Positions 1 through 64,000 of a DNA stretch of 64,000 bases are shown in pieces. Origin of the DNA: Deltaproteobacteria bacterium. GTDB lineage: Bacteria > JAGRBM01 > JAHCIT01. The notes below the pieces were generated by a model, which was not told where the DNA came from, did not search any database, and saw nothing but the letters and a program-made list of their open reading frames with translations. Made by a program: the position numbers and the translations under genes. How positions within the stretch are numbered: position 1 is the stretch's first letter; every line of letters starts with the position of its first letter. The DNA lies in contig JAHCIT010000006.1 in NCBI GenBank assembly GCA_026129095.1, positions 64,235 through 128,234 of the forward strand, written 5' to 3'.

Positions 1-3000
1 ACCGTGACCGGGTTCGTATCGCTGAGGAGAGCGGACGCGCCGGGGTTGTCATGCGTCGCAAGGGTAATCTCGGTCGAACCATCCGATGTCACCAGGTTGT
101 CCGAGGCGTCGAGCACATGAACCGTCACGCCCTGCCCCTCCCCGGCCAGGGCATTGGCGGGCGGAGTCGAGAAGGCGAGTTTCGACGCGGCGCCGTGGGT
201 GATGTTGAACGGATTGGAAACAGCCGGCGTCAGAACGGGAACCGATGTGGCTTCCAGCGTGTATCCCGACCCAACCTTGTCCAGCCGGACACCGGTGAAG
301 GTCACGCCGCCGCCGAAGGCCGTCACGGGGCTCGCGTCCACAATGAAGGCGGAGGAACCGGGGTTGTCATAGATCGCGAGCGAGACGCCCGTCGCGTAGT
401 CGTCGGTCACCAGGTTGTCGTTGATGTCCCAGATTTCGACCGTCACGTTCTGGGTGTCGTCGGCGGTGGTGCTCGACGGGCCGCTCAGGAACACCAGCTT
501 GGCTGCCGCGCCGGGGGTGATATCGAACGGATCGGAGACGGCCACATCCAGAATGCCCGAACTGGCTACCAGAATGTAAAAGATGCCCGTCCGGTCGAGG
601 TTGACGCCGGTAAAGGCCGCCTCGCCCCCCGTGGCGTTCAACGGGTTGACATCTGCTGTCAGCACCGCGCTGCCCGGATTTTCGAAGATGGCGAGGGTGA
701 TGCTGGCCGATGCGTCAGGGCCCGTACTAACCAGATTGCCGAACTGGTCCTCCACGGCAACCGTCATCTCTTGTGTACCGGTGGCGGTCTGGCTCGTGGG
801 CTGCACGGCAAAGGCGAGCCTCGTTGCCGCGCCGTGGGTGATGTCGAACGGATCCGACGTGCCGGGGGTGAGCACGGGGACCGACGTCACTTCCAGCGTG
901 TAGTTCGTACCAGACCTGTCCAGATGCACGTCGCTGAAGGTTGCGATACCGCCGGACACCGTGACCGGGTTGAACTCGACCGTCAGTGTGGAGCTCCCCG
1001 GATTACTGGCGATGGCAAGCGTGACTGACGTTGTGCCGTCGCCAGTCACAAGGTTGTCGCTGGCGTCCTGCACCTGAACCGTCACGGACTGGGTCTGGTC
1101 GGCCGTCCGGCTGACCGGTCCGCTCGTGAACACCAGCTTGGTGGCCGCGCCGGGGGTGATATCGAACGGATCGGAATAGCCGAAGCTGAGCGGCGGGACC
1201 GATGAGACCACCAGTCCATAACTGTCGCCGGTCCTGTTCAGTCTGACGCCGGAGAAAAATGCCGCGCCTGCGGATGCCACCACCGGGTTCTGATCCACGA
1301 ACAGCGTCGATCCGCCCGGGTTGTATTCGAATCCCAGCGTGATGCTGGTGGTGCTGTCCGACACCACAAGGTTGCCGAACCCGTCGATGATGTTCACCCA
1401 GAGGGATTGGGACTGGTCCGCCGTACGGTTCACCGGCTGGGTATCGAACTCCAGCGCAAAGGCAGGAGCATGATTCACCGTCACCGGTGCTGTGACCGAA
1501 TCGGTCAGTCCGCTGGACACCAGCTTCACTGAAATCACTTCGGCGGTTTCATAGGAAATATCGTCAAAATCCACGACGCCGAGGAAAGCCATGCTGGATG
1601 CCGTTCCCAGCAGGGCGTCACTGCCACTCACCAGCACGACATCAACATCGGCCGAGGCGTATGGCCCTGTCGTTACCATATTGCCGTACTGGTCGCGGAT
1701 CTCCCCGGTAAACGTCGTCCACGTCTGCCCCGCTTCCACCGGACTGGCCGGAGCCGGGCTGAATGACACCTGCGTAGCAACCCCGTGCGTGACGTTGAAT
1801 GTTGCCGATACCGCCGGAGTGAGCACCGGGACCGAGGTCACCTCAAGCGTGTACCCCGTGCCCACCTTGTCCAGATGGACACCCGTCAGGTTCACGACGC
1901 CGGAGCTGGCGGTCACCGGGTTGAAGTCGGCACTGAGCACCGACCCGCCCGGATTGTCATAGAGCGCCAGCGTGACGCTCGTCGTGCTGTCGCCGGTCAC
2001 GATGTTGTCGTTGGCATCCTGCACCTGGACCAGAATGTTCTGGCTGTCGTCGGCGGTGACGTTCACCGGTCCGAGAAAGAACGCCAGCTTGGCCGCCAAA
2101 CCCGGCGTGATGTCGAAAGAATCCGAGATCGCGGCAGTCAGGCCGCCTGATGTCGCCCGGAGCGTGTACCCTGTCCCCGCCTTGTTCAGGTTAATGCCGG
2201 TGAACATCGCCACACCCCCGGTGGCGCCGAGCGGGTTACTGTCGGCCGACAGCGTGGCACTCCCCGGATTGTTCCAGATCGCCAGTGTGACGTTCGCCGT
2301 GGCATCCGGGCCGGTATCCACGAGGTTTCCGTACTGGTCACGGACCTCTACCGTGACACCTTGCGTAACCGTGGACGCCTGGGTCACCGGCTGGCCGGTT
2401 ATGGCGAGCTGAGTCGCCGCGCCGTGAGCGATATCGAAACTGTCCGAAATGCCGTCGTTGCTGACGCCATCGGAGGCGCGAAGCTCATAGCCAGCGGCAA
2501 CCGCCGTCACATGAACAGCCGGGAATACCGCGACGCCGTTCACCGGCGCCACTGGGCCGCCACCCGACAGGACTCCGCCGCCCGGATTCGACTGGAACGT
2601 CAGCGTGATGGGATCCGAAGCGGATGTGATGGTGTTGCTGAACTCGTCCTGGACGGTCACTTCAACCGATTGCGGCGAATCGGCGTCACCATTCACCGGC
2701 TGGGCGGTGAATACGAGACTGATGTTCGACGACGGGTTCACGGTAACCGGAACCGCCGATGAGGGAGTAAGGCCTCCCGACGTCACGCGCACCGTGATCG
2801 CCTCGGCCGTGTTGTAGACGACGGCATTAAACGTGGCGACGCCACCCGAAGCGGCTTCGGAGAATGTTCCGCCGAAGGAGCCGGTTCCGGCGACACGCTC
2901 CACCGTCACCGTGGCGCCAGAACCCGTCATGTTGTCGTACTGGTCGAGTATCGAGGCCGAGAACATGGACCAGACCGTGCCTGCCGTCTGGGGACTGGAG

Positions 3001-6000
3001 GGCGGCGTCCCGAACACGACCTTTGCCGGAACGCCGCTGGCATTATCAAACGGGTCGGAGGTGGCAAGGAGCAGATCGGGTAACGAAGTGATGCGAAGCG
3101 TGAAATTGTTACCCATCTTCGTCAGGCGAACGCCAGTGAAGGTCACCGATCCGGCGCTGGCGGTGAGGCCGTTCCCATCCAGCAGCAGCGTCGCACCACC
3201 CGGATTATCCCAGATCGACAGCGTGACCTGGGTGGTATTGTCGCCTGTCACCAGGTTGCCATGCTGGTCATGAATCTCTGCCGTGATCGACTGCGGGGTA
3301 TCGGCATCGGAGTTCACAGGCTGCCCGTTGAATGCGAGCCGGTTCGCCGCGCCGTGGGTGATGTTGAACGCGCTGGAAGTATCGGGTGTCAGCACCGGGA
3401 CCGATGTCACCTGGAGCGTGTAACCCGTGCCCACCTTGTTCAGGTTCACACCCGTGAAGGCTGCAATACCGCTGGCCGCCGTTACCGGGTTCGTCGTCAC
3501 CGACAGCGTTGAACTGCCCGGATTGTTCTGGATCGCCAGCGTCACCTGCGTCGTGCTGTCCCCGATCACGAGATTGTCGCTCGCGTCCCGCACCTCCACC
3601 GTAACCGACTGGGTTCCGTCGGCCGTCTGGTTTGTGGGCTGCACGGTAAAGACCAGCTTGCTCGGCGCGGCCGGAGTAATGTCAAAACTCGCTGAATCGG
3701 CGGTCCGTGGTCCTTGCGTGGCGCGAAGGGTTTTGGTGCCAACCGAATCGATATAGAGGCCGTCTGGGGCAGTCCAGGTGGCGACACCCGCCACTGGCGC
3801 CTTGGCAGCTGTTCCGAACAGCGAGCCCGTTCCGGACTGAAGCGTCAGCGTGATGGTCGCCGTCGAGGCGGTTCCCGTGGTCACCGTATTCCCCGAACCG
3901 TCGCGGACCTCCACCACCGGTGTGAGCGCCACGCCCGCCGATGTCGTCACCGGCTGCGTGGTGAACACCAGTGCAGTTGCCGCTCCGTGAGTTATATTGA
4001 AGGCGCTGGAATCGTCCGGCGTGAGGCCCCCTGCCGACACGCGGAGGACATAGCCCGTACCCGGCCGGTTCAGGTTGACGCCGGTGAAGGTCACCATGCC
4101 GCCGGCTGCATTCTGAGGGTTGCTACTGCCGACGCTGAGCGTGGAACCGCCGGGATTGGTGAGGATCGAAAGCGTGATGCTGGTCGAGGCTCCTGCGCCA
4201 GTGGTGACGAGGTTTCCGTAATCGTCCTTCACCTCGGCATCGACACTGGCCGAGTCGTCGGCGGTCATGTTCGGCACCGACGACGTGAGTTCGAGATAGG
4301 ACGCGGCGCCATGAGTAATGCCGAACGACGGTGAGATCGCATCGGTCTGAAGCCCGTTCGAGGCGCGGAGCGTGTACGTCCCCACGAGATCAATCCGCAC
4401 CACCGGGAAAGTGGCCACTCCGTTCACAGGTGCCACGGGTCCACCGCCCACCAGGAACGCGCCGCCAGTGCCGGTCTCGATGGTCAGCGTGACCGGATCA
4501 GTCGAACTGGTCGCCACGTTGCCGCCAGCGTCGTAAACCGTCACCTCGACGGGCTGCGTATCGTCGGCCGTCACGGTCACCGGATCGCCGGTAAATTCGA
4601 GATAGTCCGGCGCGCCGGGATTCACCGTCACCGGCACGTTCGCGGTCGGCGTAAGCCCGCCGGAAATCGCACGGACCGTGATCGCCTCGGCGGTTCCATA
4701 GGTAATGGTCGTGAACGTGGCCGTGCCGCTCACGGCGGCGACAGCCGTCATGCCGCCAAGCGACGACGACCCGCTCACCAGTTGCAGGGTGACCGTATTG
4801 CCCGCGCCGGTGAGGTTCAGGTGCTGGTCGTAAATGCCGACCGAGAAGGTCGTCCAGGTGGCACTGGCGGCAACCGGGCTCGTGATGGGCGTGATAAACG
4901 CGAGCCGGTCCGGAGCACCGGGGGTGATATTGAACGCATTCGACGTGGCCGGAGTGAACACCGGTACCGAAGTCGCCTGGAGCGTGTATCCCGTGCCCAC
5001 CTTGTCCAGATGCACACCCGTGAAGGCCGCAATACCGCTGGCCGCCGTTACCGGGTTCGTCGTCACCGACAGCGTTGAACTGCCCGGATTGTTCTGGATC
5101 GCCAGCGTCACCTGCGTCGTGCTGTCGCCCGTCACGAGGTTGTCGTTCGCGTCCCAGATCTGGGCCGTCACGTTCTGTGTCCCATCAGCCGTCTGGTTCG
5201 TGGGCTGTCCGGTCACCGCCAACTTCGCCGCGGCACCGTGTGTGATGTTGAACGCATTCGATGTGGCCGGTGACAGCGCCGGGACCGACGTCACTTGGAG
5301 CGTGTAGCCCGTGCCCACCTTGTTCAGGTTCACACCCGTGAAGGCTGCAATACCGCTGGCCGCCGTCACCGGGTTCGTCGTCACCGACAGCGTGGAACTC
5401 CCCGGATTGTTCTGGATCGCCAGCGTCACCTGCGTCGTACTGTCGCCCGTCACCAGGTTGTCGTTCGCGTCCCAGACCTGGGCCGTCACGTTCTGTGTCC
5501 CATCGGCCGTCTGGTTCGCTGGCTGCCCGGTGATCGCCAGCTTCGCCGCGGCACCGGGAGTGATATTGAACGCATTCGATGTGGCCGGTGTCAGCGCCGG
5601 AACCGATGTCACCTGGAGCGTGTAGCCCGTGCCTACCTTGTTCAGGTTGACGCCACTGAAGGCCGCAACGCCGCTGGCCGCCGTCACCGGGTTCGTCGTG
5701 ACCGACAGCGTGGAACTCTCCGGATTGTTCTGGATCGCCAGCGTCACCTGTGTCGTGCTGTCCGACGTGACCGTGTTTCCGTACTGGTCGCGGACCACTG
5801 CCACGACTCCCTGCGCGGCGGTGGATTGCTGGTTGACCGGCTGGGCGGTGAACGCAAGCTGGCTGGCGATGCCGTGAGTGACGTCAAAGGCCCCGGTGGT
5901 GGCCGGTGTAAGCGCCGGGGCCGACGTCGCCTGAAGGGTGTAGCCCGTACCTGTCCGGTCCAGATGAACCGAGGGGAATACCGCCACGCCGGCCGATACC

Positions 6001-7235
6001 GTTACCGGACCGCCGCCCGTGATGACTGATCCGCCGGGGTTGTCCTCGATGCCGAGACTGACCTGGGTCGTATTGTCGGACGCCACCACATTGCCGAACT
6101 GGTCGCGGACCTGAACTGTCACCTGCCGGGTATTGTCGGCCGTCGTTGTCACCGGCTGCTGGGAAACAAAGAGTTGCGTGGCCGCGCCGGGCATACCCGT
6201 GGCGGAGAATATCTTGTTCTGCGTCGCTACCAGCCCCGTAACCGATACCGTGACCGCGTTAGCGCCTGCGACCGTCCCGAGCCGGAGCGTATTCTGTGCC
6301 CGGCCGTTTACATTCGTCGCCTGGGCGGCGGCAGCCTGAAGCAGGCCGCCTCCGGCGGTTACGGCGAAGTTTGCCGTGGCATTGGGTACCACGTTGTTGA
6401 ACTGGTCGCGGACCTCGACCACGAACGGCTGGGCGAGAACCGTGTCCACGGTGCCTGACTGGCTGTTGCCGGAGATTATCGTCAGCGTGGCAGGCACGTC
6501 GGGGTTCGCCTGGGCGGTGAATGTCACCGGAGGCGGCGCGAATGCCCTTGCGGCGACTGAATAGGCGCCAGCAACTGTTCCCAGCGTATAACTGGCCGAT
6601 GCCCGCCCATTGGAATCGGTCGTCTTGATCGTTCCGCCGGCAATGGTCCCGGATGGCGAGGGAGTGAATACGACTTCGGCGCCTTCGACCGGCGTCCCCA
6701 GCGGTCCGGTCACACGGACGACGAGCGGCTGGGAGAGAGCCCGCCCCACGGTGCCGGTTTGCCCGGTGCCGGATTCGATCGTGACAACGGGCACACCAAT
6801 GAACGCGGTGTTGATGGCGATGGTTTCCTCGGCCTTGGTCAGCGTGACGGTTTTCTGGCCGTCGTAGTAGCGGACGTCATTCACGGGCCCCAGCGGGTTC
6901 TTGTCCCGGATGACCACGGCGCGAACAGTGACCGGACTGGCCGTGGGGACGTTGGGAACGCGGAGCACGATTACGTCGTCGGCAGACGGATTGCAGTCGG
7001 CGCCAGCCGCGACATCGCCGGACTGGCACCGCTCGAAACTGGGGCGGTTGACGATCTGCACGTTCTGGAAGCCGGTGGAGGTTGTGGTGAGCCGGACGTA
7101 GAGAACTTCATTGGCCTGGAGCGCGCCGACGGCACTGCCGAGCGACAGGGTGATGCGCGCCTCCGGCGGCGCGGGTTCTTCCGAAAGGCACCCTGGCGCG
7201 GCCAGCATCGCGGCGGCTGCCATCAGTGCCAACAT
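1..7235 (-). CDS. Giant secreted/lipoprotein adhesin-like protein with tandem bacterial Ig-like (Big/invasin-intimin type) domains; 5' part only, the gene continues beyond window position 1
   Basis: The minus-strand frame from ATG at 7235-7233 stays open to position 1. The N-terminus MLALMAAAAMLAAPGCLSEE looks like a signal/lipobox. Downstream are repeated ~100-aa units such as TGQTGTVGRALSQPLVVRVTGPLGTPVEGAEVVFTP...SNGRASASYTLGTVAGAY and AFNITPGAAAKLAITGQPANQTADGTQNVTAQVWDANDNLVTGDSTTQVTLAIQNNPGSSTLSVTTNPVTAASGIAAFTGVNLNKVGTGYTLQVTS. At least four near-identical 318-bp copies start near 3427, 4993, 5311 and 5629 on the + coordinate. All + strand ORFs listed in this region are shadow frames of this gene. 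Confidence 0.8.
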   Translation of the reverse strand, partial: MLALMAAAAMLAAPGCLSEEPAPPEARITLSLGSAVGALQANEVLYVRLTTTSTGFQNVQIVNRPSFERCQSGDVAAGADCNPSADDVIVLRVPNVPTASPVTVRAVVIRDKNPLGPVNDVRYYDGQKTVTLTKAEETIAINTAFIGVPVVTIESGTGQTGTVGRALSQPLVVRVTGPLGTPVEGAEVVFTPSPSGTIAGGTIKTTDSNGRASASYTLGTVAGAYSVAARAFAPPPVTFTAQANPDVPATLTIISGNSQSGTVDTVLAQPFVVEVRDQFNNVVPNATANFAVTAGGGLLQAAAAQATNVNGRAQNTLRLGTVAGANAVTVSVTGLVATQNKIFSATGMPGAATQLFVSQQPVTTTADNTRQVTVQVRDQFGNVVASDNTTQVSLGIEDNPGGSVITGGGPVTVSAGVAVFPSVHLDRTGTGYTLQATSAPALTPATTGAFDVTHGIASQLAFTAQPVNQQSTAAQGVVAVVRDQYGNTVTSDSTTQVTLAIQNNPESSTLSVTTNPVTAASGVAAFSGVNLNKVGTGYTLQVTSVPALTPATSNAFNITPGAAAKLAITGQPANQTADGTQNVTAQVWDANDNLVTGDSTTQVTLAIQNNPGSSTLSVTTNPVTAASGIAAFTGVNLNKVGTGYTLQVTSVPALSPATSNAFNITHGAAAKLAVTGQPTNQTADGTQNVTAQIWDANDNLVTGDSTTQVTLAIQNNPGSSTLSVTTNPVTAASGIAAFTGVHLDKVGTGYTLQATSVPVFTPATSNAFNITPGAPDRLAFITPITSPVAASATWTTFSVGIYDQHLNLTGAGNTVTLQLVSGSSSLGGMTAVAAVSGTATFTTITYGTAEAITVRAISGGLTPTANVPVTVNPGAPDYLEFTGDPVTVTADDTQPVEVTVYDAGGNVATSSTDPVTLTIETGTGGAFLVGGGPVAPVNGVATFPVVRIDLVGTYTLRASNGLQTDAISPSFGITHGAASYLELTSSVPNMTADDSASVDAEVKDDYGNLVTTGAGASTSITLSILTNPGGSTLSVGSSNPQNAAGGMVTFTGVNLNRPGTGYVLRVSAGGLTPDDSSAFNITHGAATALVFTTQPVTTSAGVALTPVVEVRDGSGNTVTTGTASTATITLTLQSGTGSLFGTAAKAPVAGVATWTAPDGLYIDSVGTKTLRATQGPRTADSASFDITPAAPSKLVFTVQPTNQTADGTQSVTVEVRDASDNLVIGDSTTQVTLAIQNNPGSSTLSVTTNPVTAASGIAAFTGVNLNKVGTGYTLQVTSVPVLTPDTSSAFNITHGAANRLAFNGQPVNSDADTPQSITAEIHDQHGNLVTGDNTTQVTLSIWDNPGGATLLLDGNGLTASAGSVTFTGVRLTKMGNNFTLRITSLPDLLLATSDPFDNASGVPAKVVFGTPPSSPQTAGTVWSMFSASILDQYDNMTGSGATVTVERVAGTGSFGGTFSEAASGGVATFNAVVYNTAEAITVRVTSGGLTPSSAVPVTVNPSSNISLVFTAQPVNGDADSPQSVEVTVQDEFSNTITSASDPITLTFQSNPGGGVLSGGGPVAPVNGVAVFPAVHVTAVAAGYELRASDGVSNDGISDSFDIAHGAATQLAITGQPVTQASTVTQGVTVEVRDQYGNLVDTGPDATANVTLAIWNNPGSATLSADSNPLGATGGVAMFTGINLNKAGTGYTLRATSGGLTAAISDSFDITPGLAAKLAFFLGPVNVTADDSQNILVQVQDANDNIVTGDSTTSVTLALYDNPGGSVLSADFNPVTASSGVVNLTGVHLDKVGTGYTLEVTSVPVLTPAVSATFNVTHGVATQVSFSPAPASPVEAGQTWTTFTGEIRDQYGNMVTTGPYASADVDVVLVSGSDALLGTASSMAFLGVVDFDDISYETAEVISVKLVSSGLTDSVTAPVTVNHAPAFALEFDTQPVNRTADQSQSLWVNIIDGFGNLVVSDSTTSITLGFEYNPGGSTLFVDQNPVVASAGAAFFSGVRLNRTGDSYGLVVSSVPPLSFGYSDPFDITPGAATKLVFTSGPVSRTADQTQSVTVQVQDASDNLVTGDGTTSVTLAIASNPGSSTLTVEFNPVTVSGGIATFSDVHLDRSGTNYTLEVTSVPVLTPGTSDPFDITHGAATRLAFAVQPTSQTATGTQEMTVAVEDQFGNLVSTGPDASASITLAIFENPGSAVLTADVNPLNATGGEAAFTGVNLDRTGIFYILVASSGILDVAVSDPFDITPGAAAKLVFLSGPSSTTADDTQNVTVEIWDINDNLVTDDYATGVSLAIYDNPGSSAFIVDASPVTAFGGGVTFTGVRLDKVGSGYTLEATSVPVLTPAVSNPFNITHGAASKLAFSTPPANALAGEGQGVTVHVLDASDNLVTSDGSTEITLATHDNPGASALLSDTNPVT

Positions 7236-7583
7236 CCACCGGCGGTGGAATCTGCTGTATGTGTTCACGTTCGAGGACTCCCCCGGCCTTGCATCACCGC
7301 CTGGCGAATGCACGGCCTCTTTCTCATCTGAAATCGCGTCCGGGAAACAGGCTGACCGGTCAGAAAACGGCGCATCGGGACATCATCGTCACCGATGCCC
7401 GCCACACAACCCGGTTTCAGCCAGACACTCCCCCGTCAAAACAGGATATTTAAAGCATTATAAGTTTACCTTAATGCCCTGCTCACTCAAAGGTCATGGG
7501 TCACATTGCAAACCAAATTTGCTGAATAAATCAGGGGTCTTGTGACCCATGTACACTCGCCGGACCTGGCCCCAAAAGGACTT

Positions 7584-7599
7584 GTGACACCAGTCACTA
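7584..7599. promoter_or_regulatory. CRP/FNR-type palindrome TGTGA-N6-TCACT in the divergent intergenic region between the adhesin gene and the radical SAM gene
   Basis: The sequence tgtgacaccagtcact closely matches the TGTGA-N6-TCACA consensus. Additional TGTGAC-like motifs lie at ~7503 and ~7541 within an AT-richer 530-bp intergenic stretch. Confidence 0.3.
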
Positions 7600-7768
7600 A
7601 TGCAGCCCTCAAACCGCAAAAAACAGGTCGTGCGAACGGGGATGAATAATATTCATATTAGCAGGACCGTTTCATTCTGATATTGCAGATTAAATAGAAT
7701 GTTTCACGCCAAAACTATCCAAAGTGACGTGACACGGCTGCTGGTGCATCGTCCTTGGCCGGGGTAGC

Positions 7769-9250
7769 TTGCCGGTAGTCCTCCCACATGAAACAGGAGC
7801 GCGGCGAAGCGATGCGCCCATGACTGACCGCACAAACCGCAAAATCCTGCTCATAGCCCCGGAAAACACGTTCGGAATCGGGTTTGCCCGGATTCCGAAC
7901 CTGGGAATGGGCTACGCGGCGGCGGCGGCCAGAGCCGCAGGTTTCGGATTCGACTGGCTCGATGCGGCTGAAAAGCCCTTCAGTAGCGGCGACGTGCTAC
8001 GCCAAGTCCAGAACGCCTCGCCGCCCTACACGGCAATCGGGCTGAACGTCTTTACTGCTTCGCTCTCCCCCTCGCGGAACCTCGCGGCGCAACTGGGAAA
8101 AATCCCAGGCATTCCGCCCCTCATCCTTGGCGGTCCGCACCCGACATTTGAGCCGGAAGAGACGTTCAGCGAGATACCCGCCGCCCGCTTCCTGTTCCTG
8201 GGCGAGTGCGAAGAGGGGCTGGGCCCCCTGCTGGACCTTCTCGCCGGTTCACTGGAGCCTTCTGAACCCGAACTGGCAAAAATCCCGAACCTCTGCTGGC
8301 GAGCCCCTGACGGAACGATCCGGAAAAATCCGCGATCGTTTGTCGCCGACCTGGACCGGATCGGCATGCTGCCATGGGACCGGATCCGGCCGGACCGGTA
8401 CCCGCTGGCTCCCAACGGGATATTCTCCAGGCGCAACCGGATCGCGCCGATGATCGCCACCCGCGGCTGCCCGTATACCTGCACCTTCTGCGGCGCACCC
8501 AACAGCATGGGCAAGAAGATCCGCACCCGCTCGCCGGAGCACATGATCGAGGAGATCCGCTGGCTCCAGCGTGACTTCGGCATCCACGAAATCCACTTCA
8601 TGGACGACAACTTCACGCTGGACCGCCGGTTCCTCAGGGCCTTCTGCGAAGCGGTCCTCAGGGCCGGACTCAGGTTCGACTGGGCCTGCCCGAACGGCGT
8701 CCGTCTCGATTCGCTTACCGAAGAAACCCTGCCGCTCATGGAACGGGCTGGCTGCTATTCGTTTGCCGTCGGCATCGAATCGGGCAGCCAGCGGGTGCTC
8801 GACCTGATCGAGAAGAAGCTCACCCTGGAGGAGATCGAGGAGAAAGTGGCTCTTGTCCGCCGCCTGACGGATATTCGCATGACCGGATTTTTCGTCATCG
8901 GGCTTCCGGGCGAAACGGAGGCGGAGGTCAACCAGACGATCGATTTCGCACGGCGGCTGCCAATTCACCGGGCCAACTTCTTCAACTACTCGCCGTTTCC
9001 GGGAAGCCCGATCTATGACCGGCTGAAGGCGGACGGGCGTCTGGACGGTCTCGACCTTTCCAGTCTCTACATACATCGCGTCCAGTATGCGTCCGACGAA
9101 CTGGGACACGACCGCCTGAAAAGACTGCAGCGAAAGGCATATGTGAGTTTCTACGCCCGGCCGGGAGTACTGTGGGGAATCGCCCGCGAGATCAGATCGT
9201 TCAGCCAGGTGGCGACAATCGGACGCCGGGTCGGCCTGCTGGCCGGCTGA
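7769..9250 (+). CDS. B12-binding domain radical SAM protein (class B radical SAM)
   Basis: The CPYTCTFCGAPN stretch is a CxxxCxxC radical SAM cluster motif. The N-terminal segment KILLIAPENTFGIGFARIPNLGMGYAAAAARAAG looks like a cobalamin-binding domain. The ORF is 493 aa. Confidence 0.7.
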   Translation: MPVVLPHETGARRSDAPMTDRTNRKILLIAPENTFGIGFARIPNLGMGYAAAAARAAGFGFDWLDAAEKPFSSGDVLRQVQNASPPYTAIGLNVFTASLSPSRNLAAQLGKIPGIPPLILGGPHPTFEPEETFSEIPAARFLFLGECEEGLGPLLDLLAGSLEPSEPELAKIPNLCWRAPDGTIRKNPRSFVADLDRIGMLPWDRIRPDRYPLAPNGIFSRRNRIAPMIATRGCPYTCTFCGAPNSMGKKIRTRSPEHMIEEIRWLQRDFGIHEIHFMDDNFTLDRRFLRAFCEAVLRAGLRFDWACPNGVRLDSLTEETLPLMERAGCYSFAVGIESGSQRVLDLIEKKLTLEEIEEKVALVRRLTDIRMTGFFVIGLPGETEAEVNQTIDFARRLPIHRANFFNYSPFPGSPIYDRLKADGRLDGLDLSSLYIHRVQYASDELGHDRLKRLQRKAYVSFYARPGVLWGIAREIRSFSQVATIGRRVGLLAG

Positions 9251-9266
9251 AACGGTTTTCCTGCGG

Positions 9267-11105
9267 CTATTCCGCCGCCTGTGCTGCGGCAGCTTCCCTG
9301 TCGGCGGCGCGAAGGATGGCCAGTTCCTCATCGGAGACAGTGCCCTTGCGACGGATCGGGAGCGCAGTGGCACGGGTCCGTTCCAGCACTTTCCGGAGCC
9401 GGTCGGTCACTTCCTGTTCCTGCTTCTGGTTCAATTCGAGCAGGAGCCGCAGTGCCTCGCCCACCAGCGGGATGTATTTCTGCATGTAGCTGCGCTTGGC
9501 GAACTCGTCGGCCGTGCGGCGCTGGCCGCTCACGTAGAGCTTGAGGCGGCGTCCGCATTCCTGGATGGCGAGCTTGATCTCCTTGATGATCTCGTCGTAG
9601 TGGGCGATCGCTTCCTTCGATTCGCTGGTGAACGGTACCCACACGCTGGCCATGTGGACCATCACAACGAATGGGCCGGTGGGCAGGGCGCCACGCGATT
9701 GCTGCAGGCCGTACGATTTCCAGTCGGTCGTCAGCACGGAACGATGAATGGCGCAGGCACCCTGCTGGTACTGGAGCGGCACCCGGTTGGCGAACCGGAA
9801 CACGTCGCAGAGTTCATCGGCCGGCAGGTCGCCGCCATAGGCGAGCCCCACCTCGATCTGGAAGGGATTTCCCCGGTAGACGACGGGCTTGCGCGTCGTC
9901 GAAGTGACGAACGCCGCCTTGAACCTCGCCTTGAGGCTGGCTTCCAGGCGGGCCTCGCCGATGGGGGAAAGGCAGTTCGACGGCGGCGCCATGATCTTCA
10001 CGGTCTGCATCGCCTTGTAAAGCGCCTCGATGTCGTGGGCGGTCAGGTTACGGGGTTTCGCCGAGGGCTTTACCTTCGCCATCTGGCAGATTTCCTCGGC
10101 GATCATGTCCGACACCCGGGAGAAATCGCCCTTGAGCGCCGACTTCACTGTATGCCCGGATGTGTCCTGGAGCATCTTGATGAGCATGCCGAGTTCGACC
10201 CCGTGCGGATGGGGCTTGATCTCCAGCGCCTCGACCGGGAGTTCCTCGGATGCACGCTCGTAGATCACCGCCTCGCCCGCGGGCGGACGGAAGATGATCC
10301 GGGCATGGGGGTTCGAAACCGCGGTGAGCATCAGGTACTCGTCCACCGACCGCTTGCCCTTCTTGTAAAGGCCGGAGAGTTCCAGCTCCACGCGTGTTCC
10401 GTGGGGCTTTTCATACTTCTCGTCCACCGTCTCGTTCGACATTTCCGGCTGGTTGAGGCGCGTATTCAGCGTGATGTCCAGCGCCACCGCCGGACGGCCT
10501 TTCCCGGTGCGCGACACCACGTGAACCGGCTTGCCGGTCGTCAGTTGCGCGTACATGCCTGCTGCCGATATCCCGATTCCCTGCTGGCCCCGGCTCTGCT
10601 TCAGCCGGTGGAACTTGGAACCGTACAGCAGCTTTCCGAACACCTTGGGGATCTGTGGCTTGGGTATGCCGGGGCCGTTGTCGTCAATGGCAATCCGGTA
10701 CCGGCCTTCGGAAATTTCCCTGATGGCGACCTCGATTTCCGGCAGGATCCCGGCTTCCTCGCAGGCGTCGAGCGCGTTGTCGACCGCCTCCTTGATCGCC
10801 GTGAGCATCGCCTTCTGGGGATTGTCGAAACCGAGCAGATGGCGGTTCTTCGTGAAGAACTCGGAGACCGATATCTCCCGCTGCTTCTTCGCCATGTCCT
10901 CGGCCGAGGCGCGACGCTGCGGACGCTTCGGCTCAGGCGCGGTGGAAGGCTTTTCAGCCAGTGCTTTTGCGGGTTTCGTGGGCACCGGTTTCGCCGGTGA
11001 TTCCGCCACTGCCATCAGATCGAGCTGGGAACTCGCCTTGGAGGGCTTTGCTTTGCGGGCCATGACGTACACAACTTCCGGACCCGGCGCGCCCCCACTC
11101 ACCAA
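9267..11105 (-). CDS. top6B: DNA topoisomerase VI subunit B (GHKL ATPase + transducer)
   Basis: EFFTKNRHLLGFDNPQKAMLTAIKEAVDNALDA...GILPEIEVAI...YRIAIDDNGPGIP...VFGKLLYGSKFH...QSRGQQGIGISAAGMYAQL matches the Top6B Bergerat-fold motifs. The segment GPFVVMVHMASVWVPFTSESKEAIA matches the transducer domain. The N-terminus is a basic, low-complexity tail. Confidence 0.75.
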   Translation of the reverse strand: MVSGGAPGPEVVYVMARKAKPSKASSQLDLMAVAESPAKPVPTKPAKALAEKPSTAPEPKRPQRRASAEDMAKKQREISVSEFFTKNRHLLGFDNPQKAMLTAIKEAVDNALDACEEAGILPEIEVAIREISEGRYRIAIDDNGPGIPKPQIPKVFGKLLYGSKFHRLKQSRGQQGIGISAAGMYAQLTTGKPVHVVSRTGKGRPAVALDITLNTRLNQPEMSNETVDEKYEKPHGTRVELELSGLYKKGKRSVDEYLMLTAVSNPHARIIFRPPAGEAVIYERASEELPVEALEIKPHPHGVELGMLIKMLQDTSGHTVKSALKGDFSRVSDMIAEEICQMAKVKPSAKPRNLTAHDIEALYKAMQTVKIMAPPSNCLSPIGEARLEASLKARFKAAFVTSTTRKPVVYRGNPFQIEVGLAYGGDLPADELCDVFRFANRVPLQYQQGACAIHRSVLTTDWKSYGLQQSRGALPTGPFVVMVHMASVWVPFTSESKEAIAHYDEIIKEIKLAIQECGRRLKLYVSGQRRTADEFAKRSYMQKYIPLVGEALRLLLELNQKQEQEVTDRLRKVLERTRATALPIRRKGTVSDEELAILRAADREAAAAQAAE

Positions 11106-11218
11106 CAGTCAAAACGCCGGAGTCTCCAACGGTCAGGAGTGACTATCTTGCACAAAAATGGCCCTGAGGTCCACTGCACAACCCTCCGCTTGGGCGCGGG
11201 TTCCGGACGTGCAGCAGT

Positions 11219-11596
11219 TCACCCGCCGCCTTCTTCGGGTGCCTCGCCATCGAATGCCTCGGCCAGTTCGCGCTCGGTGGCCGTGGCGTAATCGAGTCCG
11301 AAGGCATCGTGCCAGAACTGGACGCTGTGTTTTTTCCCGATCAGGCGGGCCACGTCAAAAACCGAATCGGCACTGTCGTCGTTATCATCATCAAAACTGA
11401 AGCGGATGTGGAGCTCGACCGCCGTTTCCCCGCGAAGCTCCTTCGCATGGGAAAGATCAATGACCGCGCCGGTATGCAGTTCCACTTTAAACTCATCGCC
11501 GCTCGGCCTGGCACGCGGATAGTTGCGTATATCCTCGACGATCTCGCGCCAGCGGATCTCGGCGCCCGGCTGACGCACGCGAATGGTATAGAGCAT
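11219..11596 (-). CDS. Hypothetical acidic protein
   Basis: A 125-aa ORF lies upstream of top6B on the same strand. No motif was recognised. Confidence 0.4.
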   Translation of the reverse strand: MLYTIRVRQPGAEIRWREIVEDIRNYPRARPSGDEFKVELHTGAVIDLSHAKELRGETAVELHIRFSFDDDNDDSADSVFDVARLIGKKHSVQFWHDAFGLDYATATERELAEAFDGEAPEEGGG

Positions 11597-11624
11597 GAGC
11601 GTCCCTCCGCGCCCCTGCGGCCCT

Positions 11625-12233
11625 TTAACGGCCGCCGGTCGACAGCCCCTTCTTCAGTTCCAGAAGCCGCTGTTTTTCCTCGACGGTGAGCGATTCGTCA
11701 CTGAAGTTCCGTGACATCATCTCGTCCAGATAGCGGTCGTAATCCTCGTTCTTGCGCTGCATGCGGGCCAGCTCGGTTGCTATCTCCACGCTCTTCACCC
11801 GTATTTCCGCATGATACGGATAGAGATAGAGTGCCATGGACGTTTTGGCATCCTCCCACAGATAGCGTTTCGCGCCATCCTTTTCGTCCTGGCTGATTGG
11901 CTGTCCGTAGCGGGCGGTAAAGGACGAATACATCTGCTGGTTGACATCCTTGCTGGTCAGTTTCACCCGGATGTAGAAAAGCTTTCCCTGAAACAGCCGG
12001 TATTCACTGAACCCGTTATTCGGAAACGAGTAGCTCGTGTAAACGGTGATGTGCGGCTGAAACCGGTCCACGTCCTCGGCGAGGTTGCGTATCCGCTCGC
12101 GAAGGTCCTCGATCGTCATGCCCCACTGGGCCATCTGGAATCCTTCCGGAAGGCGGGAGGCATGCCCCGCAGCCGGGCACAGGACGCTCAGGGCAAGCGC
12201 CACAACGGCGCTTCTGGCAAGGGTGCGAAACAT
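11625..12233 (-). CDS. Hypothetical secreted protein
   Basis: The N-terminus MFRTLARSAVVALALSVLCPAAGHAS is a signal peptide. The ORF is 202 aa. Confidence 0.5.
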   Translation of the reverse strand: MFRTLARSAVVALALSVLCPAAGHASRLPEGFQMAQWGMTIEDLRERIRNLAEDVDRFQPHITVYTSYSFPNNGFSEYRLFQGKLFYIRVKLTSKDVNQQMYSSFTARYGQPISQDEKDGAKRYLWEDAKTSMALYLYPYHAEIRVKSVEIATELARMQRKNEDYDRYLDEMMSRNFSDESLTVEEKQRLLELKKGLSTGGR

Positions 12234-12400
12234 TATCTTTAATCTAATACCATGGTCCGGATTGGCCGGTCAAAACAGCGTTTATTCGGTCTTTATCAGG
12301 GCCAAATGCCCGGAATAACGCCGCTTGCGAAAACCGTGAAAAAGCCCCATATTCCGGGTGGACGCCGCACCCCCGGCGTGGGGCGACGTCCGGTAAAACC

Positions 12401-12679
12401 ATGAGCGACACCGGTTCCGCTGCACACTTTACCATCTACACCACCCCCATCTGCCCGTTCTGCGTCAGTGCCAAGCGTCTGCTGACACAGCGTGGATACC
12501 GGTTCCGCGAGATATCGGCAGCCGACCCGGAAGTCCGGACGGAAATCTCCAGCCGGAGCGGCATGCGTACCGTGCCGGTGATCTACCTTGGAGACCGGCT
12601 GATTGGCGGGTACATGGAACTGGCCGAACTGGACCAGAAGGGCGAACTGGCGAAACTGTTGGCTAGCCCGGCGGAATGA
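12401..12679 (+). CDS. grxC: Glutaredoxin
   Basis: It has the CPFC active site (TPICPFCVSAKRLL), the TVP motif and a GGY motif, and is 92 aa. Confidence 0.85.
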   Translation: MSDTGSAAHFTIYTTPICPFCVSAKRLLTQRGYRFREISAADPEVRTEISSRSGMRTVPVIYLGDRLIGGYMELAELDQKGELAKLLASPAE

Positions 12680-12688
12680 CCCCGCCAG

Positions 12689-13730
12689 CTATGGCCGGGG
12701 AATGAACCTGACCGGCGGAGCGTCATCCGAATCCGGCTGCTCAGGCATCTCTTCACCGACGGTCTCTCCCTTTACATCCGGGGCATCCGTCAGCGGCAGC
12801 GGCTGCCTGTCTTCGTCTCCAGCCTCGCTGCCGGGGGCCGGTGCAGCCGGCGGAGACGTATCCGGCAGGCGCCAGTCAAAATAGCTGTACCGGATCTTGT
12901 AGTTTTCGGGATCGATCGCCATCCGTTCCTGCCGGTCCAGAAACGGCATGATGAACCTGAGCAGTATCTGAATGTCGCCGGCGTCTTCCTCTTCTTCCCA
13001 GCGGGAAACCGGACGGCTCTGGTGGACCGGAAGCGGTCCGCCCTCTTGAGTCATGATCCGTTCCCGGTCCCATAGCAGCACCGGCGAGAGAAACAGCGTC
13101 TTGTCAGGCCCTGACCGGTAGTAGTTCTCCCGCTGGCGGAAGAACGACTGAACCCGCCGGTCGAGATAACTGTCGAACCGCACACCGCCCGGCAGTTCGG
13201 CCGGAATCGGGGCGCCCGACCTTCCGCCGCGAGCGAGCACGAAAGGCCATCTGGGATCGGGGAACTCTTTCCAGAGCACATCGTTCTCAATCGACCTGAG
13301 CGTATGGCGTTCGCCACCGGCACGAATGGCCCGTGCCGTCCAGAAACCCGGCACGCGGCGTACCGAATCGGCATGGTCCCCGGGGTCGGGAGCGGCGCCC
13401 ACCGGCCGCACACGCTCCGGTGGATAGTGGTCGAGAATCGAGGCGACCAGAAGCCCATGGTACACACAGAACCAGTAGGCCTTGCGGTCCTCCACCGAAC
13501 GGTTGCGAAGCATCTCGGCATTCACGCGGGCAGCCTTGGAGAGAAACCGGTCGATCTGGTCCCTGCGGGCGAGAAGTTCCCGGAAGTTGATCCATCCCCG
13601 TTCGTCCACGAGTCCACGAAGTGCGCCGTTGTAGTCAGTACGGTCGAGAACGATCACCGACCCGCCGGCGGGCGGCGCCAGTGCGGCAAGGACTGCTGCC
13701 GTCAGGAACGCCGCTACTAGCGGCGTTCGA
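12689..13730 (-). CDS. DUF547 domain protein; the ORF runs to 13828 but the 5' end overlaps the TPR gene, so the true start is probably internal
   Basis: KAYWFCVYHGLLVASILDHYP resembles the DUF547 core (AFWINvYNal...). A hydrophobic N-terminal segment is present. Confidence 0.5.
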
Positions 13731-14967
13731 GTGCGCGCCCGGCCTTGCGCCGGTCGCGCCGGATCGTGCGGAGATAGAGGCGGCCGAACCAGACGAGCCC
13801 GGCCGCGATCAGGGCGTACAGGAACCACTGGTACAGTCTGACATACAGAACGAGCATGTCGAGCACGAGTACGAAATTGGGATCGATTTCGATCAGTTTC
13901 TTGTAGGACTGGATGGAACCCCGCAGATCGCCCATGTCTCTCAAGGTATAGGCGCGGCCCAGATGCGCCGGCCGGTAGTCCGGATGGCCGGCCAGCACCG
14001 CATCGAACGCCCGAAGGGCCTCTTCGAACTTCTTTTCCTTGTGATCGACCCAGGCAAGGTTGTTGCGGGCCTCCACGAACTCCGGATCAAGAACGAGTGC
14101 CTTCCGGAATGCCTCCCTGGCCGACATCAGCTTCCCCTGCTGGAACCGGGCGAAACCGAGTGAGGTCCACAGGCGGGGGTCTTCCGGCGATTTTTCGACC
14201 AGCACATGAAAATCGGCTTCGGCCAGCGCAAAGTCGCCGGTCACGAAAAGGCGCGACTCCCCCCGGAATGCACGAAGCACAACGTCGTCTGGCTGCGCCG
14301 CGATCTCCTCCTCAAGGAACCGGTATGCCTCATCGTCCCGCCGCTGGCTGAAATAGACCTGAGCGAGGGCGGTTCTGTACGAATTCTCGGCCGGATTTTT
14401 CGTGATCAGATCCTTGAGGAAGGAAATCCCCTCCTCCACTGAACCTGCCCGCACCTTCACTTCGGCATAGAGCAGGTGCCCCTTGGGATTGTCCGGCTCC
14501 AGCGCCAGCGCCTTTTTGGCCAGTTCGACAGCACCCGCCGGATTGTGGTTCGGACCCGGCGAGAGCCGGATAAATGCCTGCCGGTACAATTCGCGGGTTT
14601 CTTCCTGTTCGAGGAAGCCGAACCGGCCGCCGTCCGGCATGGCTACCCGTTCCAGCGACGAAGGGCTGGCGGACTGCTGGGCTGCCGCCTGGCCGGCAAG
14701 GGCCAGCACCACCACCGTCAGCTTGAACACCCGCCCCACATGCCGCATGATCGCTCCGCCCGGCCCCGCCGGAATCCGTCTCTCCGGAGCCCTGTTCATG
14801 TCCGCCGATACGCCCCCCCCTGCCCGGACGTCCGGGGACGATCCGCTCGAAAAGGCGGAACGGTTATCGGCGGAACTGTGCACGGTGCTCAAACTGCTGC
14901 CTCCAGCCGAACAACTCCTAGTCCTTCGTTCTCTCTCGGACAAGATCGATTCGACCGTTCCGCTCAC
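13717..14967 (-). CDS. TPR repeat protein with C-terminal membrane anchor
   Basis: Multiple 34-aa A/L/Y-rich repeats are present (for example ALRAFDAVLAGHPDYRPAHLGRAYTL). The C-terminus has a hydrophobic helix. Confidence 0.65.
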   Translation of the reverse strand: MSGTVESILSERERRTRSCSAGGSSLSTVHSSADNRSAFSSGSSPDVRAGGGVSADMNRAPERRIPAGPGGAIMRHVGRVFKLTVVVLALAGQAAAQQSASPSSLERVAMPDGGRFGFLEQEETRELYRQAFIRLSPGPNHNPAGAVELAKKALALEPDNPKGHLLYAEVKVRAGSVEEGISFLKDLITKNPAENSYRTALAQVYFSQRRDDEAYRFLEEEIAAQPDDVVLRAFRGESRLFVTGDFALAEADFHVLVEKSPEDPRLWTSLGFARFQQGKLMSAREAFRKALVLDPEFVEARNNLAWVDHKEKKFEEALRAFDAVLAGHPDYRPAHLGRAYTLRDMGDLRGSIQSYKKLIEIDPNFVLVLDMLVLYVRLYQWFLYALIAAGLVWFGRLYLRTIRRDRRKAGRALERR

Positions 14968-15229
14968 CCGCCATGAACAACGGCGGAACCGGCTGGCGCT
15001 GGTTTTTGCCGTTTTTCTGACCGTTGCGGGCGCCGCCCTCTATGGCGTGGAACGGATGAAGGGAACCAACGGGATGACCGGCGGGACCGTCATGCTTCTG
15101 GGGCTCATCCTGCTTGCCGGAGCTCTGTCACCCTATCTGGTGCGGCTTCTCCGCAAGCCGTAGCCATATTCGGTCCCCGTTGCAGTTTTTCTCTGGACGA
15201 GCCCGAAACGGGGCCTATACTCGCGGCCG

Positions 15230-16381
15230 ATGGAATTCATTCACCAGAACCTTTACTGGATCGTCCCGCTCGCACTCGCTCTCGGCTTTCTGGCGGCCGC
15301 CTTCATCTGGAAACGTCTTCCGCCGCCGGAAGTTTCCTCGCCCGGACAGGAGATTCCGCCGCCTGAACAGCCAGATGCGGAAACAGTTCCGGCTGTGCCC
15401 GCACCCGCCGCTCCTCCGGCCCTGCCGCCATCTCCAGCTACGGAACCCGAGCCTTCCGCGCCCGAGCGGGAAGAACCCGCAACACCGGATTACGACGGCG
15501 GGCTCAAGCGCACGCGCGGTATTTTCGCACGGCTCCGGTCCATACTCGCCGGACAGCCGGCCATCGGGCCATCCACCTGGGACGACCTCGAGGAACTGCT
15601 CATTACCGCGGACATCGGCGTCAAGACGACCGAGGCCCTGATCTCCCAGGTCCGGGCGAAGAAACCCAAGGACCCCGATGCTGTCCGGCAGGAACTTCGC
15701 GTCGCCATCCTGAAAATCCTGGAAACGGTGGAACATGCCGATCCGGTGCAAACCGGCCTGAAGCCACGCGTGGTGATGATCGCCGGCGTCAACGGTGTCG
15801 GGAAAACCACGACTATCGGCAAGATAGCGCACCACTACCGCAAGGCCGGTCTCAGCCTGATGCTCGGCGCGGCCGACACCTTCCGGGCGGCGGCCGTGGA
15901 TCAGCTGGATGTCTGGTGCCAGCGCACCGGCGCGGAAATCGTCCGTGGCAGGGAGAATGCCGATCCGTCCGGCGTCGCCTACGAATCGGTCGAGCAGGCA
16001 AAAAAGCGGGGCATGGATGTGCTTATCGTTGACACTGCCGGGCGGCTGCACACGGCCACGAACCTGATGGAAGAGCTCAAGAAGGTGAAGCGGGTGATCG
16101 GCAAGGCGATGGAAGGCGCCCCTCACGAGGTCTGGCTGGTCGTGGACGGCACCACTGGACAGAACGCCATCAGCCAGGTCCGGGAGTTCCACCAGGCGCT
16201 TGCCCTCACCGGCCTGATCGTCACCAAACTCGATGGAACCTCCAAGGGCGGAGCGCTCATCTCGATCGTCAACGAGTTCAGGCTCCCGGTCCGCTATATC
16301 GGTGTCGGCGAGCGGCTCGCCGACCTGACGCCCTTCGATCCCGGCCGGTTCGTCAGTGAAATCTTCCGCGAGGGCGAATAA
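15230..16381 (+). CDS. ftsY: Signal recognition particle receptor FtsY
   Basis: The NG domain motifs GVNGVGKTTTIGKIA and DTAGRLH are present. The N-terminus is a membrane anchor followed by a Pro/Glu-rich linker. Confidence 0.9.
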   Translation: MEFIHQNLYWIVPLALALGFLAAAFIWKRLPPPEVSSPGQEIPPPEQPDAETVPAVPAPAAPPALPPSPATEPEPSAPEREEPATPDYDGGLKRTRGIFARLRSILAGQPAIGPSTWDDLEELLITADIGVKTTEALISQVRAKKPKDPDAVRQELRVAILKILETVEHADPVQTGLKPRVVMIAGVNGVGKTTTIGKIAHHYRKAGLSLMLGAADTFRAAAVDQLDVWCQRTGAEIVRGRENADPSGVAYESVEQAKKRGMDVLIVDTAGRLHTATNLMEELKKVKRVIGKAMEGAPHEVWLVVDGTTGQNAISQVREFHQALALTGLIVTKLDGTSKGGALISIVNEFRLPVRYIGVGERLADLTPFDPGRFVSEIFREGE

Positions 16382-16393
16382 CTCCCGGTTCCG

Positions 16394-17329
16394 TTGCCCG
16401 TCCCGGCGTCCGGGCGTATTCTTGAGGCCGCGATGCTCCGCTGGCTCTTTATTATCGGCATGTCACTGGTCGCCCTCGGCATGGGAGTGCTGCTGCTGGC
16501 GGCCTTTTCGCGGGCACTGCGCCGGGTGGTCCGGCGCCGCTACGAGACGTCCCTTCCCGACCGGATGGAGCAGTACGCCGCCGGTTGCGTTCGGGGAGCG
16601 CGGCTGTTCGAGCACCGGCTGGACTACAGCATCGAATCGCTCGACCTGATCGACAACGAGATCGAAACCCATTTTCACGATTCGCCCGATACCGAGCCGT
16701 TCGTGGCGGGCTACAGCTCCTACCTGGGGCTGGTACTGATCCGCAATCTCGGTGGCCGATGGGATCTGGACCCCCGTGCCGGCCCCGTGGTGATGGATGC
16801 CGGATGGGTGAAGGGCCTCCGGGTGCGGGTATTCGATGCGGTCCGGGCGAAGTTTGGCCAGCGTGCGGGATTCAGGCTGGCATCCCTCCCGGCACTGGTT
16901 TCCGAGCCGCCGGGCGAATGGCCGGGCGAAACCCCCGACTATGGAAGCCCCGACCTGTTCGTGCAGCATCTGGCCGGAGCCGATGCACAGACACTTCTGG
17001 GCGCCGTGCGGATCGAGGCAGAGCGGGCAGCACAGGCCCTTGGCCTTGATCTTGGCGGGCCGGTCCAGGCGATTCACGATGCCCTGAGGATGCAACTCGC
17101 CCGTCAGCGGTTCGTGGACCGGATGACCAAGGGCGCCTTGCTCCAGCTCTCCTGCCTGTGGGCTGAACTGGTACGCCGCATCTATCCCGGCTCCAGCTAC
17201 CGGCTGGTGGATGTTCCCAGCGTGGGGAAGATACTGCTGCTCGACCGGGGTGTTTCAAAGGAAGGCCGGGCACCGTTCGTGGAAGTTCACTCCTACTGGT
17301 GGAATCCCGGCCGGTCGCTCGAGCTGTAA
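16394..17329 (+). CDS. Hypothetical membrane-anchored protein
   Basis: The N-terminal TM helix is LFIIGMSLVALGMGVLLLAAF. The ORF is 311 aa with no recognised motif. Confidence 0.45.
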   Translation: MPVPASGRILEAAMLRWLFIIGMSLVALGMGVLLLAAFSRALRRVVRRRYETSLPDRMEQYAAGCVRGARLFEHRLDYSIESLDLIDNEIETHFHDSPDTEPFVAGYSSYLGLVLIRNLGGRWDLDPRAGPVVMDAGWVKGLRVRVFDAVRAKFGQRAGFRLASLPALVSEPPGEWPGETPDYGSPDLFVQHLAGADAQTLLGAVRIEAERAAQALGLDLGGPVQAIHDALRMQLARQRFVDRMTKGALLQLSCLWAELVRRIYPGSSYRLVDVPSVGKILLLDRGVSKEGRAPFVEVHSYWWNPGRSLEL

Positions 17330-18186
17330 GGGAAATGGCTCACCAGAAACCGAAGGATAAGGATCCCCTCGACCGGCTGCTGTTCTGGCGGCGGCTCCGC
17401 CCGCGCCCCGATGCAAGCATGACCGAGGCCGAAGCCCGCATGGCCGGCGTAATCCCGCCCGATGGCTGGAAGCGGCCGGCCTATGCGTTTCCCGAACGGG
17501 CCATGTCCACGTTCGCGTGGGGACGGCTCGCGGCTTTTGTGGCCCGGTCCCGCCGCCGCAATGACAGCGGCAGCAGCGCGCCGGGACTCGAACGCTCCCG
17601 CGCCTTCTGCCGCGGGGCGCTCGAAGCCCTCGATATTGACCTGAAAGTGAGCGGCACCTCCCGGCTGCCGCCTACGGAAACCGGCATCCTGTTCATGTGG
17701 AACCAGACCAGCCACCTGGACCACCTGATCCTGGGAGCTGTCGTGGACCGGCCGGTAAGGAGTCTCTACAACGTCGAGCTGGCGAAAGTCCCCGTCTACG
17801 GTCCCTGGCTTCGCAAACAGGGGCACTACCTCGTGGACCGGTACAACGAGGAACAGTGGCGGGAGTCCATCTCCCGCGCCGCTACCGATGTGCGCGAGAA
17901 GGGGGTTTCCATCCTGATCTCCCCCGAAGGCACCCGGAGCTGGGACGGCAGGCTGCTCCCGATGAAACGCGGCGCTTTTATCCTCGCCATCGAATCGGGA
18001 GCGCCAATCGTGCCCATTATCATCCGGGGCGCACACCGCGCCCTTCCCCGGACGAGCGGCATCATCCGGCCGGGAACGATTGAGGTCGAGTTCGGCCCAC
18101 TGGTCGATCCACGGCCCTTCACCCAGGAAACCCGATCCCGGCTCAAGGCCCAGGTGGCGGAAATTCTGCGGCGCGGAGAGCCCTGA
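17299..18186 (+). CDS. Lysophospholipid (1-acyl-glycerol-3-phosphate) acyltransferase family protein
   Basis: The acyltransferase motifs are the NQTSHLDH box and PEGTRS. Confidence 0.7.
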   Translation: MESRPVARAVREMAHQKPKDKDPLDRLLFWRRLRPRPDASMTEAEARMAGVIPPDGWKRPAYAFPERAMSTFAWGRLAAFVARSRRRNDSGSSAPGLERSRAFCRGALEALDIDLKVSGTSRLPPTETGILFMWNQTSHLDHLILGAVVDRPVRSLYNVELAKVPVYGPWLRKQGHYLVDRYNEEQWRESISRAATDVREKGVSILISPEGTRSWDGRLLPMKRGAFILAIESGAPIVPIIIRGAHRALPRTSGIIRPGTIEVEFGPLVDPRPFTQETRSRLKAQVAEILRRGEP

Positions 18187-18213
18187 CGCCCACCGCCCGT
18201 GCTATACCCCTCC

Positions 18214-19261
18214 TGTGGCGCGCAAGCAGAAATCCGCCGGCAAGTCGGCCTGGGGCGATGATGTCACCCGCTACTTCTTCGACCTCGGCCCCGATGAAGT
18301 CCTGAAGGCCGTCGAAGACGCGGGCTATGAATGCACCGGACTCTGCTACGCGCTGAACAGCTACGAAAACCGTGTCTATGAAGTCGAAATCGAACCGGTC
18401 CGGAACGGCCCTCCGTCCACGCTCGCCCAGCCCAGGCGCCGGGTGGTGAAGTTCTACCGGCCGGGCCGCTGGACACCGGACCAGATACGGGAAGAACACC
18501 AGTTCATCGCCGATCTGGCGGGGTCTGAAGTCCCCGCTGTCAGTCCGGTTCCGTTCCCGGACGGCTCCACCCTGCGCGAAGTGCCCAGCGGCGGAATCTG
18601 GTACACGGTCTTTCCCAAGATCGGCGGCCGCATTCCCGACGAGCTGGACCGGCCCATGCTCCGGCGAGTGGGGAGGCTCCTTGGCCGGCTGCACATGGCC
18701 GGCGCCGCCCGGCCGGCCCGCCACCGGATACGGCTGACACCGGAAACCTACGGGCTGGCCAATCTGGAATTCCTGCTGTCGGGCGGCTGGTTCCCGGCCG
18801 AGCAGAGAGATTTCTTCGAACGGGTCATCCGGGAAATCTGCAGCATCGCCGACGGACTTTTCGACGGCGTTTCCATGATCCGTACCCACGGGGACTGTCA
18901 CCGGGGGAACCTGCTGGTGAACGGCGAACAGATGTTCCTCGTGGATTTCGACGACATGGTGACCGCGCCGCCCGTGCAGGATTTGTGGCTGCTGCTTCCC
19001 GGCAGCGGCGAGGAAGTCCGGGACGATCTGGAAGAGATGCTTGAGGGCTATGACGAAATGAACCGTTTCGACCGCAGGACACTTCACCTTATCGAGCCGC
19101 TCCGGGCCCTCCGGATGATCCACTTCGCCGCCTGGATCGCCCGGAGATGGCAGGATCCGGTGTTTCCGCGCACGTTCGTCCAGTTCAACACGCCTCGCTA
19201 CTGGAACGAACTGGCGAACGACCTCGCCGAGCAGCTCGCCCGGATCAAGGAAATCCCCTGA
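18214..19261 (+). CDS. srkA: Stress-response Ser/Thr kinase of the SrkA/RdoA (YihE) aminoglycoside-phosphotransferase-like family; the ORF is listed from 18080, and the start given is inferred
   Basis: LNSYENRVYEV and HGDCHRGNLLVNGEQMFLVDFDDM match the YihE/RdoA signature. Confidence 0.65.
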
Positions 19262-19289
19262 CGCCGGGAACGATGCCCGGTCCTTCCGG

Positions 19290-19835
19290 TCATTTCAGCC
19301 TGCGGCAGAACTCGCCGAAACCCAGGAGCATCTGCTCGAACCGCTCGCGGATCGATTCGTCGGCGATCGCCGTTCCGTCTGCGCTCAGTTTCGACTCCAC
19401 GGCCGGGAGCAGCACCCGCTTTCCGTAGATATGCGCTTCCCGGTACTGAAAGATCATTTCGAGCTGCTCGATGGGCCTGAGCGCGCCAAACCGCCCGGCA
19501 GCCACACCAATAAAGGCGGCCGGCTTCCCCACGAGACTGTCGGGGAACTTGAGAAGATCTATGAAATACTTGAGTGCGCCCGGAAACCCGCCGTTGTATT
19601 CGGGTGTCACGACGAGGATCCCATCCGTTTCCAGGATCATCTTCTGGAACGGCTGGAACTCCGCCGGCGGCTTGCCGTAATGCTCAGGAGAAAATATCCC
19701 GGCGGGAAGTTTTGCAAGATCCAGAAGCTGCGCGTCCACCTTGCTATCCCGGTAAAAGGCCATGCCGATACTGGCCACCTTCAGCGTGTTGGAGCCGGGC
19801 CGGTTCGTGCCGGAAAGGATCGTAATCATTGCCAA
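19290..19835 (-). CDS. NADPH-dependent FMN reductase family protein
   Basis: The flavodoxin-like N-terminus MAMITILSGTNRPGSNT is present. The ORF is 181 aa. Confidence 0.65.
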   Translation of the reverse strand: MAMITILSGTNRPGSNTLKVASIGMAFYRDSKVDAQLLDLAKLPAGIFSPEHYGKPPAEFQPFQKMILETDGILVVTPEYNGGFPGALKYFIDLLKFPDSLVGKPAAFIGVAAGRFGALRPIEQLEMIFQYREAHIYGKRVLLPAVESKLSADGTAIADESIRERFEQMLLGFGEFCRRLK

Positions 19836-19841
19836 CTCCCT

Positions 19842-20432
19842 TCAGGCCGCCCGCCGGGTGTCGATACCGCAGGTTCGCAGGAAATTGGCGATCAGCTTCT
19901 TCCCTTCCACGGTGAGTATCGACTCCGGATGAAACTGCACACCCTCGACCGGCAGCGACTTGTGCCGGAGCCCCATGATTTCGCCATCGTCAGTCCAGGC
20001 CGAGACCTCCAGAACCAGCGGAAGTGACGCCTTCTCCACGACGAGCGAATGGTAACGTGTCGCCTCAAACGGATTGGCAAGTCCGGCAAAGACGCCCTTC
20101 CCGTCGTGGTGGATCTGGCTGGTCTTGCCGTGCATGGGCAGCTTCGCCCGGATTACCTTCCCCCCGAACGCCTGCCCCATCGACTGGTGGCCGAGACATA
20201 CGCCGAGGATGGGGAGTTTCCCCGGCAGTTTACCGAACACGTCCAGGCTGATGCCTGCTTCGTCCGGGGTGCAGGGACCGGGGCTCACGACGATCCCTTT
20301 GGGAGCGAGTTTCTCGATCTCCTCCACGGTAATCCGGTCGTTACGAACCACCTTCACCTCGGCGCCCAGTTCCGCCAGATACTGGTAAAGGTTATACGTG
20401 AACGAATCGTAGTTATCGATCAGCAGGATCAT
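19842..20432 (-). CDS. trpG: Anthranilate/aminodeoxychorismate synthase glutamine amidotransferase component
   Basis: [14 protein letters not shown] is the N-terminal motif and GVCLGHQ is the catalytic Cys motif. The gene overlaps trpE by 4 nt. Confidence 0.85.
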
Positions 20433-21937
20433 GGCTCAAACCCCTTTGCCGCCATTTCGAGGGCGCGCCGGAGCGCCGCGGCCTTGGCGACACATTCGTT
20501 GTGTTCCTTCTCAGGCACCGAGTCGGCCACGATGCCGGCGCCCGCCTGCCAGTAGACACGGCCATCCTGGAGAAAAAACGTCCGGATGGCGATGCAGAAG
20601 TCCATCTCCCCCGTCGGAGAGAAGTAGCCCACCGCACCGCCATACCAGCCGCGCCGGGACAGCTCCAGTTCATCGATGATCTCCATGGCCCGGATCTTCG
20701 GCGCACCCGACAGCGTCCCCGCCGGGAATGCGGCCTCCAGCACATCGAAGGCGTCCTTCGACGGATCGAGCCGGCCCGTCACGTTGGACACGATATGCAT
20801 GACGTGGCTGTACCGCTCGATCACCATCAGGTCGGTGACCTTCACGGTGCCCGGCGCCGAGACCCGGCCCGCATCGTTGCGGCCCAGATCCACCAGCATG
20901 ATGTGCTCGGCCCGCTCCTTGGGGTCGGCCAGCAGTTTCTCGGCGTTGGCGGCATCTTCTTCCGGCGTCTGGCCCCGCGGCAGCGTGCCCGCGATGGGCC
21001 GGACCGTCACCTCATCGCCGTCAAGTCGGACCAGTACTTCCGGCGAAGACCCCACGAGTGCGTAACCGTCAAACTCCATCAAAAACAGATAGGGAGAGGG
21101 ATTGATGGACCGGAGCGCACGGTAGAGCTGGAAGGGATCCACCTCGATATCCGACGTGAACCGTTGCGACAGCACCACCTGGAAGATGTCTCCGGCAGCG
21201 ATGTACTCCTTTGAGCGGCGGACGGCCTGCTCATATTGCGGCTGAGGTGTGTTTGACCTGACCGCCACCTCCCCGCCCGGAGCCTCCGGAAGTTCCGGCA
21301 GCGGCCCCTGGATGCGCGAAACCATCTCCATCAGCTCGCCGGCGGCATGGGCACGCGCCCGCTCCGGCGTCGGATGAAGGTCGAGATCGGCCACGGCAAT
21401 GAGCGTCATCGTGCGGGCGAGGTTGTCGAACACCACGACACGATTGGTGAATATGAACTCGAAGTCGTAGCCGCCCAGTTCGTCCGGCAGGTTGTCCGGA
21501 AGCTGTTCAAAATACCGGACCGAATCGTATCCAGCGTATCCGACCGCGCCGCCGAAAAATTTGGGCAGCCCAGGCACGAGGGCCATCGGGTTTTCCTTCA
21601 GCATCGCCCGGATGACATGAAGCGGATTACCCTCGACCCGGATCTCCTCGGACTGCCCGTCCCTGACGATTTCCACCCGCCGGTCCTTGCAGCGGACAAT
21701 CTCCCGCGCCCCGGTGCCAATGATCGAATAGCGGCCCCATCGCTCGCCGCCTTCGGCGCTCTCCAGCAGGAACGACGGCCGCCGGGAGGCCAGCTTACGA
21801 TAGACCGACAGCGGGGTATCGAGGTCCGCCAGCAGTTGGCGGTAAAGCGGTATCCGCCGGTACTGGCCCGAGCGGACCAGTTCCTCAAAAGGGCCGATAG
21901 GGGGTTCTATATGGTTCATGTCAACCTGGTGCCGCAC
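20429..21937 (-). CDS. trpE: Anthranilate synthase component I (TrpE/PabB family chorismate-binding enzyme)
   Basis: The 502-aa protein has chorismate-binding motifs (LVGSSPE, GGAVGY). It is translationally coupled to the downstream amidotransferase. Confidence 0.8.
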
Positions 21938-22070
21938 CGTGGCGGCTGTTCACAGTATACAGAAGCCAAGCCGGAAAACCGGGCCTGGAATTACGATATC
22001 GGAAAACAGACGCGTTGAAACTCAGGCCCGGACGGGCCACCAGCGGAAGGAACGGATGACGGCAGGTATT

Positions 22071-22631
22071 TCAGCCATTCTTTGGCAAGTCTAGGTGGTA
22101 CCGGCCGATTTCGTCAATCAGCTTGCGAATCCCTGCGTGCGCCTCGGCAGAGCGGCCAGCGGCCAGATCGCTTTCGGCCTTGGCAGCCAGATCGCGGATC
22201 GCCTTCAGGTTTTCCCGCTCCCGGTCAATCACGTCATTCACAAGCAGCGACAGTTCGCCAAAATGGTCCCCCGGCCGGCCGCTGAACCGGGCGGTGAGAT
22301 CCTTTTCCGTTACGCGCTTCAGCGTGTTCTTGAGACCGGTCACCGGACCGAAAATCCGGTGGCTGCCGATCACCGACATCAGCCCCACGAGAGCGAACGG
22401 CAGAAGAAGCCACGGCCACTTGTCGGCGTGATAGAAGAAAAACTGGTTCGTCGCCCGCTGGGCTTCCGACAGATGCCAGCCCGGGCCGGGCTTGTAGATG
22501 GGCAATAGCGCCCCCACGAAAAAGACGATGCAGTACAGCCAGGCACGGATCATGAACACGACCTGCTCGTACGGCTCGATAAACATGTGACGGCGCTTCA
22601 CGAAAGTGCGCTCTTCGCTCACGTCCGGCAT
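22071..22631 (-). CDS. Membrane protein with HAMP-like linker
   Basis: Two N-terminal TM helices are followed by NTLKRVTEKDLTARFSGRPGDHFGELSLLVNDVIDRE, which resembles a HAMP segment. Confidence 0.45.
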   Translation of the reverse strand: MPDVSEERTFVKRRHMFIEPYEQVVFMIRAWLYCIVFFVGALLPIYKPGPGWHLSEAQRATNQFFFYHADKWPWLLLPFALVGLMSVIGSHRIFGPVTGLKNTLKRVTEKDLTARFSGRPGDHFGELSLLVNDVIDRERENLKAIRDLAAKAESDLAAGRSAEAHAGIRKLIDEIGRYHLDLPKNG

Positions 22632-23162
22632 CCTCCCCCGATCAAACAGCTTGCTGACTTCTTATACCCGCCCGGAACCAAAGGGTAAACCGCCCCTCCC
22701 ACTTGCCGTTTCTGGCGGATCGTCCATGCTTGGGCTGCTTCAGCCGGAACGGCGCGAAACTCGGGGCGAATACCGCCTGCGGGCCGCCCGGCTGGCAGAT
22801 GGTCTGCCGCCCGGACCGTGCATGCAGGGCAGGGAGCCAGCAAGTGGCCGTACCAAGGTGCGGTGACTTCCCAGCGTTTCTCCCGTCCTCCCCCGAACCG
22901 GCCCCGCCGTTCGAGCAGCTTCCCCATTTCATCGTGAATCCCGGCCCTATTGCGCGCCTTATGTGTTTCCGCGCGGCGCCCGGAAGTTCCCAGCGGCCCC
23001 TATGCTTCCGGGCAGGTGGAGAGACCGGCATGTAGAACTGCTTTCCTGCGTCCACAGCGTTGCCGAAAATCCATTCCACCATTAGCCGCCCCGTCTTGAG
23101 CAGGACGGCCCAGCCAGGACGCCTGGAGCGTCCTGCACTACCAGCCAGGTTCAAAGAACCAC

Positions 23163-23825
23163 ATGATGCACCCACATACGGAGCTTCGCTTCATCAACGA
23201 CCAGATCGGTTACGGCGTGTTCGCCACCCGCCGGCTTCCGCGCGGAACCATCACCTGGGCCCTGTGCGAACTGGACCGCATTTACCGGCCCGGTGAAACG
23301 CACTTCCTCCGGCCCTCAACACTGGCCATCCTGGACCGCTATGCCTATGCAGACCCCGATGCCAACACGATCCTCTGCTGGGATCACGCCCGGTACCTGA
23401 ATCACCACTGTGAGCCGAATACACGGGGCCTCGGCCACGATCTCGACTTTGCCGTGCGCGATATCGAGGCCGGCGAGCAGATCACCTGCGAATACGGCGT
23501 GCTCAACATCGTCGATTCGATGGCCTGCCAGTGCGGCGCTGCCCGCTGCCGGGGCGCGGTTCACCATGATGACGTGATCCGTTACGGAGCCGAGTGGGAT
23601 GCGATCGTACAGGAGGCTTTCCCGCTTGTCCCGAAGGTGGAACAGCCGCTCGTCCCCTTTATCCGCAACCGGCAGAGCGTTGAGGCGATGCTGGCAGGGC
23701 GCGAACCGGTTCCACCATTCCGGAGTGCCTACGTCCCGGCCGAACGCCTGGAGTTCGGCCAGATACCCGCTGGCGGGATGGTGCAGCCGGATACCCGGGT
23801 CAAGATCGAAGCTGCGGGGATGTGA
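23163..23825 (+). CDS. SET domain protein (putative protein-lysine methyltransferase)
   Basis: ARYLNHHCEPN matches the NHSC-x-PN SET motif and EQITCEYG matches the ELTxDYG motif. A post-SET-like Cys cluster CQCGAARC follows. Confidence 0.65.
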   Translation: MMHPHTELRFINDQIGYGVFATRRLPRGTITWALCELDRIYRPGETHFLRPSTLAILDRYAYADPDANTILCWDHARYLNHHCEPNTRGLGHDLDFAVRDIEAGEQITCEYGVLNIVDSMACQCGAARCRGAVHHDDVIRYGAEWDAIVQEAFPLVPKVEQPLVPFIRNRQSVEAMLAGREPVPPFRSAYVPAERLEFGQIPAGGMVQPDTRVKIEAAGM

Positions 23826-23846
23826 GAGCGTACGCGGCAGGGTTTT

Positions 23847-26800
23847 CTAGTCGGCGGTTAGCAGCAGTTCCGTCGGCACGGTGACAGGTCCCGCGGGTAC
23901 GGGGGCCGCGTCTGCCTGAGCATCCGGCGGGGCATCTGACACCTCGACCTCGCGGACAAAAACGCGGGTCGGGTCAATACCGCCGCCCTCGATCAGCCCC
24001 GCCTGAACCCTGCTGGCCCGTACCTGAGCCAGTTCCCGAAGGGCGGGCATATCGACAGTTTGGGCCGCAATGAGCCTGGCGCGGATCGCTTCCGTCACCA
24101 GCGCCAAACCGTCCGCGGAGCTTTCCTTCGGAAAGTCCGGAGAAGCGCGTTCTGCCTTCAGCCGGTCATACACCTGCCGCGGACTTTCACGGAAGGTTTC
24201 CTGGTAAGCTTTCCGGAGCAGCCGGGCCTCATCGGTTTCCGTCAGGATGATCGCATTGGGGTCGGGCACGACACCTCCCCGGCCCTTGATCTCGTCCGCA
24301 CGGTCAGCCCGGAGCCGGCCCAGCAGCTTCTGCTCCTTGAGCGGCCCGGTATCGTCACGGACGCTGGCCCTCCCCTTCACCTCGATCCGGAGCACCGGCC
24401 GCGCATCTAGCAGTTTGGCAATGGAAGGGAACTTGCCTTGCTCCTCCGGCGAAATATCAAGACGGCCCGCCGGGAAATCCACATGACCAAGCTGGTCTCC
24501 GCCGGCGCCAACAATAAGGCTGGCGAGCGCAGTGAACGGAGCCGAGGCCACTTTCTCCAATAGCGTCTTGAGAGCGGCCCAGATCACCCGGCCGTACCGG
24601 AAATCCGGATCGTCGAGATCTCCCCGCACCGGCAGGTCAATGTTGATTTTCCCCTCCCGGTCCTTGAGGATCGCCACCGCGAGCTTTACCGGCAATGATG
24701 TGGCATCGGGGCTGTTGGTCTTTTCGCCGAAGGTGAACTGGTCGATCATCACCTTGTTTTCACCCACCAGCTTCCGCTGGTTGAGGCGGTAGCGGAGATC
24801 AAGATATATCTTCCCCTTGTCGATCAGGTACCCGGCATACTTGGACGAGTAAGGCGTGAACGACGAAACCTCGATACCTTGGAAACTGAGCGTGACATCG
24901 GTGTAGGCGTTGCTGCTGAGGGGGTTGATCTGCCCGGAAATCAGCACTGGCGCGTAGCGGTCCACCTTTCCCCGGATATCCACATTCGCGCGGCCGGTGT
25001 TGCTGGACGACAGCCCCTTGATCGCCCCGTTGAGCGCATAAATCCCGGCCGTAAAGCCGGGTTCCAGCGAGTAGTCCGAAAAATTCGCCGAGCCATCCAC
25101 GAACCTTACTGTCCGGATGGACGCCTTCACCGGAGGCTGAGCCGGCCCCACCTTCGTGCTGGCTGGCGCGGCCGGAGAAGCATCAGCTTCCTTCACGATT
25201 CCCGTCAGATTGGTTGTCTGGTCTTTCCGGATGACCACCCGGCTGTACAGCTTTTCCCATACGATCTCGTCAATCTTCACCGACAGGGGTTCGGTTGCGA
25301 CATCCATGCCGTTGAACCGAAGCGCGTCCCATCGGACGAGATCCTCCTGCGCCCGGGTATCCACGGCCCGCAGTCCCGCCACAGATACCGTCCCCGCATA
25401 TTGCGCCGATGTCTTGCCGCCCTTTTCGGCGGCGAGCGCCGCGAGTTTCACCTGCCCTGAAGCGTTCAGCAGCCCCGCCTTCAACTGGAGATTCAGATGC
25501 GGGTCGAGATACGGCTGGAGTGGCGGCAGCGGAAAACCGGCGAGACTGATCTCCTGAGAGACCGACAGGGGTTTCAGGCCCACGTTCCCACGGGTTTCAA
25601 ACGACCCGGTTTCTCCGGTTTTCAGCGACAGGGAAAGCCCGAACTCTTTCTCCAGCGGAAACCCGACTCCATCCATTTGCAATTTAATGGAGTTGAACCC
25701 GATCGTCGCGGGAACCGGTGTCGTCCGGTCTTCAAAAGCAATGGCATAGTCATCCAGACGGAGTGCATCGAGTGTAACCTTCCAGGTTTTTCCGGATGGC
25801 GCATCCTTCGCCGCCGGCGGGGGCGATGCCTCATCCGACGGCTTGGTCCCATCGTCCACCGGAGCGAACATCCGGGTGAGATTGATTCCGCCGCCCGGTT
25901 CGCGGATAACACTGATTCTGGCGCTGCCGGATTCGATTACCGGGATCCGGATGGTCCGGGCATCAAGCATCAGGTCCATGTTTCGGACCTGAAAGTCCGG
26001 AACCTCGATAACCGGCGCTTCCGTTCCCTTTTCACTGATAATGAGACCAGTGACGCCAATTCCAGCGCCCGTCAGGCGTAGACCGCGGCTTCGGTCCCAT
26101 CCGTAATTCGAGCTGACCGTAAGATTTCCTGACCGGACCTCAAATCCCGTCTGGTCCCGCATATATTCCCACAAGGGGCGCAACTGGATACCACCAAGCG
26201 TAAACCGTCCCTCGGAACCCAACGGGTCCAGATGGAAAGAACCCTCCCAGTCGATCTTCTCGCCCCGTGTGGTTTCCGCTGAAAACGAATAGAGGCTGCC
26301 TTCCCGGGGGCGGGTGCTGAACTCCCGGACGGTGAACTGGACGGGACCGAACTCGGCCGTAGCGTCGCGGCCATGCGACTGGTCGCGGAAAATGAACTTG
26401 CCGTCCTGGATATCAAGAAGCTGGACCCGCACCGCCGGCAGGTTCTGTTTCTCACCCGTACTCTCCACTGCCGGCTTTTCGGCACCGTCTTGATCGAGCA
26501 GATCAGAAAAATTGTATTTCCCGTCGGCGAGCACATGTGCGCGGCCATAGGGAGAAACCAGCCTGATCTCCCGGAACGTATACGCCCGGTAAAAAAGGGA
26601 CGACAGCTCGAAATCCACGAAAAACTGGCCGAACGAAGCGAATGTCTCCCCGTCCGGATCCTTGAGGTCGAAGCCGTTGATGGTCAGGGCCAGCAGCAGC
26701 GGGTTGAACTTCACCTGCTGGACAGTGGCCTCGCGGCGGGTCTGTTCGCGGAGCGTGCCGATGATCTGCCCCTTGATGATCCCCGGCAGCACGAAAAAGC

Positions 26801-26891
26801 CGGTCAGCAGATAAACCGCTGCCATGATTCCGGCAGCAATGCCGGCCTTACGGACACGTGGGGTTTTCAGAAAGACCGGAATATCCGTCAC
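23847..26891 (-). CDS. Large AsmA/DUF748-like membrane-anchored protein
   Basis: The 1014-aa protein has an N-terminal TM segment (AGIMAAVYLLTGFFVLPGI) and a long beta-rich body typical of the AsmA-like/DUF748 family. Confidence 0.5.
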   Translation of the reverse strand: MTDIPVFLKTPRVRKAGIAAGIMAAVYLLTGFFVLPGIIKGQIIGTLREQTRREATVQQVKFNPLLLALTINGFDLKDPDGETFASFGQFFVDFELSSLFYRAYTFREIRLVSPYGRAHVLADGKYNFSDLLDQDGAEKPAVESTGEKQNLPAVRVQLLDIQDGKFIFRDQSHGRDATAEFGPVQFTVREFSTRPREGSLYSFSAETTRGEKIDWEGSFHLDPLGSEGRFTLGGIQLRPLWEYMRDQTGFEVRSGNLTVSSNYGWDRSRGLRLTGAGIGVTGLIISEKGTEAPVIEVPDFQVRNMDLMLDARTIRIPVIESGSARISVIREPGGGINLTRMFAPVDDGTKPSDEASPPPAAKDAPSGKTWKVTLDALRLDDYAIAFEDRTTPVPATIGFNSIKLQMDGVGFPLEKEFGLSLSLKTGETGSFETRGNVGLKPLSVSQEISLAGFPLPPLQPYLDPHLNLQLKAGLLNASGQVKLAALAAEKGGKTSAQYAGTVSVAGLRAVDTRAQEDLVRWDALRFNGMDVATEPLSVKIDEIVWEKLYSRVVIRKDQTTNLTGIVKEADASPAAPASTKVGPAQPPVKASIRTVRFVDGSANFSDYSLEPGFTAGIYALNGAIKGLSSSNTGRANVDIRGKVDRYAPVLISGQINPLSSNAYTDVTLSFQGIEVSSFTPYSSKYAGYLIDKGKIYLDLRYRLNQRKLVGENKVMIDQFTFGEKTNSPDATSLPVKLAVAILKDREGKINIDLPVRGDLDDPDFRYGRVIWAALKTLLEKVASAPFTALASLIVGAGGDQLGHVDFPAGRLDISPEEQGKFPSIAKLLDARPVLRIEVKGRASVRDDTGPLKEQKLLGRLRADRADEIKGRGGVVPDPNAIILTETDEARLLRKAYQETFRESPRQVYDRLKAERASPDFPKESSADGLALVTEAIRARLIAAQTVDMPALRELAQVRASRVQAGLIEGGGIDPTRVFVREVEVSDAPPDAQADAAPVPAGPVTVPTELLLTAD

Positions 26892-27024
26892 AGAGAAGCG
26901 TTCCTGTCGGCCCGGAAACTCATATGACCATGTTTCAAGGGCTCCAGAGACCTAGCTGTTCGTTTTGACCCGGCGCAACACGAGCCCGAAACCCGCCCCC
27001 CTACCGGAATGGGGGCAATACTTC

Positions 27025-27081
27025 CATGGTGCCCCCGGACGGAATCGAACCGTCACGGCCGTGAAGCCAGCGGTTTTTGAG
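27025..27081. repeat. 57-bp direct repeat of the 3' portion of tRNA-Leu(CAA); putative distal attachment site of the island
   Basis: The sequence atggtgcccccggacggaatcgaaccgtcacggccgtgaagccagcggtttttgag is identical to 55824-55880. Confidence 0.85.
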
Positions 27082-27163
27082 GGTGACGCCTGGCCTGGTA
27101 ACAAAGACGATAACGGGGAAGAAGAGGAATGATTGCGGCGGATAGTGCGGGATCGTTCTGCCA

Positions 27164-27670
27164 GTGGATGCCGATGAAAACCGGTACTTTCAGCTGGTCT
27201 GGGCACAAGTTGGGCACATCGAAACAGGCAGGGCCAGATCGCTGGTCTCCGCGCAAAAAGAACCGCTTTACCTCGCCAAGTATATTGAACGGATGGGCAC
27301 CGGCACCGGAGACATGATTCGGCGTTGCCGGGAGGCCGGATTCCCCGAACCGGAATTCACCATCCGGGACGGGTTCGTGACGATCATTCGGCGCAGGACC
27401 GGACAAGTCACCGGACAAGTTGATCCATGGGTGGAAAGGGTTCTCGAAGCCTGTGCAGTGAAGTCGCTTTCGAGCAAACAGATACAGGAAATCAGCGGCA
27501 TCAGGCACCGGGAGTCGTTCCAGCGGAACTACCTGGACCACCTGCTGAACGAAGGCTGGCTCGAACGTACCATTCCCGATAAACCCAACAGCTCGCGGCA
27601 GCAATACCGCCTGACAGGAAAAGGGTCCGCTCTGCTGGCAATGTTGCGGGAGAAAAACCGGAGAGAGTGA
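27164..27670 (+). pseudogene. C-terminal fragment of an HATPase_c_4/wHTH (Schlafen-AlbA-associated divergent ATPase) transcriptional-regulator-like gene
   Basis: LYLAKYIERMGTGTGDMIRRCREAGFPEPEFTIRDGFVTI is typical of the C-terminal ~150 aa of ~480-aa proteins of this family. The ORF starts immediately inside the island boundary and lacks the N-terminal domains. Confidence 0.45.
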
Positions 27671-27891
27671 TTGTTTCCTCCACGCGATGATGATGACGAT
27701 GGCGATGCTGATGAGCAAGCTCGTGGCGTGGGTTCGGCCTCGAACGAGCATGTGTGAGCATTCCTTTTCTAGCAGATCAAGAAAATACCCATAGCATCGT
27801 TCCGCCAGTATCCGGGGCTCTGGCTGCAAGTTGGCTGCATGATTCTGTGTGATGGCTGGCTCTGGCGTGTCCGGAGTTATATAGAATTCGG

Positions 27892-29025
27892 ATGACCGGC
27901 GGTTTTCTCCATCCGGCGGACCTCAAACGCCACCTGCTCAACCCCGACAAGTTCGTGCGGGAATGGGCCTCGATTTATTTCGGCAGTGCATTGATCCAAG
28001 ACACCGACCTGCCTGTTCTCATCATGGAGGCAGTCGAAAGATACGGCGAACTCAACAGTTTCTTCAGCTTGGCCAAACTGGATGTGTTCCCTCAGACGGA
28101 ACGGTCGGTTTCCATGATCCTCTCGCGGCTGGAAAAGGTCCGCCGGCAGGAAACCGCCGAATGCCTGAACCGGGCGCTCGCACTGATGCCGCTCGATCTC
28201 GTGCCGGTCTTCGAGAGCCGCATGAAAGCCGTCCCTGCCCTGCATCCAATGACTCATGAAAGGATCGCACGGCGGCGGGAATACAGATCCCGCAGGCCGC
28301 CGGAACTTTTCGACGAGCTTCTGTCGGTCTCGCTGAAATACGAAGGGAAACCCGTCCCGCCCCCCGAATTTGCCAGAACCGACGATCTGATTGAAGCGAT
28401 TGCCGCCCAGGACTGGCCGCCGTCCGGGAAACTGGTCGAGATGCTCCGGGAGCCGGATTACCAGGGGAGATGGGCCGAATACTTCATTGTGAAACTCTGC
28501 GGAACAGTCAGGAGCGAGCTGGCGGTGCCGCTCATCGTCGCGCAGCTGGCGTCAGATGATGATTTCCTTCCGGATGCCGCGCAGGAGAGCCTGTACCGGA
28601 TTGGGTATCCCGGAACTCCCGGCCTCATCCGGTCCCTCTGGCATAAACTTCCGGATGAACTCTCCCGTATGATGTCCGCATACACTTTCGCCGGTTTCAA
28701 ATCGCCCGCCTCGGCGGCAGCGGTCCTTGAACTGCTGGAACTGGAGGATGACCCCAGCCTGAGAACCATTCTGCTCGACTCGCTCGCCTATCTCGGTTCG
28801 GACAGGGCGGTGGCTATCGGTTGCGAGGAACTGGATGACCTTGACGAAGCCGTTACCGGAGACCTCATCCTGGCACTCTATGGAGCCGCAAAAATCCGCG
28901 GACTTGAAGTTCCCGAAGCGGCTGCATGGAAGAACGAACTGGAAGAGAACAACCGTCGCTTCAACAAGGAGGTGTTCGGCGTCGGCCCCGGTTCAGACCG
29001 GCCCCTGAGAAAACTGCCATTTTAG
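27892..29025 (+). CDS. Hypothetical alpha-helical (HEAT/ARM-like) repeat protein
   Basis: The 377-aa protein has a repetitive leucine-rich helical composition. No catalytic motif was recognised. Confidence 0.4.
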   Translation: MTGGFLHPADLKRHLLNPDKFVREWASIYFGSALIQDTDLPVLIMEAVERYGELNSFFSLAKLDVFPQTERSVSMILSRLEKVRRQETAECLNRALALMPLDLVPVFESRMKAVPALHPMTHERIARRREYRSRRPPELFDELLSVSLKYEGKPVPPPEFARTDDLIEAIAAQDWPPSGKLVEMLREPDYQGRWAEYFIVKLCGTVRSELAVPLIVAQLASDDDFLPDAAQESLYRIGYPGTPGLIRSLWHKLPDELSRMMSAYTFAGFKSPASAAAVLELLELEDDPSLRTILLDSLAYLGSDRAVAIGCEELDDLDEAVTGDLILALYGAAKIRGLEVPEAAAWKNELEENNRRFNKEVFGVGPGSDRPLRKLPF

Positions 29026-29111
29026 CGAAACCACAACGGCCGTTGTCTAATCAATATGGTATACAATTTAGATACGACATTTATAATTTGAGGTATAGCA
29101 ATACTTTTATC

Positions 29112-29139
29112 TTGACTCTTCCGTACCCATGCATATACT
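29112..29139 (+). promoter_or_regulatory. Sigma70-like promoter of the Type I RM operon (TTGACT-16-TATACT)
   Basis: It sits in an AT-rich 90-bp intergenic stretch at 29040-29130, with -35 at 29112-29117 and -10 at 29134-29139. Confidence 0.4.
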
Positions 29140-29191
29140 TGTGGCTATGGAAGCGTCACAACCCACCCATTTTCACCTCCAAAAAACGGCT

Positions 29192-29803
29192 AAAATGGCC
29201 GTTTGGCGGTCTTTGGGCGAGGTTGCCGAGATCATCGCCGGTCACCCGCTCTACCGGTTCGAGGGCGACACAGGACCTGCGATCCCGATTATCAATATCC
29301 GCGACCTGGAACACGCCGCCGATCTGACTCACTTCCTGGAAACGGCCGCCATCTCCGATCCGGCCAGATTCGGGCGTGCCCGGATTCTTCCCGACGATGT
29401 GATTGTGACGGCGAGAGGGACGCAGCTCCGGTCGGTTCTGGCCCCGGCCCGCTGGCAGGGCGCGGTCGCCTCATCGAACCTCATGCTCATCCGGCCGAAG
29501 CCGGAGATACTACTCCCGGAACTGCTGTCGGTATTTCTCCAGTCGCCCGCCGGGGTGAAAGCGTTCGAGCAGCGCCGGACCGGCACTCAGTTACTCAAGC
29601 TCACCCTTCGGGATCTGGCCGAAATCGAAGTGCCGGTGCCGCCGCTTTCCGAACAGCGCCAGCTCGCGGACCTGCTCCGCTCTGCCCAGGACTATTACGT
29701 CAACGCCCGCTACGCCGCCGAGATGCGTCTGATGGCGGCGCGCCAGATCGTGTCGGAACGGATTCTGCCCCCGCGCAAGCCCGCCACTGGAGACCCTGAA
29801 TGA
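29192..29803 (+). CDS. hsdS: Half-size Type I restriction-modification specificity subunit (single target-recognition domain HsdS); the ORF is listed from 29129 but the start at 29192 (MAVWRSLGEV) is likely
   Basis: The C-terminal conserved region VPVPPLSEQRQLADLL parallels the LPPLPEQKRIA and LPIPPIDEQRQI motifs of the full HsdS downstream. The stop overlaps the hsdM start. Confidence 0.6.
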   Translation, partial: KMAVWRSLGEVAEIIAGHPLYRFEGDTGPAIPIINIRDLEHAADLTHFLETAAISDPARFGRARILPDDVIVTARGTQLRSVLAPARWQGAVASSNLMLIRPKPEILLPELLSVFLQSPAGVKAFEQRRTGTQLLKLTLRDLAEIEVPVPPLSEQRQLADLLRSAQDYYVNARYAAEMRLMAARQIVSERILPPRKPATGDPE

Positions 29804-31302
29804 AAACCACCAGCACCAGCCAGCTCTTCGGCCACATCTGGAAAGCCGCCGACATCTTGCGCGGCTCCATCGACTCGTCCGACTACAAGGGGTTCATCTT
29901 CGCGATGATGTTCCTCAAGCGCGCCAACGACGTGTTCGAGGAAGAGGCCGAGAAAATTTTGAAGGAAACCGGCGACCGCAAGCTCGCCTACGAAGACGAG
30001 GACGAGCACCCGATCTTCGTGCCCAAGCGTGCGCGGTGGGAGGAACTCCGCAAGAAATCCACCCAGCTGGGCGACACCCTCAACAAGGCTTGCGAAGCGC
30101 TGGAACACTCCAATTCGACGCTTGAAGGCGTCCTTGCCGGCATCGACTTCAACGACGAGCACCGGCTGGGCGACGCCAAGCAGCGCGACATGCTGCTGGC
30201 GAAACTGATCCTTCATTTCTCGGAGATCAGCCTGCGGAACGCCGATCTGCCGGAGCCCGACGCGCTCGGCCGGGTCTATGAATACCTGATCGAGAAGTTC
30301 GCCGACGACGCCGGCAAGAAGGGCGGCGAGTTCTACACCCCGCGCGGCGTCGTCCAGCTTCTGGCGGAACTGCTCGAACCGAAAGAAGGGATGCGGATCT
30401 GCGACCCCACCTGCGGATCGGGCGGCATGCTGATCGAATGCGCGCACAAGATCGAGAATGACGGCGGCAACCCGCGCAACCTCTCCCTGTTCGGGCAGGA
30501 GAAGAACCTGGGCACCTGGGCCATCGCCAAGATGAACCTGCTCCTTCACGGGCTGCCGGACGCGCAGGTCGCCAAGGGGGACACGATCCGCGATCCCAAG
30601 TTCCTGGAAAAGGGCGAACTGATGCTGTTCGACCGGGTGATTGCCAATCCGCCGTTCAGCCTGGACGAATGGGGCCGCGATGCGGCCGAGGCCGACCGGT
30701 TCGGGCGCTTCAGGTTCGGCGTTCCGCCCGCCAGCAAGGGCGACCTAGCGTTCCTCCAGCACATGGTTGCGACGCTCAATGCCAAGGGCATGCTCGGCGT
30801 CGTCATGCCGCACGGCGTGCTGTTCCGGGGCGGTGCCGAAGGGAAGATCCGCGAAGGTCTCCTGAAGGAAGACCTGTTCGAGGCGGTGATCGGCCTGCCG
30901 GTGAACCTGTTCTACGGAACCGGGATTCCGGCGGCGATCCTGGTGCTGCGCCGGTCCGGAGCGAAACCGCCCGCCCGGCGCGGCAAGGTGCTGTTTATCA
31001 ACGCACCGGACGGATTCGAGAGCGCCCCGAACCAGAACAAGCTCCGGCCGCAGGATATCGAGCGGATCGCCAGGGCGTTCAAGGCCTTCAGGGACGAGGA
31101 GAACTTCGCCCGCGTCGTGCCGCTGAAAGAGATCGAGGACAACGGCTTCAACCTGAACATCTCCCGCTACGTGGAGATGGGCGGTGAAGATGCGATCCCC
31201 GACGTCCGCGAGGCGCTGAAAGCGCTCCGCGTCGCGGAAGCAAAGCGCGATGAGGCCGAGAAGCGCATGAACAGGATGCTCAGGGAACTCGGGTTCGAGT
31301 GA
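29800..31302 (+). CDS. hsdM: Type I restriction-modification N6-adenine DNA methyltransferase subunit
   Basis: The N-terminus SQLFGHIWKAADILRGSIDSSDYKGFIFAMMFLKR, the FYTPR motif, the SAM motif DPTCGSGGML and the NPPF motif (IANPPFS) are all present. Confidence 0.9.
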   Translation: MKTTSTSQLFGHIWKAADILRGSIDSSDYKGFIFAMMFLKRANDVFEEEAEKILKETGDRKLAYEDEDEHPIFVPKRARWEELRKKSTQLGDTLNKACEALEHSNSTLEGVLAGIDFNDEHRLGDAKQRDMLLAKLILHFSEISLRNADLPEPDALGRVYEYLIEKFADDAGKKGGEFYTPRGVVQLLAELLEPKEGMRICDPTCGSGGMLIECAHKIENDGGNPRNLSLFGQEKNLGTWAIAKMNLLLHGLPDAQVAKGDTIRDPKFLEKGELMLFDRVIANPPFSLDEWGRDAAEADRFGRFRFGVPPASKGDLAFLQHMVATLNAKGMLGVVMPHGVLFRGGAEGKIREGLLKEDLFEAVIGLPVNLFYGTGIPAAILVLRRSGAKPPARRGKVLFINAPDGFESAPNQNKLRPQDIERIARAFKAFRDEENFARVVPLKEIEDNGFNLNISRYVEMGGEDAIPDVREALKALRVAEAKRDEAEKRMNRMLRELGFE

Positions 31303-31853
31303 GCAGGGAGATGCAGGAATTCGCCATGTCGCGGCTTTGGGACCAACCGGGAGTGCCCCACAGGGGATGGAGGTGTATCGATGTCGTCGATAACCGGCCG
31401 GGTGACGTTGAGCCGGGCGAGGATGTCACCGAGGGCTATCCCACCTGCGAGATGTGCGGCCAGGAGCGGATACGGTTCGTGCATCTGATGGAGCATCCCG
31501 ATTTCCCGCAGCAACTGGACGTCGGCTGTGTCTGTGCGGAAAAGATGGAGGGCGACTACACCGGCCCGCGCCGGCGTGAGGCGACGCTCAAGAGCAAGGC
31601 CGCCCGCCGCGACAAATGGCTCACCCGGCGGTGGAACGAATCGGCGAAAGGGAACCCCTTCCTTCGCATTGAGGGCTTTGTCCTGACCGTATTCCGGGAT
31701 TCCCGCCGTCCCGGGCACTGGAAATGCAGCATTAAGGAACCCGGTGCCGAAGACCCGATCTTCGGCACCCAGTCCCATCCGTCCGAGGACGCCGCCAAGC
31801 TCGCCCTGTTCGAAAAGTTCTGGCACCTCCGGCAAAAAGGGACCGTCCAGTGA
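31299..31853 (+). CDS. Hypothetical Cys-rich (putative zinc-ribbon) protein embedded between hsdM and hsdS
   Basis: The 184-aa protein has the cysteine pattern WRCIDVV...YPTCEMCG...VGCVCAE. Its start and stop overlap the neighbouring genes by 4 nt each. Confidence 0.5.
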   Translation: MSREMQEFAMSRLWDQPGVPHRGWRCIDVVDNRPGDVEPGEDVTEGYPTCEMCGQERIRFVHLMEHPDFPQQLDVGCVCAEKMEGDYTGPRRREATLKSKAARRDKWLTRRWNESAKGNPFLRIEGFVLTVFRDSRRPGHWKCSIKEPGAEDPIFGTQSHPSEDAAKLALFEKFWHLRQKGTVQ

Positions 31854-33094
31854 CCAAGCCCCTTCCCAAAGGCTGGCGCCGCGTGCGGCTGGGCGAGTTT
31901 CTATCGCCGAGCAAGCTGCGCTTCGTTGTGCGCGACGACGTTACGTACACTCAAGTGACCGTAAGGATTCGCCATAAAGGCATCGTGGCAAGAGGTTACG
32001 AACAAGGTTCAAACATCAAGACGAAAAACCAGAATCAAATCAAAGCAGGGCAGTTTCTTATATCCAAGATCGACGCGCGTAACGGGGCCTGTGGTATTGT
32101 CCCACCAGAGCTTGATGATGCAGTAACGACTCACGACTTTCTTGCGTACGACGTCAATCCTGAAATTGTCGATCCGGGATTTTGGGACATCTATTCGTCG
32201 CTACCTTCGTTTGTCGAACTCTGTGCTTTGGCGAGTGAAGGGACAACGAATCGCGTTCGCCTGCGCCCCGATGAATTCCTGGACATGGAGATAGTGCTCC
32301 CTCCTCTCCCCGAGCAAAAACGGATCGCCGCCACCCTCCAGTCCGTCGACGCCGCCATCCGGGCCAACGAAGAGGTCATCGAAAAGACCCGCGACCTGAA
32401 AAAATCGCTCGCCAACGAGCTGCTGACCCGCGGTATCCCCGGCCGGCATAAGCGGTTCAAGGATTCCCCCATCGGCAAGATACCGGTGGACTGGGAGGTG
32501 AAGCGGCTGGGGGGCCTTCTTCTCCGGATCGAAGCAGGCAAAAGCCCCAAGTGTGAAGACCGTCCCGCCTCTCCAGAGGAATGGGGCGTGCTGAAAGTGA
32601 GCGCGGTAAGCTGGGGCACTTTTCATGCCCATGAGAATAAAGCGTTACTACCGTCGACATTGCCGTTCCCAGATTCTGAAGTTCAGGAGGGCGATCTTCT
32701 TCTTAGCAGAGCGAACACGCCGGATCTCGTTGGCCGTTGCGTAATCGTCGGGAAGGTGCGTCGACGCCTCCTGCTGTCTGACAAGACCCTTCGTCTTGTT
32801 CCCAATGATCGCCTCACCAGTAAACAGTTTCTAAATATCGCGTTGAATTCTCCCGATGCCAGAATACAGATTTCGTTAAATGCCACAGGCTCGTCACGCT
32901 CCATGAAGAATATTTCCCAAGAGACGCTACGGGATGTCGTCCTCCCTATACCGCCCATTGACGAACAGCGCCAGATCACTGAAGCGCTCGACACTACCGA
33001 TCCGCGAGATATCGAAGCGAAAACTGCCGTCCAGGAATATCGGAAAGTCGGTGCTTTACTACGGAGTTCTCTATTAGCGGGGATAAGTGTATGA
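31850..33094 (+). CDS. hsdS: Type I restriction-modification specificity subunit (two TRDs)
   Basis: The central and C-terminal conserved repeats are LPPLPEQKRIAATLQSVDAAI and LPIPPIDEQRQITEALDT. TRD1 (~31930-32300) is markedly AT-richer than the rest of the gene. Confidence 0.85.
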   Translation: MTKPLPKGWRRVRLGEFLSPSKLRFVVRDDVTYTQVTVRIRHKGIVARGYEQGSNIKTKNQNQIKAGQFLISKIDARNGACGIVPPELDDAVTTHDFLAYDVNPEIVDPGFWDIYSSLPSFVELCALASEGTTNRVRLRPDEFLDMEIVLPPLPEQKRIAATLQSVDAAIRANEEVIEKTRDLKKSLANELLTRGIPGRHKRFKDSPIGKIPVDWEVKRLGGLLLRIEAGKSPKCEDRPASPEEWGVLKVSAVSWGTFHAHENKALLPSTLPFPDSEVQEGDLLLSRANTPDLVGRCVIVGKVRRRLLLSDKTLRLVPNDRLTSKQFLNIALNSPDARIQISLNATGSSRSMKNISQETLRDVVLPIPPIDEQRQITEALDTTDPRDIEAKTAVQEYRKVGALLRSSLLAGISV

Positions 33095-33384
33095 ACTCAC
33101 TCATTACAGACGCCGTCCGCGAGCGCCGCGTCCTGACCTTCACCTATGATGGTTTTGAACGGCAGGTCGAGCCCTATACCTATGGAAAGCTGACGACCGG
33201 ATATGAAGGGTTGCGGGCGTTCCAGACCGGCGGCGGTTCGCGCTCCGGCAACCAGCCCATGTGGCGGCTGTTCCACGTCAACAGGATTCGCGGCCTCGCC
33301 CTGACCGAGGACCGGTTCACCAACCCAAGACCCGACTACAACCCCCAGGATTCCGACTTCCGGACCATCTGGGCGGGGGTGTGA
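33091..33384 (+). CDS. Small WYL-domain protein
   Basis: RVLTFTYDGFERQVEPYTYGKL...MWRLFHVNRIRGLALTEDRF matches the WYL-domain pattern (...Y....R.veP......WYL.a.....RtFRldRI). The ORF is 97 aa. Confidence 0.6.
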   Translation: MNSLITDAVRERRVLTFTYDGFERQVEPYTYGKLTTGYEGLRAFQTGGGSRSGNQPMWRLFHVNRIRGLALTEDRFTNPRPDYNPQDSDFRTIWAGV

Positions 33385-33387
33385 GCG

Positions 33388-34446
33388 ATGGCCAAGGGAA
33401 TAAATACTACGGGTGTACGGCTCCTTGATTACAAGGAAGTCCTGTCGTCACTCCCTGAAAAGAAGAAGCGCCACCTTCTCCTTGGGAACGGCTTCAGCCG
33501 CGCACTGCGCAACGACATTTTCTCTTACGATGCGTTGTTTGACCAGGCGGATTTCACGTCAATTGATCCCAGAATCAAGGATCTCTTCGGATCCCTTGGC
33601 ACCACCGATTTTGAAACTGTTATGCGCGTGCTTAGAGATGCATCGAACCTGATCAACGTATACTTGCCCAAAGATAAGTTGCTTGCGAATACCCTCATCG
33701 AACATTCCAATGCCTTAAAAGGCCTCTTGGCCAAAACTATTTCCGACAACCACCCCGCTCATCCAAACGAAATCAAGGAAGAGCAGTATCAGCATTGCCG
33801 CATTTTTCTGAATTCGTTCAAAGATGTTTATACGCTGAACTATGACCTTCTGCTTTATTGGACCCTCATGCACGAAGAGCTGGGAGATTCGCTTTCCAAT
33901 GATGACGGCTTCCGTACGCCAGATTCAGGTGAGCAGGAGTATGTCACCTGGGAAGTCGAGAATTCTAACAAGCAGACGGTTTTCTATCTCCATGGCGCGC
34001 TCCACTTGTTTGATGCTGGCGCTGAGCTCCAGAAATACACTTGGAAGAACACGCAGGTACGATTGATCAAGCAGATTCAAAACGCCCTCGAAGAAGACCG
34101 CTATCCACTAATCGTTGCTGAAGGAACCGCCGATGGAAAACGACGCCAGATCAAGCATAGCGGCTATTTAACGAGGGGTTTCCGCAGTCTTTCCAATATT
34201 GGCGAGACCATGATTATGTTTGGTGTTTCGTGTTCCAAACAGGATGAGCACATCCTCAAAGCGATAGAAAAGGGAAGTGGCAATGGCATCACCGATATAT
34301 ACGTAAGCATTTTCGGCGATCCCGATAGTGACGCCAATAAACGCATTATCCGCCGCGCCAAACAGATGGGAATCGCTCGGCCCAAATACCGAAAAGCATT
34401 GACCGTCTCCTTCTTTGACGCGTCAACCGCAAAGGTCTGGGGCTAA
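33388..34446 (+). CDS. SIR2-like (SIR2_2/DUF4917-type) protein
   Basis: LLLGNGFS, YTLNYDLLLYW and FYLHGALH correspond to the GAGxS, TTNYD and HLHG signatures of the SIR2-like family. The protein is 352 aa and the gene is noticeably lower in GC than its neighbours. Confidence 0.6.
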   Translation: MAKGINTTGVRLLDYKEVLSSLPEKKKRHLLLGNGFSRALRNDIFSYDALFDQADFTSIDPRIKDLFGSLGTTDFETVMRVLRDASNLINVYLPKDKLLANTLIEHSNALKGLLAKTISDNHPAHPNEIKEEQYQHCRIFLNSFKDVYTLNYDLLLYWTLMHEELGDSLSNDDGFRTPDSGEQEYVTWEVENSNKQTVFYLHGALHLFDAGAELQKYTWKNTQVRLIKQIQNALEEDRYPLIVAEGTADGKRRQIKHSGYLTRGFRSLSNIGETMIMFGVSCSKQDEHILKAIEKGSGNGITDIYVSIFGDPDSDANKRIIRRAKQMGIARPKYRKALTVSFFDASTAKVWG

Positions 34447-34448
34447 TC

Positions 34449-37400
34449 GTGAGCGATACTCTTTCTCGTCTAGACCAGCTTCGGGCCACCTGGCAGGCCC
34501 GGTTGCCGCTGTCGTCCGACGATCTCAGGCGGCTGCGCGAGCACTGGGAAATCGTTCACACCTACAACTCGAACGCGATCGAAGGGAATACGCTTACCCT
34601 CGGCGAGACCAAGGCGATCCTGATCGACGGGATCACCATCAGCGGCAAGCCGCTTCGGGAAATCCTCGAAGCCACCAATCACAAGTCGGCGATGGGGCTT
34701 CTCTACCGGCTGGCCGAGTCAAAGACGCCGCTGACGGAACCGGAAATCCTGGACCTTCACCGGCTGATCCTGAACGCGATCCGGCCCGACGACGCCGGGC
34801 GCTACCGCACAGATACGGTTCGGGTCGGTGGTTCCCGTCATGTATTTCCGAACCCGGCCAAGGTCCCGGACCTGATGGCGGAGTTTGTTGCCGGGATTGC
34901 GAAGGAAACTGGCCATCCGGTGAAAATCGCCGCCCGCGCCCACTTCCGGTTTGTCGCCATTCACCCGTTCGCCGACGGCAACGGACGTACAGCCCGTCTG
35001 CTGATGAACCTGCTGCTCATGAGGTCGGGCTATCCGCCTGCGTTCCTGCCGGTCGAACGGCGGGGCGAGTATTACGACCTGCTCGAAGAGTCTCATACAA
35101 AGGGGACGGGCCGCTTCGAATCATTCATCGCCGAATGCGTGGCGGAGTCTCTTGAAGATACGCTTGAGGGGTTGGGCGGAGTGGATGCGGCTCCGGCGGC
35201 TCCTGCCGCCGCTCCGGCAACAAAGACCAGACCGGCGGGCACGGCCGGGCGCTCGTCCCGGTGGAACGAGGAAGACCTCTCGGAGGGACCGGCCGTGGCC
35301 TTGCTGGAAAAGCTGGGCTGGACATTCATCGAGAGCGAACGCCTGAATTCCGACCGGGATACGAACCGGGACGCGATTCTGGCCAGACGGCTGGAGAAGG
35401 CGCTCCGGAGGCTGAACCCGTGGCTGTCGGACGACAATCTCCACCGGGCCGTCCGCTCGGTCACGCATATCCCCGCCACGGGCCTGATCGAGGCGAACGA
35501 GCGGGTTCACCGGACCCTCGTGCATACGCTGTCGCTGGAACAGGACCTGAACGACGGACGCGGGAAGATCGGCCGCGACGTCCATTTCATCGACTTCGCC
35601 AATTCGCGGAATAACGAGTTCGTCGTCACCCGGCAGTTCGATGTCCAGGGGGCCAATCAGCGGCGGATCTTCGATGCCGTCTGCTTCGTGAACGGTCTCC
35701 CGCTGGCGATCATCGAGTGCAAGTCGCCCACGCTCGGCGAAAAGTGGTTCGAGGAGGCGATGAAATCCCTGAACCTCTATCAGGAGGCGAAGGACGAATA
35801 CGCCGGTCAGGGCGTCCCGAAGGCGTTCGAAGCGACACAGGTGGTCGCCGCGCTTGCGGGCTCGTCCGGGGCAAAACTCGCCACCGTGCTGACTCCGGAC
35901 CGGCATTATGCCGAGTGGCGGGAGCCGTTCCCACTATCGCGGGAGGCCGTCGCTGGTCTCGTCGGCCGCGAGGTGACGCCACAGGATCTTCTGATCGCGA
36001 GCGCCCTTTCGCCGGAAAGCCTGCTCGACCTCGTTTCGAACTTCGTCGTTTTTGAACCCGAAGGGGCGAGGCGCGTCAAGAAACTCGCCAAGTACCAGCA
36101 GTTCATCGCCGTGAACCGGGCGCTAGACCGCATCAGAACCGCTCCTGACCCGGCGGCCCGTGGCGGCATAGTCTGGCACACCCAGGGCTCGGGCAAATCG
36201 CTCACGATGCTCTGGCTGGCGGTGAAACTGCGCCGGCTGGCGGCTCTGGAGAACCCGTCCATTGTGATCGTCACGGACCGTACGGATCTCGACACCCAGA
36301 TCAGCGAGACCTTTGAGCGGTGCGGCTTCCCGAATCCCCAGCAGGCGAAAAGCGTCCGGCATCTGGCCGAACTACTCGGGGCCGGATCGGGCCTCACGAT
36401 CACGACAACGATCCAGAAGTTTCAGGGCGTGTCCGGCGGCAAGCAGACGGCCCTGAACGAGGCGTCGAACCTGTTTGTCCTTGTCGATGAGGCGCACCGG
36501 ACCCAGTACAAATCGCTCGCGGCCCGCATGCGTCAGGCCCTTCCGAATGCCTGCTTCCTGGGTTTTACCGGAACGCCGATCGACAAGAACGACCGTTCCA
36601 CCCCGAAGGTTTTCGGCCCCTACATCCATACCTATCCGATCCAGCAGGCGGTGGAAGACGGCGCGACGGTTCCCATTTATTACGAAGGCCGTCTGACCGA
36701 GCTTCACGTCGAAGGCTCGTCGCTCGATGCGGTATTTGGCCGGGTGTTCGCGGACAAGTCGGATGATGAAAAGGCGGCCATCCGCAAGAAGTTCGTCACC
36801 TACGAGGCGGTCGCCGGGGCTCCGAGCCGGATCACGCGAATCTGCACGGACCTCGTCGACCATTTCGAGAAGTTCATCCGGCCGAACGGATTCAAGGCGC
36901 AGGTTGTCGCCTGCACGCGGGACGCCGCCGTCACCTACCTTGAAACGCTGGAACGGCTGGGAGCACCCGAGTGCGCGCTCATCATGTCCGGCACCCATAC
37001 GGATGAGGACCGGCTCGCACGGCATCACAAGTCCAGGGAACAGCAGAAGGAGCTGATCGCCCGGTTTATCAACAAGGACGATCCGCTTTCAATTTTAGTC
37101 GTCTGCGACATGCTGCTGACCGGCTTCGATGCGCCGGTCGAACAGGTGATGTATCTGGACAGCCCCCTCAAAGAGCACAATCTTCTCCAGGCAATCGCCC
37201 GCGTGAACCGCACGGCCGAAGGCAAGACTTACGGTCTTGTGGTGGACTACTGGGGCATCTCCGATGAACTCCAGGACGCGCTGGCCGTTTTCGATCCCAA
37301 AGACATTCAGGGCGCGCTGGTGGAGATTTCCAGCGAGCTGCCGAGGCTGGAGAACCGGCACCGGCAGGTCATGGACCTGTTCAGGAAGGTGGACCGCAAA

Positions 37401-38258
37401 GACCCGGAAGCCTGTCTCCGGATTCTGGAGCCTGAAGACCGGCGGGCCGAGTTCGAAGCGAAGTTCCGCAAGTTCGCCCAGAGCATGGACATGGTTCTGC
37501 CCGATCCCGCCGCCCTGAAGTTCCAGAAAGACCTGACCTGGCTTGGCAAACTCCGCGTCATGGCCCGTGCGCGGTTCCGCGATGATAGCCTCGATCTCTC
37601 CGGCTGCGGCGCAAAGGTCAAAAAACTCATTGAGGAATACGTACGAGCTGACGAGGTTGTCCAACTCACGGAGCCGGTTTCGATCTTCTCGAAGCGGTTC
37701 GATGAAGAAGTGGACAAGCTCAAGTCTCCGGAGGCGAAAGCCAGCGAGATGGAACACGCCGTCAAGCACGAGATCAGTGTCAAGATCTCCGAAGACCCCG
37801 TGTTCTACCAGAAACTCTCGGAACGTCTGGAGGAGATTATCCGTGACCGCAGGGAGCATCGTATCCAGGCGGCAGAGGCGATCAAGCGGCTGCAACTGGT
37901 CCTCGACGAACTCCGTGGCCGTCATCAGCAAGCGAACTCTTTGGGCCTAAGTGATGAGGAACTAGCGTTTTTCAACGCGATCCAGGCGCCGGGGAGTTCC
38001 AATACGCTCAAGGAGGAACCCGCTCCATATGGGAATGCTCACTCTCCCCAAGAGCAGGAACGGGCGAAACTCGCCGCGGAAGTTTTCGCCATGCTTAAAG
38101 AACTCGCCGTCATTGACTGGGTCCGCAAAGAGGATGTCCAGAGGGAAATGCGCCGTCAGGTCAAGCGGCGACTCCGCTTCGCTGGGTTCGGCGATGATGA
38201 GACAGAAAAACTGACCACCTCGCTGATGGATCTCGCCAGAGCACGGCTCGCGAAGTGA
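34449..38258 (+). CDS. hsdR: Type I restriction enzyme R subunit (HsdR) with an N-terminal Fic (AMPylase-type) domain fusion
   Basis: The HsdR part has the Walker A motif HTQGSGKS, the DEAH box LVDEAHR, an HsdR N-terminal region (ALLEKLGWTFIE) and a C-terminal helicase domain. The first ~230 aa contain the Fic motif HPFADGNGRTARLLMNLLL, joined by an Ala/Pro-rich linker. The total is 1269 aa with a GTG start. Confidence 0.85.
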   Translation: MSDTLSRLDQLRATWQARLPLSSDDLRRLREHWEIVHTYNSNAIEGNTLTLGETKAILIDGITISGKPLREILEATNHKSAMGLLYRLAESKTPLTEPEILDLHRLILNAIRPDDAGRYRTDTVRVGGSRHVFPNPAKVPDLMAEFVAGIAKETGHPVKIAARAHFRFVAIHPFADGNGRTARLLMNLLLMRSGYPPAFLPVERRGEYYDLLEESHTKGTGRFESFIAECVAESLEDTLEGLGGVDAAPAAPAAAPATKTRPAGTAGRSSRWNEEDLSEGPAVALLEKLGWTFIESERLNSDRDTNRDAILARRLEKALRRLNPWLSDDNLHRAVRSVTHIPATGLIEANERVHRTLVHTLSLEQDLNDGRGKIGRDVHFIDFANSRNNEFVVTRQFDVQGANQRRIFDAVCFVNGLPLAIIECKSPTLGEKWFEEAMKSLNLYQEAKDEYAGQGVPKAFEATQVVAALAGSSGAKLATVLTPDRHYAEWREPFPLSREAVAGLVGREVTPQDLLIASALSPESLLDLVSNFVVFEPEGARRVKKLAKYQQFIAVNRALDRIRTAPDPAARGGIVWHTQGSGKSLTMLWLAVKLRRLAALENPSIVIVTDRTDLDTQISETFERCGFPNPQQAKSVRHLAELLGAGSGLTITTTIQKFQGVSGGKQTALNEASNLFVLVDEAHRTQYKSLAARMRQALPNACFLGFTGTPIDKNDRSTPKVFGPYIHTYPIQQAVEDGATVPIYYEGRLTELHVEGSSLDAVFGRVFADKSDDEKAAIRKKFVTYEAVAGAPSRITRICTDLVDHFEKFIRPNGFKAQVVACTRDAAVTYLETLERLGAPECALIMSGTHTDEDRLARHHKSREQQKELIARFINKDDPLSILVVCDMLLTGFDAPVEQVMYLDSPLKEHNLLQAIARVNRTAEGKTYGLVVDYWGISDELQDALAVFDPKDIQGALVEISSELPRLENRHRQVMDLFRKVDRKDPEACLRILEPEDRRAEFEAKFRKFAQSMDMVLPDPAALKFQKDLTWLGKLRVMARARFRDDSLDLSGCGAKVKKLIEEYVRADEVVQLTEPVSIFSKRFDEEVDKLKSPEAKASEMEHAVKHEISVKISEDPVFYQKLSERLEEIIRDRREHRIQAAEAIKRLQLVLDELRGRHQQANSLGLSDEELAFFNAIQAPGSSNTLKEEPAPYGNAHSPQEQERAKLAAEVFAMLKELAVIDWVRKEDVQREMRRQVKRRLRFAGFGDDETEKLTTSLMDLARARLAK

Positions 38259-38261
38259 TCC

Positions 38262-38990
38262 ATGGTACTTCGTTCCTTCCAGTTCGGTAACACCCGAATC
38301 AGCTACCGGACGATCCGCTCCAGCCGGCGGACCACAATAGGCATTGCTGTAAAACCAGACGGGAAAGTTGTGGCTTCGGTGCCACAGGGCATAACGGTTT
38401 CCAAAGTGGACCGGGCCATTCGGTCCAAAGCCCGTTGGATCTACCAGAAGCAGCTTGAGGCGCGGGAGTTACAGTCCCAGCAGCCTTCCGGCAGGGAATT
38501 CGTTGACGGCGAGACGTTCAAATATCTGGGCCGGGGGTACCGGTTGCGGATTTCAGTGGGTCACCAGTCCGAGGTTCGTCTGATGAATGGCCGCTTAAGA
38601 GTCATCGTGGCAAACAAGCCCGCGAGTGGGCGCAAGCCTGAGCTGGTCCGTTCCGCCCTGATAGAATGGTATCGACAGCATGCGATCCAGCGTCTCGCCG
38701 AACGAATGGATTACTGGTCCAGAAGGATGGGGATATCACGTCCCAGAATGTTGCTGGGAGACCAGAATCGCCGCTGGGGGAGTTGTAGCGCGAAAGGCGA
38801 AGTCCGGATCAACTGGCGGATTATTCAGGCCCCCATGAGGATCGTAGACTATGTGATTGTCCACGAACTGGTCCATCTGATCCATCCGGATCACTCAAGG
38901 GCATACTGGAAAGCGCTTCATCGTGTCTTGCCGGATGCGCCTCAACGAAAATCCCGCCTGTATCTCATCGGCCCCGAGCTGATGTGGTGA
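38262..38990 (+). CDS. YgjP-like (DUF45/WLM-type) zinc metallopeptidase associated with Type I RM
   Basis: The HEXXH motif is in IVHELVHLIHPDHS, and RWGSCSAKGEVRINWRI is typical of DUF45. The gene starts 4 nt after the hsdR stop. Confidence 0.75.
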   Translation: MVLRSFQFGNTRISYRTIRSSRRTTIGIAVKPDGKVVASVPQGITVSKVDRAIRSKARWIYQKQLEARELQSQQPSGREFVDGETFKYLGRGYRLRISVGHQSEVRLMNGRLRVIVANKPASGRKPELVRSALIEWYRQHAIQRLAERMDYWSRRMGISRPRMLLGDQNRRWGSCSAKGEVRINWRIIQAPMRIVDYVIVHELVHLIHPDHSRAYWKALHRVLPDAPQRKSRLYLIGPELMW

Positions 38991-39016
38991 GCGGGATTTC
39001 CGGAATGAGGACTGCT

Positions 39017-39469
39017 TCAGTCGTCTTCGAGCATGCCGAACTCGTCCATCTCTTTCATCCATGAATACAATGACCGGCGCACCGGCAGGCAGGCATCTTT
39101 CCGGACCACAAAATCGGCAATGTCCATGTAGCGAATCCGTGGCAGCTTTGCCGCGGGAATACCCGCGTTGTCCCGGCAGTTTCCGGTCAGTTCCACTTCA
39201 TGAATTGCCAGGGTGATGCTGCCGGTGAATGCCGGCGGCGACATCACCAGAAGTGATTTTTCCGACACCGGTAATCCTGTCTGCCTGAGAAAACTGGATT
39301 CAATTTCCTCCGGTACATCTTCGAAGGCCATCGTCACCCCTCCGGGCAGATCCCAGACCGCTCCGGTCTTCACGACGAGAATCTGACAGTCGTCGGTCAT
39401 GAGTAGACCGCGAGCATGGATTTCTGGGGGCTTCCCCGTTATAGGATTTCGGGCGGTTGGTGGGTTCAT
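39017..39469 (-). CDS. Nudix-fold-like protein with a degenerate Nudix box
   Basis: WDLPGGVTMAFEDVPEEIESSFLRQTG aligns to Gx5Ex7REUxEExGU, but the REx2EE catalytic residues are replaced by SSx2RQ. Confidence 0.35.
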   Translation of the reverse strand: MNPPTARNPITGKPPEIHARGLLMTDDCQILVVKTGAVWDLPGGVTMAFEDVPEEIESSFLRQTGLPVSEKSLLVMSPPAFTGSITLAIHEVELTGNCRDNAGIPAAKLPRIRYMDIADFVVRKDACLPVRRSLYSWMKEMDEFGMLEDD

Positions 39470-39475
39470 GACAGA

Positions 39476-41203
39476 TCAACGAACGCCATAAACCGTCAGA
39501 TTCGCGACCCACGCTTCGCCGGCCGAACCCATGCCCTGTGTCAAACCCCCAAGGAACTGCATCCAGCCCCCCGCGAACTGGCCGTACGGAGACGGCGGGA
39601 CGAACATGGAGGGACCGTCACCGGGCCAGCGGTCACGTCTTCCGGAAAAAACCTCGGAACTAGGCCCCATGCATACATTGACCCAGGTGTTCGTGGGCCA
39701 GCTCCAATGCGGTCCGAAAGCATCCAAGTAGTTCGCCCCCGGCGAACCGGTGGTCTGAAACCAGTCGATTCCAACCCGCGGCAATACGCCTGAACTCGAA
39801 GGTACCCAGACGGATGCACAAATCATCACCGGAGTGCCCCGCTGGAGTGCCGGCTTTGCCTCCGCGACGGCGACGCCGACGTCCGTTCCGGTGACGACCG
39901 TCAGCTTCACGGCGCCAATCGTCGTATCCAAGGATTTTGAGCAGACGTTGTATCTCGGCACGAAATTCACCGGATCATCGACGGTTTCGCAGTAAAATTT
40001 CGTAAAACCGTCGCGTTTGGCGCACCACGACGAGACCACTGACGTTCCTGCCGGGGGATTGGGAAAACTGTTGCAATCAGGCGCGGCCGGAGGGGTTGAG
40101 GGGACCGTTACCGTAATATTTATGAATGCAGGTGCGGCGGAATCCACGGCGTTCGAGCAGTCGAGCCGGTAGGTCGTCGAGACCAGCGGTGTGACAACCG
40201 TATTACCACCGATGGGAGTAACGGAGCCGATACCGGTAATTGTGCAATTCGTCGCGTTGTTGACGGTCCACGTCAGCGTCACCGGCTGGCCGGAAATCAC
40301 CGACACCGGATTCGCCGCAAACAGTACGATCTCAACCTGCGGGACGGGCGGCGGCGGGGCGGGCGTCACGGTGACGGTCACGCTCCGTGTGGCCGGGCTG
40401 CCCGCCCCGTTGCAGTTCAGCGCATAGATCGTCGGTGCGGTGGGCGTGACGGTTTTGCTCCCGCTCGGGATGGTGACGCTGCCGACGCCGTTATCGATGC
40501 TGCAAGCGGTGGCGTTCGTCACGCCGGACCACGCGAGCGTTGCCGTGCTGCCCGCCGTGATCGTCGCCGGCGAGGCCGTGAAAGTGCCGATACCGACTGG
40601 CGGCGGCGGGGCGGGCGTCACATTGATGGTGATGCTCTGGCTTGCGCTGTAACTGTCGTTCCGGCAGGTGACGAGGTGGGTGCTTCGAAGGAATACGGGG
40701 GAAATCGGGTACGACCAAACCGGTTCGTACTCAACCTCGTGATTGTCCAGCGTGCAGTAATCGGCATTCATCGCAGACCAGTACAGCGTAACGGTTCCAC
40801 CTTCAGGGACCGGATTGGGTGAAGCATATGCATAATTAAATGTAACCGGCTCTGGCGCGGGCGGATCCGGCCGACGTTCAACAGTGACTTCCGCCTGGGT
40901 GCTTCCGGCGACGTTCGAACAGGCGAGTAGGTAGGTGACGGGAGGGTAAATCTGCACAACGATACTGTCCGACTCCGGACCGACTTCGGTACCGTTCAGC
41001 ACGCAGCTATGTGCGTGCTCTACATTCCATGTGATGGTGGTCGCCTCTCCGGGTGAGACCTTATCGGGGGTTGCGGTGAGGCTGCCGATTACGGGGGGCT
41101 TTTCCTGTACACAGCCGGGCTGGAGTACCCAAAAGAGCATCAGCATGGCGGTTCTGGCGGCGGATTTCATATCAAATCTCCTCGGATGGGGCGAAGCCTT
41201 CAC
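39476..41203 (-). CDS. Secreted/lipoprotein with tandem Ig/FN3-like beta domains separated by Pro-rich linkers
   Basis: The N-terminal signal MKSAARTAMLMLFWVLQPGC and the repeated TVTVTPAPPPPV linkers are present. A Cys-containing C-terminal domain follows. The ORF is 575 aa. Confidence 0.55.
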   Translation of the reverse strand: MKASPHPRRFDMKSAARTAMLMLFWVLQPGCVQEKPPVIGSLTATPDKVSPGEATTITWNVEHAHSCVLNGTEVGPESDSIVVQIYPPVTYLLACSNVAGSTQAEVTVERRPDPPAPEPVTFNYAYASPNPVPEGGTVTLYWSAMNADYCTLDNHEVEYEPVWSYPISPVFLRSTHLVTCRNDSYSASQSITINVTPAPPPPVGIGTFTASPATITAGSTATLAWSGVTNATACSIDNGVGSVTIPSGSKTVTPTAPTIYALNCNGAGSPATRSVTVTVTPAPPPPVPQVEIVLFAANPVSVISGQPVTLTWTVNNATNCTITGIGSVTPIGGNTVVTPLVSTTYRLDCSNAVDSAAPAFINITVTVPSTPPAAPDCNSFPNPPAGTSVVSSWCAKRDGFTKFYCETVDDPVNFVPRYNVCSKSLDTTIGAVKLTVVTGTDVGVAVAEAKPALQRGTPVMICASVWVPSSSGVLPRVGIDWFQTTGSPGANYLDAFGPHWSWPTNTWVNVCMGPSSEVFSGRRDRWPGDGPSMFVPPSPYGQFAGGWMQFLGGLTQGMGSAGEAWVANLTVYGVR

Positions 41204-41304
41204 CGAATAGCTATCTAGCCGGCGGCATACGCACAGCCTCTCGATCAGGTAGACGGATACCGGGCGGCCATTTTTTCACCCACGGACAAGAAAAGTGATT
41301 CCCT

Positions 41305-41571
41305 ATGGCGGAATATTCAGATAATTCCCTCGTTCTTCTTCATGACGGAAGGAGAAGTGCCATGAACGGCGATGAAACGAACGATCCGATAATTTATACC
41401 GCGGAAATCCGGCCGAACGGTTCCGTCTGGTCGATCCGCTTTCCATTCGGACGAATCGAACTGGCAACAGGCTACGGCCGGATTCAGGCGATGGAGATGG
41501 CCGAAGTGCTGCTCAGAATATCGATCGAACGCGGATGGGGGGCACCCGGATCAACTTCCGAGGCCGCATGA
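41305..41571 (+). CDS. Hypothetical small protein
   Basis: An 88-aa ORF in an AT-richer stretch. No motif was recognised. Confidence 0.25.
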   Translation: MAEYSDNSLVLLHDGRRSAMNGDETNDPIIYTAEIRPNGSVWSIRFPFGRIELATGYGRIQAMEMAEVLLRISIERGWGAPGSTSEAA

Positions 41572-41659
41572 ACAAGTAGCGGTAGTATCCTGAAAGTCTT
41601 GCTTTTCCCCTGAGGCCGGGATGACGGGTAAGGGTTAATAAGAAACGGACACGTTCGGT

Positions 41660-44617
41660 TCAGTCGATGCCGTAATATGCGAGCGTGAAAAGGCCCAACT
41701 GGTTCTTTCGCTTTTGGTTCTCAGTTAAATTATCGTCATCTTTCACGGTTCGAAGTGCCGTAATCGCAGCCTGTTGAAAAACACTGCTTGGTAAAAATGC
41801 GCCTGATGAGACTGACTGTTCCATAAATATCTGGACAAACGTACGAATCAGGTTTGTCTGTAGCGGTGCGAGACCGGCAATAACACCTCTGGCTCCCTGG
41901 GCCAGGAATGCATCGGCCACAGTCTCCTTGTGCAGATGGTCGGTTTGCCGGCGGTAGGCAGCTGAACATGCGAACAAGGCCACGGTAGTACCGTTAAAGG
42001 AGATGCCTGATGATTCGATATCCGTGCGACGAAGGCGTAATCCGCCCGGCAATGCGAGGCTGGAACGGGCCGGATCCGCTTCATCGAAACCGTGAGTAAT
42101 AATCGTGGCCAACTGGCTTCTGGAGATTGCCTGCAATACGTCTTGAACGGAGGAGATGTCCCAAGAATTACCTGGTGGTGAAGAGTATACCATTATCGCA
42201 CGATACAGCTCTGGCTCAAAAAGATTATAATTCCCGGATTTCGCGCTTAAGGTCGTTCTGTTGGTATCAGTAGCGAAGAACGGAGAGACCATGGCAGGGG
42301 TGATTACAGAAGACTGGAAGTTTTTGATGAAAGGTTCATTCTTCGATCCACAAGGAAGCCACTGTATGGGTAAATCCATCAGCTCGGCATCCACACTAAG
42401 GTATATATGCTTGGGTTTATGCTGATTTAGACAGGAGAGTAAACTGTTAGGGAAAAGCTTCTGTCCGATGATCAGCAATTTCCTATATAGCAAGTCCACT
42501 ATTTTTTCATTGGGTTGTTCATCCTTGGTACAAAGATGAATGAGATTTGGCAACGCCTGATCGGGATGGACAAGCTGTCTAAGAAAATCCCTTACAATAT
42601 TGTCCTTTTGAATACATTCTCGGATTTTGGCGAAATCAGATTTTCTCGCGTTATCTAGTTTTATGATATCTGTTTTACAGTTATCGTTTCCATTGTTTCT
42701 GGTTAACAAACAGAATGAAGTATTGTTTTCATTGATAAAGTAATGAACGGCAATGGATCCAGGATTTTTATTTACAAGATCGTATATCCTTTGACCGCCC
42801 CAAAGCTTGAAATATAATTCCGAAAGCTGATCACCTGCGGAGACGGTCGAAGCTCCATTTAAAACAGACTCTACATAGCCAGCAAATACCGGTTTTTCAT
42901 TCAACGATATATTGAGTAATCTTGTCCTCTTATTGGGTATCCACTGCATCTGCTTCTGAACAAGACCCGTATACAGCTTGCACAAGCCAGATGGAGTACC
43001 TCTTCCAGACTTTTTAATCAGCATACGGGTCACTTTCAAAATCTCACTCGAATGAAACAAACTATTACTGTCGGAAATTTTCTGCATTTTCGTGACTAAA
43101 TCATTGATCGCGTCCGTCTTGATGGACCGGACACTCTTTAGCTTTAATTTGATAGCCTGTAAATGCGAATTGTATAGTTGAAATGTTTTTGAAGGATTGT
43201 CATCCGATGGAATATATAATAGATTTTCCCAATTATGTCTTTTTAGTTCCTTTACTTCAGTATGGTTATTGTTTTGATCAAGGATCCCAAAGTTTGCGCT
43301 CTCACCGAGGCCATGCCATGTCGTTCGGTCGCCGTACACATGTTTCAAATAGGCAATAAAGTAATTCGCCCGTTGTCGTGTCTGCCCATCGTTAATCCAG
43401 TTCGACAGCATGAACTGGTAATGAAGCAGTTCAACGAGTGCATTGACATCAAGATTCCTGGACACCAGTTCGAGCTGCCGGTCGATAACTTCAGATGCAA
43501 GGCTGAATTTCATGGAGTGAAGCAGACGTGTCAATACGTAGCGTACATTTTTTGCTGAGAAAGGTTCGCTTGAGTTTTGGGCGGTAGCTTTAGCGGTTGA
43601 TGGGTCAGTGCATGACAATATCGAATTAATATCCGAGGACACTTGACATTCCAGAGGTGCTGCTTGATGCGACAAAAGAATGGGTGAAGGATTCGCCAGT
43701 TGGGTATCGATCTGATCAGCTTCAGCGGATAAGACCTGCTTTTGAGGCTGATCGAGGCTTGCGCGGTTACTTGCTAATTTGAGAATGGAGGCGCGATTAT
43801 TCCAGTCTCCATACAAGTAATATTCCCCAACCTTAAGATATTCCATAGTATTATTCGCAAATGGCGGATGTTTTCCTGCACTGATAACAGGATTCAGACT
43901 GGACCATAGCGATTGGATCGCAGTATCCATGTGACTGAGTTTAAGAACAGATATGATTAAAACCGGATATTCTTCTTTTAATATGATAAGTTTGGAATGG
44001 ATTCCTGATGGAGTGGTATTTGCGGGACCGGACAATGCGCAGTGGAGTAACTCTTTTAGTCCGTCATCGTCAATTATCATCTCAGTGTCTGTACGAAGGT
44101 GGAGAACTTGGTGGGTCAGCCAGTATGAATAATGGCGCACACTCCGCTGGGAAGAAATTGTGCCTGGAAACTGAATGCTACCGAGAATCTTTTTCACCGT
44201 GTTCGCGATGCCTTTGACCTTGGCAATCGTGTTTTCATGTTGCTCTGGCTGAACCTCCAGTACGGAAGAGGCGAGAAACATGATCGCCATTCCCAGCCCG
44301 GCGCGGTCGAGTGCATTGAGATGGGAAAATCTGTGAAATCCGGCGACTAAATCGCCAAATGCATTTACCTTTTCAACGTCGGTGTAATCTTCGATTGAGT
44401 TTAAAGAATCTGATAGCGGATCTGGGCTGGTGTTATTATTAACTATGTGGTCGACGATCGTCATTGTTTGTAGACCAGGAGTAACTAAATTCAGGTGGCG
44501 ATTGTTATCAGGCCCCGTTGGTGTCTTCTGCTTTTTGAAGACGGAACAGCCATTTAATATTCCGACGCATTTTAGAAGTTGGTTTGTCTTGAAAAATAAC
44601 TGAAGTCGTGGACTCAT
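41660..44617 (-). CDS. Large protein with C-terminal CHAT (caspase-like) protease domain; the true start may be the internal Met near 44466 to avoid overlap with the upstream gene
   Basis: The C-terminus has ATIITHGFDEA (His motif), TTVALFACSAAYR (catalytic Cys motif) and VADAFLAQGARGVIAGLAPL, which match the CHAT-domain signatures. The ~700-aa N-terminal region is unassigned. GC content is about 45%. Confidence 0.65.
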   Translation of the reverse strand: MSPRLQLFFKTNQLLKCVGILNGCSVFKKQKTPTGPDNNRHLNLVTPGLQTMTIVDHIVNNNTSPDPLSDSLNSIEDYTDVEKVNAFGDLVAGFHRFSHLNALDRAGLGMAIMFLASSVLEVQPEQHENTIAKVKGIANTVKKILGSIQFPGTISSQRSVRHYSYWLTHQVLHLRTDTEMIIDDDGLKELLHCALSGPANTTPSGIHSKLIILKEEYPVLIISVLKLSHMDTAIQSLWSSLNPVISAGKHPPFANNTMEYLKVGEYYLYGDWNNRASILKLASNRASLDQPQKQVLSAEADQIDTQLANPSPILLSHQAAPLECQVSSDINSILSCTDPSTAKATAQNSSEPFSAKNVRYVLTRLLHSMKFSLASEVIDRQLELVSRNLDVNALVELLHYQFMLSNWINDGQTRQRANYFIAYLKHVYGDRTTWHGLGESANFGILDQNNNHTEVKELKRHNWENLLYIPSDDNPSKTFQLYNSHLQAIKLKLKSVRSIKTDAINDLVTKMQKISDSNSLFHSSEILKVTRMLIKKSGRGTPSGLCKLYTGLVQKQMQWIPNKRTRLLNISLNEKPVFAGYVESVLNGASTVSAGDQLSELYFKLWGGQRIYDLVNKNPGSIAVHYFINENNTSFCLLTRNNGNDNCKTDIIKLDNARKSDFAKIRECIQKDNIVRDFLRQLVHPDQALPNLIHLCTKDEQPNEKIVDLLYRKLLIIGQKLFPNSLLSCLNQHKPKHIYLSVDAELMDLPIQWLPCGSKNEPFIKNFQSSVITPAMVSPFFATDTNRTTLSAKSGNYNLFEPELYRAIMVYSSPPGNSWDISSVQDVLQAISRSQLATIITHGFDEADPARSSLALPGGLRLRRTDIESSGISFNGTTVALFACSAAYRRQTDHLHKETVADAFLAQGARGVIAGLAPLQTNLIRTFVQIFMEQSVSSGAFLPSSVFQQAAITALRTVKDDDNLTENQKRKNQLGLFTLAYYGID

Positions 44618-45584
44618 CTCCGGGAACGATTAAGACTTCATTTAGTGTTGCGTTGCTCCAAACTGGCTTCGCCAAAAGACTAAAACCTTTAGGAGGGAGA
44701 GAATTGACGATCCTGAATCTGACTGCCATATTATCCTTTTCAGACTTTTCAAATACCTCTAATTTGAGAGTGGTATTGGGGTTGAAACGTAATATTATAA
44801 CTCCCTCCCTGACCCCTCTAGGTCTTTTGTGAATAGCCCTATCCTCCCCCATCTGAATTTGGGCTTCATGGCGTATGGAGGGGGGAAATAAATTAGGATG
44901 CACATAGGTGCACTCTTTGAAAGCTGACGGTTCGGCGAGATCGTCTTGCGGGTCGTCTTCTTCTGCGTCCGCCATATCCGGATTGGTAGCCGCCTCCATT
45001 ATTTCCTGTATCGCTTTCCGGATCCGGTTGTCGATCTCGATGGATCCGGGGACATCCAGAGGAAGCAGTCGTGCGAGGCTTTGGTTTACTCGGGTTGTTT
45101 CGGCTGCACCCCCCAGAATGCAATTTTCCTGCAAGTCGACGTATTCAACCAGGGCGCGGGAAACCTGGGCGTAATCTTCCGGGGTGACTTCACCGATTAC
45201 CGATACGCCGGAGTTCCCGGTGAGTGCGCGATGCGGTACCGTGACGGTCAGATTGACCTTGGCATGGAAGTCTTCGTGGATTGCCGGATACAGGGGAGCG
45301 ATGGCCGCAGGGTTCCCCGTTACCAGCGGGACGATCTGCGGGGGAGGGTGTTGGGTATCAACCGGCATGCCGTAGTCCGCGCCCGTGATCAGGAAGCAGC
45401 AGCTGCCGGATTCCGCTGGACTGTCTCCGCCGCAAACAATGACGGAACCGTGCGCAAGCCCGCCAGCGGTTTCATCCGTAGTAGTCATTGCCTTCTCCAG
45501 ACGAGTGAGCATATTTTTTGCGTTGAACTTATCGAGTAATTGGTTCTCTTCAGCTTTTGAATATCCGGTACTCATTTGGTACAT
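44508..45584 (-). CDS. Hypothetical protein
   Basis: A 358-aa ORF between the ECF sigma gene and the CHAT gene on the same strand, with overlapping junctions. No motif was recognised. Confidence 0.5.
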   Translation of the reverse strand: MYQMSTGYSKAEENQLLDKFNAKNMLTRLEKAMTTTDETAGGLAHGSVIVCGGDSPAESGSCCFLITGADYGMPVDTQHPPPQIVPLVTGNPAAIAPLYPAIHEDFHAKVNLTVTVPHRALTGNSGVSVIGEVTPEDYAQVSRALVEYVDLQENCILGGAAETTRVNQSLARLLPLDVPGSIEIDNRIRKAIQEIMEAATNPDMADAEEDDPQDDLAEPSAFKECTYVHPNLFPPSIRHEAQIQMGEDRAIHKRPRGVREGVIILRFNPNTTLKLEVFEKSEKDNMAVRFRIVNSLPPKGFSLLAKPVWSNATLNEVLIVPGDESTTSVIFQDKPTSKMRRNIKWLFRLQKAEDTNGA

Positions 45585-46222
45585 TCTCCTTGGGACTTTT
45601 CAATTTCGTCTAAATAACGATGAAGGCCCCCTCTAAGGCTAAGGGCGGCCTGTCTCTTGCGTTTTCCATCTTCGTCGCCAACGAATTGGGCGCTGATGTT
45701 TTTAAGCTTCTCGATCAGGTTATCCTTGCGGCGCGAGATGGTCGCCTCGCTAACGCCACCCAGATCGCATTTGAGTAACCGGTAGGTCAGTTCTTTCCGG
45801 TAGATTCCGTAAAGCAGCTTTTGGTCAAACTCGTCCAACTGTTCCCTCAAGAGGTCATAAATCTTATCTGCATCCGGGTCCGATTCCTCGCCGGAAATCG
45901 CCGGACCGGTATTTCCAATATCATCGGTAAGGGGATCTGTCGCAACCGGTATGGCGTGTTTTTCTTGATCACGTTTCTCAGCCCGGAGAATATCGCTCAT
46001 CCTCCATTTAAATAGGACCCAGATTTTTGAATTAACTATATCCCCTATGAATATGTTCGCGTTTTCAAGCGTCTGGCGCGTAGCTGTTATGCGTTGATTC
46101 TGATATACGGATAAAATGACTTGGCTGAAATCATCTTCAATCTTTTCCCGGCTTTTATACGTAGTTCCATAGAAGCGTATGAACGCCCGGTAAAGATCTT
46201 TGAGCCTGGTCTCATCCATCAT
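45572..46222 (-). CDS. ECF-type sigma-70 family RNA polymerase sigma factor
   Basis: Region 2-like IEDDFSQVILSVYQNQ and region 4 HTH LTYRLLKCDLGGVSEATISRRKDNLIEKL are present. The ORF is 216 aa. Confidence 0.6.
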   Translation of the reverse strand: MMDETRLKDLYRAFIRFYGTTYKSREKIEDDFSQVILSVYQNQRITATRQTLENANIFIGDIVNSKIWVLFKWRMSDILRAEKRDQEKHAIPVATDPLTDDIGNTGPAISGEESDPDADKIYDLLREQLDEFDQKLLYGIYRKELTYRLLKCDLGGVSEATISRRKDNLIEKLKNISAQFVGDEDGKRKRQAALSLRGGLHRYLDEIEKSQGECTK

Positions 46223-46731
46223 ACTGTACGCGCCCCGATTCGTTGATGCTCAACATACCGGTAGCGGCTCTTCATCAATCTTGCCAAAACGGTGGGACTT
46301 AGCCGGCCCAAATAGGTCCATTCATCAATATGAGGTGGGGGGAACGGGAGCCCAAAGCATTCCAGATCGGCAATCAGAAACAAAGGTACATTAGGAAGTG
46401 CAGGCTGACGATCCTCAATATCGGTATCGGAACTGATTCCGAGAATGGCGGTGTCGTGAGGCCGACTGTCATATGTTTTCCTATAGTCACACTCTGCGCT
46501 GTCCCTATTTGTGTAGAACCATAAAATGCGGTTTGAGATACCGCTTGATAGAACGGCCCCTAGACCATTGCGACGCCATGCACCTGCCGCCAGGTATTGA
46601 ACACCGACAGCGGCCTGAGTCTCTGTGGCTAACGATATGTTGCCCATATTGGGTGGCACATGGCCGGTCGGTGCTACCGGAGTTTCTTTCGACGCCAAAG
46701 CCCTACGGATCTTTTCGATTAAGTCTTTCAA
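46219..46731 (-). CDS. Hypothetical protein, first gene of the ECF-sigma/CHAT operon
   Basis: A 170-aa ORF whose stop overlaps the sigma gene start. No motif was recognised. Confidence 0.45.
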   Translation of the reverse strand: MKDLIEKIRRALASKETPVAPTGHVPPNMGNISLATETQAAVGVQYLAAGAWRRNGLGAVLSSGISNRILWFYTNRDSAECDYRKTYDSRPHDTAILGISSDTDIEDRQPALPNVPLFLIADLECFGLPFPPPHIDEWTYLGRLSPTVLARLMKSRYRYVEHQRIGARTV

Positions 46732-47067
46732 GGCGTCCTCCCTTAATGGATTTGGGAAAAGTTTACTGGTTATGTTGATCGTCGTCTAGACTATGCACCG
46801 CCGCTGGCTTCGCTAACCTCCAGAAAAGATCGTCTGTTACGTATTGAAGTCTGGGAGACTCGTCCGGGCGTCGGCCGGAGGAAGAGTCCCCATCTCTTGC
46901 CTAGGATAACGAAGCGTTACGCCTGATTTTGCACGTTACACAGGATATTTTTTAATGCCTAGATTTCTTTAGTGATTCCAGCTGGTTACTGTGCTTTTGT
47001 TTTTTTGATGTGAAACTGGAAATCTGGCGGAATCGGGCCGTTTACCTTTTCGAGAGGTAAACATCGC

Positions 47068-47715
47068 ATGTCCACCCCCTACCGCTTCGCGAATCTCGAC
47101 TACGGCAATTTCACCGGCGCCCTCAATGGCGAGCAGGTGTTTCCCGTCACGATAAACGGTTTCCGCCGAATCTGGTCGTCTTCGGACGGCTTTGCCGGGA
47201 ATGCCCGGCTGATGCTGGTGCCAGCCGAGAGTTCGTCGGTGGTGGCCACCACCTTCGGGGTGTCCGATCCAGAACTGCTGGATGGCCTGAAGGCGATCGA
47301 GGAATATTCTGGTGGCGTTCAGCGGGCCATCCGCTCGGAAGCGGTCGTGCAGTGGCGGGATACACCGCTCCCGGAGGCATTCAAGGAAGTTCTTGCATAT
47401 CGTTATTGGAGCCCGGCGGCTGCAAGCCGAGTGATCCGGAATCAGCCGATATACTGGAGCCAGGCGGCGGCAATCCTGATCGCCTGCCATCGGGCCGGTG
47501 GGCTCAACTTCGTCGACGACTTCATCCGGAGCACCGGCGGCTGGGGTTCTACCTGGCTAGATGACCGGCAGGCACCGGCCGGCCCCTGGGATCTTTCGGA
47601 TGCAACGCGTCTGGAACTGATCGTTGCGCGGGAGAAGCTGCTCGCGCTGTTCCAGCCCAAATTGCGAATCGCTCCCGGCGTAACCTATCAGCATCTGAAC
47701 GGGAGCGGCTGCTGA
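47068..47715 (+). CDS. Hypothetical protein
   Basis: A 215-aa ORF divergent from the CHAT operon. No motif was recognised. Confidence 0.45.
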   Translation: MSTPYRFANLDYGNFTGALNGEQVFPVTINGFRRIWSSSDGFAGNARLMLVPAESSSVVATTFGVSDPELLDGLKAIEEYSGGVQRAIRSEAVVQWRDTPLPEAFKEVLAYRYWSPAAASRVIRNQPIYWSQAAAILIACHRAGGLNFVDDFIRSTGGWGSTWLDDRQAPAGPWDLSDATRLELIVAREKLLALFQPKLRIAPGVTYQHLNGSGC

Positions 47716-47775
47716 TTCAGAAGCTTATCCCTTAGCCGGAATAAGCATGGAAAGTATTATCCTTATTATCCGCCA

Positions 47776-48387
47776 ATGAATCGCACTAACTCAGAACTGA
47801 CCGAAGCATTCCTCCATTTCCGGCGGGCCTATTTCCCCCGCCGGTTGAATGACTGGCGGGCCGTCGATCTTCCATTGGGTATCGGCGGCTACGCGGATTT
47901 CCTGGCGAAGGAGATCGCAGTCGATGTGGAGGCGCATCGGAAGCGGAAGATTCCGGCCGGATATACGCTGTTTCACGAAATGTGTCACGCCGCCGCCGGG
48001 CCGAACGACAATATGGATGCCGATGGCCACGGCACACCATTCCTGCGAGAAGTTGACCGTCTTCTTGCCGCAGGCGCGCCGTGGCGGATTTCATTCGGCG
48101 AAGTGGTCTGGGCGAATCGCCTGGTCGTTGAGCGGCTCCGTTTCCGGCATGTCCGCACGGCGCTGCTTCCTCTCTTTGTCAAACCTCCTTCACCTTGGAT
48201 GACCCCAAGCCGTGAGGCCAGAACGCTGGCGCTCAAGCGATGGTTCAGGCAGCACCCCACGGTGACGCTTGGGAAAATCGTCGAAGAGTTCGGAGTGCAG
48301 ATCGGCATTGTCGACCTCGACGGGCGAAAGATCCGTTCCGAGGCGTGGCTGTATGAGAAAGCCAGGGAGCTCTGGGGTGATGAGTGA
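47776..48387 (+). CDS. SprT-like zinc metallopeptidase domain protein
   Basis: TLFHEMCHAAAG carries an HExxH motif, with a downstream His (DADGHGTPF). Confidence 0.5.
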   Translation: MNRTNSELTEAFLHFRRAYFPRRLNDWRAVDLPLGIGGYADFLAKEIAVDVEAHRKRKIPAGYTLFHEMCHAAAGPNDNMDADGHGTPFLREVDRLLAAGAPWRISFGEVVWANRLVVERLRFRHVRTALLPLFVKPPSPWMTPSREARTLALKRWFRQHPTVTLGKIVEEFGVQIGIVDLDGRKIRSEAWLYEKARELWGDE

Positions 48388-49015
48388 AATCGCACCGCGG
48401 TGGATATTGGCGATTGGCAGCCTGGCCGCAAAAGGTGTCGGCTGCCCGCAAGCTGTGCCGGTAAGGCTCGTCAACTGGCGCCGGGGTTTCTATGCCCGTG
48501 TCAGCGATCACCATGCGACCGGATTGGGCGCCGTCCCGGCGCCGGGGGCGTCACTCAACGGCGTATTGTTGCCGATCGGGGTTGTCGGCGAGACTATCAA
48601 AGATATCGATGAGCGCGAGGCGGTATCGGACCTTTCCCGCCGCGATCTCAATTCGGTCGATCTCCATCCCTATTCCGGCTTTCAGGTCCCTCGACTCAGA
48701 CCGGGTGAAACAGTCGCGATCTACACCCCGAACAATATCCTGCGGCCGGCACCAGAATATCCAGTCCTTCGGAGTTACATCGATGTCTGCTTCGACGCCT
48801 TCAAGGCATTCGGGAGTGAAAAGGGGGTTGGCGGCAAACTGTTTGCCGAAGATTTCCTACGGACCACCGACCCCGAAAGCTGGAAGCCGATTGCCGATGA
48901 CCGGGCCAGGCCGCTTTACCCGCGCTACGTACTGCTGGACCCGGAAACGCCCAATTACGTCGATGAGCTATTACGGCGGCTAGGATTGCCGGGCCGCCGA
49001 AACCCACCCGACTAA
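48380..49015 (+). CDS. Hypothetical protein; the ORF is listed from 48269, and the internal start MSEIAPRW at 48380 avoids overlap
   Basis: The ORF is 211-248 aa with no recognised motif. Confidence 0.4.
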   Translation: MSEIAPRWILAIGSLAAKGVGCPQAVPVRLVNWRRGFYARVSDHHATGLGAVPAPGASLNGVLLPIGVVGETIKDIDEREAVSDLSRRDLNSVDLHPYSGFQVPRLRPGETVAIYTPNNILRPAPEYPVLRSYIDVCFDAFKAFGSEKGVGGKLFAEDFLRTTDPESWKPIADDRARPLYPRYVLLDPETPNYVDELLRRLGLPGRRNPPD

Positions 49016-49041
49016 GCTATTTTCCCCTGAACCCATGGATT

Positions 49042-49166
49042 GGATGACAATGTTACGCCGTTGCTTGACGCTCTCGCCAAAATCCCCGACAGGCCCGGTC
49101 CCGCTGGGCTTGAGCAGGCGCTTGATGAGGCGGGGTCCTGGTATTGGCTTCCGCAGTTCCGAATGT
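49042..49166. repeat. ~125-bp direct repeat, copy 1; it duplicates the 3' end of ORF 50609-50920
   Basis: The region is about 85% identical to 50800-50924. It encodes the peptide NVTPLLDALAKIPDRPGPAGLEQALDEAGSWYWLPQF, compared with NVAPLLDALAKIPDRSGPAGLEQALDEAGGWYWLPQF in copy 2. Confidence 0.8.
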
Positions 49167-49224
49167 TCGAACTGGGTAAAACGCCAACGCGAGAACATGA
49201 GAAATCCGTGAAGATGCGGTTCAG

Positions 49225-49785
49225 CTATGCCCCGGAGCCGTTTAAGAGGTCAAAATAGGAGACCGGCACGGAGTCCTCGGGGTTCAGTTTTAAGATCCGT
49301 GCGACTTCCTCGAACTCCGCAACGGTGTCAGCGCGATCCTGTCCGGAAATGACGGTTTCAATCTCGACGAAGGTGCCGAGCCCCTCGACGTCATCGAGGT
49401 GAATGCGGGTATTACGGAATAGGAACAGATGGCGTGTTTTCCTGACCGAACCCTTCGTGCCCAAGGCCTGTTCCAGGATTGCCTTGAGGCCTTCCAGCGC
49501 CGTTGAGTGGTAGACGAAATATTCGCTTTCCCGGCCGCCCGGGACGTCCGACCGTCGATAACTAATCAGTTCACCGCGCCCGTCACCAAATTCACGTAGC
49601 TTCAGGCGGGCATGCTCTGCCTGAAAGAACGTGTCGCACTGATGCAGCAGGCCCATATCTCGGGCACCCAGCTTACGAGTCTTTCGTTCAATGGCCGCTA
49701 TGTCACCGTACCGGAACTTCGCTTCGATATTTTTCACTGTCGCCTCGTTCGCGCCATCTTCGAACAATGGCAATTGGCCTTGCAA
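49225..49785 (-). CDS. CYTH-domain protein (class IV adenylate cyclase/CyaB-thiamine triphosphatase family)
   Basis: The ExExK signature is in KNIEAKFRY, followed by FVEIE and acidic clusters typical of the triphosphate tunnel metalloenzyme fold. The ORF is 186 aa. Confidence 0.6.
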   Translation of the reverse strand: MQGQLPLFEDGANEATVKNIEAKFRYGDIAAIERKTRKLGARDMGLLHQCDTFFQAEHARLKLREFGDGRGELISYRRSDVPGGRESEYFVYHSTALEGLKAILEQALGTKGSVRKTRHLFLFRNTRIHLDDVEGLGTFVEIETVISGQDRADTVAEFEEVARILKLNPEDSVPVSYFDLLNGSGA

Positions 49786-49935
49786 TTTATTGTGGAACTG
49801 GTCCGAAAAACTGCTATAATTTCTTTACTTCTCGGGTGCTGTCCGCTGCCATTTGGCAGGGCCCTACCAAACGACTCGGCCTCCAAACCAATGGGCGCCG
49901 GGTCGTTCCATTAGAATTATCAACGATTTTGAAAC

Positions 49936-50505
49936 ATGAATGTCTATTTGGTCCGGCATGGTCAAACTCAACCAAACATCGATGGTCCGACGGGCGTCGT
50001 GCAGGGGCAGCTCGACACTGACCTTAACAATGCAGGCGAAAATCAGGCGACTCAGCTTGCGAAGGAGTTGGAGAAAATCTCTTGGGAAGCTGTGTACAGC
50101 TCTACGTTAAAACGAGCGATTCGGACGGCAGAGATTTTGGTTCGCGGCCGGCACCCGGTTCTCCAGGTCGCCGGTCTTAACGAACGGCACTGTGGCGACT
50201 GGCAGGGTCGAAAGCGTTCTGATCTTGCTTGCGAGCTGGGATACTCGGACCTGATTGCATTCTGGAAAGCGCTCGGGCCTCATTTCGCTCCACCTAGAGG
50301 GGAAACATTCGATCAGATGGTAAGCCGGTCCGTAGCGACCTTTGAGCAGATCATCTCGGGCCACCCAAGAGATTCGAATGTCCTGCTGGTATCGCACGGT
50401 GGGCCGATTCGGGCGATAACCGGTCACCTCAGCGGGCTGTCGATAGAAGAGGTCTGGCAAATGCGTGGGCCCGAAAATTGCGAGGTCATACGAGTCGCAG
50501 TGTGA
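49936..50505 (+). CDS. Histidine phosphatase (phosphoglycerate mutase family) protein
   Basis: The N-terminal motif is VYLVRHGQT (RHG), with a conserved His in VSHGGPIRA. The ORF is 189 aa and lower in GC. Confidence 0.7.
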   Translation: MNVYLVRHGQTQPNIDGPTGVVQGQLDTDLNNAGENQATQLAKELEKISWEAVYSSTLKRAIRTAEILVRGRHPVLQVAGLNERHCGDWQGRKRSDLACELGYSDLIAFWKALGPHFAPPRGETFDQMVSRSVATFEQIISGHPRDSNVLLVSHGGPIRAITGHLSGLSIEEVWQMRGPENCEVIRVAV

Positions 50506-50608
50506 ATCGTAAGGTGATTGAATTGGATTAGCCGGAGGCGACTGAAACGAATTTGTCTGGAGCAGACTTTGAAGAGCATCTCGCTTCCATGATGGCATCG
50601 GAATTGCT

Positions 50609-50920
50609 TTGATTTCACCGAAGGGGGTTGCAACCGTGGCCGACAACTATCCGGAACTGATTGGCCGCCTTCATTCCGAACTGAAGCGGATCGGATGTAT
50701 GAGCTGGCAAGCGGACTCGGGAGACTACACGGTCTATGAAGTTTGCCGGTCGCCTCAGGACGGTTGCGACACTCGTCTGAAGACTTACACTCAGGTCTTG
50801 GACGGTAACGTCGCGCCGTTGCTCGATGCTCTCGCCAAGATCCCCGACAGGTCCGGTCCTGCTGGACTTGAGCAGGCGCTCGACGAAGCAGGGGGCTGGT
50901 ATTGGCTTCCTCAGTTCTGA
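50609..50920 (+). CDS. Hypothetical protein whose C-terminal 40 aa are duplicated at 49042-49166
   Basis: A 103-aa ORF ending at the WYWLPQF motif at the repeat boundary. Confidence 0.4.
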   Translation: MISPKGVATVADNYPELIGRLHSELKRIGCMSWQADSGDYTVYEVCRSPQDGCDTRLKTYTQVLDGNVAPLLDALAKIPDRSGPAGLEQALDEAGGWYWLPQF

Positions 50921-50924
50921 ATGT
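50800..50924. repeat. ~125-bp direct repeat, copy 2
   Basis: See 49042-49166. Confidence 0.8.
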
Positions 50925-51765
50925 CCGGATTGAGTAATAATCTTATGCGTGAAGTTTCGGATAGCGGCGAACTTGAGCCCATCGTACGGTGGGTAACGCA
51001 GTTCGTTGCCGAACGGGAAATTACATTCGCTGAACTGGACGAGGTCGGCTGTCCGCCGGTAGCTGCACTCGCCTATGTTTCATTTCTGATGACGGGTTCG
51101 ATATCGATCCTACGGCAGGATCTGGACGACGAACAGGCTCTTGCGGCGGTGAGAGAAGTGGGGGGCGTCTACATTCGACGGACCTCTCGGCGATCGGCTG
51201 TTTAAACTACAGGACGGTCCGCGAGAACCCCGTTTTGGCGAGGACCTGGAAACGACGCGGCGTTTCGGGAAAAGTGCGAGGGTTCGCCCGTAGAGGAATC
51301 TGCCGAAATCTTCACGGTGATCCTTTCGGACCCGGATGGTTACTCGCTCCCGCGCGGAGAATCATTTTCAGCGCTCGCTGAGGTCGGAGAAAGATTCTTT
51401 GTTGGAATGAAGGCAGCGGTCGCAACCGGCAGGCGGCACTAAACCAGTTAATTTCGTTTGTCTCTGCCACCCGCCGAGCAAGGCGAAAAAATATTCGTTC
51501 CCTCAATATGCGTCAGAAATGTACGACGGGCCGTTCGCTTAATGGCTTGATTTTTGATGGGGGGGGGTATCGTCCCGATCTGACGAAAGTAATTCGGAGG
51601 ATCGGGCATGCGTTCGCACAACCTGGTGGTCGCTGGCGATTGTGCCATTGGAGGCGAGGCTTTGGATTGGCACTGACGGAGCTTCAAGCACCTGTCGGCG
51701 AGTAATAGACTAGAGGCGGCATCCGTTGGTTCAGGTGCCGGGGTTATGGCTGAGAGCGCCCCGTT

Positions 51766-52902
51766 TTAAGGCAGTTCCGGCTCGATAATAAAAGAAAGCG
51801 CTTCGTTCTTGACGTAGGCGGCATCGGCGCAAGCAAACAGTCCGGTCCAGGGCCGTCTGGTGACGAGTTTCCCATTGGTGCGGATCTCAAACCAATCGGC
51901 AAACGGCTGCCTGCGTCCGCCGATGTTTACGGCCAGAGGTTTCTTGACGGATGCGTTCATGGCAATTCCGAGGGCGGTCCCTTTAGGAACTCTTTTCAGG
52001 TTCGCCAGTCGGTCAATATCCGCCCGGAAAATAACGTCCGCGTTCGGATCTGGAGCGAAGGCAAAACGGACCCCGTTACGGACACGGATACTGCCAGTAA
52101 CCCGGTAAAGTGTGGGGTTCTTAGGCTCAGCGCGTTCTTTCGATGGCCTCGCGGACGCATGAGGAAAAGACCCGGAAAGCGATTTCCGGATCAGGCGAGA
52201 GCCGAACTGGATCCCTGCGGGATCATCGAAAAGACCAAGTTCGACCGTAAGGGACGGAACGCCGAGAGCGGGGCCCAGATCTCCACCCAGCGTCCCCCTT
52301 AAGTCTGTCTGGATCACCGGACATCCGATGAACCGGGCGAGAGCAAGTGTATCCGGGTCATGGCTGCGAATGATGGACACGACCGGATGCTGTCCCTCGC
52401 AGGCGTGCAGGTCGATCACGAATTGGGGTTTTACTGAACGAAGATAGCCTCGTACTCGAACCACTGCCGGCGACTGGCTGTTCCAGATCCGGTTTGGGTC
52501 AGGGACACCCCGGGTACCTCGCCTCAGGTTCCAGGCGTTGAAGACCATGAGCAACAGCGGTCGCCTTTGATTGCCACCGGTCATCTTGGCCATGGCGTTT
52601 CGGATTGCTTCCCAGCCATTCCGTTCGTTTCCATGAAGTCCCACGGATACAAACAGAGGCCGTTCATTGGTTGCGGTAAGATTTGGCGGCTGTACCCAGA
52701 CCAGTAACGGCTGCTTTTTGCCACGACAGAACTTCCAGAGTTGCCTTGATGGGGTGGACCAGAACCGGGGTGGTGGTTCGGAGTAAATGACGAGCCCCGG
52801 AAAATGGCTCCACGGACCTTCCCGTGCCGGCACTGGAGTGGTGTTCCGCTTCACAGCATCAAACTTAGTTCCGGGTTCAAATGGCCACAAATGGCCTTCC
52901 AA
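51766..52902 (-). CDS. Succinylglutamate desuccinylase/aspartoacylase (M14-like zinc hydrolase) family protein
   Basis: SVGLHGNERNGWEAI is the zinc-binding HxxE region, and a downstream HACEG-like His is present. The ORF is 378 aa. Confidence 0.5.
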   Translation of the reverse strand: MEGHLWPFEPGTKFDAVKRNTTPVPAREGPWSHFPGLVIYSEPPPRFWSTPSRQLWKFCRGKKQPLLVWVQPPNLTATNERPLFVSVGLHGNERNGWEAIRNAMAKMTGGNQRRPLLLMVFNAWNLRRGTRGVPDPNRIWNSQSPAVVRVRGYLRSVKPQFVIDLHACEGQHPVVSIIRSHDPDTLALARFIGCPVIQTDLRGTLGGDLGPALGVPSLTVELGLFDDPAGIQFGSRLIRKSLSGSFPHASARPSKERAEPKNPTLYRVTGSIRVRNGVRFAFAPDPNADVIFRADIDRLANLKRVPKGTALGIAMNASVKKPLAVNIGGRRQPFADWFEIRTNGKLVTRRPWTGLFACADAAYVKNEALSFIIEPELP

Positions 52903-53326
52903 CTGAAAAGGCCGACCACCTGGATGGCTGTATTCTGGCCACTTCGCAGGTCTGTCTCACGGGTCGCCCCCGGCGTCCCCGTTCGTCGCACGCGGTTAAC
53001 CAGTGGCGGCGTCTCCGGTCCCATGAGTCCTTCATGTGCCGTGTAGCGGTGCTGTAGGCGCTGGTTCACGGACTGGCGTGGCGCACTAGGTGCATGGCCA
53101 CCACGGAGGCGGTTTGAGGGAAGGCAGTGAGGTTCTCAAGTCGGTAACCGGTTGAACGTCGCCGGTCTGAGCCTGTCAACCTTCTGATTCATCAAGATCT
53201 GACGTATAAACCGGCTGGGTCGGCTCGCTGCATCGATGTTCCACTTCCGGTCCGGACCAGTGGAACCTTAAAAGAACGCAAATGCACGAATTTAGCCTGA
53301 GCCCGCCACGACACAGCCAGCGAAAC

Positions 53327-53438
53327 GGGGTAGGGCCACCTGTAATTCAGGGTAGGACCACCTGCTGAGCGAGGTAGGAGAGCCTGTACTTTGAGGTAGG
53401 ACTGCCTGCGGAACAGGGTAGGGGTGCCTGAGCAAAAG
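53327..53438. repeat. Five tandem ~22-bp iteron-like repeats with core GGTAGGnnnnCCTG
   Basis: The units are ggggtagggccacctgtaattca, gggtaggaccacctgctgagcga, ggtaggagagcctgtactttga, ggtaggactgcctgcggaacag and ggtaggggtgcctgagcaaaag. They are bracketed by atgcacgaat at 53282 and 53447 and lie in an ~850-bp non-coding stretch. Confidence 0.7.
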
Positions 53439-53759
53439 GACGAACATGCACGAATCAGGTGTGCGTCAATGACTGGCCTCAATGAAGGAACCGTCAATAT
53501 ACCGTCGTTTTGAGGCCCGTACCCGCGCGGGTTTAACTTCTGGTCGCGTCATGGCTGAAGTTCCGGCGATTGTCGGATGTCACAGATAGACACCGATGCT
53601 CCCGGGATTATCCGCGACTATTGGTAGTTACATTTGGAGTCTGCCCGGATAATCGTCTGAAGCCCGGCGCAATCGCCTGCCTCGCCCGGTGCCGTATCTT
53701 TTTAGATAAAATAAATTGAACTAAAAAGAATGGCGTGATAAACGGTTAGTGGAGGTCAG

Positions 53760-54242
53760 ATGACTAAACCGTTCCCCAAGCCGCCGGACACCATCGATAG
53801 CGAAGCCGCTGCCGAGCGTACTGGCATCTCGTACCCGCGTCTCATGCGGTTCCTGCGGAATGGATACGTCAAGCCTCAGGGCTATACGGGGAAGCCCCGT
53901 TCACCCGCCTGGTGGACCGACGATGACATGCACAGGGCCGAGATCGCCGACATGCTGCTGGAACTGCGGGTGGACCCGGCGGATATCCCCGGCGTCATTA
54001 GCAAGTACTGGGGGTTCTGGTCGGCGGGGTATCTCCCGATGTGGGCGTACGAGATGCGTCACCCGAAAACGGGCAAGCCGTACATGGGCTACATCGCCGT
54101 CTATCACGAAGACGGAGCCCGGCTCACCGGTAAAGAAAAAACGATCGAAGCCAACGGCACGAAGGGCTACCAGATGCAAGTCTATGCATTGCCATATGAA
54201 TGGTCCCGCAAGCTGGTACCCTTAAAGAAGAGACGGGGCTGA
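53760..54242 (+). CDS. Hypothetical protein upstream of xis/int
   Basis: A 160-aa ORF with no recognised motif. Confidence 0.45.
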   Translation: MTKPFPKPPDTIDSEAAAERTGISYPRLMRFLRNGYVKPQGYTGKPRSPAWWTDDDMHRAEIADMLLELRVDPADIPGVISKYWGFWSAGYLPMWAYEMRHPKTGKPYMGYIAVYHEDGARLTGKEKTIEANGTKGYQMQVYALPYEWSRKLVPLKKRRG

Positions 54243-54243
54243 A

Positions 54244-54615
54244 ATGAATCCGGGCACACTGACGCTGGCCGATCTCCTGCAATCCCCGGAACGGATTGCG
54301 GACCTGCCGGTTGAATCGGTGCCGTCCTTTCTGGCTCAGCTGACCACGCTGCAATCCGGTCTGTATGCGAGGCTGCTGCTGCACCCGGCAAGACCACCGG
54401 TAGAGGCCGAGACGAATGAAGACGACCGGTGGCTGACTGCCGAAGAGGCGGCTCCGCTCCTCGGCGTGACGCCCCGGTGGCTCTATACTCGCTGGAGGCA
54501 GCTCCCGTTTTCCAGAAAGCTTTCCCACAAGGTGCTGCGCTTTTCGGAGAAGGGCATTCGCCGGTATCTGGCGGGAAAGGCCGGGAGACCGGTCGCTGTT
54601 GAGGTGAACCGGTGA
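54244..54615 (+). CDS. xis: Excisionase/AlpA-like HTH DNA-binding protein
   Basis: EEAAPLLGVTPRWLYTRWRQLPFSRKL...VLRFSEKGIRRYL is a helix-turn-helix of the excisionase type. It sits immediately upstream of, and overlaps, the integrase. Confidence 0.55.
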   Translation: MNPGTLTLADLLQSPERIADLPVESVPSFLAQLTTLQSGLYARLLLHPARPPVEAETNEDDRWLTAEEAAPLLGVTPRWLYTRWRQLPFSRKLSHKVLRFSEKGIRRYLAGKAGRPVAVEVNR

Positions 54616-56387
54616 GCGAACGCGGGATGGGGTCGGTGTACCGCCGGGGTAAAATCTGGTGGATTAAGTATCACTTCCGGGGGAAACCGTTCCGGGAGTC
54701 GTCGAAGTCGCCTGTTCGTAATGACGCCGTGAAGCTGCTTCGCAAACGTCAGGCGGACATGGGCAGGGGCCGGTTTGCTGGGCCGGACCCGGAACGAACC
54801 GTTCTCGGCGATCTCGCCCGGATGATGATCGATGATTACGAGGTGAACGGGCGAAAGTCGTTGAAGCGCGCCAAACTGAGCCAGGCCCATTTACTCGATT
54901 TCTTCGGCAACGCCCGAATCATCGATATCACCCCGGACACGGTCAAGGCCTATATCGCGCACCGGCTGCGGGAGAAGGCGGCGCATCAGACCGTCAAGAC
55001 CGAACTCGTTACTCTTAAGCGGATGTTCCGTCTGGGCGAACAGGTCGGCCGCGTTGATAAAATCCCATATATCCCGACCATCAAGGTCGAAAATATCCGG
55101 CAGGGTTTCTTCAGCGACGCCGAATTTCGCGCGATCTGTTCAAACCTGTCCGACGACATTCAGCCGCTTGCGAAGTTCGCGTACCTGACCGGGTGGCGGC
55201 GCGGAGAAGTTCTGACGCTCACCTGGCGGCAGGTGGATTTCGACGCCGGGATTATCCGTCTCGAACCCGGCACGACCAAGAACAAGGAAGGCCGGATATT
55301 TCCGTTCTCGGTGTTGCCCGAGCTTTGCGACCTCATGGTTGAGCAACGGCAGCGTACCGACGCGATTGAGCATGAACTCGGCAGGATCATTCCTTGGGTG
55401 TTCCACCGTAGAGGGAAACCGGTCAAATATTTCTGCTCCGCATGGTATAACGCGGGCAAAAAGGCGGGGGTGCCGGGGAAGCTTTTCCATGATTTCCGCC
55501 GGACAGCCGTGCGCAGGATGGAGAGGGCCGGCGTTCCTCGAAGCGTCGCCATGAAGCTGATCGGTCACAAGACCGAAAGTATTTACAGGCGATACGCGAT
55601 TGTGGACGAGGGCGACCTGGCAGCCGGAGTGGAAAAACTGGCGGTGCTCAGGGAAAAAGAAGCCAAACAGCCCCGCACGGTAGTGCCGATGGCCCCGGCG
55701 CGTCTGGCGGGGTCGGATCTGGGTTTGGGCACAATTTGGGCACAAAAGCCGGAAAAGATGAGGGAAAACCCGGCCCGCCGTGTCTGGAGTGACCGCGCAC
55801 TCCGGCGATATTGTTCAGGGATTTATGGTGCCCCCGGACGGAATCGAACCGTCACGGCCGTGAAGCCAGCGGTTTTTGAGACCGCCCTGTCTACCAGTTC
55901 CAGCACGGGGGCATGGCGGGAAAAGACGCCGGTATGGAGCACGGCGCCGCACCCGGAGTCAACGATAGCCGGCAACAATGGCGGGAGCCGCCATGTGTCA
56001 GGCCCGCTCTCGGGCGATATCGGCCGGGGTGGACGGCAAGGGCTCGGCTTTCGTGTACCACCAGGCCCACAGGATGAAGATCGCCTGGAATGGCAGGCGT
56101 GCCCAGCGCTGGAGAGGCTCGGGCTGGTTCATCCATTCCGGCAGGCCCTCAAGCTGGACATTGCTCGTCGCCATGTAGATATTGGCCGGGAACACGGCGA
56201 CCAGCAGTGCGATGATTCCCCAGGCCGAGAGCTGCGAGTAGCGGGGGAACAGCACTCCGGCGCCGAGAACGATCTCCGCCACCCCGCTCAGATAGACCAG
56301 TTCCAGGTGCCAGGGCAGCCAGGGCGGCATGATCTGGACGTAGAACTGCGGCACGACGAAGTGCATCACTCCCGCGAAGATGTATAG
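54612..56387 (+). CDS. int: Tyrosine-type site-specific recombinase (phage integrase family); the catalytic domain lies within ~54612-55700 and the in-frame read-through to 56387 is doubtful
   Basis: The N-terminal SAM-like domain has IWWIKYHFRGKPFRES. The catalytic residues are R (LTGWRRGE), the HDFRRTAVRRMERAGV box and Tyr in ESIYRRYA. There is no in-frame stop before 56387, so the ORF overlaps tRNA-Leu and DoxX on the opposite strand. Confidence 0.75.
   Translation: MSERGMGSVYRRGKIWWIKYHFRGKPFRESSKSPVRNDAVKLLRKRQADMGRGRFAGPDPERTVLGDLARMMIDDYEVNGRKSLKRAKLSQAHLLDFFGNARIIDITPDTVKAYIAHRLREKAAHQTVKTELVTLKRMFRLGEQVGRVDKIPYIPTIKVENIRQGFFSDAEFRAICSNLSDDIQPLAKFAYLTGWRRGEVLTLTWRQVDFDAGIIRLEPGTTKNKEGRIFPFSVLPELCDLMVEQRQRTDAIEHELGRIIPWVFHRRGKPVKYFCSAWYNAGKKAGVPGKLFHDFRRTAVRRMERAGVPRSVAMKLIGHKTESIYRRYAIVDEGDLAAGVEKLAVLREKEAKQPRTVVPMAPARLAGSDLGLGTIWAQKPEKMRENPARRVWSDRALRRYCSGIYGAPGRNRTVTAVKPAVFETALSTSSSTGAWREKTPVWSTAPHPESTIAGNNGGSRHVSGPLSGDIGRGGRQGLGFRVPPGPQDEDRLEWQACPALERLGLVHPFRQALKLDIARRHVDIGREHGDQQCDDSPGRELRVAGEQHSGAENDLRHPAQIDQFQVPGQPGRHDLDVELRHDEVHHSREDV
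55826..55912 (-). tRNA. tRNA-Leu (anticodon CAA), type II with long variable arm
   Basis: The reverse-complement sequence is GCCCCCGTGCTGGAACTGGTAGACAGGGCGGTCTCAAAAACCGCTGGCTTCACGGCCGTGACGGTTCGATTCCGTCCGGGGGCACCA. It has a 7-bp acceptor stem, the anticodon loop CTCAAAA, the T-loop GGTTCGATTCC and a CCA end. Confidence 0.85.
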
Positions 56388-56435
56388 CGCCCCCATGACG
56401 TACCGGAGCGGTGTCTTGAAACGGCTGATGTTCAT
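55998..56435 (-). CDS. DoxX-family membrane protein
   Basis: A 145-aa protein with four predicted TM helices (YVMGALYIFAGVMHF, LVYLSGVAEIVLGAGVLF). Confidence 0.55.
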   Translation of the reverse strand: MNISRFKTPLRYVMGALYIFAGVMHFVVPQFYVQIMPPWLPWHLELVYLSGVAEIVLGAGVLFPRYSQLSAWGIIALLVAVFPANIYMATSNVQLEGLPEWMNQPEPLQRWARLPFQAIFILWAWWYTKAEPLPSTPADIARERA

Positions 56436-56538
56436 GGCAATCCCCCTGACTCCCCTGTGACAGCCGTATCATTGCCCGCCGTTCCGTTTCAGTCTAGGGA
56501 TTTGGCGGACTGCCCTGACGACGAAAGGATGACCCGGG

Positions 56539-57381
56539 ATGAGTGAACTGGCCAAATGGTACCGCACGTTCTGCCTTTACGGGGAACTGGCAGTGATGAC
56601 GCCCGTCATGGGCGTCGGATCGGTACTGTTCGGCACGCTGGACAGGCTGGGGCTGAAACCCGAAGACCCGCACTTTTTCGGCAACTACCCGACCTACGGC
56701 TACTGCAATACTAACTTCTGGGCAGCGAACACGACCCACGAATTCATGGGCAAGAGGCCCGAAAAGCGTTCTCCCTACATCATCATGGCCAATCACCGCT
56801 CGCACCTGGACGGCCCCGCCATGCTGCTGGAACTGAAACCCATCACGTTCCGGTTCCTCGTCAAGCAGGAACTGCTGTACGTGCCGTTCATGGGACAGGC
56901 GTTCTGGGCCCTGGGTTTCATCTTCGTGAAACGGGGCAACAAGGAGTCGGCTGCCCAGTCGGCGGCCGAGGTGATCCAGAGGATCAAGGGCGGGGAAAAC
57001 ATCGTCGTCTTCCCTGAAGGAACGCGCTCGCGCACCGGCAAGATGCTGCCGTTCAAGAAGGGCGGTTTTCTCATGGCGATAGAGGGCGGAGTACCGATCC
57101 TGCCGGTGGGGATAGCAGGCTCGTCGCAAATGTACGGCTACGGATTCAGGGTTCGCGCAAACCGCGGGCATATCGTCGTCAACTGCGGAGAACCGATCGA
57201 CACCACCGGCTACACCATCGATCGCGTGGATGAGCTGGTCAGGAAGGTCCGGGACCGGATTCGGGAGCTGGAACTGGAAGCACATATCGCCTGGCAGTCC
57301 CGTGCGAGAGAGATGAAGCTCCCCGTCCCTGAAGATATCATCCAGCGGATGCCTGGCGATTTCGCAGCAGAATCGGCCTGA
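56539..57381 (+). CDS. plsC: 1-acyl-sn-glycerol-3-phosphate acyltransferase (PlsC family)
   Basis: The NHRSHLDG motif (H-x4-D) and FPEGTRSRTG are present. Confidence 0.75.
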   Translation: MSELAKWYRTFCLYGELAVMTPVMGVGSVLFGTLDRLGLKPEDPHFFGNYPTYGYCNTNFWAANTTHEFMGKRPEKRSPYIIMANHRSHLDGPAMLLELKPITFRFLVKQELLYVPFMGQAFWALGFIFVKRGNKESAAQSAAEVIQRIKGGENIVVFPEGTRSRTGKMLPFKKGGFLMAIEGGVPILPVGIAGSSQMYGYGFRVRANRGHIVVNCGEPIDTTGYTIDRVDELVRKVRDRIRELELEAHIAWQSRAREMKLPVPEDIIQRMPGDFAAESA

Positions 57382-57549
57382 TTTTCCTGTTCGGAAACCG
57401 AACCGCTACCGAAGCGGACGATTGCCCCAAGTCACGGCTGGAAGCGGAAGAGCCCAAGCCAACTCTCTGATTTCATTTCGGTTTTTACCTTTTCCTCCTG
57501 GCATTGAAGCCAATCTGAAACCGGGCACCCAGTTTGCTCCTGTCAGGCC

Positions 57550-58440
57550 ATGCCTCCAGCACCCACCACCGCTCGTGTGCTGCCGTTCCGCCAGAAAGGG
57601 CCAACGTCCGGGAATACAACAGATGACTCCGCACCTGATTTCGTCGAATGGCTAGAAACCCTGATCGAGCAACGAAAGGCGGCTAGGAAACCCGGCCAGA
57701 AAGCGGCCGGGCCATCCCGGCGACCCGCACAGCCGCCACCCACACCCAAACGCCCATCCATCCGGGAGTGGCCCGAAGACGACCGCCCCCGGGAACGGCT
57801 GCTCAGGTCCGGCCCGCAGGCGCTCAGCGACAGTGAACTGCTCGCAATCCTGATCCGGACCGGCGATGCCGCAAGGGGACTGAATGCCGTGGAGCAGGCC
57901 CGAGAACTGCTCCAGAAGGCCGGCTCGCTCGCCCATCTGGCGCGACGGTCCCCGGCTGAACTGAAAACCCTCGCCGGTCTCGGGCCGGCCAAAGCGGCGC
58001 AATTACTCGCGGCACTTGCCCTGGGCCCCCGGATCGACCGGTCGCACCTTGAGGACCGCCCGCAGGTGAGCGGCAGCGAGACTGCTTTCCGGATACTCCG
58101 GGAGCACTACGCCGACCCTGCCCTGGAGGAGGTCGTGACGCTTCTTCTGGACACCCGGAACCGGCTGATCCGTACCGTGCGGGCCGCCCGTGGTGGCACC
58201 AGCAGCGTCACCATTGAGCCGGCGGCTCTCTTCCGCGAGGCAATCCGCGAAGGGGCGGCGGCGATCGTGCTCTCCCACAACCACCCGTCAGGTGATCCCA
58301 CGCCGTCAGCAGCCGACCGCCGGTTTACCAGCGACGCGCTGGCTGCCGGAAAAATGCTCTCTGTGCGTGTCCTGGACCACATCATCGTCGCAGGGCCCCG
58401 GTATTTCAGCTTTCTGGATGAAGGGATCATGGGCGGTTGA
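57550..58440 (+). CDS. radC: RadC-like JAB-domain protein
   Basis: LSDSELLAILIRTG is the N-terminal HhH region and LSHNHPSGDPTPSAADRRFT is the JAMM motif. The N-terminal extension is Pro-rich. Confidence 0.8.
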   Translation: MPPAPTTARVLPFRQKGPTSGNTTDDSAPDFVEWLETLIEQRKAARKPGQKAAGPSRRPAQPPPTPKRPSIREWPEDDRPRERLLRSGPQALSDSELLAILIRTGDAARGLNAVEQARELLQKAGSLAHLARRSPAELKTLAGLGPAKAAQLLAALALGPRIDRSHLEDRPQVSGSETAFRILREHYADPALEEVVTLLLDTRNRLIRTVRAARGGTSSVTIEPAALFREAIREGAAAIVLSHNHPSGDPTPSAADRRFTSDALAAGKMLSVRVLDHIIVAGPRYFSFLDEGIMGG

Positions 58441-59219
58441 CCCAGTGCCCTCCGGGGGCTGACAATGCATCCGGTATGCAGGTGGCCACAATTGCCGTTT
58501 ATGCGGTTGTGCTTCTGACGGTAGCGCTCGCCGGGTGGTCGGCCGTCCGTGCGTTGCGCTACGGCCGGGGTTCCTCCCGTGCGCCGACACCCGACCCGTC
58601 CGTTCTGGCCCACCGTTACAGTCCCCGACTGGTCCGCATGAATGCCGGGCACCTGTTCACCATCCGGAGCGACAACAAGGAACTCCTCAGGTATGCGGAG
58701 CGCATGGGCCGGGTGCTGGGAATACCATCCCCGGACCTGTCGTTCGATAGCGGGGGCGAGCTCGTTTCGCTTGATGTGCGGGCACGCCTGTCGGCACATC
58801 TGGCCGAATGCCGCCGCCGTCTGGAAAGCGAACTGGATGACCTCGCTCAGCGGGTGGGAAAGCCGATCAACCGCCCATCCGAACGCGAATGGGGGCACGT
58901 GAACTTCTGCCCGGCCGGATGGCGCAGTTACTACCGGGCCGAGGATCATCCGGCGCTCTATTCACGGGATCCGGCAACCCTGCCGGAAGGCGATCTGGAG
59001 GCGATCCGGCTGGAGAGTCTGCGGTGGCTGTTCCCGCCGACCGATGACCTCCCCACCCTGCGGGGCCGCAACTGCACACCGGTGCAGGTACCCGAGGCCG
59101 ACGCACGGTACATGCTTGCCCGGCTGAAAGTCCCCGACCCGGTGACCGAGGCCATTCTTGAGGCTGCCGGGCTTACCGAAGCGTCCGTTCCGAACCTGAA
59201 GCTTGCAAGCCGCGGCTGA
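58437..59219 (+). CDS. Hypothetical membrane-anchored protein
   Basis: The N-terminal TM helix is IAVYAVVLLTVALAGWSAV. The ORF is 260 aa. Confidence 0.4.
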   Translation: MTQCPPGADNASGMQVATIAVYAVVLLTVALAGWSAVRALRYGRGSSRAPTPDPSVLAHRYSPRLVRMNAGHLFTIRSDNKELLRYAERMGRVLGIPSPDLSFDSGGELVSLDVRARLSAHLAECRRRLESELDDLAQRVGKPINRPSEREWGHVNFCPAGWRSYYRAEDHPALYSRDPATLPEGDLEAIRLESLRWLFPPTDDLPTLRGRNCTPVQVPEADARYMLARLKVPDPVTEAILEAAGLTEASVPNLKLASRG

Positions 59220-60375
59220 GACGAACGGCCTGATGACTACCGTCTCCAGCACCGTTCCTGTCCTCCGGCGCGAGCCGTGGCGCGAACGGCTTTTCTCCCT
59301 TCTGGAGCCGCCCCGCCGCATCCGGCCGACGAAGGCCGGTTGGCTCTTTACCGCCCTGTCGGCGGCAATTGCTGTTGCCGCGATGAACACCGGCAACAAC
59401 ATCCTGTTCATCTTTCTCGGTATCCAGTTCGGGCTGGTCGCCGCCTCCGGCCTCTGGAGCGAAACCGTCCTCCGGGGCCTTTCGGCCAGTGCGCCTTCGC
59501 CCGGATGGGTGGACGCCGGCCGCCCTGCCGCCATCCGGTATGAACTCCGGGTGAAAAGTCGCCGCTGGCCGGCCTTCGTCCTGCAGGTGCTTCCGGACAT
59601 TCAGCCGGTGACGGACGGCCCGCGCACGCTGCGCCTGCTCTGGCGCGAGAACCGCTGGTGGACCCCGCTTGAACGCAGGCAATCCGGCATCCGGATTGTC
59701 CGTTCCCCGTGGATACGCCGTATCCCACCGGCCGGCACCGCACAGGCGCACGTCGAAGTGAACTTCGCCCGGCGGGGTTTGTACCGGATTCAGCATCTGG
59801 AGATCGCCACCCTGTTTCCGTTCGGCCTGATCCAGAAACGAAAACGGATCGAGTGCGGGGTGGAGATCGTCGTTGCGCCGGAGCCGGTACCGGCCTCGGA
59901 ACTGGGTAGCGTGCTGTCGGCTTCGTCTGATACCGAACAGACCGGCCTTCGGGTTGATCCTTCCGGGGAGTTTGACGGCTTGCGCCCCTTCTCCCCCGGC
60001 GATTCACCGAGAATGATCGCCTGGAAACTCACCGCCCGCACGGGGGCACTTACAGTCCGGTTGCACCGGGAAACGCTTGCCCCGCGTGTTTACGTGCGGA
60101 TGGAGCCGCTCCGGGGCGGCCCGGCGGATCGTCCAGATCCATCCGAACAGCAGCGAACCGACCGGCAGGCACGGATCGCCCGGACGCTCGTCGAAACACT
60201 CCGGGCTGGAGGCCACGACGTTTTCCTTCAGGATGCGCCTCCGGTCCACGAGGGGCTATCAGCCGGAGAAGCACGGATGCTCGCCACCTGGGATGGCAAC
60301 GAACTGCCTTGTGCCGGTACACCCGAGAAAACCTTTGTCGTCACGCGGCAAGGGCACGTCATTCGTGCGGGCTAG
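59203..60375 (+). CDS. DUF58 family protein
   Basis: GEFDGLRPFSPGDSPRMIAWKLTARTGALTVR matches the DUF58 core (geF.glReY..GD..R.IdWk). N-terminal TM helices are present. Confidence 0.55.
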   Translation: MQAAAETNGLMTTVSSTVPVLRREPWRERLFSLLEPPRRIRPTKAGWLFTALSAAIAVAAMNTGNNILFIFLGIQFGLVAASGLWSETVLRGLSASAPSPGWVDAGRPAAIRYELRVKSRRWPAFVLQVLPDIQPVTDGPRTLRLLWRENRWWTPLERRQSGIRIVRSPWIRRIPPAGTAQAHVEVNFARRGLYRIQHLEIATLFPFGLIQKRKRIECGVEIVVAPEPVPASELGSVLSASSDTEQTGLRVDPSGEFDGLRPFSPGDSPRMIAWKLTARTGALTVRLHRETLAPRVYVRMEPLRGGPADRPDPSEQQRTDRQARIARTLVETLRAGGHDVFLQDAPPVHEGLSAGEARMLATWDGNELPCAGTPEKTFVVTRQGHVIRAG

Positions 60376-60410
60376 GGCCCGCGCTTCCATATCAAGGAGA
60401 CCAGTAGGAC

Positions 60411-61082
60411 ATGCCGCCGGAAAAGATCGCCGTCGCCTGGAGCAGCGGCAAGGACAGCGCGATGACCCTGTACCGTCTCCGCCGAAATCCGGCTTACGAG
60501 GTTACGGTCCTTTTCACCACTGTCACCGGAACTTACGACCGTGTGAGCATGCATGGCGTCCGGCGCGAACTGCTGCTGAGGCAGGCCGAAGCGGCCGGGC
60601 TCCCGCTGATCATCTGTGAAATACCGCCCGAATGTCCCAATACTGTTTACGAGGCCCGTATGCGCGAGGGATGCGAGCGGCTCAAGGCCGCAGGCGCTGC
60701 CTCCATCGCCTTCGGCGACCTGTTTCTGGAAGATGTCCGCGACTACCGGATCCGCAACCTTCAGGGAACGGGACTGAAGCCGGTATTCCCCGTCTGGCAG
60801 GAACCAACTCCGCAGTTCGCACGCGAACTGATCGGTGCCGGAATCCGCACGACCGTCGTGTGTGTGGACACGCAGCAACTGCCCGCCAGTTTTGCCGGGC
60901 GCGACTTTGACCACCAGTTCCTTTCCGACCTCCCCCCGGAGGCCGATCCCTGCGGCGAACGCGGCGAGTTTCACACGTTCGTCTGGGACGGGCCATTCTT
61001 CAGCCGGCCGGTGAGGTTCACTCGCGGGGAAACCGTGACGAGGGAAAACCGGTTCTGCTTCTGCGACCTCATGGCAGCCTGA
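60411..61082 (+). CDS. Dph6-related ATP pyrophosphatase (PP-loop, MJ0570/DUF71 family)
   Basis: The PP-loop motif is in AVAWSSGKDSAM. The ORF is 223 aa. Confidence 0.6.
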   Translation: MPPEKIAVAWSSGKDSAMTLYRLRRNPAYEVTVLFTTVTGTYDRVSMHGVRRELLLRQAEAAGLPLIICEIPPECPNTVYEARMREGCERLKAAGAASIAFGDLFLEDVRDYRIRNLQGTGLKPVFPVWQEPTPQFARELIGAGIRTTVVCVDTQQLPASFAGRDFDHQFLSDLPPEADPCGERGEFHTFVWDGPFFSRPVRFTRGETVTRENRFCFCDLMAA

Positions 61083-61134
61083 CTGTTTTCCCGCAAGGGA
61101 CACCGGTTGCCGCCGGGAACCCCAGCGGCCTAGG

Positions 61135-62361
61135 GTGGCTTTCGCGTATCAGCACGCTATTCCTGTCCGGCGGAGCGGCTCCAGATTGAAAACCAAACGG
61201 CTGTGCATACTCGGGTCAACCGGTTCCATCGGCGTGAGCGCCCTTGATGTGGTGCGCCAGCACCCCGGCCGCTTCGCCGTGGAGGCGCTCGTCGCCGGAA
61301 CGAACGTGGAAATCATGGCCCGGCAGGTTCTTGAGCACCGCCCCCGCATGGCCGTCATGGCCACTGAAGAGAAGGCCGCCGAACTGAAGAAGGCCGCAGC
61401 AGGCTACGAGGGAGAGATCGCCTACGGGCCCCATGGCTACAGGGCGGCGGTCCAGCTGGCCACGGTCGATTCGGTCGTGTCGGCCATTGTCGGCGCCGCC
61501 GGGCTCGAACCGACGCTCTGGGCCATCGAGGCGGGCAAGGAGATCGGCCTGGCCAACAAGGAAACCCTCGTCACCGCCGGCGAACTGGTGAACCGGAAGG
61601 TGAAGGAACACGGCGTCACGATGCTCCCCATCGACAGCGAGCATTCGGCGATCTTCCAGGCGCTCGAAGGGAACAAACGCTCGCAGGTAAAGCGCCTCAT
61701 ACTCACGGCCTCCGGTGGCCCGTTCCGGACCTGGCCGAAGGAAAAGATCGCCCGTGCCACGGTCGACGAAGCCCTCAAGCACCCCAACTGGGCCATGGGC
61801 CGCAAGATCACGATCGATTCGGCCGGTCTGATGAACAAGGGGCTGGAGGTCATAGAGGCGATGTACCTCTTCGACATGACGCCCGATCAGGTGGGCGTCG
61901 TCGTCCACCCACAGTCGATCGTCCATTCAATGGTCGAATATATCGACGCCTCGATCATGGCACAGCTATCGGTTCCCGACATGCGGCTTCCCATCGCCTA
62001 TGCGCTTGCCTGGCCGGACCGCATCGAGGCCACTATCCCGTTCCTGGACTGGTCGAAGACGGCACAGCTCACCTTCGAGGAAGTGGACCATGACCGCTTT
62101 CCCTGCCTTGGGCTCGCGTTCGCCGCCATCCGGGCGGGCGGCTCCATGCCGGCGGTGCTGAATGCCGCCAACGAGGTCACCGTCGAGGCATTTCTCGACG
62201 GCCGGATCGGTTTCTACGACATTCCCGCCATCAATGAGTCGGTTATGGGCCGCCATCGCACGGTGCGGCTCGACACGCTGGAGCAGGTCCGGAGCGCCGA
62301 CCGTTGGGCACGCGAGGAAGCCGCCAGGCTGGTCGCCGAACGGACCACCAAAAGCGCCTGA
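61135..62361 (+). CDS. dxr: 1-deoxy-D-xylulose 5-phosphate reductoisomerase; the true start may be the TTG near 61186
   Basis: KRLCILGSTGSIGVSALDVV is the NADPH-binding N-terminus, and LANKETLV and SGGPFR are further Dxr motifs. Confidence 0.9.
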   Translation: MAFAYQHAIPVRRSGSRLKTKRLCILGSTGSIGVSALDVVRQHPGRFAVEALVAGTNVEIMARQVLEHRPRMAVMATEEKAAELKKAAAGYEGEIAYGPHGYRAAVQLATVDSVVSAIVGAAGLEPTLWAIEAGKEIGLANKETLVTAGELVNRKVKEHGVTMLPIDSEHSAIFQALEGNKRSQVKRLILTASGGPFRTWPKEKIARATVDEALKHPNWAMGRKITIDSAGLMNKGLEVIEAMYLFDMTPDQVGVVVHPQSIVHSMVEYIDASIMAQLSVPDMRLPIAYALAWPDRIEATIPFLDWSKTAQLTFEEVDHDRFPCLGLAFAAIRAGGSMPAVLNAANEVTVEAFLDGRIGFYDIPAINESVMGRHRTVRLDTLEQVRSADRWAREEAARLVAERTTKSA

Positions 62362-62408
62362 GGCGGCTGGCCCCGCGCGCCACAAGCGGCTATCTTTCAG
62401 CGAACGCC

Positions 62409-62717
62409 ATGCCCGTCATTCCCACCGGATACTGCCAGACCTGCCGCGATGAAGTGGTCCTGTGGACATCCGCCAGAAGCGGCCGCCTGCACCGGTTCTG
62501 CCTGAACTGCGACGAGCCGGTCTCACCAGCGCCAGGCAAGCTCCATTTCCGGCCGGAGCATGACCTCGAACGCCTGGGCTACTCGTTTGCCGAGCCGCCA
62601 CCCCCGGTGGACACAACACGCCATTGCGGCTCCGGCGGATGCTCAAGCTGCGGCTCTGCAACGGGCGGCGGATGCTCGTCCTGCAGCAAGGCAGCCACCT
62701 GCCACGCCGTACACTGA
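62409..62717 (+). CDS. Hypothetical Cys-rich small protein
   Basis: CQTCRDE...FCLNCDEP is followed by a C-terminal CGSGGCSSCGSATGGGCSSCSKAATCH Cys/Gly-rich tail. The ORF is listed from 62304, and the internal start at 62409 avoids overlap with dxr. Confidence 0.35.
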   Translation: MPVIPTGYCQTCRDEVVLWTSARSGRLHRFCLNCDEPVSPAPGKLHFRPEHDLERLGYSFAEPPPPVDTTRHCGSGGCSSCGSATGGGCSSCSKAATCHAVH

Positions 62718-62735
62718 AAATCTGTCCTGTTTTTC

Positions 62736-64000
62736 CTATTTGCCTGCAGCTACTGCGGCGCCCGTGCTGCCGCCGCCGGAGAACAGCAGCGGCTTGATAT
62801 CGTCATCCGTGAAGGCGATTCCGCCGCCCACGAACGGGAGCGGCTTCTTGTCGTTGTTCAGGATGTCTTCCACACCAGCCGTCAGATAGAAATATTTCCA
62901 GAAATCGACCTGGACACGTGAACGCAGGTTGGGGTTCATCTCCCGGCCGAACGCCCCCTTGCGCGTGAAGTCGAACACTTCGGTCTCCCAGTACAGGCGG
63001 CGGAACCGGTCGGGGCTCAGGCGGATACCGGCACCGCCGGTACTCTCCAGCAGGCCGCCATAAAGCTCCACCCAGTCGAACACCCGCTTTCCGATACCGA
63101 CCGAAAAGCGAAGTCCCGGCTGCTGCTGGGACGTGGTGGTCAGCGTATTGGAGCCAGGGAGAAGCGGCGTGGGCGAACTGTTCGTCTGGTCGGTCACGGT
63201 GGTCTTGAACCGGCCACCCCGCGGATCCGCCACCAGGGCAGCGAAGTAAAACTTGTCCGGCCGCGGACGCAGCGTGACGTTCACATAGCTCTTCAGGCCG
63301 CCGTTCTTGCCGATCTGTTCCTCGCCACGGTAGCCCACGATGAGCTGGATGTTGTTGGCGTAGTCGAGGAACCCGTTGATGTTCTTGACGGCCTTGTTGA
63401 TCTCCTCGACAGTGGTGTCGTCGTTGATGAGCTTGCCGATGGTTCCTTCGCCCCGGTTGATCTTGCCCGTGATCTCGCGGGTGTTGTCGATCGTCTCGTC
63501 CAGCTTGCCCGCCGTCTCCTTGAACTTCACCAGCAGTTCGCGCACGTCATCCCCGCGGGCGGCCACCTGCTCATCGACCCGGCGCACGAGCCGCTGGACG
63601 TCATCAATCACCGCCGGCAGCTTGCCGTTCAGCATGGACGTGAGCTGCTCGATGTTTTCCGTGATGCGGGAAACCCGCTCGTCGTTGGTATCTACCATGT
63701 CGCGGAGCTTTTCCGTCAGTGCCGCGACGGCATCCAGCGTCCGCTTGAGTTCCTGGTTGCCGCCCGCCTGGCCTTTCAGCGTCATCTTGATGATGCGGGT
63801 GATTTCCTCGAGATTGTCAGCGACCCGGCCCAGTTTCTCGAACAGCTCCTCGCTGCCGGTCGCATCGTCCGCGTAAATGACGCGCGGGTTATCCGCCCTC
63901 AGGGTGAGCTGTGCACGCTCCTCGATCTCGAAAATCCGCTGGCTGTAGCTGCCGCCGGACACCGTTCCGCCTTGAGGGTCTTCCAGCGAATCGGTGCGTC
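62736..64000 (-). CDS. Mce/MlaD-family protein, C-terminal part; the frame is open to the window end
   Basis: GEGTIGKLINDD is a signature motif of the Mce/PqiB helical region, and coiled-coil repeats are present. The N-terminus is probably beyond position 64000. Confidence 0.5.
   Translation of the reverse strand, partial: RTDSLEDPQGGTVSGGSYSQRIFEIEERAQLTLRADNPRVIYADDATGSEELFEKLGRVADNLEEITRIIKMTLKGQAGGNQELKRTLDAVAALTEKLRDMVDTNDERVSRITENIEQLTSMLNGKLPAVIDDVQRLVRRVDEQVAARGDDVRELLVKFKETAGKLDETIDNTREITGKINRGEGTIGKLINDDTTVEEINKAVKNINGFLDYANNIQLIVGYRGEEQIGKNGGLKSYVNVTLRPRPDKFYFAALVADPRGGRFKTTVTDQTNSSPTPLLPGSNTLTTTSQQQPGLRFSVGIGKRVFDWVELYGGLLESTGGAGIRLSPDRFRRLYWETEVFDFTRKGAFGREMNPNLRSRVQVDFWKYFYLTAGVEDILNNDKKPLPFVGGGIAFTDDDIKPLLFSGGGSTGAAVAAGK

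Follow-up and report, generated by a model that had tools for sequence, protein, structure and literature searches.

Why does the restriction subunit of a type I restriction-modification (R-M) system begin with a Fic domain, and is such a gene genuine? The question is raised by a 1269-residue reading frame in the window, the 64,000-nucleotide stretch of deltaproteobacterial DNA analyzed here. The evidence points to a real end-to-end fusion, a conclusion that is close to certain at the least: a FICD-like class II Fic AMPylase, predicted to be catalytically intact and autoinhibited, is joined by a flexible linker to an apparently active HsdR. What the arrangement does is a more tentative matter, and several readings are weighed below.

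Architecture and Integrity of the Fusion Gene

MCW5829638.1, a protein from a deltaproteobacterial metagenome-assembled genome (MAG), has exactly the encoded sequence and is annotated only as "HsdR family", a name that hides the extra Fic domain. A complete Fic domain (residues 1-242) is followed by a linker of about 30 residues and a complete HsdR (Table 1). Pfam placed Fic (PF02661) at residues 94-190 (E = 1.9e-25; 90 bits, cut-off 24), HSDR_N at 273-472, SWI2_SNF2 at 550-775, a T1R_D3-like domain at 862-934, and T1RH-like_C at 991-1262. The original prediction of a Fic motif at the N-terminus of this HsdR frame is borne out by a canonical catalytic motif, by the Pfam and FICD matches, and by the predicted fold. 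Its Fic part, given as about 230 residues over 34,449-35,250, took in the whole domain and most of the linker, although the full domain is somewhat longer, at about 242 residues. The Ala/Pro-rich linker and typical HsdR said to follow were found as well, with domains from HSDR_N to T1RH-like_C and with nuclease, Walker A, and DEAH motifs intact. An overlapping 246-residue reading frame (34,415-35,155, in another frame) was treated as spurious.

Table 1. Features of the restriction cassette and its fusion gene, in window coordinates.
Feature	Position	Strand	Details and basis
Half-size HsdS-like gene	29129..29803	+	224 aa; heads cassette; conserved in L003, L004, L010, L011
hsdM	29800..31302	+	500 aa; Pfam
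184-aa ORF	31299..31853	+	First cargo slot, between hsdM and hsdS; no family
hsdS	31850..33094	+	414 aa; Pfam
97-aa gene	33091..33384	+	Weak WYL similarity; after hsdS also in L013 (87%) and L012 (43%)
DUF4917/SIR2-like cargo gene	33388..34446	+	PADLOC PDC-S21; ends 2 nt ahead of Fic-hsdR start
Fic-HsdR fusion gene	34449..38258	+	1269 aa; GTG start; lone terminal stop
FICD-like, predicted class II Fic domain, complete	34449..35174	+	aa 1-242; Pfam, FICD match, AF2 model, dN/dS 0.09
Inhibitory-helix motif S41-N-A-I-E45-G-N47	34569..34589	+	E45 aligns with FICD E234
Fic catalytic motif HPFADGNGRTAR	34962..34997	+	aa 172-183; H172 is the catalytic His; sequence
Ala/Pro/Gly-rich linker GVDAAPAAPAAAPATKTRPAGTAGRSSRW	35175..35264	+	aa 243-272; variable sequence
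HSDR_N nuclease domain	35265..35864	+	PD-(D/E)xK residues D409/E423/K425 (nt 35670-35723); Pfam
SF2 translocase motor, SWI2_SNF2/ResIII and T1R_D3-like	36096..37250	+	Pfam
Walker A GSGKS	36186-36200	+	aa 580-584; motor motif
DEAH	36486-36497	+	aa 680-683; motor motif
T1RH-like C-terminal domain of HsdR	37419..38234	+	Pfam
YgjP-like (M48/SprT-like) metallopeptidase	38262..38990	+	3' of hsdR; Pfam

A hidden stop codon or frameshift, named at the outset as what could undo the prediction, was not found between the two parts; the frame runs through intact in independent assemblies that are 95, 68, and 66% identical, with the Fic part under purifying selection. The window does derive from a MAG, and unfused Fic and hsdR neighbors only a few nucleotides apart do exist, but the chance that an indel error in that MAG merged two separate genes is negligible, given that two Logan assemblies from different runs show the same 1269-residue frame, that relatives at 66-68% identity are also fused, all in frame and with differing linker lengths, and that the linker, although under relaxed selection, still evolves in a coding-like manner.

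A FICD-Like Fic Domain

The catalytic motif fits the Fic/Fido pattern HxFx(D/E)GNGRxxR and is invariant across all fusions. Human FICD was matched by phmmer over 220 residues (E = 2e-45, 38% identity), the match starting beyond its TPR region, and an AF2 model of the Fic part (pLDDT 96) superimposes on FICD (6i7g) with a TM score of 0.90 and an rmsd of 1.9 Å; a chance match to the motif is thereby dismissed. In a gap-free alignment E45, K67, L69, and H172 correspond to FICD E234, K256, L258, and H363. The inhibitory helix (S/T)xxxE(G/N), proposed as something to look for upstream of the Fic core, is present as SNAIEGN at residues 41-47 and is invariant in seven fusions and 75 homologues. In the scheme of Engel and colleagues from 2012, class II Fic proteins reportedly carry an intramolecular N-terminal inhibitory helix, and the occurrence of this motif in the same chain as the Fic core places the domain, as far as its sequence goes, in that class.

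The best matches in sequence and fold are human FICD/HYPE and Caenorhabditis elegans FIC-1 (6i7g, 4u04, 5jj6), together with Bacteroides BT_2513 (3cuc). FICD is a bifunctional AMPylase/deAMPylase in which Glu234 is required for AMP removal, and its substrate is brought to the Fic core by a separate TPR domain. The window domain keeps the inhibitory Glu, the catalytic His, and the dimer-relay Lys and Leu of FICD. Unlike FICD, it is bacterial and cytoplasmic, has neither TPR nor membrane anchor, and is partnered with a restriction motor rather than BiP. It does not qualify as a FICD/HYPE orthologue, as Fic begins at residue 1 and Pfam gives no TPR or other N-terminal match.

The Fic module also matches two PADLOC defense profiles, PDC-S04 (4e-36) and SoFic (3e-32, covering profile positions 63-270 of 361). 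PDC-S04 is a candidate defense gene for which one test in a native host found no defense activity (10.1101/2024.12.20.629700). SoFic was shown experimentally to be a single-gene anti-phage Fic (Millman et al., 2022; 10.1101/2022.05.11.491447; PMC12249575). Like the window domain, for which AMPylation is predicted, SoFic is an AMPylase of the Fic family whose inhibitory Glu is N-terminal. In contrast to the window domain, which is fused to HsdR, SoFic has a C-terminal domain needed for toxicity; this domain is absent from the window protein, where the linker already begins at residue 243. SoFic structures match the domain weakly (sequence E about 2e-6, TM about 0.72), and the NCBIfam equivalog NF046030 scored 34.7 bits, far short of its cut-off of 550. 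By these comparisons the window domain is no orthologue of SoFic.

HsdR, Linker and Surrounding Cassette

The HsdR part scored 513.9 bits against TIGR00348 (type I HsdR; curated cut-off 284.55) over residues 285-953, and the nuclease residues D409, E423, and K425 are invariant in the aligned fusions. Among the fusions, dN/dS is 0.09-0.11 for Fic, 0.075-0.083 for HsdR, and 0.42-0.52 for the linker. Since the value for Fic, about 0.09, is like that of HsdR, the Fic domain is under purifying selection. Of the 30 residues in the window linker, 10 are Ala, 4 Pro, and 4 Gly; across the fusions the linker spans 25 to 45 residues, and each fusion lineage has its own linker length and sequence. A comparison with 138 unfused HsdRs revealed no HsdR residue that is present in all fusions and rare in the unfused proteins. 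With an unconstrained linker and no such residue, nothing points to an evolved Fic-HsdR interface. An AF2 model of Fic, linker, and HSDR_N, built with seven sequences (mean pLDDT 48.5), was too poor to inform on inter-domain docking.

Unfused HsdR relatives start 6-10 residues ahead of a post-linker WNEE..SE motif, in keeping with a complete HsdR behind the linker. The window has in-frame TTG (residue 242) and GTG (residue 245) codons with a purine-rich stretch upstream. A conserved internal start giving unfused HsdR is nonetheless unlikely, because the GTG codon (V245) is replaced by Pro in the nearest fused relative, P0121, though such a start may operate in this strain alone.

Cognate hsdM and hsdS genes share an operon with Fic-hsdR, and the cassette is otherwise ordinary: half-hsdS, hsdM, hsdS, hsdR, and ygjP. 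The 184-residue ORF had no family match in Pfam, PADLOC, or NCBIfam. The slot upstream of (Fic-)hsdR holds a different gene in each relative, and the DUF4917/SIR2-like gene is swapped for another even in the 95%-identical relative (L013). The YgjP-like gene follows hsdR in every relative examined, fused or unfused.

Distribution of the Fusion

The same architecture was found in P0121 (95% identity; Logan samples SRR23375770 and SRR30765738), P0122 (68%), and P0123 (66%, from a Chrysiogenetes MAG), whose Fic parts are 73-93% identical to that of the window. Further fusions (group B: P0232, P0250, and P0229-31) have an HsdR only about 30% identical and a Fic domain from another subclade, and three of them encode two tandem Fic domains, Fic-Fic-HsdR. 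Group B is a second, independent fusion lineage.

An exhaustive profile search served as the census instead of a word-index search, which, given the Fic part alone, returned only stand-alone Fic proteins, missed P0121-P0123, and was unusable for counting. Both halves were matched by only two of 1.84 billion cluster representatives (1.84e9); from rank 3 onward all matches were single-domain, at 392 bits or less. The architecture had been called unusual, and the census agrees. A genome-collection scan found no fusion, although the same scan also missed the source genome. No description of a Fic-HsdR fusion was found in the literature, where "HsdR" matches were strain genotypes.

Unfused Counterparts and Origin

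Loci in which Fic and hsdR are separate have the same order as the window: half-hsdS, hsdM, cargo, hsdS, Fic, hsdR, and ygjP/SprT. They were found on a plasmid of Methylobacter sp. YRD-M1 (NZ_CP091425.1; halfS-hsdM-x-hsdS-Fic-hsdR, then SprT/YgjP), on a plasmid of Azotobacter salinestris (NZ_CP045301.1), and on the metagenome contigs L029 and L039, the last also with a separate Fic gene upstream of hsdR. As in the window, unfused Fic-hsdR loci carry a Fic of the FICD-like subfamily (HPFVDGNGRTSR), translationally coupled to hsdR; the difference is that they make two polypeptides rather than one. In Methylobacter the two genes overlap by 4 nt (ATGA), and on L029 only 5 nt separate the Fic stop from the hsdR ATG. 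Departures from the window include the Methylobacter Fic, in which Val replaces the inhibitory Glu (SNAIVGN) and which is nonetheless maintained, and the Azotobacter plasmid, which carries two Fic genes of other subfamilies.

The idea that Fic genes are normally separate genes in hsd loci therefore holds in part: separate copies directly upstream of hsdR exist, but most members of the subfamily lie outside hsd loci. None of 34 long metagenome loci and none of 75 long viral loci with the subfamily was an hsd locus. Altogether, Fic adjoins hsdR in at least five unrelated lineages, while Fic relatives elsewhere are almost never near hsd genes. One stand-alone Fic, P0003, shares 85% identity with the Fic of P0122, and its neighbors include no R-M genes. 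Since near-identical modules stand alone in this way, the Fic enzyme does not need HsdR. Viral contigs often carry stand-alone relatives, and one stand-alone relative adjoins a TIR gene.

No stand-alone Fic was found upstream of the nearest unfused HsdRs (64-69% identity), which means that the fusion clade acquired Fic and the others did not lose it. It is well supported that a Fic gene entered the variable cargo slot before hsdR, became translationally coupled to it, and then lost its stop codon; the coupled state that would precede fusion persists on the Methylobacter plasmid and contig L029, which supports this origin. That fusion occurred at least twice independently is equally well supported.

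Possible Roles of the Fusion

The repeated origin of so rare a fusion suggests joint action of restriction and protein AMPylation, and a functional coupling of the two is inferred here. A defense role is favored by the PDC-S04 and SoFic HMM matches, the relatives on viral contigs, and the TIR neighbor. The reading preferred here, a real possibility that falls short of being probable, is that the fusion is the covalent form of a recurring Fic-HsdR partnership, in which an autoinhibited AMPylase rides on the restriction motor as a second-line effector. The Fic domain would be tethered 1:1 to the motor and kept silent by two means, E45 and its attachment to the R-M complex. Once restriction becomes engaged, stalls, or meets a block such as a phage anti-restriction protein, the domain would AMPylate a cellular or phage protein and arrest the infected cell.

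This model borrows from PrrC in the EcoprrI type IC locus, a latent effector triggered by phage inhibition of restriction (PMC12707154). Like the window Fic, PrrC is encoded in the slot before hsdR in its type I locus. PrrC is, however, a separate ABC-ATPase/HEPN RNase, whereas the window effector would be a Fic AMPylase covalently joined to HsdR; ABC-ATPase and HEPN anticodon nuclease domains are absent from the window protein, in which Pfam shows only Fic and HsdR domains. The likeness is one of functional analogy only. Accessory domains on type I R subunits have precedent in DUF4145-HsdR, and a general hypothesis couples effectors to restriction (Makarova et al., 2012; PMC3506569). In DUF4145-HsdR, too, a domain that may be a toxin or an effector is attached to the type I restriction subunit, but domain family and chemistry are different. 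Counting against the preferred reading are the Fic modules that stand alone outside hsd loci, the negative native-host test of PDC-S04, the lack of SoFic orthology, and the absence of any sign of an evolved Fic-HsdR interface. In addition, a lethal toxin gated only by the inhibitory Glu is hard to reconcile with the maintenance of the Methylobacter Fic.

That maintenance fits a non-lethal, local substrate, since a Fic without the inhibitory Glu is tolerated beside hsdR. It has been considered, as an unlikely but appreciable alternative, that Fic AMPylates or de-AMPylates HsdR, HsdM, or HsdS and so switches nuclease, translocase, or assembly. Such switching might, for example, alleviate restriction when DNA has been damaged or when the system establishes itself in a new host. 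The 1:1 tether and translational coupling favor a substrate inside the complex, and the domain resembles the bifunctional FICD, the counterpart of whose Glu234 is invariant among fusions and homologues. Against this stand the lack of any fusion-specific HsdR residue, the closest unfused HsdRs, which do without Fic, and the 85%-identical stand-alone relatives in loci without R-M genes, which argue for a substrate other than HsdR.

It is rather improbable that the tether neither helps nor harms, with Fic an independent cargo whose stop codon was removed by a small indel. Spacings of 4-5 nt or overlaps in unfused loci would make accidental joining easy, the linker evolves without constraint and varies from lineage to lineage, HsdR has no adaptation, many unrelated genes occupy the hsdS-hsdR slot, and the architecture is very rare. 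However, the fused frame has been kept down to 66% protein identity with dS above 1, there were at least two origins, one lineage gained a second in-frame Fic, and Fic recurs beside hsdR in at least five unrelated lineages when it is otherwise almost never near hsd genes.

A more specific version of the preferred second-line effector is speculative. Activity may be switched by pairing of the Fic domains on the two HsdR copies in R2M2S1, which could operate because the FICD dimer-relay residues are conserved (K67 and L69). In the resulting scheme, a hard-wired guard that is improbable as a whole, the two Fic domains would pair through a FICD-type interface and be inactive or de-AMPylating; with HsdR displaced, stalled, or blocked they would become monomeric AMPylases and shut the cell down. 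In Fic-Fic-HsdR the partner would be present in cis.

Less probable still, HsdR might carry Fic to incoming DNA or the methyltransferase core, so that phage or plasmid proteins would be AMPylated there, with DNA-mimic anti-restriction proteins and DNA-bound proteins as candidate targets. HsdR is the sole other module here, the substrate-bringing TPR of FICD being absent, and the tether would bring the active site to the spot that anti-restriction proteins occupy; the stand-alone relatives, many on viral contigs, have no such delivery module.

Implications

To our knowledge, a target or trigger has been established for few of the Fic proteins widespread in bacteria, and SoFic is among those lacking one. 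A conserved and repeatedly arisen fusion acts as a "Rosetta stone", from which an hsdR-adjacent Fic is predicted to act with or on the type I complex. Protein AMPylation, as predicted here, would bring a new chemistry to the few effectors that are physically linked to R-M enzymes. The four components HsdM, HsdS, Fic-HsdR, and YgjP provide a system for studying the connection between AMPylation and DNA-based immunity. If the hard-wired guard were true, it would be the first oligomer-switched AMPylase that reads the state of a restriction motor, and it would assign a function to the Fic genes embedded in hsd loci.

A FICD-Like Fic Domain Joined to HsdR

The predicted protein is 100% identical to MCW5829638.1, encoded on a 259,610-bp contig in a MAG that carries the label Deltaproteobacteria bacterium, where it is named only "HsdR family type I site-specific deoxyribonuclease". 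The original prediction of a Fic domain joined to the N-terminus of HsdR through an Ala/Pro-rich linker was confirmed as an observation and supported in its interpretation as a whole: the single frame, Pfam domains and motifs all agree, as does the linker (aa 243–272), which contains 10 Ala, 4 Pro, and 4 Gly in 30 residues. The protein scores 513.9 bits against TIGR00348 (hsdR, NCBIfam; cut-off 284.55). HsdR nuclease residues D409, E423, and K425 are retained, along with the Walker A (GSGKS, aa 580–584) and DEAH box (aa 680–683) motor motifs.

The Fic motif belongs to a true Fic domain rather than being a chance match. When all PDB sequences were searched with phmmer, human FICD, a Fic AMPylase, was the best match (E 2e-45, residues 18–237), followed by C. 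elegans FIC-1 and Bacteroides BT_2513, and the match to SoFic, a single-gene anti-phage Fic system, was confined to the surroundings of the core motif (E 2e-6). An AlphaFold model of aa 1–250, with 75 homologues as input, had a mean pLDDT of 96 and superimposed on FICD (6i7g) with a TM-score of 0.90 (rmsd 1.9 Å, 38% identity). In an ungapped alignment E45, K67, L69, and H172 correspond to FICD E234, K256, L258, and H363, of which E234 is the inhibitory and deAMPylating glutamate and H363 the catalytic histidine. K256 and L258 belong to the dimer relay; the titles of PDB entries 6i7h, 6i7i, and 6i7j record mutations at these positions. An inhibitory motif, left open by the original prediction, was found to be present, and the domain belongs to class II, the autoinhibited type. 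Because it lacks the TPR domain and membrane anchor of FICD, it resembles FICD without being an orthologue of it.

Features of the Fic-hsdR gene and its surroundings (window positions; aa, residues of the fusion protein)
Feature	Position	Strand	Details
Half-size HsdS-like gene	29129–29803	+	224 aa, one target-recognition domain; directly upstream of hsdM; weak MADS5 match
ORF between hsdM and hsdS	31299–31853	+	184 aa; no family match in Pfam, PADLOC, NCBIfam
97-aa gene	33091–33384	+	After hsdS; weak WYL similarity
DUF4917/SIR2-like gene (PDC-S21)	33388–34446	+	PADLOC E 7e-121; ends 2 nt before Fic-hsdR start
Fic-hsdR fusion ORF	34449–38258	+	1269 codons, single frame, one terminal stop
Class II inhibitory motif	34569–34589	+	S41-NAI-E45-G-N
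Fic catalytic motif	34962–34997 (aa 172–183)	+	HPFADGNGRTAR
Fic core	aa 94–190	+	Pfam, E 1.9e-25
HSDR_N	aa 273–472	+	Pfam
SWI2_SNF2/ResIII	aa 550–775	+	Pfam
T1R_D3-like	aa 862–934	+	Pfam
T1RH-like_C	aa 991–1262	+	Pfam
YgjP-like metallopeptidase	38262–38990	+	Directly after hsdR
CHAT-domain protein	41660–44617		985 aa; in lowest-G+C segment
HTH_17 excisionase-like gene	54244–54615		End of low-G+C stretch
Tyrosine integrase	ORF from 54612		End of low-G+C stretch
tRNA-Leu(CAA)	55826–55912		End of low-G+C stretch

Conservation, Rarity, and Origins of the Fusion

The same architecture, with catalytic and inhibitory motifs kept, was found in P0121 (95% identity, 1269 aa; Logan contigs from runs SRR23375770 and SRR30765738), P0122 (68%, 1296 aa), and P0123 (66%, 1288 aa; Chrysiogenetes MAG). 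Conservation at these identities shows that there is no frameshift or missed stop at the junction, a concern raised originally, and an assembly or sequencing artefact is effectively excluded. The HsdR half is complete, as aligned unfused relatives begin 6–10 residues ahead of the post-linker WNEE..SE.PA motif, and the Fic half extends to the usual C-terminal helix. Nei–Gojobori dN/dS values for two pairs (window against L013, the locus of the 95%-identical fusion, and L003 against L004) were 0.088 and 0.108 for the Fic part, 0.075–0.083 for the HsdR parts, and 0.42–0.52 for the linker. Purifying selection is as strong on the Fic part as on HsdR; the linker serves as a spacer.

A profile of Fic, linker, and HSDR_N, built from seven fusions, was compared by HMMER with 1.84 billion cluster representatives. 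Among the matches listed, which reach down to 248 bits and could miss fusions with much more distant halves, only P0123 (810 bits) and P0250 (650 bits, 1398 aa; Fic and HsdR confirmed by Pfam) cover both halves, bearing out the claim of an unusual architecture. From rank 3 on (at most 392 bits) each listed match covers the Fic half or the HsdR half alone; the only other long HsdR-type protein listed, P0352 (1287 aa), carries no Fic but an insertion within the motor domain. A further fusion of this Fic subfamily with a DNA-processing enzyme is P0263 (1084 aa), where the same Fic type follows a MobA/VirD2 relaxase and TraI middle domain at the C-terminus; it matches the Fic half only. A word-index homologue search with a 271-aa Fic query did not return P0121–P0123 despite Fic parts 73–93% identical, and it seems to sample long proteins with several domains too sparsely. 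The architecture is very rare and masked by generic HsdR annotation. No description of it was found in the literature searched; its components are already known, as is the general idea of coupling effectors to restriction-modification (R-M) enzymes.

The fusions fall into two lineages. Group A (the window protein, P0121, P0242, P0122, and P0123) forms a single clade in a neighbor-joining tree of the HsdR part (bootstrap 52), with unfused HsdRs of 64–69% identity as its sister group. The HsdRs of group B (P0232, P0250, and P0229–P0231) are only ~30% identical to these; their nearest unfused relative is P0251 (50–56%), and their Fic domains form a different subclade whose nearest stand-alone Fic is 54% identical. 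Three group B proteins of 1663–1706 aa (P0229, P0230, and P0231, the last at L005 10001–14992) carry tandem Fic domains with motifs intact in each. The second domain, ~30% identical to the first, retains HPFDDGNGRVVR and an SxxxEGN motif and may be a built-in Fic partner. The most economical reading is at least two independent fusions and one in-frame domain addition.

The hsd Cassette and Its Cargo Slot

Fused and unfused relatives share a skeleton of half-size hsdS, hsdM, hsdS, hsdR, and a YgjP-like metallopeptidase gene, with variable genes inserted between hsdM, hsdS, and hsdR. The gene directly upstream of (Fic-)hsdR changes in every relative examined: DUF6119 in L004, an SMC/AAA_21 ATPase in L005, and AF_1680 in L012. 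This position is a fast-turnover cargo slot, and turnover is very fast since the DUF4917 gene is swapped for an unrelated 232-aa gene in L013. In EcoprrI, prrC occupies the same slot.

The half-size HsdS-like gene is extra to the full hsdS and is kept in L003, L004, L010, and L011 (34–46% identity), with a weaker counterpart on the Methylobacter plasmid (L096; 26% to L011). The 97-aa gene is kept in L013 (87%) and L012 (43%). The YgjP-like gene follows hsdR in all fused and unfused relatives (window, L003–L006, L010–L015, and L096), often overlapping the hsdR stop. Its product has weak WLM/SprT-like similarity to DNA–protein crosslink proteases, bears a SprT-family annotation in Methylobacter, and may deal with stalled HsdR. 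The cassette lies in a lower-G+C stretch (~26000–56400; 0.42–0.60 against ~0.63 in the flanks), probably an integrated island.

Unfused Fic Genes and Apparent Mobility of the Module

Separate Fic genes in hsd loci, the arrangement originally regarded as normal, do exist, and the slot before hsdR holds them in several cases. The Methylobacter sp. YRD-M1 plasmid has the arrangement halfS-hsdM-PDDEXK-hsdS-Fic(253 aa)-hsdR-SprT/YgjP, with an ATGA overlap of Fic and hsdR. This stand-alone Fic (L096 8884–9645, NZ_CP091425.1) reads SNAIVGN, not SNAIEGN, a natural variant without the inhibitory glutamate; in other Fic proteins, loss of this residue leads to constitutive AMPylation. In L029, 5 nt separate the Fic stop from the hsdR ATG, in L039 a RhuM-like gene intervenes, and an Azotobacter salinestris plasmid has the order hsdM-Fic-hsdS-Fic-hsdR. 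A small indel is enough to turn an adjacent pair into a fusion.

Most members of this Fic subfamily lie away from R-M genes: HsdR or HsdM was found near stand-alone relatives in 0 of 34 metagenome loci and 0 of 75 viral-contig loci (each at least 6 kb), while positive controls worked. Stand-alone FICD-like members (40–47% identity) occur frequently on contigs from viruses or prophages (L098–L177, IMG/VR), and none of the 143 relatives confirmed in one IMG/VR scan adjoins hsd genes. The P0122 Fic is 85% identical to P0003, a stand-alone Fic in a non-R-M context (L001 5498–6238), and only 77% to the window Fic. Moreover, synonymous divergence of Fic and HsdR parts is 0.56 against 0.20–0.34 in one close pair (window 34449–35174 and L013) and 0.60 against 0.88–0.98 in the other (L003 and L004). 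This closeness and mismatch suggest that the module is mobile and exchanged by recombination.

Possible Roles of the Fused Fic Domain

Adjacency, coupling, or fusion of Fic and hsdR genes recurs, from which we infer that their products act together. Tentatively, and at somewhat less than an even chance, we favor a Fic domain that would serve as a second-line effector tethered to HsdR. The module is similar to Fic proteins linked with defence (PADLOC PDC-S04, E 4e-36; SoFic HMM, E 3e-32), and SoFic is an anti-phage AMPylase by experiment (10.1101/2022.05.11.491447; PMC12249575). It also occupies the slot of PrrC, the textbook example of an effector kept latent by a type I enzyme and freed when phage inhibits restriction (PMC12707154). 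It is an established idea that immunity is coupled to dormancy or suicide, with domains attached to type I R subunits among the examples (PMC3506569), and the strictly conserved inhibitory glutamate implies that a trigger would be needed. Against this, PDC-S04 is a candidate family only and showed no defence in one test in a native host (10.1101/2024.12.20.629700), Fic modules that are nearly identical work without HsdR, no fusion-specific residues were found in HsdR, and the Methylobacter Fic lacks the inhibitory glutamate. Rival readings are that Fic regulates the restriction enzyme itself, that it targets phage proteins brought close by HsdR, or that the fusion is neutral.

The protein is a Rosetta-stone link that predicts physical cooperation of Fic proteins with type I restriction motors. 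As a compact system, the cassette might yield the trigger and substrate of a bacterial FICD-like AMPylase.

Follow-up and report, generated by a model that had tools for sequence, protein, structure and literature searches.

We have identified, on the minus strand of a 64,000-nucleotide window (the whole stretch of DNA analysed), a four-gene operon, A-B-C-D (41660-46731), encoding a CHAT protease and a probable sigma factor, and tentatively offer as its best explanation that it may be a CRISPR-independent, protease-gated sigma-factor switch, probably defensive, carried as horizontally acquired cargo by a tRNA-Leu defence island. This reading draws on analogy with characterized systems and on synteny. 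The original prediction had described four co-directional reading frames, three of them given as 170, 358 and 985 aa, and all four, the sigma-like one being of 216 aa, were confirmed at their positions; that these genes overlap held for A/B and B/C but, with the NCBI start of D, not for C/D. Gene A (46219-46731, minus strand, 170 aa) is the first of the operon and begins at a TTG codon preceded by a strong Shine-Dalgarno sequence, AAGGGAGGA; it overlaps gene B (45572-46222, minus strand, 216 aa) via ATGA. Genes B and C (44508-45575, minus strand) overlap in the same way when C starts at Met4, giving the 355 aa recorded for the NCBI protein (358 aa if read from 45584). The frame of gene D is open to 44617, but the 985-aa reading would overlap C by 110 nt, and the NCBI protein of 934 aa (41660-44464, minus strand) starts at 44464, 43 nt past the stop of C. 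Genes A, B and C are therefore translationally coupled, and all four are closely packed. With stops expected at 5.15% of codons at the local composition, the chance of an open frame is 1e-4 for 170 codons, 1e-5 for 216, 7e-9 for 355 and 3e-22 for 934. Given these long open frames, the ribosome-binding site and the ATGA overlaps, A-B-C-D is a real operon, with frames beyond chance in DNA of 47% GC. The upstream intergenic region (46732-47067, minus strand), presumed to hold the promoter and divergent from a plus-strand gene at 47068-47715, contained no sigma-70-type promoter match above shuffle expectation and no recognizable ECF-type promoter. The hexamer GTAACG occurs twice in this region (46939-46934 and 46920-46915) and GTAACA once (46840-46835).

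The operon lies within a 28.7 kb island integrated at a tRNA-Leu gene. The borders of the island are the tRNA-Leu(CAA) gene (55826-55912, minus strand; ARAGORN), an adjoining integrase gene (54612-56387, plus strand; Phage_integrase domain, E 3e-18) and an exact 56-bp att repeat, the proximal copy of which (55825-55880) is carried by the tRNA gene and the distal copy of which (27026-27081) duplicates its 3' part; the suggestion that the operon was carried on a mobile island is thus upheld. Also encoded on the island are a type I restriction-modification system with a Fic-fused HsdR and PDC-S21/DUF4917 proteins, and it is from these genes, on an att-bounded integrase island, that the defence context of the operon is drawn. 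No CRISPR array was found within the window and no Cas7-11-sized gene within the island, in line with the original prediction. The operon has a GC content of 46.8% (range 38 to 59% in 500-bp windows), against 55-61% in the immediate flanks, 56.3% in the island and 62.9% in the DNA outside it, so that the low GC content proposed earlier is real, although the 65% then given for the flanks is too high locally. GC at third codon positions (GC3) is 0.46-0.52 in the cassette versus 0.7-0.8 in typical host genes.

The presence in D of a C-terminal CHAT domain with His and Cys motifs, as originally proposed, is well founded. This caspase-like, clan CD domain (41747-42424, minus strand) exceeds the gathering score of Pfam PF12770 (30 versus 24 bits; residues 732-957), and its dyad is intact: His842 (codon 42092-42094) and Cys884 (codon 41966-41968), both verified at the codon level, are the sole invariant columns when D is aligned with 15 distant CHAT proteins. 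An exhaustive HMMER search with D of 1.84 billion representative proteins returned 16 matches at E<=1e-3, one being D itself and the other 15 covering only residues ~690-956, and the N-terminal ~650 aa had no match in this set; homology of D to other proteins is confined to the CHAT core. When a profile of the D CHAT region and these 15 distant relatives, which dominate it, was compared with solved structures, the Craspase TPR-CHAT chains were matched best (1.7e-17); the same profile matched Csx29 of D. ishimotonii at 6e-9 and separase at 1e-4. No transmembrane helix was detected in D (Kyte-Doolittle maximum over 19 residues, 1.44), and neither plasmids nor viral contigs yielded a match to D.

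Gene B probably encodes a divergent sigma factor of the ECF type, as judged from its similarity to the NCBIfam model TIGR02937 (sigma70-ECF), in which residues 29-175 align to positions 29-163 of 165 (E 6.7e-5) with 22.6 bits, under the cut-off of 42.9. The earlier designation of B as an ECF sigma is thus supported by this match across regions 2 to 4 and by a colinear alignment of B with ECF sigmas through regions 2 and 4, but the match is sub-threshold and neither Pfam Sigma70_r2 nor Sigma70_r4 matched B. Indeed, B falls below every curated sigma threshold, and the label is an interpretation rather than an observation. Other similarities were to the PADLOC 'HTH' model PDLC01153 (E 4e-4), weakly to a PHROG sigma factor (E 0.011) and to Pfam HTH_50 (E 0.023), while a small local sigma profile matched only the region 4.2 helix-turn-helix. 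The AlphaFold2 (AF2) model of B is all-helical and of low confidence (pLDDT 50), in which five helices are followed by a linker (90-115), four further helices and one at the C-terminus, and a Foldseek search with it gave nothing significant.

Genes A and C are orphans. Pfam, PADLOC and PHROGs gave no match to gene A, NCBIfam a single non-significant one (E 0.041) and PDB sequences nothing significant; gene C likewise had nothing significant in family libraries or PDB sequences. The AF2 model of C has a pLDDT of 40, with only a beta-rich C-terminal domain (~255-350) reaching 52-65, and Foldseek comparison of C yielded only non-significant, generic beta-sandwiches. An acidic stretch is present near residues 200-225 of C. 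Neither anti-sigma features nor the zinc-binding HxxxCxxC motif was detected in A or C. Each of the four proteins is a singleton in a 5.8-billion-protein database, so conservation is no guide to their function.

The association of sigma and CHAT genes was found to recur elsewhere. The four-gene order was looked for around one distant relative of D (P0008, at the metagenomic locus L010), where genes encoding a 103-aa protein, an ECF sigma, a 235-aa protein and a 1169-aa CHAT protein (P0008) follow one another, with overlaps of 11 and 4 nt. The sigma factor of L010 is bona fide (TIGR02937, 52.5 bits against the cut-off of 42.9; Sigma70_r4, 42 bits). The 235-aa protein, whose N-terminus in our own reading resembles an anti-sigma domain, had no family match and no similarity to A or C; C occupies the same slot, between sigma and CHAT. 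Similarity of A to the first gene of L010 is marginal (BLASTP E 0.016 over 100 aa; Smith-Waterman z=3.2, a score reached by 2 of 200 shuffles). Near the L010 operon are genes for DUF4407, HATPase_c_3 and Z1, the last two of which we take to be of defence type. Three loci from Terriglobia genomes, L007-L009, pair an ECF sigma gene with an overlapping gene for a cytoplasmic TPR-CHAT protein; at L008 and L009 the next gene has weak anti-sigma/zf-HC2 matches (E 3.5e-4 to 7.6e-4, under the 100-bit cut-off), and no CRISPR array is present in the DNA analysed at L007 or L009. Support for the four-gene order comes from a single metagenomic locus and from more distant TPR-CHAT loci.

The most serious competitor, which we regard as possible but distinctly less probable than a sigma switch, is that D acts as executioner or processing protease in a system of the abortive-infection type, cutting host proteins or else C and/or A, which would be pro-toxins, while B is an ordinary HTH/sigma-like regulator ungated by proteolysis. 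Proteases of the CHAT/caspase type in type III-B systems cleave many proteins and can be toxic without a sigma factor (10.1101/2023.06.23.546230), and a toxic function has also been considered for Csx30 itself (PMC10028731). Moreover, C is in two parts with an acidic linker, as a cleavable pro-protein would be, and the signals of B above noise outside TIGR02937 (HTH_50 and PADLOC 'HTH') are of helix-turn-helix only. However, the TIGR02937 match itself extends beyond the helix-turn-helix, C and A have no PADLOC match of any kind and so cannot be assigned to a known family of defence toxins or gasdermins, and an ECF sigma in the same position at L010 and beside the Terriglobia TPR-CHAT genes argues for a specific sigma-CHAT partnership. 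It is unlikely that the genes form a regulatory module for stress or development, or that they were acquired recently, are poorly adapted and at present play no part in this host. A role in cell differentiation is known for CHAT proteases of the HetF type, A-D are all orphans of strongly foreign codon usage, and A, C and D match no model of the PADLOC defence library; against this, the four frames are intact, the ribosome-binding site, translational coupling and catalytic dyad have been kept, the neighbours of the operon on the integrative island include restriction-modification and PDC-S21 genes, and its L010 counterpart adjoins genes presumed to be defensive. Similarly unlikely is that D is itself the anti-sigma, its N-terminal region binding B until signal-induced CHAT autoproteolysis frees it, with A and C as accessory sensors or chaperones: DdvA, a 991-aa TPR-CHAT anti-sigma paired with the ECF sigma DdvS, does control a defence island (PMC11506125) and is the sole CHAT match of D among PDB sequences (non-significant, E 0.27), and the Terriglobia sigma genes directly overlap TPR-CHAT genes, but D has no transmembrane helix, the N-terminus of the 934-aa protein is by eye free of cysteine and so devoid of the HxxxCxxC motif, DdvA is missing from the profile matches of the D CHAT region at E<=1, gene C separates B from D, and L010 too has a separate protein between sigma and CHAT.

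We hypothesize instead that a protease-gated sigma switch would operate as follows. D would be a soluble cytoplasmic CHAT protease whose large and unique N-terminal region would keep it inactive and, possibly with A, would sense a signal, most likely phage-derived; phage infection would thus be the presumed trigger. Once activated, His842/Cys884 would cleave an inhibitor, for which C is the best candidate because it fills the slot of the L010 235-aa gene and has an acidic inter-domain linker. C is accordingly a candidate sigma inhibitor and/or protease substrate; B may be bound by C or A, and C may be cleaved by D. Cleavage would free B, which, if it is a working sigma factor, would steer RNA polymerase to promoters, probably those of its own operon and of other island or host genes.

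There are precedents for such a scheme in SAVED-CHAT, PCaspase and PCc-sigma, in CalpL/CalpT/CalpS (10.1101/2023.06.23.546230) and in the pairing of DdvA with DdvS (PMC11506125). In type III-E Craspase, CASP-sigma is inhibited by Csx30, the substrate of the protease Csx29 (PMC10028731), and the original prediction regarded the cast of the two systems as the same. As a statement of homology this is not supported. The NCBIfam models for Csx30, Csx31, the III-E sigma and Csx29, which give 230-900 bits with authentic type III-E loci, had no match to A or C at E<=1, and the III-E sigma model did not match B; profile-profile comparison of A and C with Csx30/Csx31 mini-profiles likewise gave hhalign probabilities of 0.1% or less, and A and C are thereby ruled out as Csx31 and Csx30. 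Their sizes differ also, Csx31 and Csx30 being ~380 and ~560 aa in type III-E and A and C 170 and 355 aa. The Csx29 model matched D over only ~115 residues, within the CHAT core (E 3.8e-5), with 22.7 bits against a 300-bit cut-off. Outside the protease core the operon appears, from these comparisons, to be unrelated to the Craspase module, and its likeness to Craspase is one of architecture and probable logic rather than of family membership.

The low-GC cassette at 41660–46731 consists of four genes on the minus strand, designated A to D, located at 46219–46731 (A, an ORF of 170 aa), 45572–46222 (B, 216 aa), 44508–45584 (C, 358 aa) and 41660–44617 (D, 985 aa). A strong ribosome-binding site precedes A, and ATGA stop–start overlaps couple A to B and B to C. 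When read from Met4, within the overlap with B, the C product is 355 aa long, the same length as the NCBI protein, and translation of D probably begins at 44464, 43 nt past the stop codon of C, which gives the 934 aa form present at NCBI; the locus tags for the operon proteins are KIT79_10055 and KIT79_10060 (MAG ‘Deltaproteobacteria bacterium’). The chance of finding open frames of this length at the local base composition ranges from 1e-4 to 3e-22 across the four genes. The cassette has a GC content of 46.8 % and GC3 values of 0.46–0.52, compared with 63 % and 0.7–0.8 for typical host genes, and neither flanking repeats nor a transposon bordering the cassette itself were found. There are no paralogues of A–D elsewhere in the window, and each of B, C and D is a singleton in a database of 5.8 billion proteins, being the sole sequence returned by word-indexed homology searches with itself. 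The composition of C is mosaic, with a GC content of 56–65 % in its N-terminal half (window 44960–45409) against 33–53 % in the remaining cassette, so that C could have been put together by recombination from a host-like and a foreign segment; an ORF of 197 aa antisense to C (44946–45539) probably owes its existence to the high GC content. Sigma-70-type promoters and terminators were no more frequent than in shuffled sequence, and no convincing ECF-type promoter (AAC-N16–17-CGT) was seen by eye upstream of A. The presumed promoter region of A does carry, on the minus strand, two copies of GTAACG 19 nt apart (46939–46934 and 46920–46915) and one of GTAACA (46840–46835); the spacing does not match that of standard ECF −35/−10 elements, and a regulator might bind to these repeats. 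D is followed on its own strand, 456 nt further downstream, by genes of 575 and 150 aa (39017–41203, minus strand) with an island-like GC content of 0.56–0.61, neither of which has a Pfam or PADLOC match, the 575 aa protein also having no PDB sequence match.

The C-terminal ~230 residues of the D gene product form a CHAT domain. The Pfam model PF12770 matches residues 732–957 with 30.0 bits, above its gathering score of 24, which places D among the CHAT/clan CD caspase-like peptidases, and when D is aligned with its 15 top-scoring distant CHAT matches, the sole invariant columns are His842 (ITHGF) and Cys884 (FACSA), the residues of a His–Cys dyad; the domain and motifs assigned to D in the original prediction are thus confirmed. 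When profile A1, made from the CHAT region of D and 15 distant relatives which dominate it, was compared with solved structures, the Craspase TPR-CHAT chains ranked first (1.7e-17), followed by Desulfonema ishimotonii Csx29 (6e-9) and separase (1e-4). PDB sequence searches with D returned nothing significant, the match to DdvA (8ROT) having an E value of 0.27 and covering the CHAT core only. An exhaustive HMMER search of 1.84 billion representatives gave 16 matches at E≤1e-3, one being D itself and the other 15 all confined to residues ~690–956, and the N-terminal ~650 aa of D therefore have no detectable relative. No TPR was matched in this N-terminal region (Pfam) and no SAVED or CARF domain in D (Pfam, PADLOC); the nearest CHAT relatives are also large proteins with N-terminal parts devoid of Pfam domains. 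The proteins of the operon are soluble, the maximum 19-residue Kyte–Doolittle score of D being 1.44, from which we conclude that it has no transmembrane helix. Searches of plasmids and viral contigs did not recover D, and those of metagenome and viral contigs did not recover its distant relative P0004.

Gene B probably encodes a protein of the sigma-70 family. The sigma70-ECF model TIGR02937 aligns with residues 29–175 over nearly the full profile (29–163 of 165) with a statistically significant E value of 6.7e-5, but the score of 22.6 bits is below the curated cut-off of 42.9, and Pfam Sigma70_r2 and Sigma70_r4 have no match at E≤1; the sigma assignment of the original prediction has the support of the near full-length profile match, but not of the curated thresholds or of the Pfam region 2 and 4 domains. 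In alignment, B is colinear with ECF sigma factors across regions 2.1–2.4 and 4.1–4.2, and weak matches to PHROG sigma factors and the PADLOC ‘HTH’ model point likewise to a sigma factor. With a small local sigma profile (hhalign, hmmsearch), region 4.2 alone could be aligned. An AlphaFold2 (AF2) single-sequence model of B displays the expected two-domain sigma helix pattern, but with a pLDDT of 50, and Foldseek searches with this model gave nothing at E≤1e-3, sigma-H and sigma-E appearing among the top matches at E 0.6–3.8 only. A PDB sequence search with B gave nothing significant.

The A and C gene products have no significant match in Pfam, NCBIfam, PADLOC, PHROGs or PDB sequences. C is acidic (48 Asp+Glu vs 35 Lys+Arg), and its AF2 single-sequence model (pLDDT 40) suggests that a mixed region at the N terminus and three helices are connected by an acidic linker at ~200–225 to a beta-rich C-terminal domain, in which alone a pLDDT of 52–65 was reached. 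Foldseek searches with the C model gave no match at E≤1e-3 and returned generic beta-sandwiches only; those of TRAF, MATH and ToxA matching the C terminus were non-significant and are not interpretable. Identification of A or C as a gasdermin or other known defence effector is likewise unsupported, as neither matches any PADLOC model.

According to the original prediction, the operon has the same cast as the accessory module of Craspase, the type III-E CRISPR effector. We recovered type III-E loci by genome scans with partial TPR-CHAT sequences taken from PDB alignments, and the high scores obtained for the Desulfonema magnum locus, namely 719 bits for Csx29 (NF041237), 229.5 bits for the III-E sigma factor (NF041236), 380 bits for Csx31 (NF041235), 543 bits for Csx30 (NF041234) and 2243 bits for Cas7-11 (NF041225), establish that the III-E models are present in the NCBIfam library. 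True Csx29 proteins score 719–904 bits with NF041237, whereas D scores 22.7 bits against a cut-off of 300 and aligns over the CHAT core only (profile 514–628 of 670) and not over its full length; hhalign similarly aligned D and Csx29 over just 115 core columns. Neither A nor C matches the Csx30 or Csx31 model, or any of the other III-E models, at E≤1, and in the profile–profile comparison that the original prediction had called for the hhalign probabilities were 0.0–0.1 % (Csx30) and 0.1 % (Csx31), so that A and C are rejected as homologues of Csx31 and Csx30. B does not match the CASP-sigma model NF041236 at E≤1, its match being to the generic TIGR02937 only. These NCBIfam and hhalign results place the operon outside the Craspase accessory module, and the proposed common cast is reduced to the CHAT core. 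The absence of CRISPR, also part of the original prediction, was upheld within the 64 kb window of the 259.6 kb source contig, in which neither a CRISPR array nor an adjacent Cas7-11 (gRAMP) gene was found.

By analogy with published systems, a protease-gated sigma switch is the most economical reading of the operon, and to this reading, taken as a whole chain, we give slightly less than even chances. The unique N-terminal region of D, perhaps together with A, would sense a signal that acts as trigger; the CHAT site of D would then cleave an inhibitor, presumably a binding partner of B, with C as the best candidate for this substrate, conceivably cut in its acidic linker near residues 200–225; and B, once released, would drive transcription by virtue of its putative sigma activity, with a defence phenotype as the possible outcome. 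As every component but the CHAT core is an orphan, this functional claim rests on architecture. Alternatively, D with its active-site dyad might be an effector protease and B, whose match to TIGR02937 is below the cut-off, an ordinary regulator, an explanation that we regard as unlikely while giving it some weight, the order of sigma and CHAT genes being recurrent at other loci.

The cassette lies within an integrative island, as the original prediction had suspected. A tRNA-Leu(CAA) gene (55826–55912, minus strand; ARAGORN) is adjoined by a tyrosine integrase gene (54612–56387, plus strand), and the 3′ part of the tRNA gene is present as an exact direct repeat of 56 bp at both island boundaries (27026–27081 and 55825–55880). 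The 28.7 kb between these repeats have a GC content of 56.3 % compared with 62.9 % outside, completing the features of a tRNA-integrated genomic island. The integrase ORF continues without a stop across the strand opposite the tRNA gene, to an apparent length of 591 aa, and although ARAGORN finds the tRNA-Leu, no Rfam family, tRNA included, was detected in the window at the gathering threshold. The island also contains a type I restriction-modification operon (29800–38990) which comprises genes for HsdM, a 184 aa protein, HsdS, a 97 aa WYL fragment, a DUF4917/SIR2-like protein, HsdR and a YgjP-like metallopeptidase. The embedded DUF4917/SIR2-like gene is a match to PADLOC PDC-S21 (E 7e-121), and HsdR, with a fused N-terminal Fic domain, is 1269 aa long and one of the biggest ORFs in the window, along with D and an unassigned 1014 aa ORF outside the island that has no PDB sequence match. 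A divergent pair of genes within the island (49225–50505) encodes a CYTH-domain protein (minus strand) and a histidine phosphatase (plus strand), and the neighbouring genes that were scanned include no cyclase. Several further island genes have no assigned family. The cassette might be regarded as non-defensive or non-functional cargo, an improbable explanation in our view given the long open frames, coupled genes and intact dyad. Elsewhere in the window (4915–5762), a 318 bp tandem repeat of 2.7 copies with 90 % identity overlaps ORFs at 4834–6029 and is unrelated to the operon.

The gene order of the operon recurs in at least one other locus. The CHAT protein P0008 (1169 aa), the one distant relative of D whose locus was recovered, is encoded on JGI metagenome contig Ga0105237_10001956 (locus L010) by the last gene of an operon with the order 103 aa protein, ECF sigma factor of 199 aa, 235 aa protein and CHAT protein, and with overlaps of 11 and 4 nt. 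Four-gene order, orientation and gene overlap are thus as in A–D, and the N-terminal region of P0008 likewise has no Pfam domain. The CHAT cores of the two operons are homologous (pairwise phmmer 2.5e-14; Smith–Waterman z=25.6) and the similarity between A and the 103 aa protein is marginal (BLASTP E 0.016; z=3.2). However, the 199 aa protein is clearly an ECF sigma factor, scoring 52.5 bits with TIGR02937 (above the cut-off) and 42 bits with Sigma70_r4, whereas B is sub-threshold and resembles it weakly (z=1.8), and there is no detectable similarity between C (355 aa) and the 235 aa protein or between the N-terminal regions of the CHAT proteins. To our eye, the N terminus of the 235 aa protein (HYVEGDLPAEQAGEVEAMI) resembles a class I anti-sigma domain, a reading of our own that no family match supports. 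Genes for Z1, HATPase_c_3 and DUF4407 proteins, which we take to be of defence type, are found nearby, and to our knowledge this operon has no description in the literature.

A more distant set of loci from Terriglobia MAGs (L007–L009) contains two sigma/TPR-CHAT pairs per locus (for example at 95–6016 and 7257–10753 of L009), in which ECF sigma genes overlap genes for soluble, cytoplasmic TPR-CHAT proteins of ~970 aa; L007 and L009 are both devoid of CRISPR arrays. The gene that follows the CHAT gene in L008 and L009 has weak zf-HC2/anti-sigma matches below the curated cut-off. Like the operon with its ECF-like protein B, these loci associate sigma and soluble CHAT proteins, the latter of about this size, independently of CRISPR, two of them having a separate, weakly anti-sigma-like gene; they differ in the clear TPR repeats and strong CHAT matches (207–218 bits) of their CHAT proteins, in their order of sigma, CHAT and anti-sigma-like gene, and in their distance from D (hhalign 90 columns, E 1e-3). 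In L009 one sigma/TPR-CHAT pair is followed by the weak zf-HC2/anti-sigma gene and then by an S8 subtilase, and the set looks like a CRISPR-independent arrangement of sigma factor, CHAT protein, anti-sigma factor and second protease. About ten coding repeats of 24 nt are located in the region of the anti-sigma-like gene in L007 and L009. In the type III-E locus of Candidatus Kuenenia hertensis (L001, 8339–16316), Csx29 is followed by a 410 aa weakly sigma-like protein, a 253 aa protein and a 514 aa protein with a weak RsrA-type anti-sigma motif match, which stand in place of the III-E sigma factor, Csx31 and Csx30; the sigma and inhibitor partners of Craspase may be exchangeable. On plasmid AZO_p2 of Azospirillum lipoferum 4B (L011, 4740–13744), a CHAT protein distantly related to P0008, with an overlapping 146 aa hypothetical gene upstream, adjoins cas6, cas2, cas1 and a TIGR03986 RAMP gene and thus represents a further association of CHAT with type III systems. 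The original prediction had made its case depend on sigma–CHAT synteny in other genomes, and this has been found, if thinly, in one four-gene locus and in the more distant TPR-CHAT loci.

The metagenomic, Terriglobia and Kuenenia loci indicate that sigma factor, inhibitor and CHAT protease recur together as a trio in which the partners are interchangeable. It is conceivable, although rather doubtful, that the operon and L010 belong to an undescribed, CRISPR-independent family of four-gene immune signalling systems, in which the first gene would encode a small protein, the second an ECF-like sigma factor, the third its inhibitor or the protease substrate and the last a large CHAT protease. A fast-evolving, non-TPR N-terminal domain of this protease would sense a phage component directly, and CHAT cleavage would free the sigma factor for transcription of island defence genes. 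If functional, the operon would be a self-contained CHAT–sigma system with an unrelated ~650 aa domain as sensor, and would imply that the protease–sigma output can couple to new inputs and be spread by integrative islands in the form of a small cassette. With only four genes, it would also be a compact system for studying how a bacterial caspase-like protease is activated and which genes its sigma factor switches on. The operon merits experimental work, within the limits set by its orphan sequences, by a sigma assignment below curated thresholds and by four-gene synteny that comes from one locus, the TPR-CHAT loci being more distant.

Bacterial immunity increasingly proves to use sigma factors under protease control as one of its outputs, as in Craspase, CalpL/T/S, the SAVED-CHAT cascade and DdvA/DdvS, and in almost all characterized cases that we know of the trigger comes from a CRISPR effector or a cyclic-nucleotide sensor. 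The SAVED-CHAT/PCaspase/PCc-sigma cascade and CalpL–CalpT–CalpS are protease-gated sigma modules of type III CRISPR/CBASS (10.1101/2023.06.23.546230) and resemble the operon, as interpreted here, in that the genes for an immune protease, a sigma factor and small partners lie together and proteolysis is coupled to transcription, but their proteases are activated by cyclic oligoadenylates via SAVED, whereas D has no SAVED/CARF match. In Myxococcus xanthus, the TPR-CHAT anti-sigma factor DdvA controls the ECF sigma factor DdvS and a defence island (PMC11506125; PDB 8ROT); DdvA resembles D in being a CHAT protein of ~1000 aa with a sigma partner, it governs defence genes, and its CHAT dyad is the proposed trigger of sigma release (PMC11506125). 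However, DdvA spans the membrane once, with a zinc-binding anti-sigma domain at its N terminus and its TPR-CHAT region in the periplasm, and the operon has two additional genes, A and C. That D should itself be the anti-sigma factor is, despite this pairing, improbable, as the absence of a transmembrane helix rejects D as a DdvA-like membrane protein and its N terminus has no HxxxCxxC zinc-binding motif, that of the 934 aa form being devoid of cysteine by eye. The likeness of the operon to the Craspase module is architectural: a large protein with a C-terminal CHAT domain is encoded beside an ECF-type, or in the operon probable, sigma factor and two proteins of unrecognized fold (PMC10028731; PDB 8EEX, 7Y9X). 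In Craspase, Csx30 inhibits CASP-sigma and is cleaved by Csx29 (PMC10028731), and by analogy the logic of a protease that cleaves a sigma inhibitor would be expected in common, but gene sizes and order differ, the N terminus of D has neither TPR match nor homologues, and the activator here cannot be a crRNA-guided effector. Systems that couple a sigma factor to an immune protease, whether CHAT or another, are of a known kind; the present example is CRISPR-independent, with a non-TPR orphan sensor region, partners unrelated to Csx30 and Csx31, and at least one architectural cousin.

Follow-up and report, generated by a model that had tools for sequence, protein, structure and literature searches.

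A probable mosaic junction between diverged alleles of a gene end in the cargo of a tRNA-Leu island

Overview of the locus

In the window, the whole stretch of 64,000 nt that was analysed, the genes for a CYTH protein and a histidine phosphatase lie between two direct repeats. This region is probably (at about 70%) a mosaic junction within the cargo genes of a genomic island, the repeats being diverged alleles that were joined by recombination and the left repeat, copy A, being a relic. The features of relevance are the following.

27026..27081, no strand: left att repeat, 56 nt identical to the 3' half of tRNA-Leu
48380..49015, + strand: left neighbour gene, weak ChaC / gamma-glutamylcyclotransferase-like match
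49040..49195, + strand: repeat copy A, probable relic comprising the final 40 codons of gene B and what remains of the initial ~12 codons of gene C
49225..49785, - strand: CYTH / triphosphate-tunnel protein, PF01928 match; likely start GTG at 49737 (170 aa)
49786..49935, no strand: divergent intergenic region between the CYTH and phosphatase genes, 48% GC; 198 nt if CYTH starts at 49737
49936..50505, + strand: His_Phos_1 histidine phosphatase, PhoE/CobC-like, PF00300 match
50506..50635, no strand: spacer between the phosphatase gene and gene B, 48% GC
50636..50920, + strand: gene B (MCW5829652, KIT79_10095), intact 94-aa orphan; ORF open from 50609
50798..50953, + strand: repeat copy B, covering the final 40 codons of gene B, the TGAATG junction and ~12 codons from the start of gene C
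50921..51445, + strand: gene C (ORF 50921-51205), with a 167-aa orthologue in locus L001
54612..55824, + strand: tyrosine integrase of the island, Phage_integrase domain; ORF open through the antisense tRNA to 56387
55826..55912, - strand: tRNA-Leu(CAA), its 3' half (55825-55880) forming the right att repeat

The host island

The island that carries the locus among its cargo is 28.8 kb long and is integrated at tRNA-Leu. The integrase gene lies beside the tRNA gene, and repeats of the tRNA 3' end are present at both ends (27026-27081 and 55825-55880; 56 nt, 100% identical, with 0 matches expected by chance). The GC content is 56.3% within the island and 62.9% outside it, and the tRNA was the sole match to Rfam. 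The window thus shares with tRNA-integrated islands the association of integrase and tRNA, the perfect att repeats derived from the tRNA, and a GC content below that of the host. The mosaic cargo typical of such islands is likewise found, with defence-type genes (R-M and CHAT) next to metabolic genes and with gene fragments at recombination joints. The window differs from them in that the shared unit is only 2.4-4 kb in size (B, CYTH, histidine phosphatase and C) within otherwise unrelated elements, and in that the two small genes of this unit are orphans found nowhere else.

The 1.6-kb segment between the repeats had been noted for its lower GC content, but the difference is marginal (54.4%, as compared to the island mean of 56.3%). 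Both enzyme genes have a GC content of 56%, and the dip is due to the two non-coding spacers at 48%. No sigma-70-like match was detected in the intergenic region between the enzyme genes, and a promoter and terminator scan gave nothing above shuffled expectation. The 6 kb around the locus had no match in a phage DNA collection.

Two diverged copies of a gene end

The first-pass annotation had reported direct repeats of about 125 bp with some 85% identity, and this was borne out: the core of 127 nt is 84% identical, and together with the adjoining 29 nt (62%) it forms a repeat of 156 nt at 80% identity, for which the best limits are 49040-49195 (copy A) and 50798-50953 (copy B), both on the + strand. 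A repeat search of the window returned 49031-49195 and 50789-50953 (165 nt, 79%, spacing 1758), and self-blastn of the window aligned the repeat over 140 nt (82.9%, E=2e-36) and found no further copy. The similarity between the two copies is far above chance. Translation of copy A (LDDNVTPLLDALAKIPDRPGPAGLEQALDEAGSWYWLPQF) and copy B (LDGNVAPLLDALAKIPDRSGPAGLEQALDEAGGWYWLPQF) showed that the peptide quoted for them was right. It was also correct that the repeat contains the 3' coding end of a small gene, but it extends past the stop codon into the ~12 first codons of the next gene.

Over 40 codons, copies A and B share 84% identity and differ by 14 synonymous and 5 non-synonymous substitutions, corresponding to a dN/dS of 0.07 and a dS of ~0.8, with the dN/dS estimate being based on these 40 codons only. 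Of the 40 encoded residues, 36 are identical. Copy A is truncated on one side alone, and its stop codon TGA is replaced by CGA. The left neighbour gene stops 25 nt 5' of copy A and is not common to L001.

Related loci

The CYTH and phosphatase genes were found to co-occur as a small block in three loci that are 84-89% identical, and to this extent the first interpretation is supported. The block comparison comprises these three loci only, and one of them, L084, is a 1.8-kb loop. In L001, which is located in another genome, the gene order is a single B, CYTH, histidine phosphatase, an FGase-like amidohydrolase, a pyridoxamine kinase (337 bits, above the family cut-off of 231) and C, and the enzyme genes are placed ~36 nt inside the start of C. 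Homology between the window and L001 is limited to 49056-50507, 50614-50953 and 50968-51443, and the flanks all differ. Within the spacer, homology to the phosphatase block of L001 stops at 50507, and homology to the region upstream of its gene B begins at ~50570. Downstream of its single B, L001 has the C-start remnant and the CYTH gene that are also present in the window, so the left junction is common to both. The pairwise identity of the repeats is 80% between A and B, 83% between A and L001, and 83% between B and L001. Since the distance between A and B is as large as that separating either copy from the L001 orthologue, they appear to be diverged alleles joined by recombination and not the product of a target-site duplication.

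L084, which stems from an independent sample, shows the same join of phosphatase gene, spacer and gene B as the window (83.5% identity) and has a 29-nt terminal overlap inside the repeat, as expected with two copies. Its CYTH gene is broken and its phosphatase gene intact, whereas a further locus, L083, has the phosphatase without CYTH. The counterpart of copy A in L084 is frameshifted; this and the loss of the stop codon in the window suggest that copy A is degenerating.

Gene B has just two homologues in a search of 5.8 billion proteins. When 1.84 billion representatives were scanned in full with HMMER, the only additional matches were to long proteins and were judged non-homologous, being weak and spread over multiple stretches, and a scan of IMG/VR for gene B returned none. 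The AlphaFold2 model of B, built from 3 sequences, had a pLDDT of 50 and was unusable. Gene C was not found in a scan of metagenomes; as compared to its L001 orthologue it carries two compensating indels, one within a G run, resulting in a stop at 51203. As to the uninterrupted form in related islands, L001 has a single B, but an empty B-C site did not turn up in any separate genome. Since B and C are seen alongside the block alone, they may be part of it instead of belonging to the island backbone.

Origin of the arrangement

The arrangement is probably accounted for by a small block, composed of the orphan B, CYTH, histidine phosphatase and the orphan C, that would move among otherwise unrelated islands. 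In the window, a piece of such a filled block lies directly 5' of an intact, uninterrupted B-C pair. It begins with the 40-codon end of a diverged B allele, continues with the C-start remnant and CYTH, and stops at the end of the phosphatase gene. Illegitimate or inter-element recombination has probably juxtaposed two diverged alleles of one gene end, with copy A as a decaying relic.

The earlier suggestion of an insertion that duplicated its target, or of a repeat-flanked cassette excisable via its repeats, is unlikely. The two enzyme genes are indeed flanked by direct repeats, and the assembly of L084 is a loop made up of the cassette and a single repeat, but any two-copy repeat yields such a loop in a de Bruijn graph. 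A transposon insertion leaves short and initially identical repeats, whereas those of the window are 156 nt long and 20% diverged, chiefly at synonymous sites, their longest identical run is 15 nt, and the one-sided truncation of copy A also argues against a cassette. The segment contains no transposase, recombinase, terminal inverted repeat or attC-like structure. In L001, a short duplication of the C start may border the larger cassette; with ~9 of the first 12-13 nt matching, this candidate for a true target duplication is too weak to be asserted.

It is similarly improbable that gene B was partially duplicated in situ and that copy A has persisted as a short ORF with a function, coding for the conserved C-terminal 40 residues. 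The conservation of the peptide in spite of a dS of ~0.8, and a 72-codon ORF that is open from TTG 49040, are consistent with such a function. However, TTG is the only start and has no obvious ribosome-binding site, the ORF continues through the lost stop into the antisense strand of CYTH, its exact 72-aa translation has no record in a collection of 15 billion sequences, the L084 counterpart is frameshifted, and the similarity between A and B does not exceed that of either copy to L001. An artefact of metagenome assembly that joined two strain variants is less probable still. The window is derived from a MAG, and the two indels of gene C, one in the G run, could be assembly errors, but the join of phosphatase, spacer and B recurs in the independently assembled sample L084, and copies at 80% identity are too diverged for strain variants of one locus.

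The CYTH protein

The CYTH protein matches PF01928 over its full length (63.3 bits, gathering threshold 23.2, E=3e-17), in agreement with the first reading of a CYTH domain, but its motif is NIEAKF and not EIEAKF as had been stated. It contains the motifs NxExK, RxKxR and ExE, and HF is absent, with N13 and E14 at positions -6 and -5. This pattern is a property of the subfamily: NxExK without HF was found in all 78 CYTH relatives, the Asn being invariant and HF occurring in 0 of 78. The basic Lys of R60-L-K62-L-R64 is kept, RxKxR being present in 77 of the 78, and the ExE (E141-I-E143) is invariant in 78 of 78. The subfamily is widespread: of 600 candidates that were retrieved among species-representative genomes, at least 526 encode a relative.

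The database name of the protein is class IV adenylate cyclase, and it shares the fold family with CyaB and YpAC-IV. The determinants of class IV adenylyl cyclases are an HF pair four residues ahead of ExExK (HFxxxxExExK), a small neutral residue in place of the first Arg of xRxR, and an Ala for the second Glu of ExE (PMC8233210). The window protein fails all three: it has no HFxxxxExExK, a basic residue at the position that is small in cyclases, and ExE in place of their ExA. It also remains below the cut-off of the NCBIfam cyaB equivalog TIGR00318 (39.4 bits as compared to 57.95), which is matched by the C-terminal half alone.

The closest solved structures are archaeal proteins of the TTM cluster, and the best profile matches are archaeal/CyaB-like TTM proteins (SaTTM Saci_0718, P. 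horikoshii 2DC4 and P. furiosus 1YEM), which likewise consist of a single CYTH domain of ~170 aa. The window protein shares with TTM triphosphatases the basic tunnel residues and the ExE on the last strand, beta-8, that serves two-metal catalysis, but the N-terminal ExExK is replaced by NxExK. Throughout the subfamily, which has no characterised member, NxExK stands for ExExK and RxKxR for xRxR. Judged from these motifs, the protein is more likely a metal-dependent triphosphatase than a cyclase, although the N for E in the hallmark ExExK makes even the triphosphatase activity uncertain.

The histidine phosphatase

The identification of a PGAM-family histidine phosphatase with an RHG motif was confirmed by a match to PF00300 (160.9 bits, cut-off 21.7, E=4e-47). 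The catalytic residues R7, H8, R60, E83 and H154 are present, align to those of PhoE and are invariant in 4 relatives. The enzyme shares the RHG motif and all catalytic residues with PhoE/CobC-type enzymes, and it matches best to G. stearothermophilus PhoE and CobC, but it scores below every equivalog cut-off, including that of the CobC family TIGR03162 (120.9 bits as compared to 162.9). It is most likely a PhoE/CobC-like phosphomonoesterase. Exact-protein look-ups of the window phosphatase and of P0001 returned no record, and a scan of IMG/VR for the phosphatase found none. In a metagenome scan with the phosphatase profile only relatives at up to 37% identity were retrieved, and the sole match in PHROGs was to one family of unknown function.

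Do the two enzymes form a functional pair?

The two enzymes had been suggested to make and break a second messenger, possibly in a defence-related context given the R-M and CHAT genes of the island. This is very improbable. The genes are divergent neighbours with a common intergenic region in three loci, the CYTH protein is labelled as a cyclase, and the island bears defence-type cargo, but the cyclase determinants and the cyaB cut-off mentioned above speak against a messenger-producing enzyme. Histidine phosphatases hydrolyse phosphomonoesters and not cyclic phosphodiesters, which argues against the breaking step as well. PADLOC returned 0 matches for 10 proteins (the pair and its neighbours). 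The pairing is confined to this block: 79 other genomes have no His_Phos_1 gene at 6 kb or less from CYTH, and no real pairing was seen near 80 distant phosphatase relatives. One of the latter has a canonical ExExK CYTH gene at a distance of 2.9 kb, four genes off, which was judged coincidental. Clustering of the genes around the 79 CYTH relatives revealed no conserved partner, any neighbour family being present in at most 16 of 79 loci, and no paper on a CYTH/histidine phosphatase gene pair was found in the literature. The phosphatase alone in L083, and the intact phosphatase next to a disrupted CYTH in L084, also argue against a signalling pair. The company of a kinase and an amidohydrolase in L001 suggests a role of the block enzymes in small-molecule phosphate metabolism, not signalling.

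Biological significance

A further, unlikely idea is that B, the NxExK-type CYTH, the phosphatase and C form a self-contained, horizontally moving module acting on a triphosphorylated small molecule. If true, L001 would be its fuller version, with the FGase-like amidohydrolase and the pyridoxamine kinase added, the CYTH subfamily with N for E would use a novel substrate or chemistry and have the orphans B and C as its partners, and the repeated B fragments in the window and L001 would mark a hotspot of module rebuilding.

The two enzymes are ordinary accessory island cargo rather than a signalling pair, and the locus as a whole is a case of ordinary island mosaicism. The main value of this analysis is thus a correction, in that a tidy cassette with target duplication is a probable recombination scar in a tRNA-Leu island, and the idea of a cyclase plus phosphatase signalling system fails on sequence determinants and gene neighbourhood. 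A modestly useful by-product is the recognition of a widespread CYTH subfamily with an invariant NxExK that is labelled class IV adenylate cyclase in databases but fails every published determinant of this activity.

The host island

The CYTH gene and the histidine phosphatase (HisPhos, His_Phos_1 family) gene lie in the cargo of an integrated tRNA-Leu island, on a source contig of 259,610 bp from an NCBI MAG labelled Deltaproteobacteria bacterium. GC content is 56.3% inside the island and 62.9% outside it. The following features were identified:

27026-27081 and 55825-55880: the 3' half of tRNA-Leu(CAA), repeated directly and without mismatch over 56 nt
27082-55824: integrative island of 28.8 kb between these repeats
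29129-38990: type I restriction-modification (R-M) locus with two HsdS genes, HsdM and a Fic-HsdR fusion (HsdR of 1269 aa, N-terminal Fic domain)
33388-34446: DUF4917/SIR2-like gene between HsdS and HsdR
3' of the R-M HsdR: YgjP-like peptidase, island cargo
41660-46731, minus strand: CHAT-domain protein (985 aa), then three unannotated genes (358, 216 and 170 aa)
54612 (start): tyrosine integrase gene directed toward tRNA-Leu, with an ORF open through the antisense tRNA to 56387
55826-55912, minus strand: tRNA-Leu(CAA)

The CHAT-protein stretch is low in GC (about 50%), and its genes had no PADLOC or Pfam match; none of the ten proteins tested matched a PADLOC defence model. Window positions 1-6500 and 9267-11105 hold long repeat arrays of 318-nt period, encoded on the minus strand and resembling a large, repetitive surface-protein gene, together with a topoisomerase VI B-like gene, here on a bacterial contig.

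The direct repeats and the genes between them

The two direct repeats reported by the first-pass annotation are real. A repeat search paired 49031-49195 with 50789-50953 (165 nt, 79% identity, spacing 1758 nt), and a blastn comparison of the region with the full window returned this pair (140 nt, 82.9%, E=2e-36) and no third copy. Base-by-base alignment delimits the homology to 156 nt at 80% identity, within which the 127 nt originally quoted are 84% identical and the next 29 nt 62%.

49040-49195: copy A, a fragment of the end of gene B
49225-49785, minus strand: CYTH gene (MCW5829650; PF01928, E=3e-17)
49936-50505, plus strand: His_Phos_1 gene (MCW5829651; PF00300, E=4e-47)
50636-50920: gene B, an intact small orphan gene with an annotated 94-aa product (MCW5829652, KIT79_10095), its ORF open from 50609
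50798-50953: copy B, extending from the last 40 codons of gene B across a TGAATG stop/start junction into the initial ~12 codons of gene C, the next small orphan gene

The HMM searches thus bear out both enzyme calls; the CYTH motif, given initially as EIEAKF, is NIEAKF in the sequence. The lower GC content ascribed to the segment is present but slight (54.4% against the island mean of 56.3%) and is confined to the two spacers, both at 48%, each enzyme gene having 56%.

In copy A, the homology to gene B breaks off at 49040; an unrelated gene (48380-49015) ends 25 nt before this point. The sole possible start is TTG, the gene B stop codon is now CGA, and the reading frame extends into sequence antisense to the CYTH gene. 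Gene C (50921-51445) differs from its 167-aa L001 orthologue by a +1 indel in a G run (~51157) and a -1 indel (~51245), which put a stop at 51203; it is either a pseudogene or the product of MAG assembly errors.

Related loci

The closest relative of the CYTH protein, P0002, is 89% identical to it, and the next best is at 58%. P0002 is encoded at locus L001 on contig CAZMGV010000032.1, of which L002 is an identical sub-sequence. This is also a mobile-element setting, with integrase, HTH_17, AbiEii and SLT genes, and the gene order is two methyltransferases, a single copy of gene B, CYTH (opposite strand), HisPhos, an FGase-like amidohydrolase, a kinase (337 bits, above the NCBIfam pyridoxamine-kinase cut-off of 231) and the 167-aa gene C. 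Homology with the window is restricted to 49056-50507, 50614-50953 and 50968-51443, and the flanks differ on both sides. At L001 the gene B stop is followed by a ~36-nt remnant of the gene C start, as after copy A in the window, and then by the 3' end of CYTH, which places the enzyme genes ~36 nt inside gene C. Both kinds of junction are present in the window: this filled left one, from copy A into CYTH, and the B-C junction without interruption, at copy B. At L001 13645-13681, 2.8 kb upstream of gene B, 37-45 nt of the gene B start region recur; together with gene B, this copy encloses two methyltransferase genes and a GerE-type regulator, and it forms a further scar of the type seen in the window. 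At 5098-5853 (minus strand), L001 also carries a 251-aa ORF beginning MAAKTVLGLDLGTNSIGW, which looks cut off where it meets an integrase gene and lacks a Pfam match; its start resembles the RuvC-I motif of Cas9.

Locus L084, a 1808-bp Logan contig (SRR19361207), preserves the window's order of HisPhos (79% identical), spacer and gene B, with 83.5% identity over the collinear stretch. The 29 nt shared by its two ends fall within the repeat, the expected assembly-graph outcome for two copies sharing a k-mer. Since the HisPhos-spacer-B join recurs there and the overlap falls inside the repeat, the window arrangement is not an assembly artefact. The CYTH-side repeat copy of L084 has a 1-nt frameshift eight codons before the stop, and at 270-600 ~330 nt of unrelated AT-rich DNA has taken the place of the central part of CYTH (residues 34-136); this DNA encodes a 64-aa CxxC...CxxxC (zinc-ribbon-like) ORF with no Pfam match. 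At L083, where the phosphatase is 61% identical, an HTH_17 gene and an integrase-like gene adjoin, and there is no CYTH gene.

Origin of the repeats

The repeats had been read as an insertion that duplicated its target or as a small repeat-flanked cassette. A target duplication would give two copies that are identical at first, after which a non-coding one would evolve neutrally. However, the 156-nt copies are only 80% identical, and the gene B 3' ends are about equidistant (A-B 80%, A-L001 83%, B-L001 83%). Of the changes that separate copies A and B over 40 codons, 14 are synonymous and 5 non-synonymous (dS ~0.8, dN 0.057, dN/dS 0.07), so that most of the divergence arose while both encoded the peptide. 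As for a cassette, no transposase, recombinase, inverted repeat or attC-like element was found within the 1.6-kb segment, and homologous excision via the copies is unlikely because their longest identical run is only 15 nt.

The simplest reading is that copy A derives from a diverged allele of gene B that was brought in by a related block. This allele would have been carried in with the CYTH-HisPhos piece and truncated at the joint, and copy A is now decaying, with its stop lost in the window and a frameshift in L084. The repeat is most likely a scar left where two diverged orphan-gene alleles recombined, within the cargo of the tRNA-Leu island. Only two gene B homologues were found among 5.8 billion proteins, with no independent empty B-C locus, and three loci do not permit the exact series of events to be reconstructed.

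Function of the CYTH and HisPhos proteins

HisPhos has a complete catalytic set (R7, H8, R60, E83 and H154) and is closest to PhoE and CobC, under every equivalog cut-off. Enzymes of the His_Phos_1 family hydrolyse phosphomonoesters and would not open a cyclic nucleotide. A search with phmmer and a four-sequence profile (E up to 1) found no His_Phos_1 ORF in 872 kb around 79 CYTH relatives (38-58% identity), nor was any other neighbour family conserved, at most 16 of the 79 loci sharing one. Among 80 distant phosphatase relatives, a single locus has a canonical CYTH gene, four genes away, which we judge to be coincidental. The pairing is thus not conserved outside this one block.

The solved structures closest to the CYTH protein are archaeal, of the SaTTM cluster, and YpAC-IV scores lower. 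True class IV cyclases are defined by HF four residues before ExExK, a small residue for the first xRxR Arg, and ExA for ExE (Vogt et al. 2021, PMC8233210). Unlike these, the CYTH protein has N13 and E14 instead of HF, R60-L-K62-L-R64 with the Lys kept, and E141-I-E143 instead of ExA; its score against the cyaB equivalog is 39.4 bits, below the cut-off of 57.95. By these determinants we infer a triphosphatase-type TTM, an assignment that stays provisional given the invariant, uncharacterised Asn at the position of the first metal-binding Glu. The proposed second-messenger make-and-break pair is consequently not supported: the CYTH protein fails the cyclase determinants, the phosphatase family cleaves monoesters, and the pairing does not recur elsewhere.

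Relatives of the CYTH protein in other genomes have NxExK (78/78), RxKxR (77/78) and ExE (78/78), and none has HF (0/78). This single-domain subfamily is widespread, occurring in Dormibacterota, Latescibacterota, Gemmatimonadota, Planctomycetota, Chloroflexota, Poribacteria and others, and its database name is class IV adenylate cyclase, although it fails all published cyclase determinants. The CYTH and HisPhos genes are accessory cargo. The locus as a whole shows ordinary island mosaicism, and its wider relevance is limited to the mislabelled NxExK CYTH subfamily.
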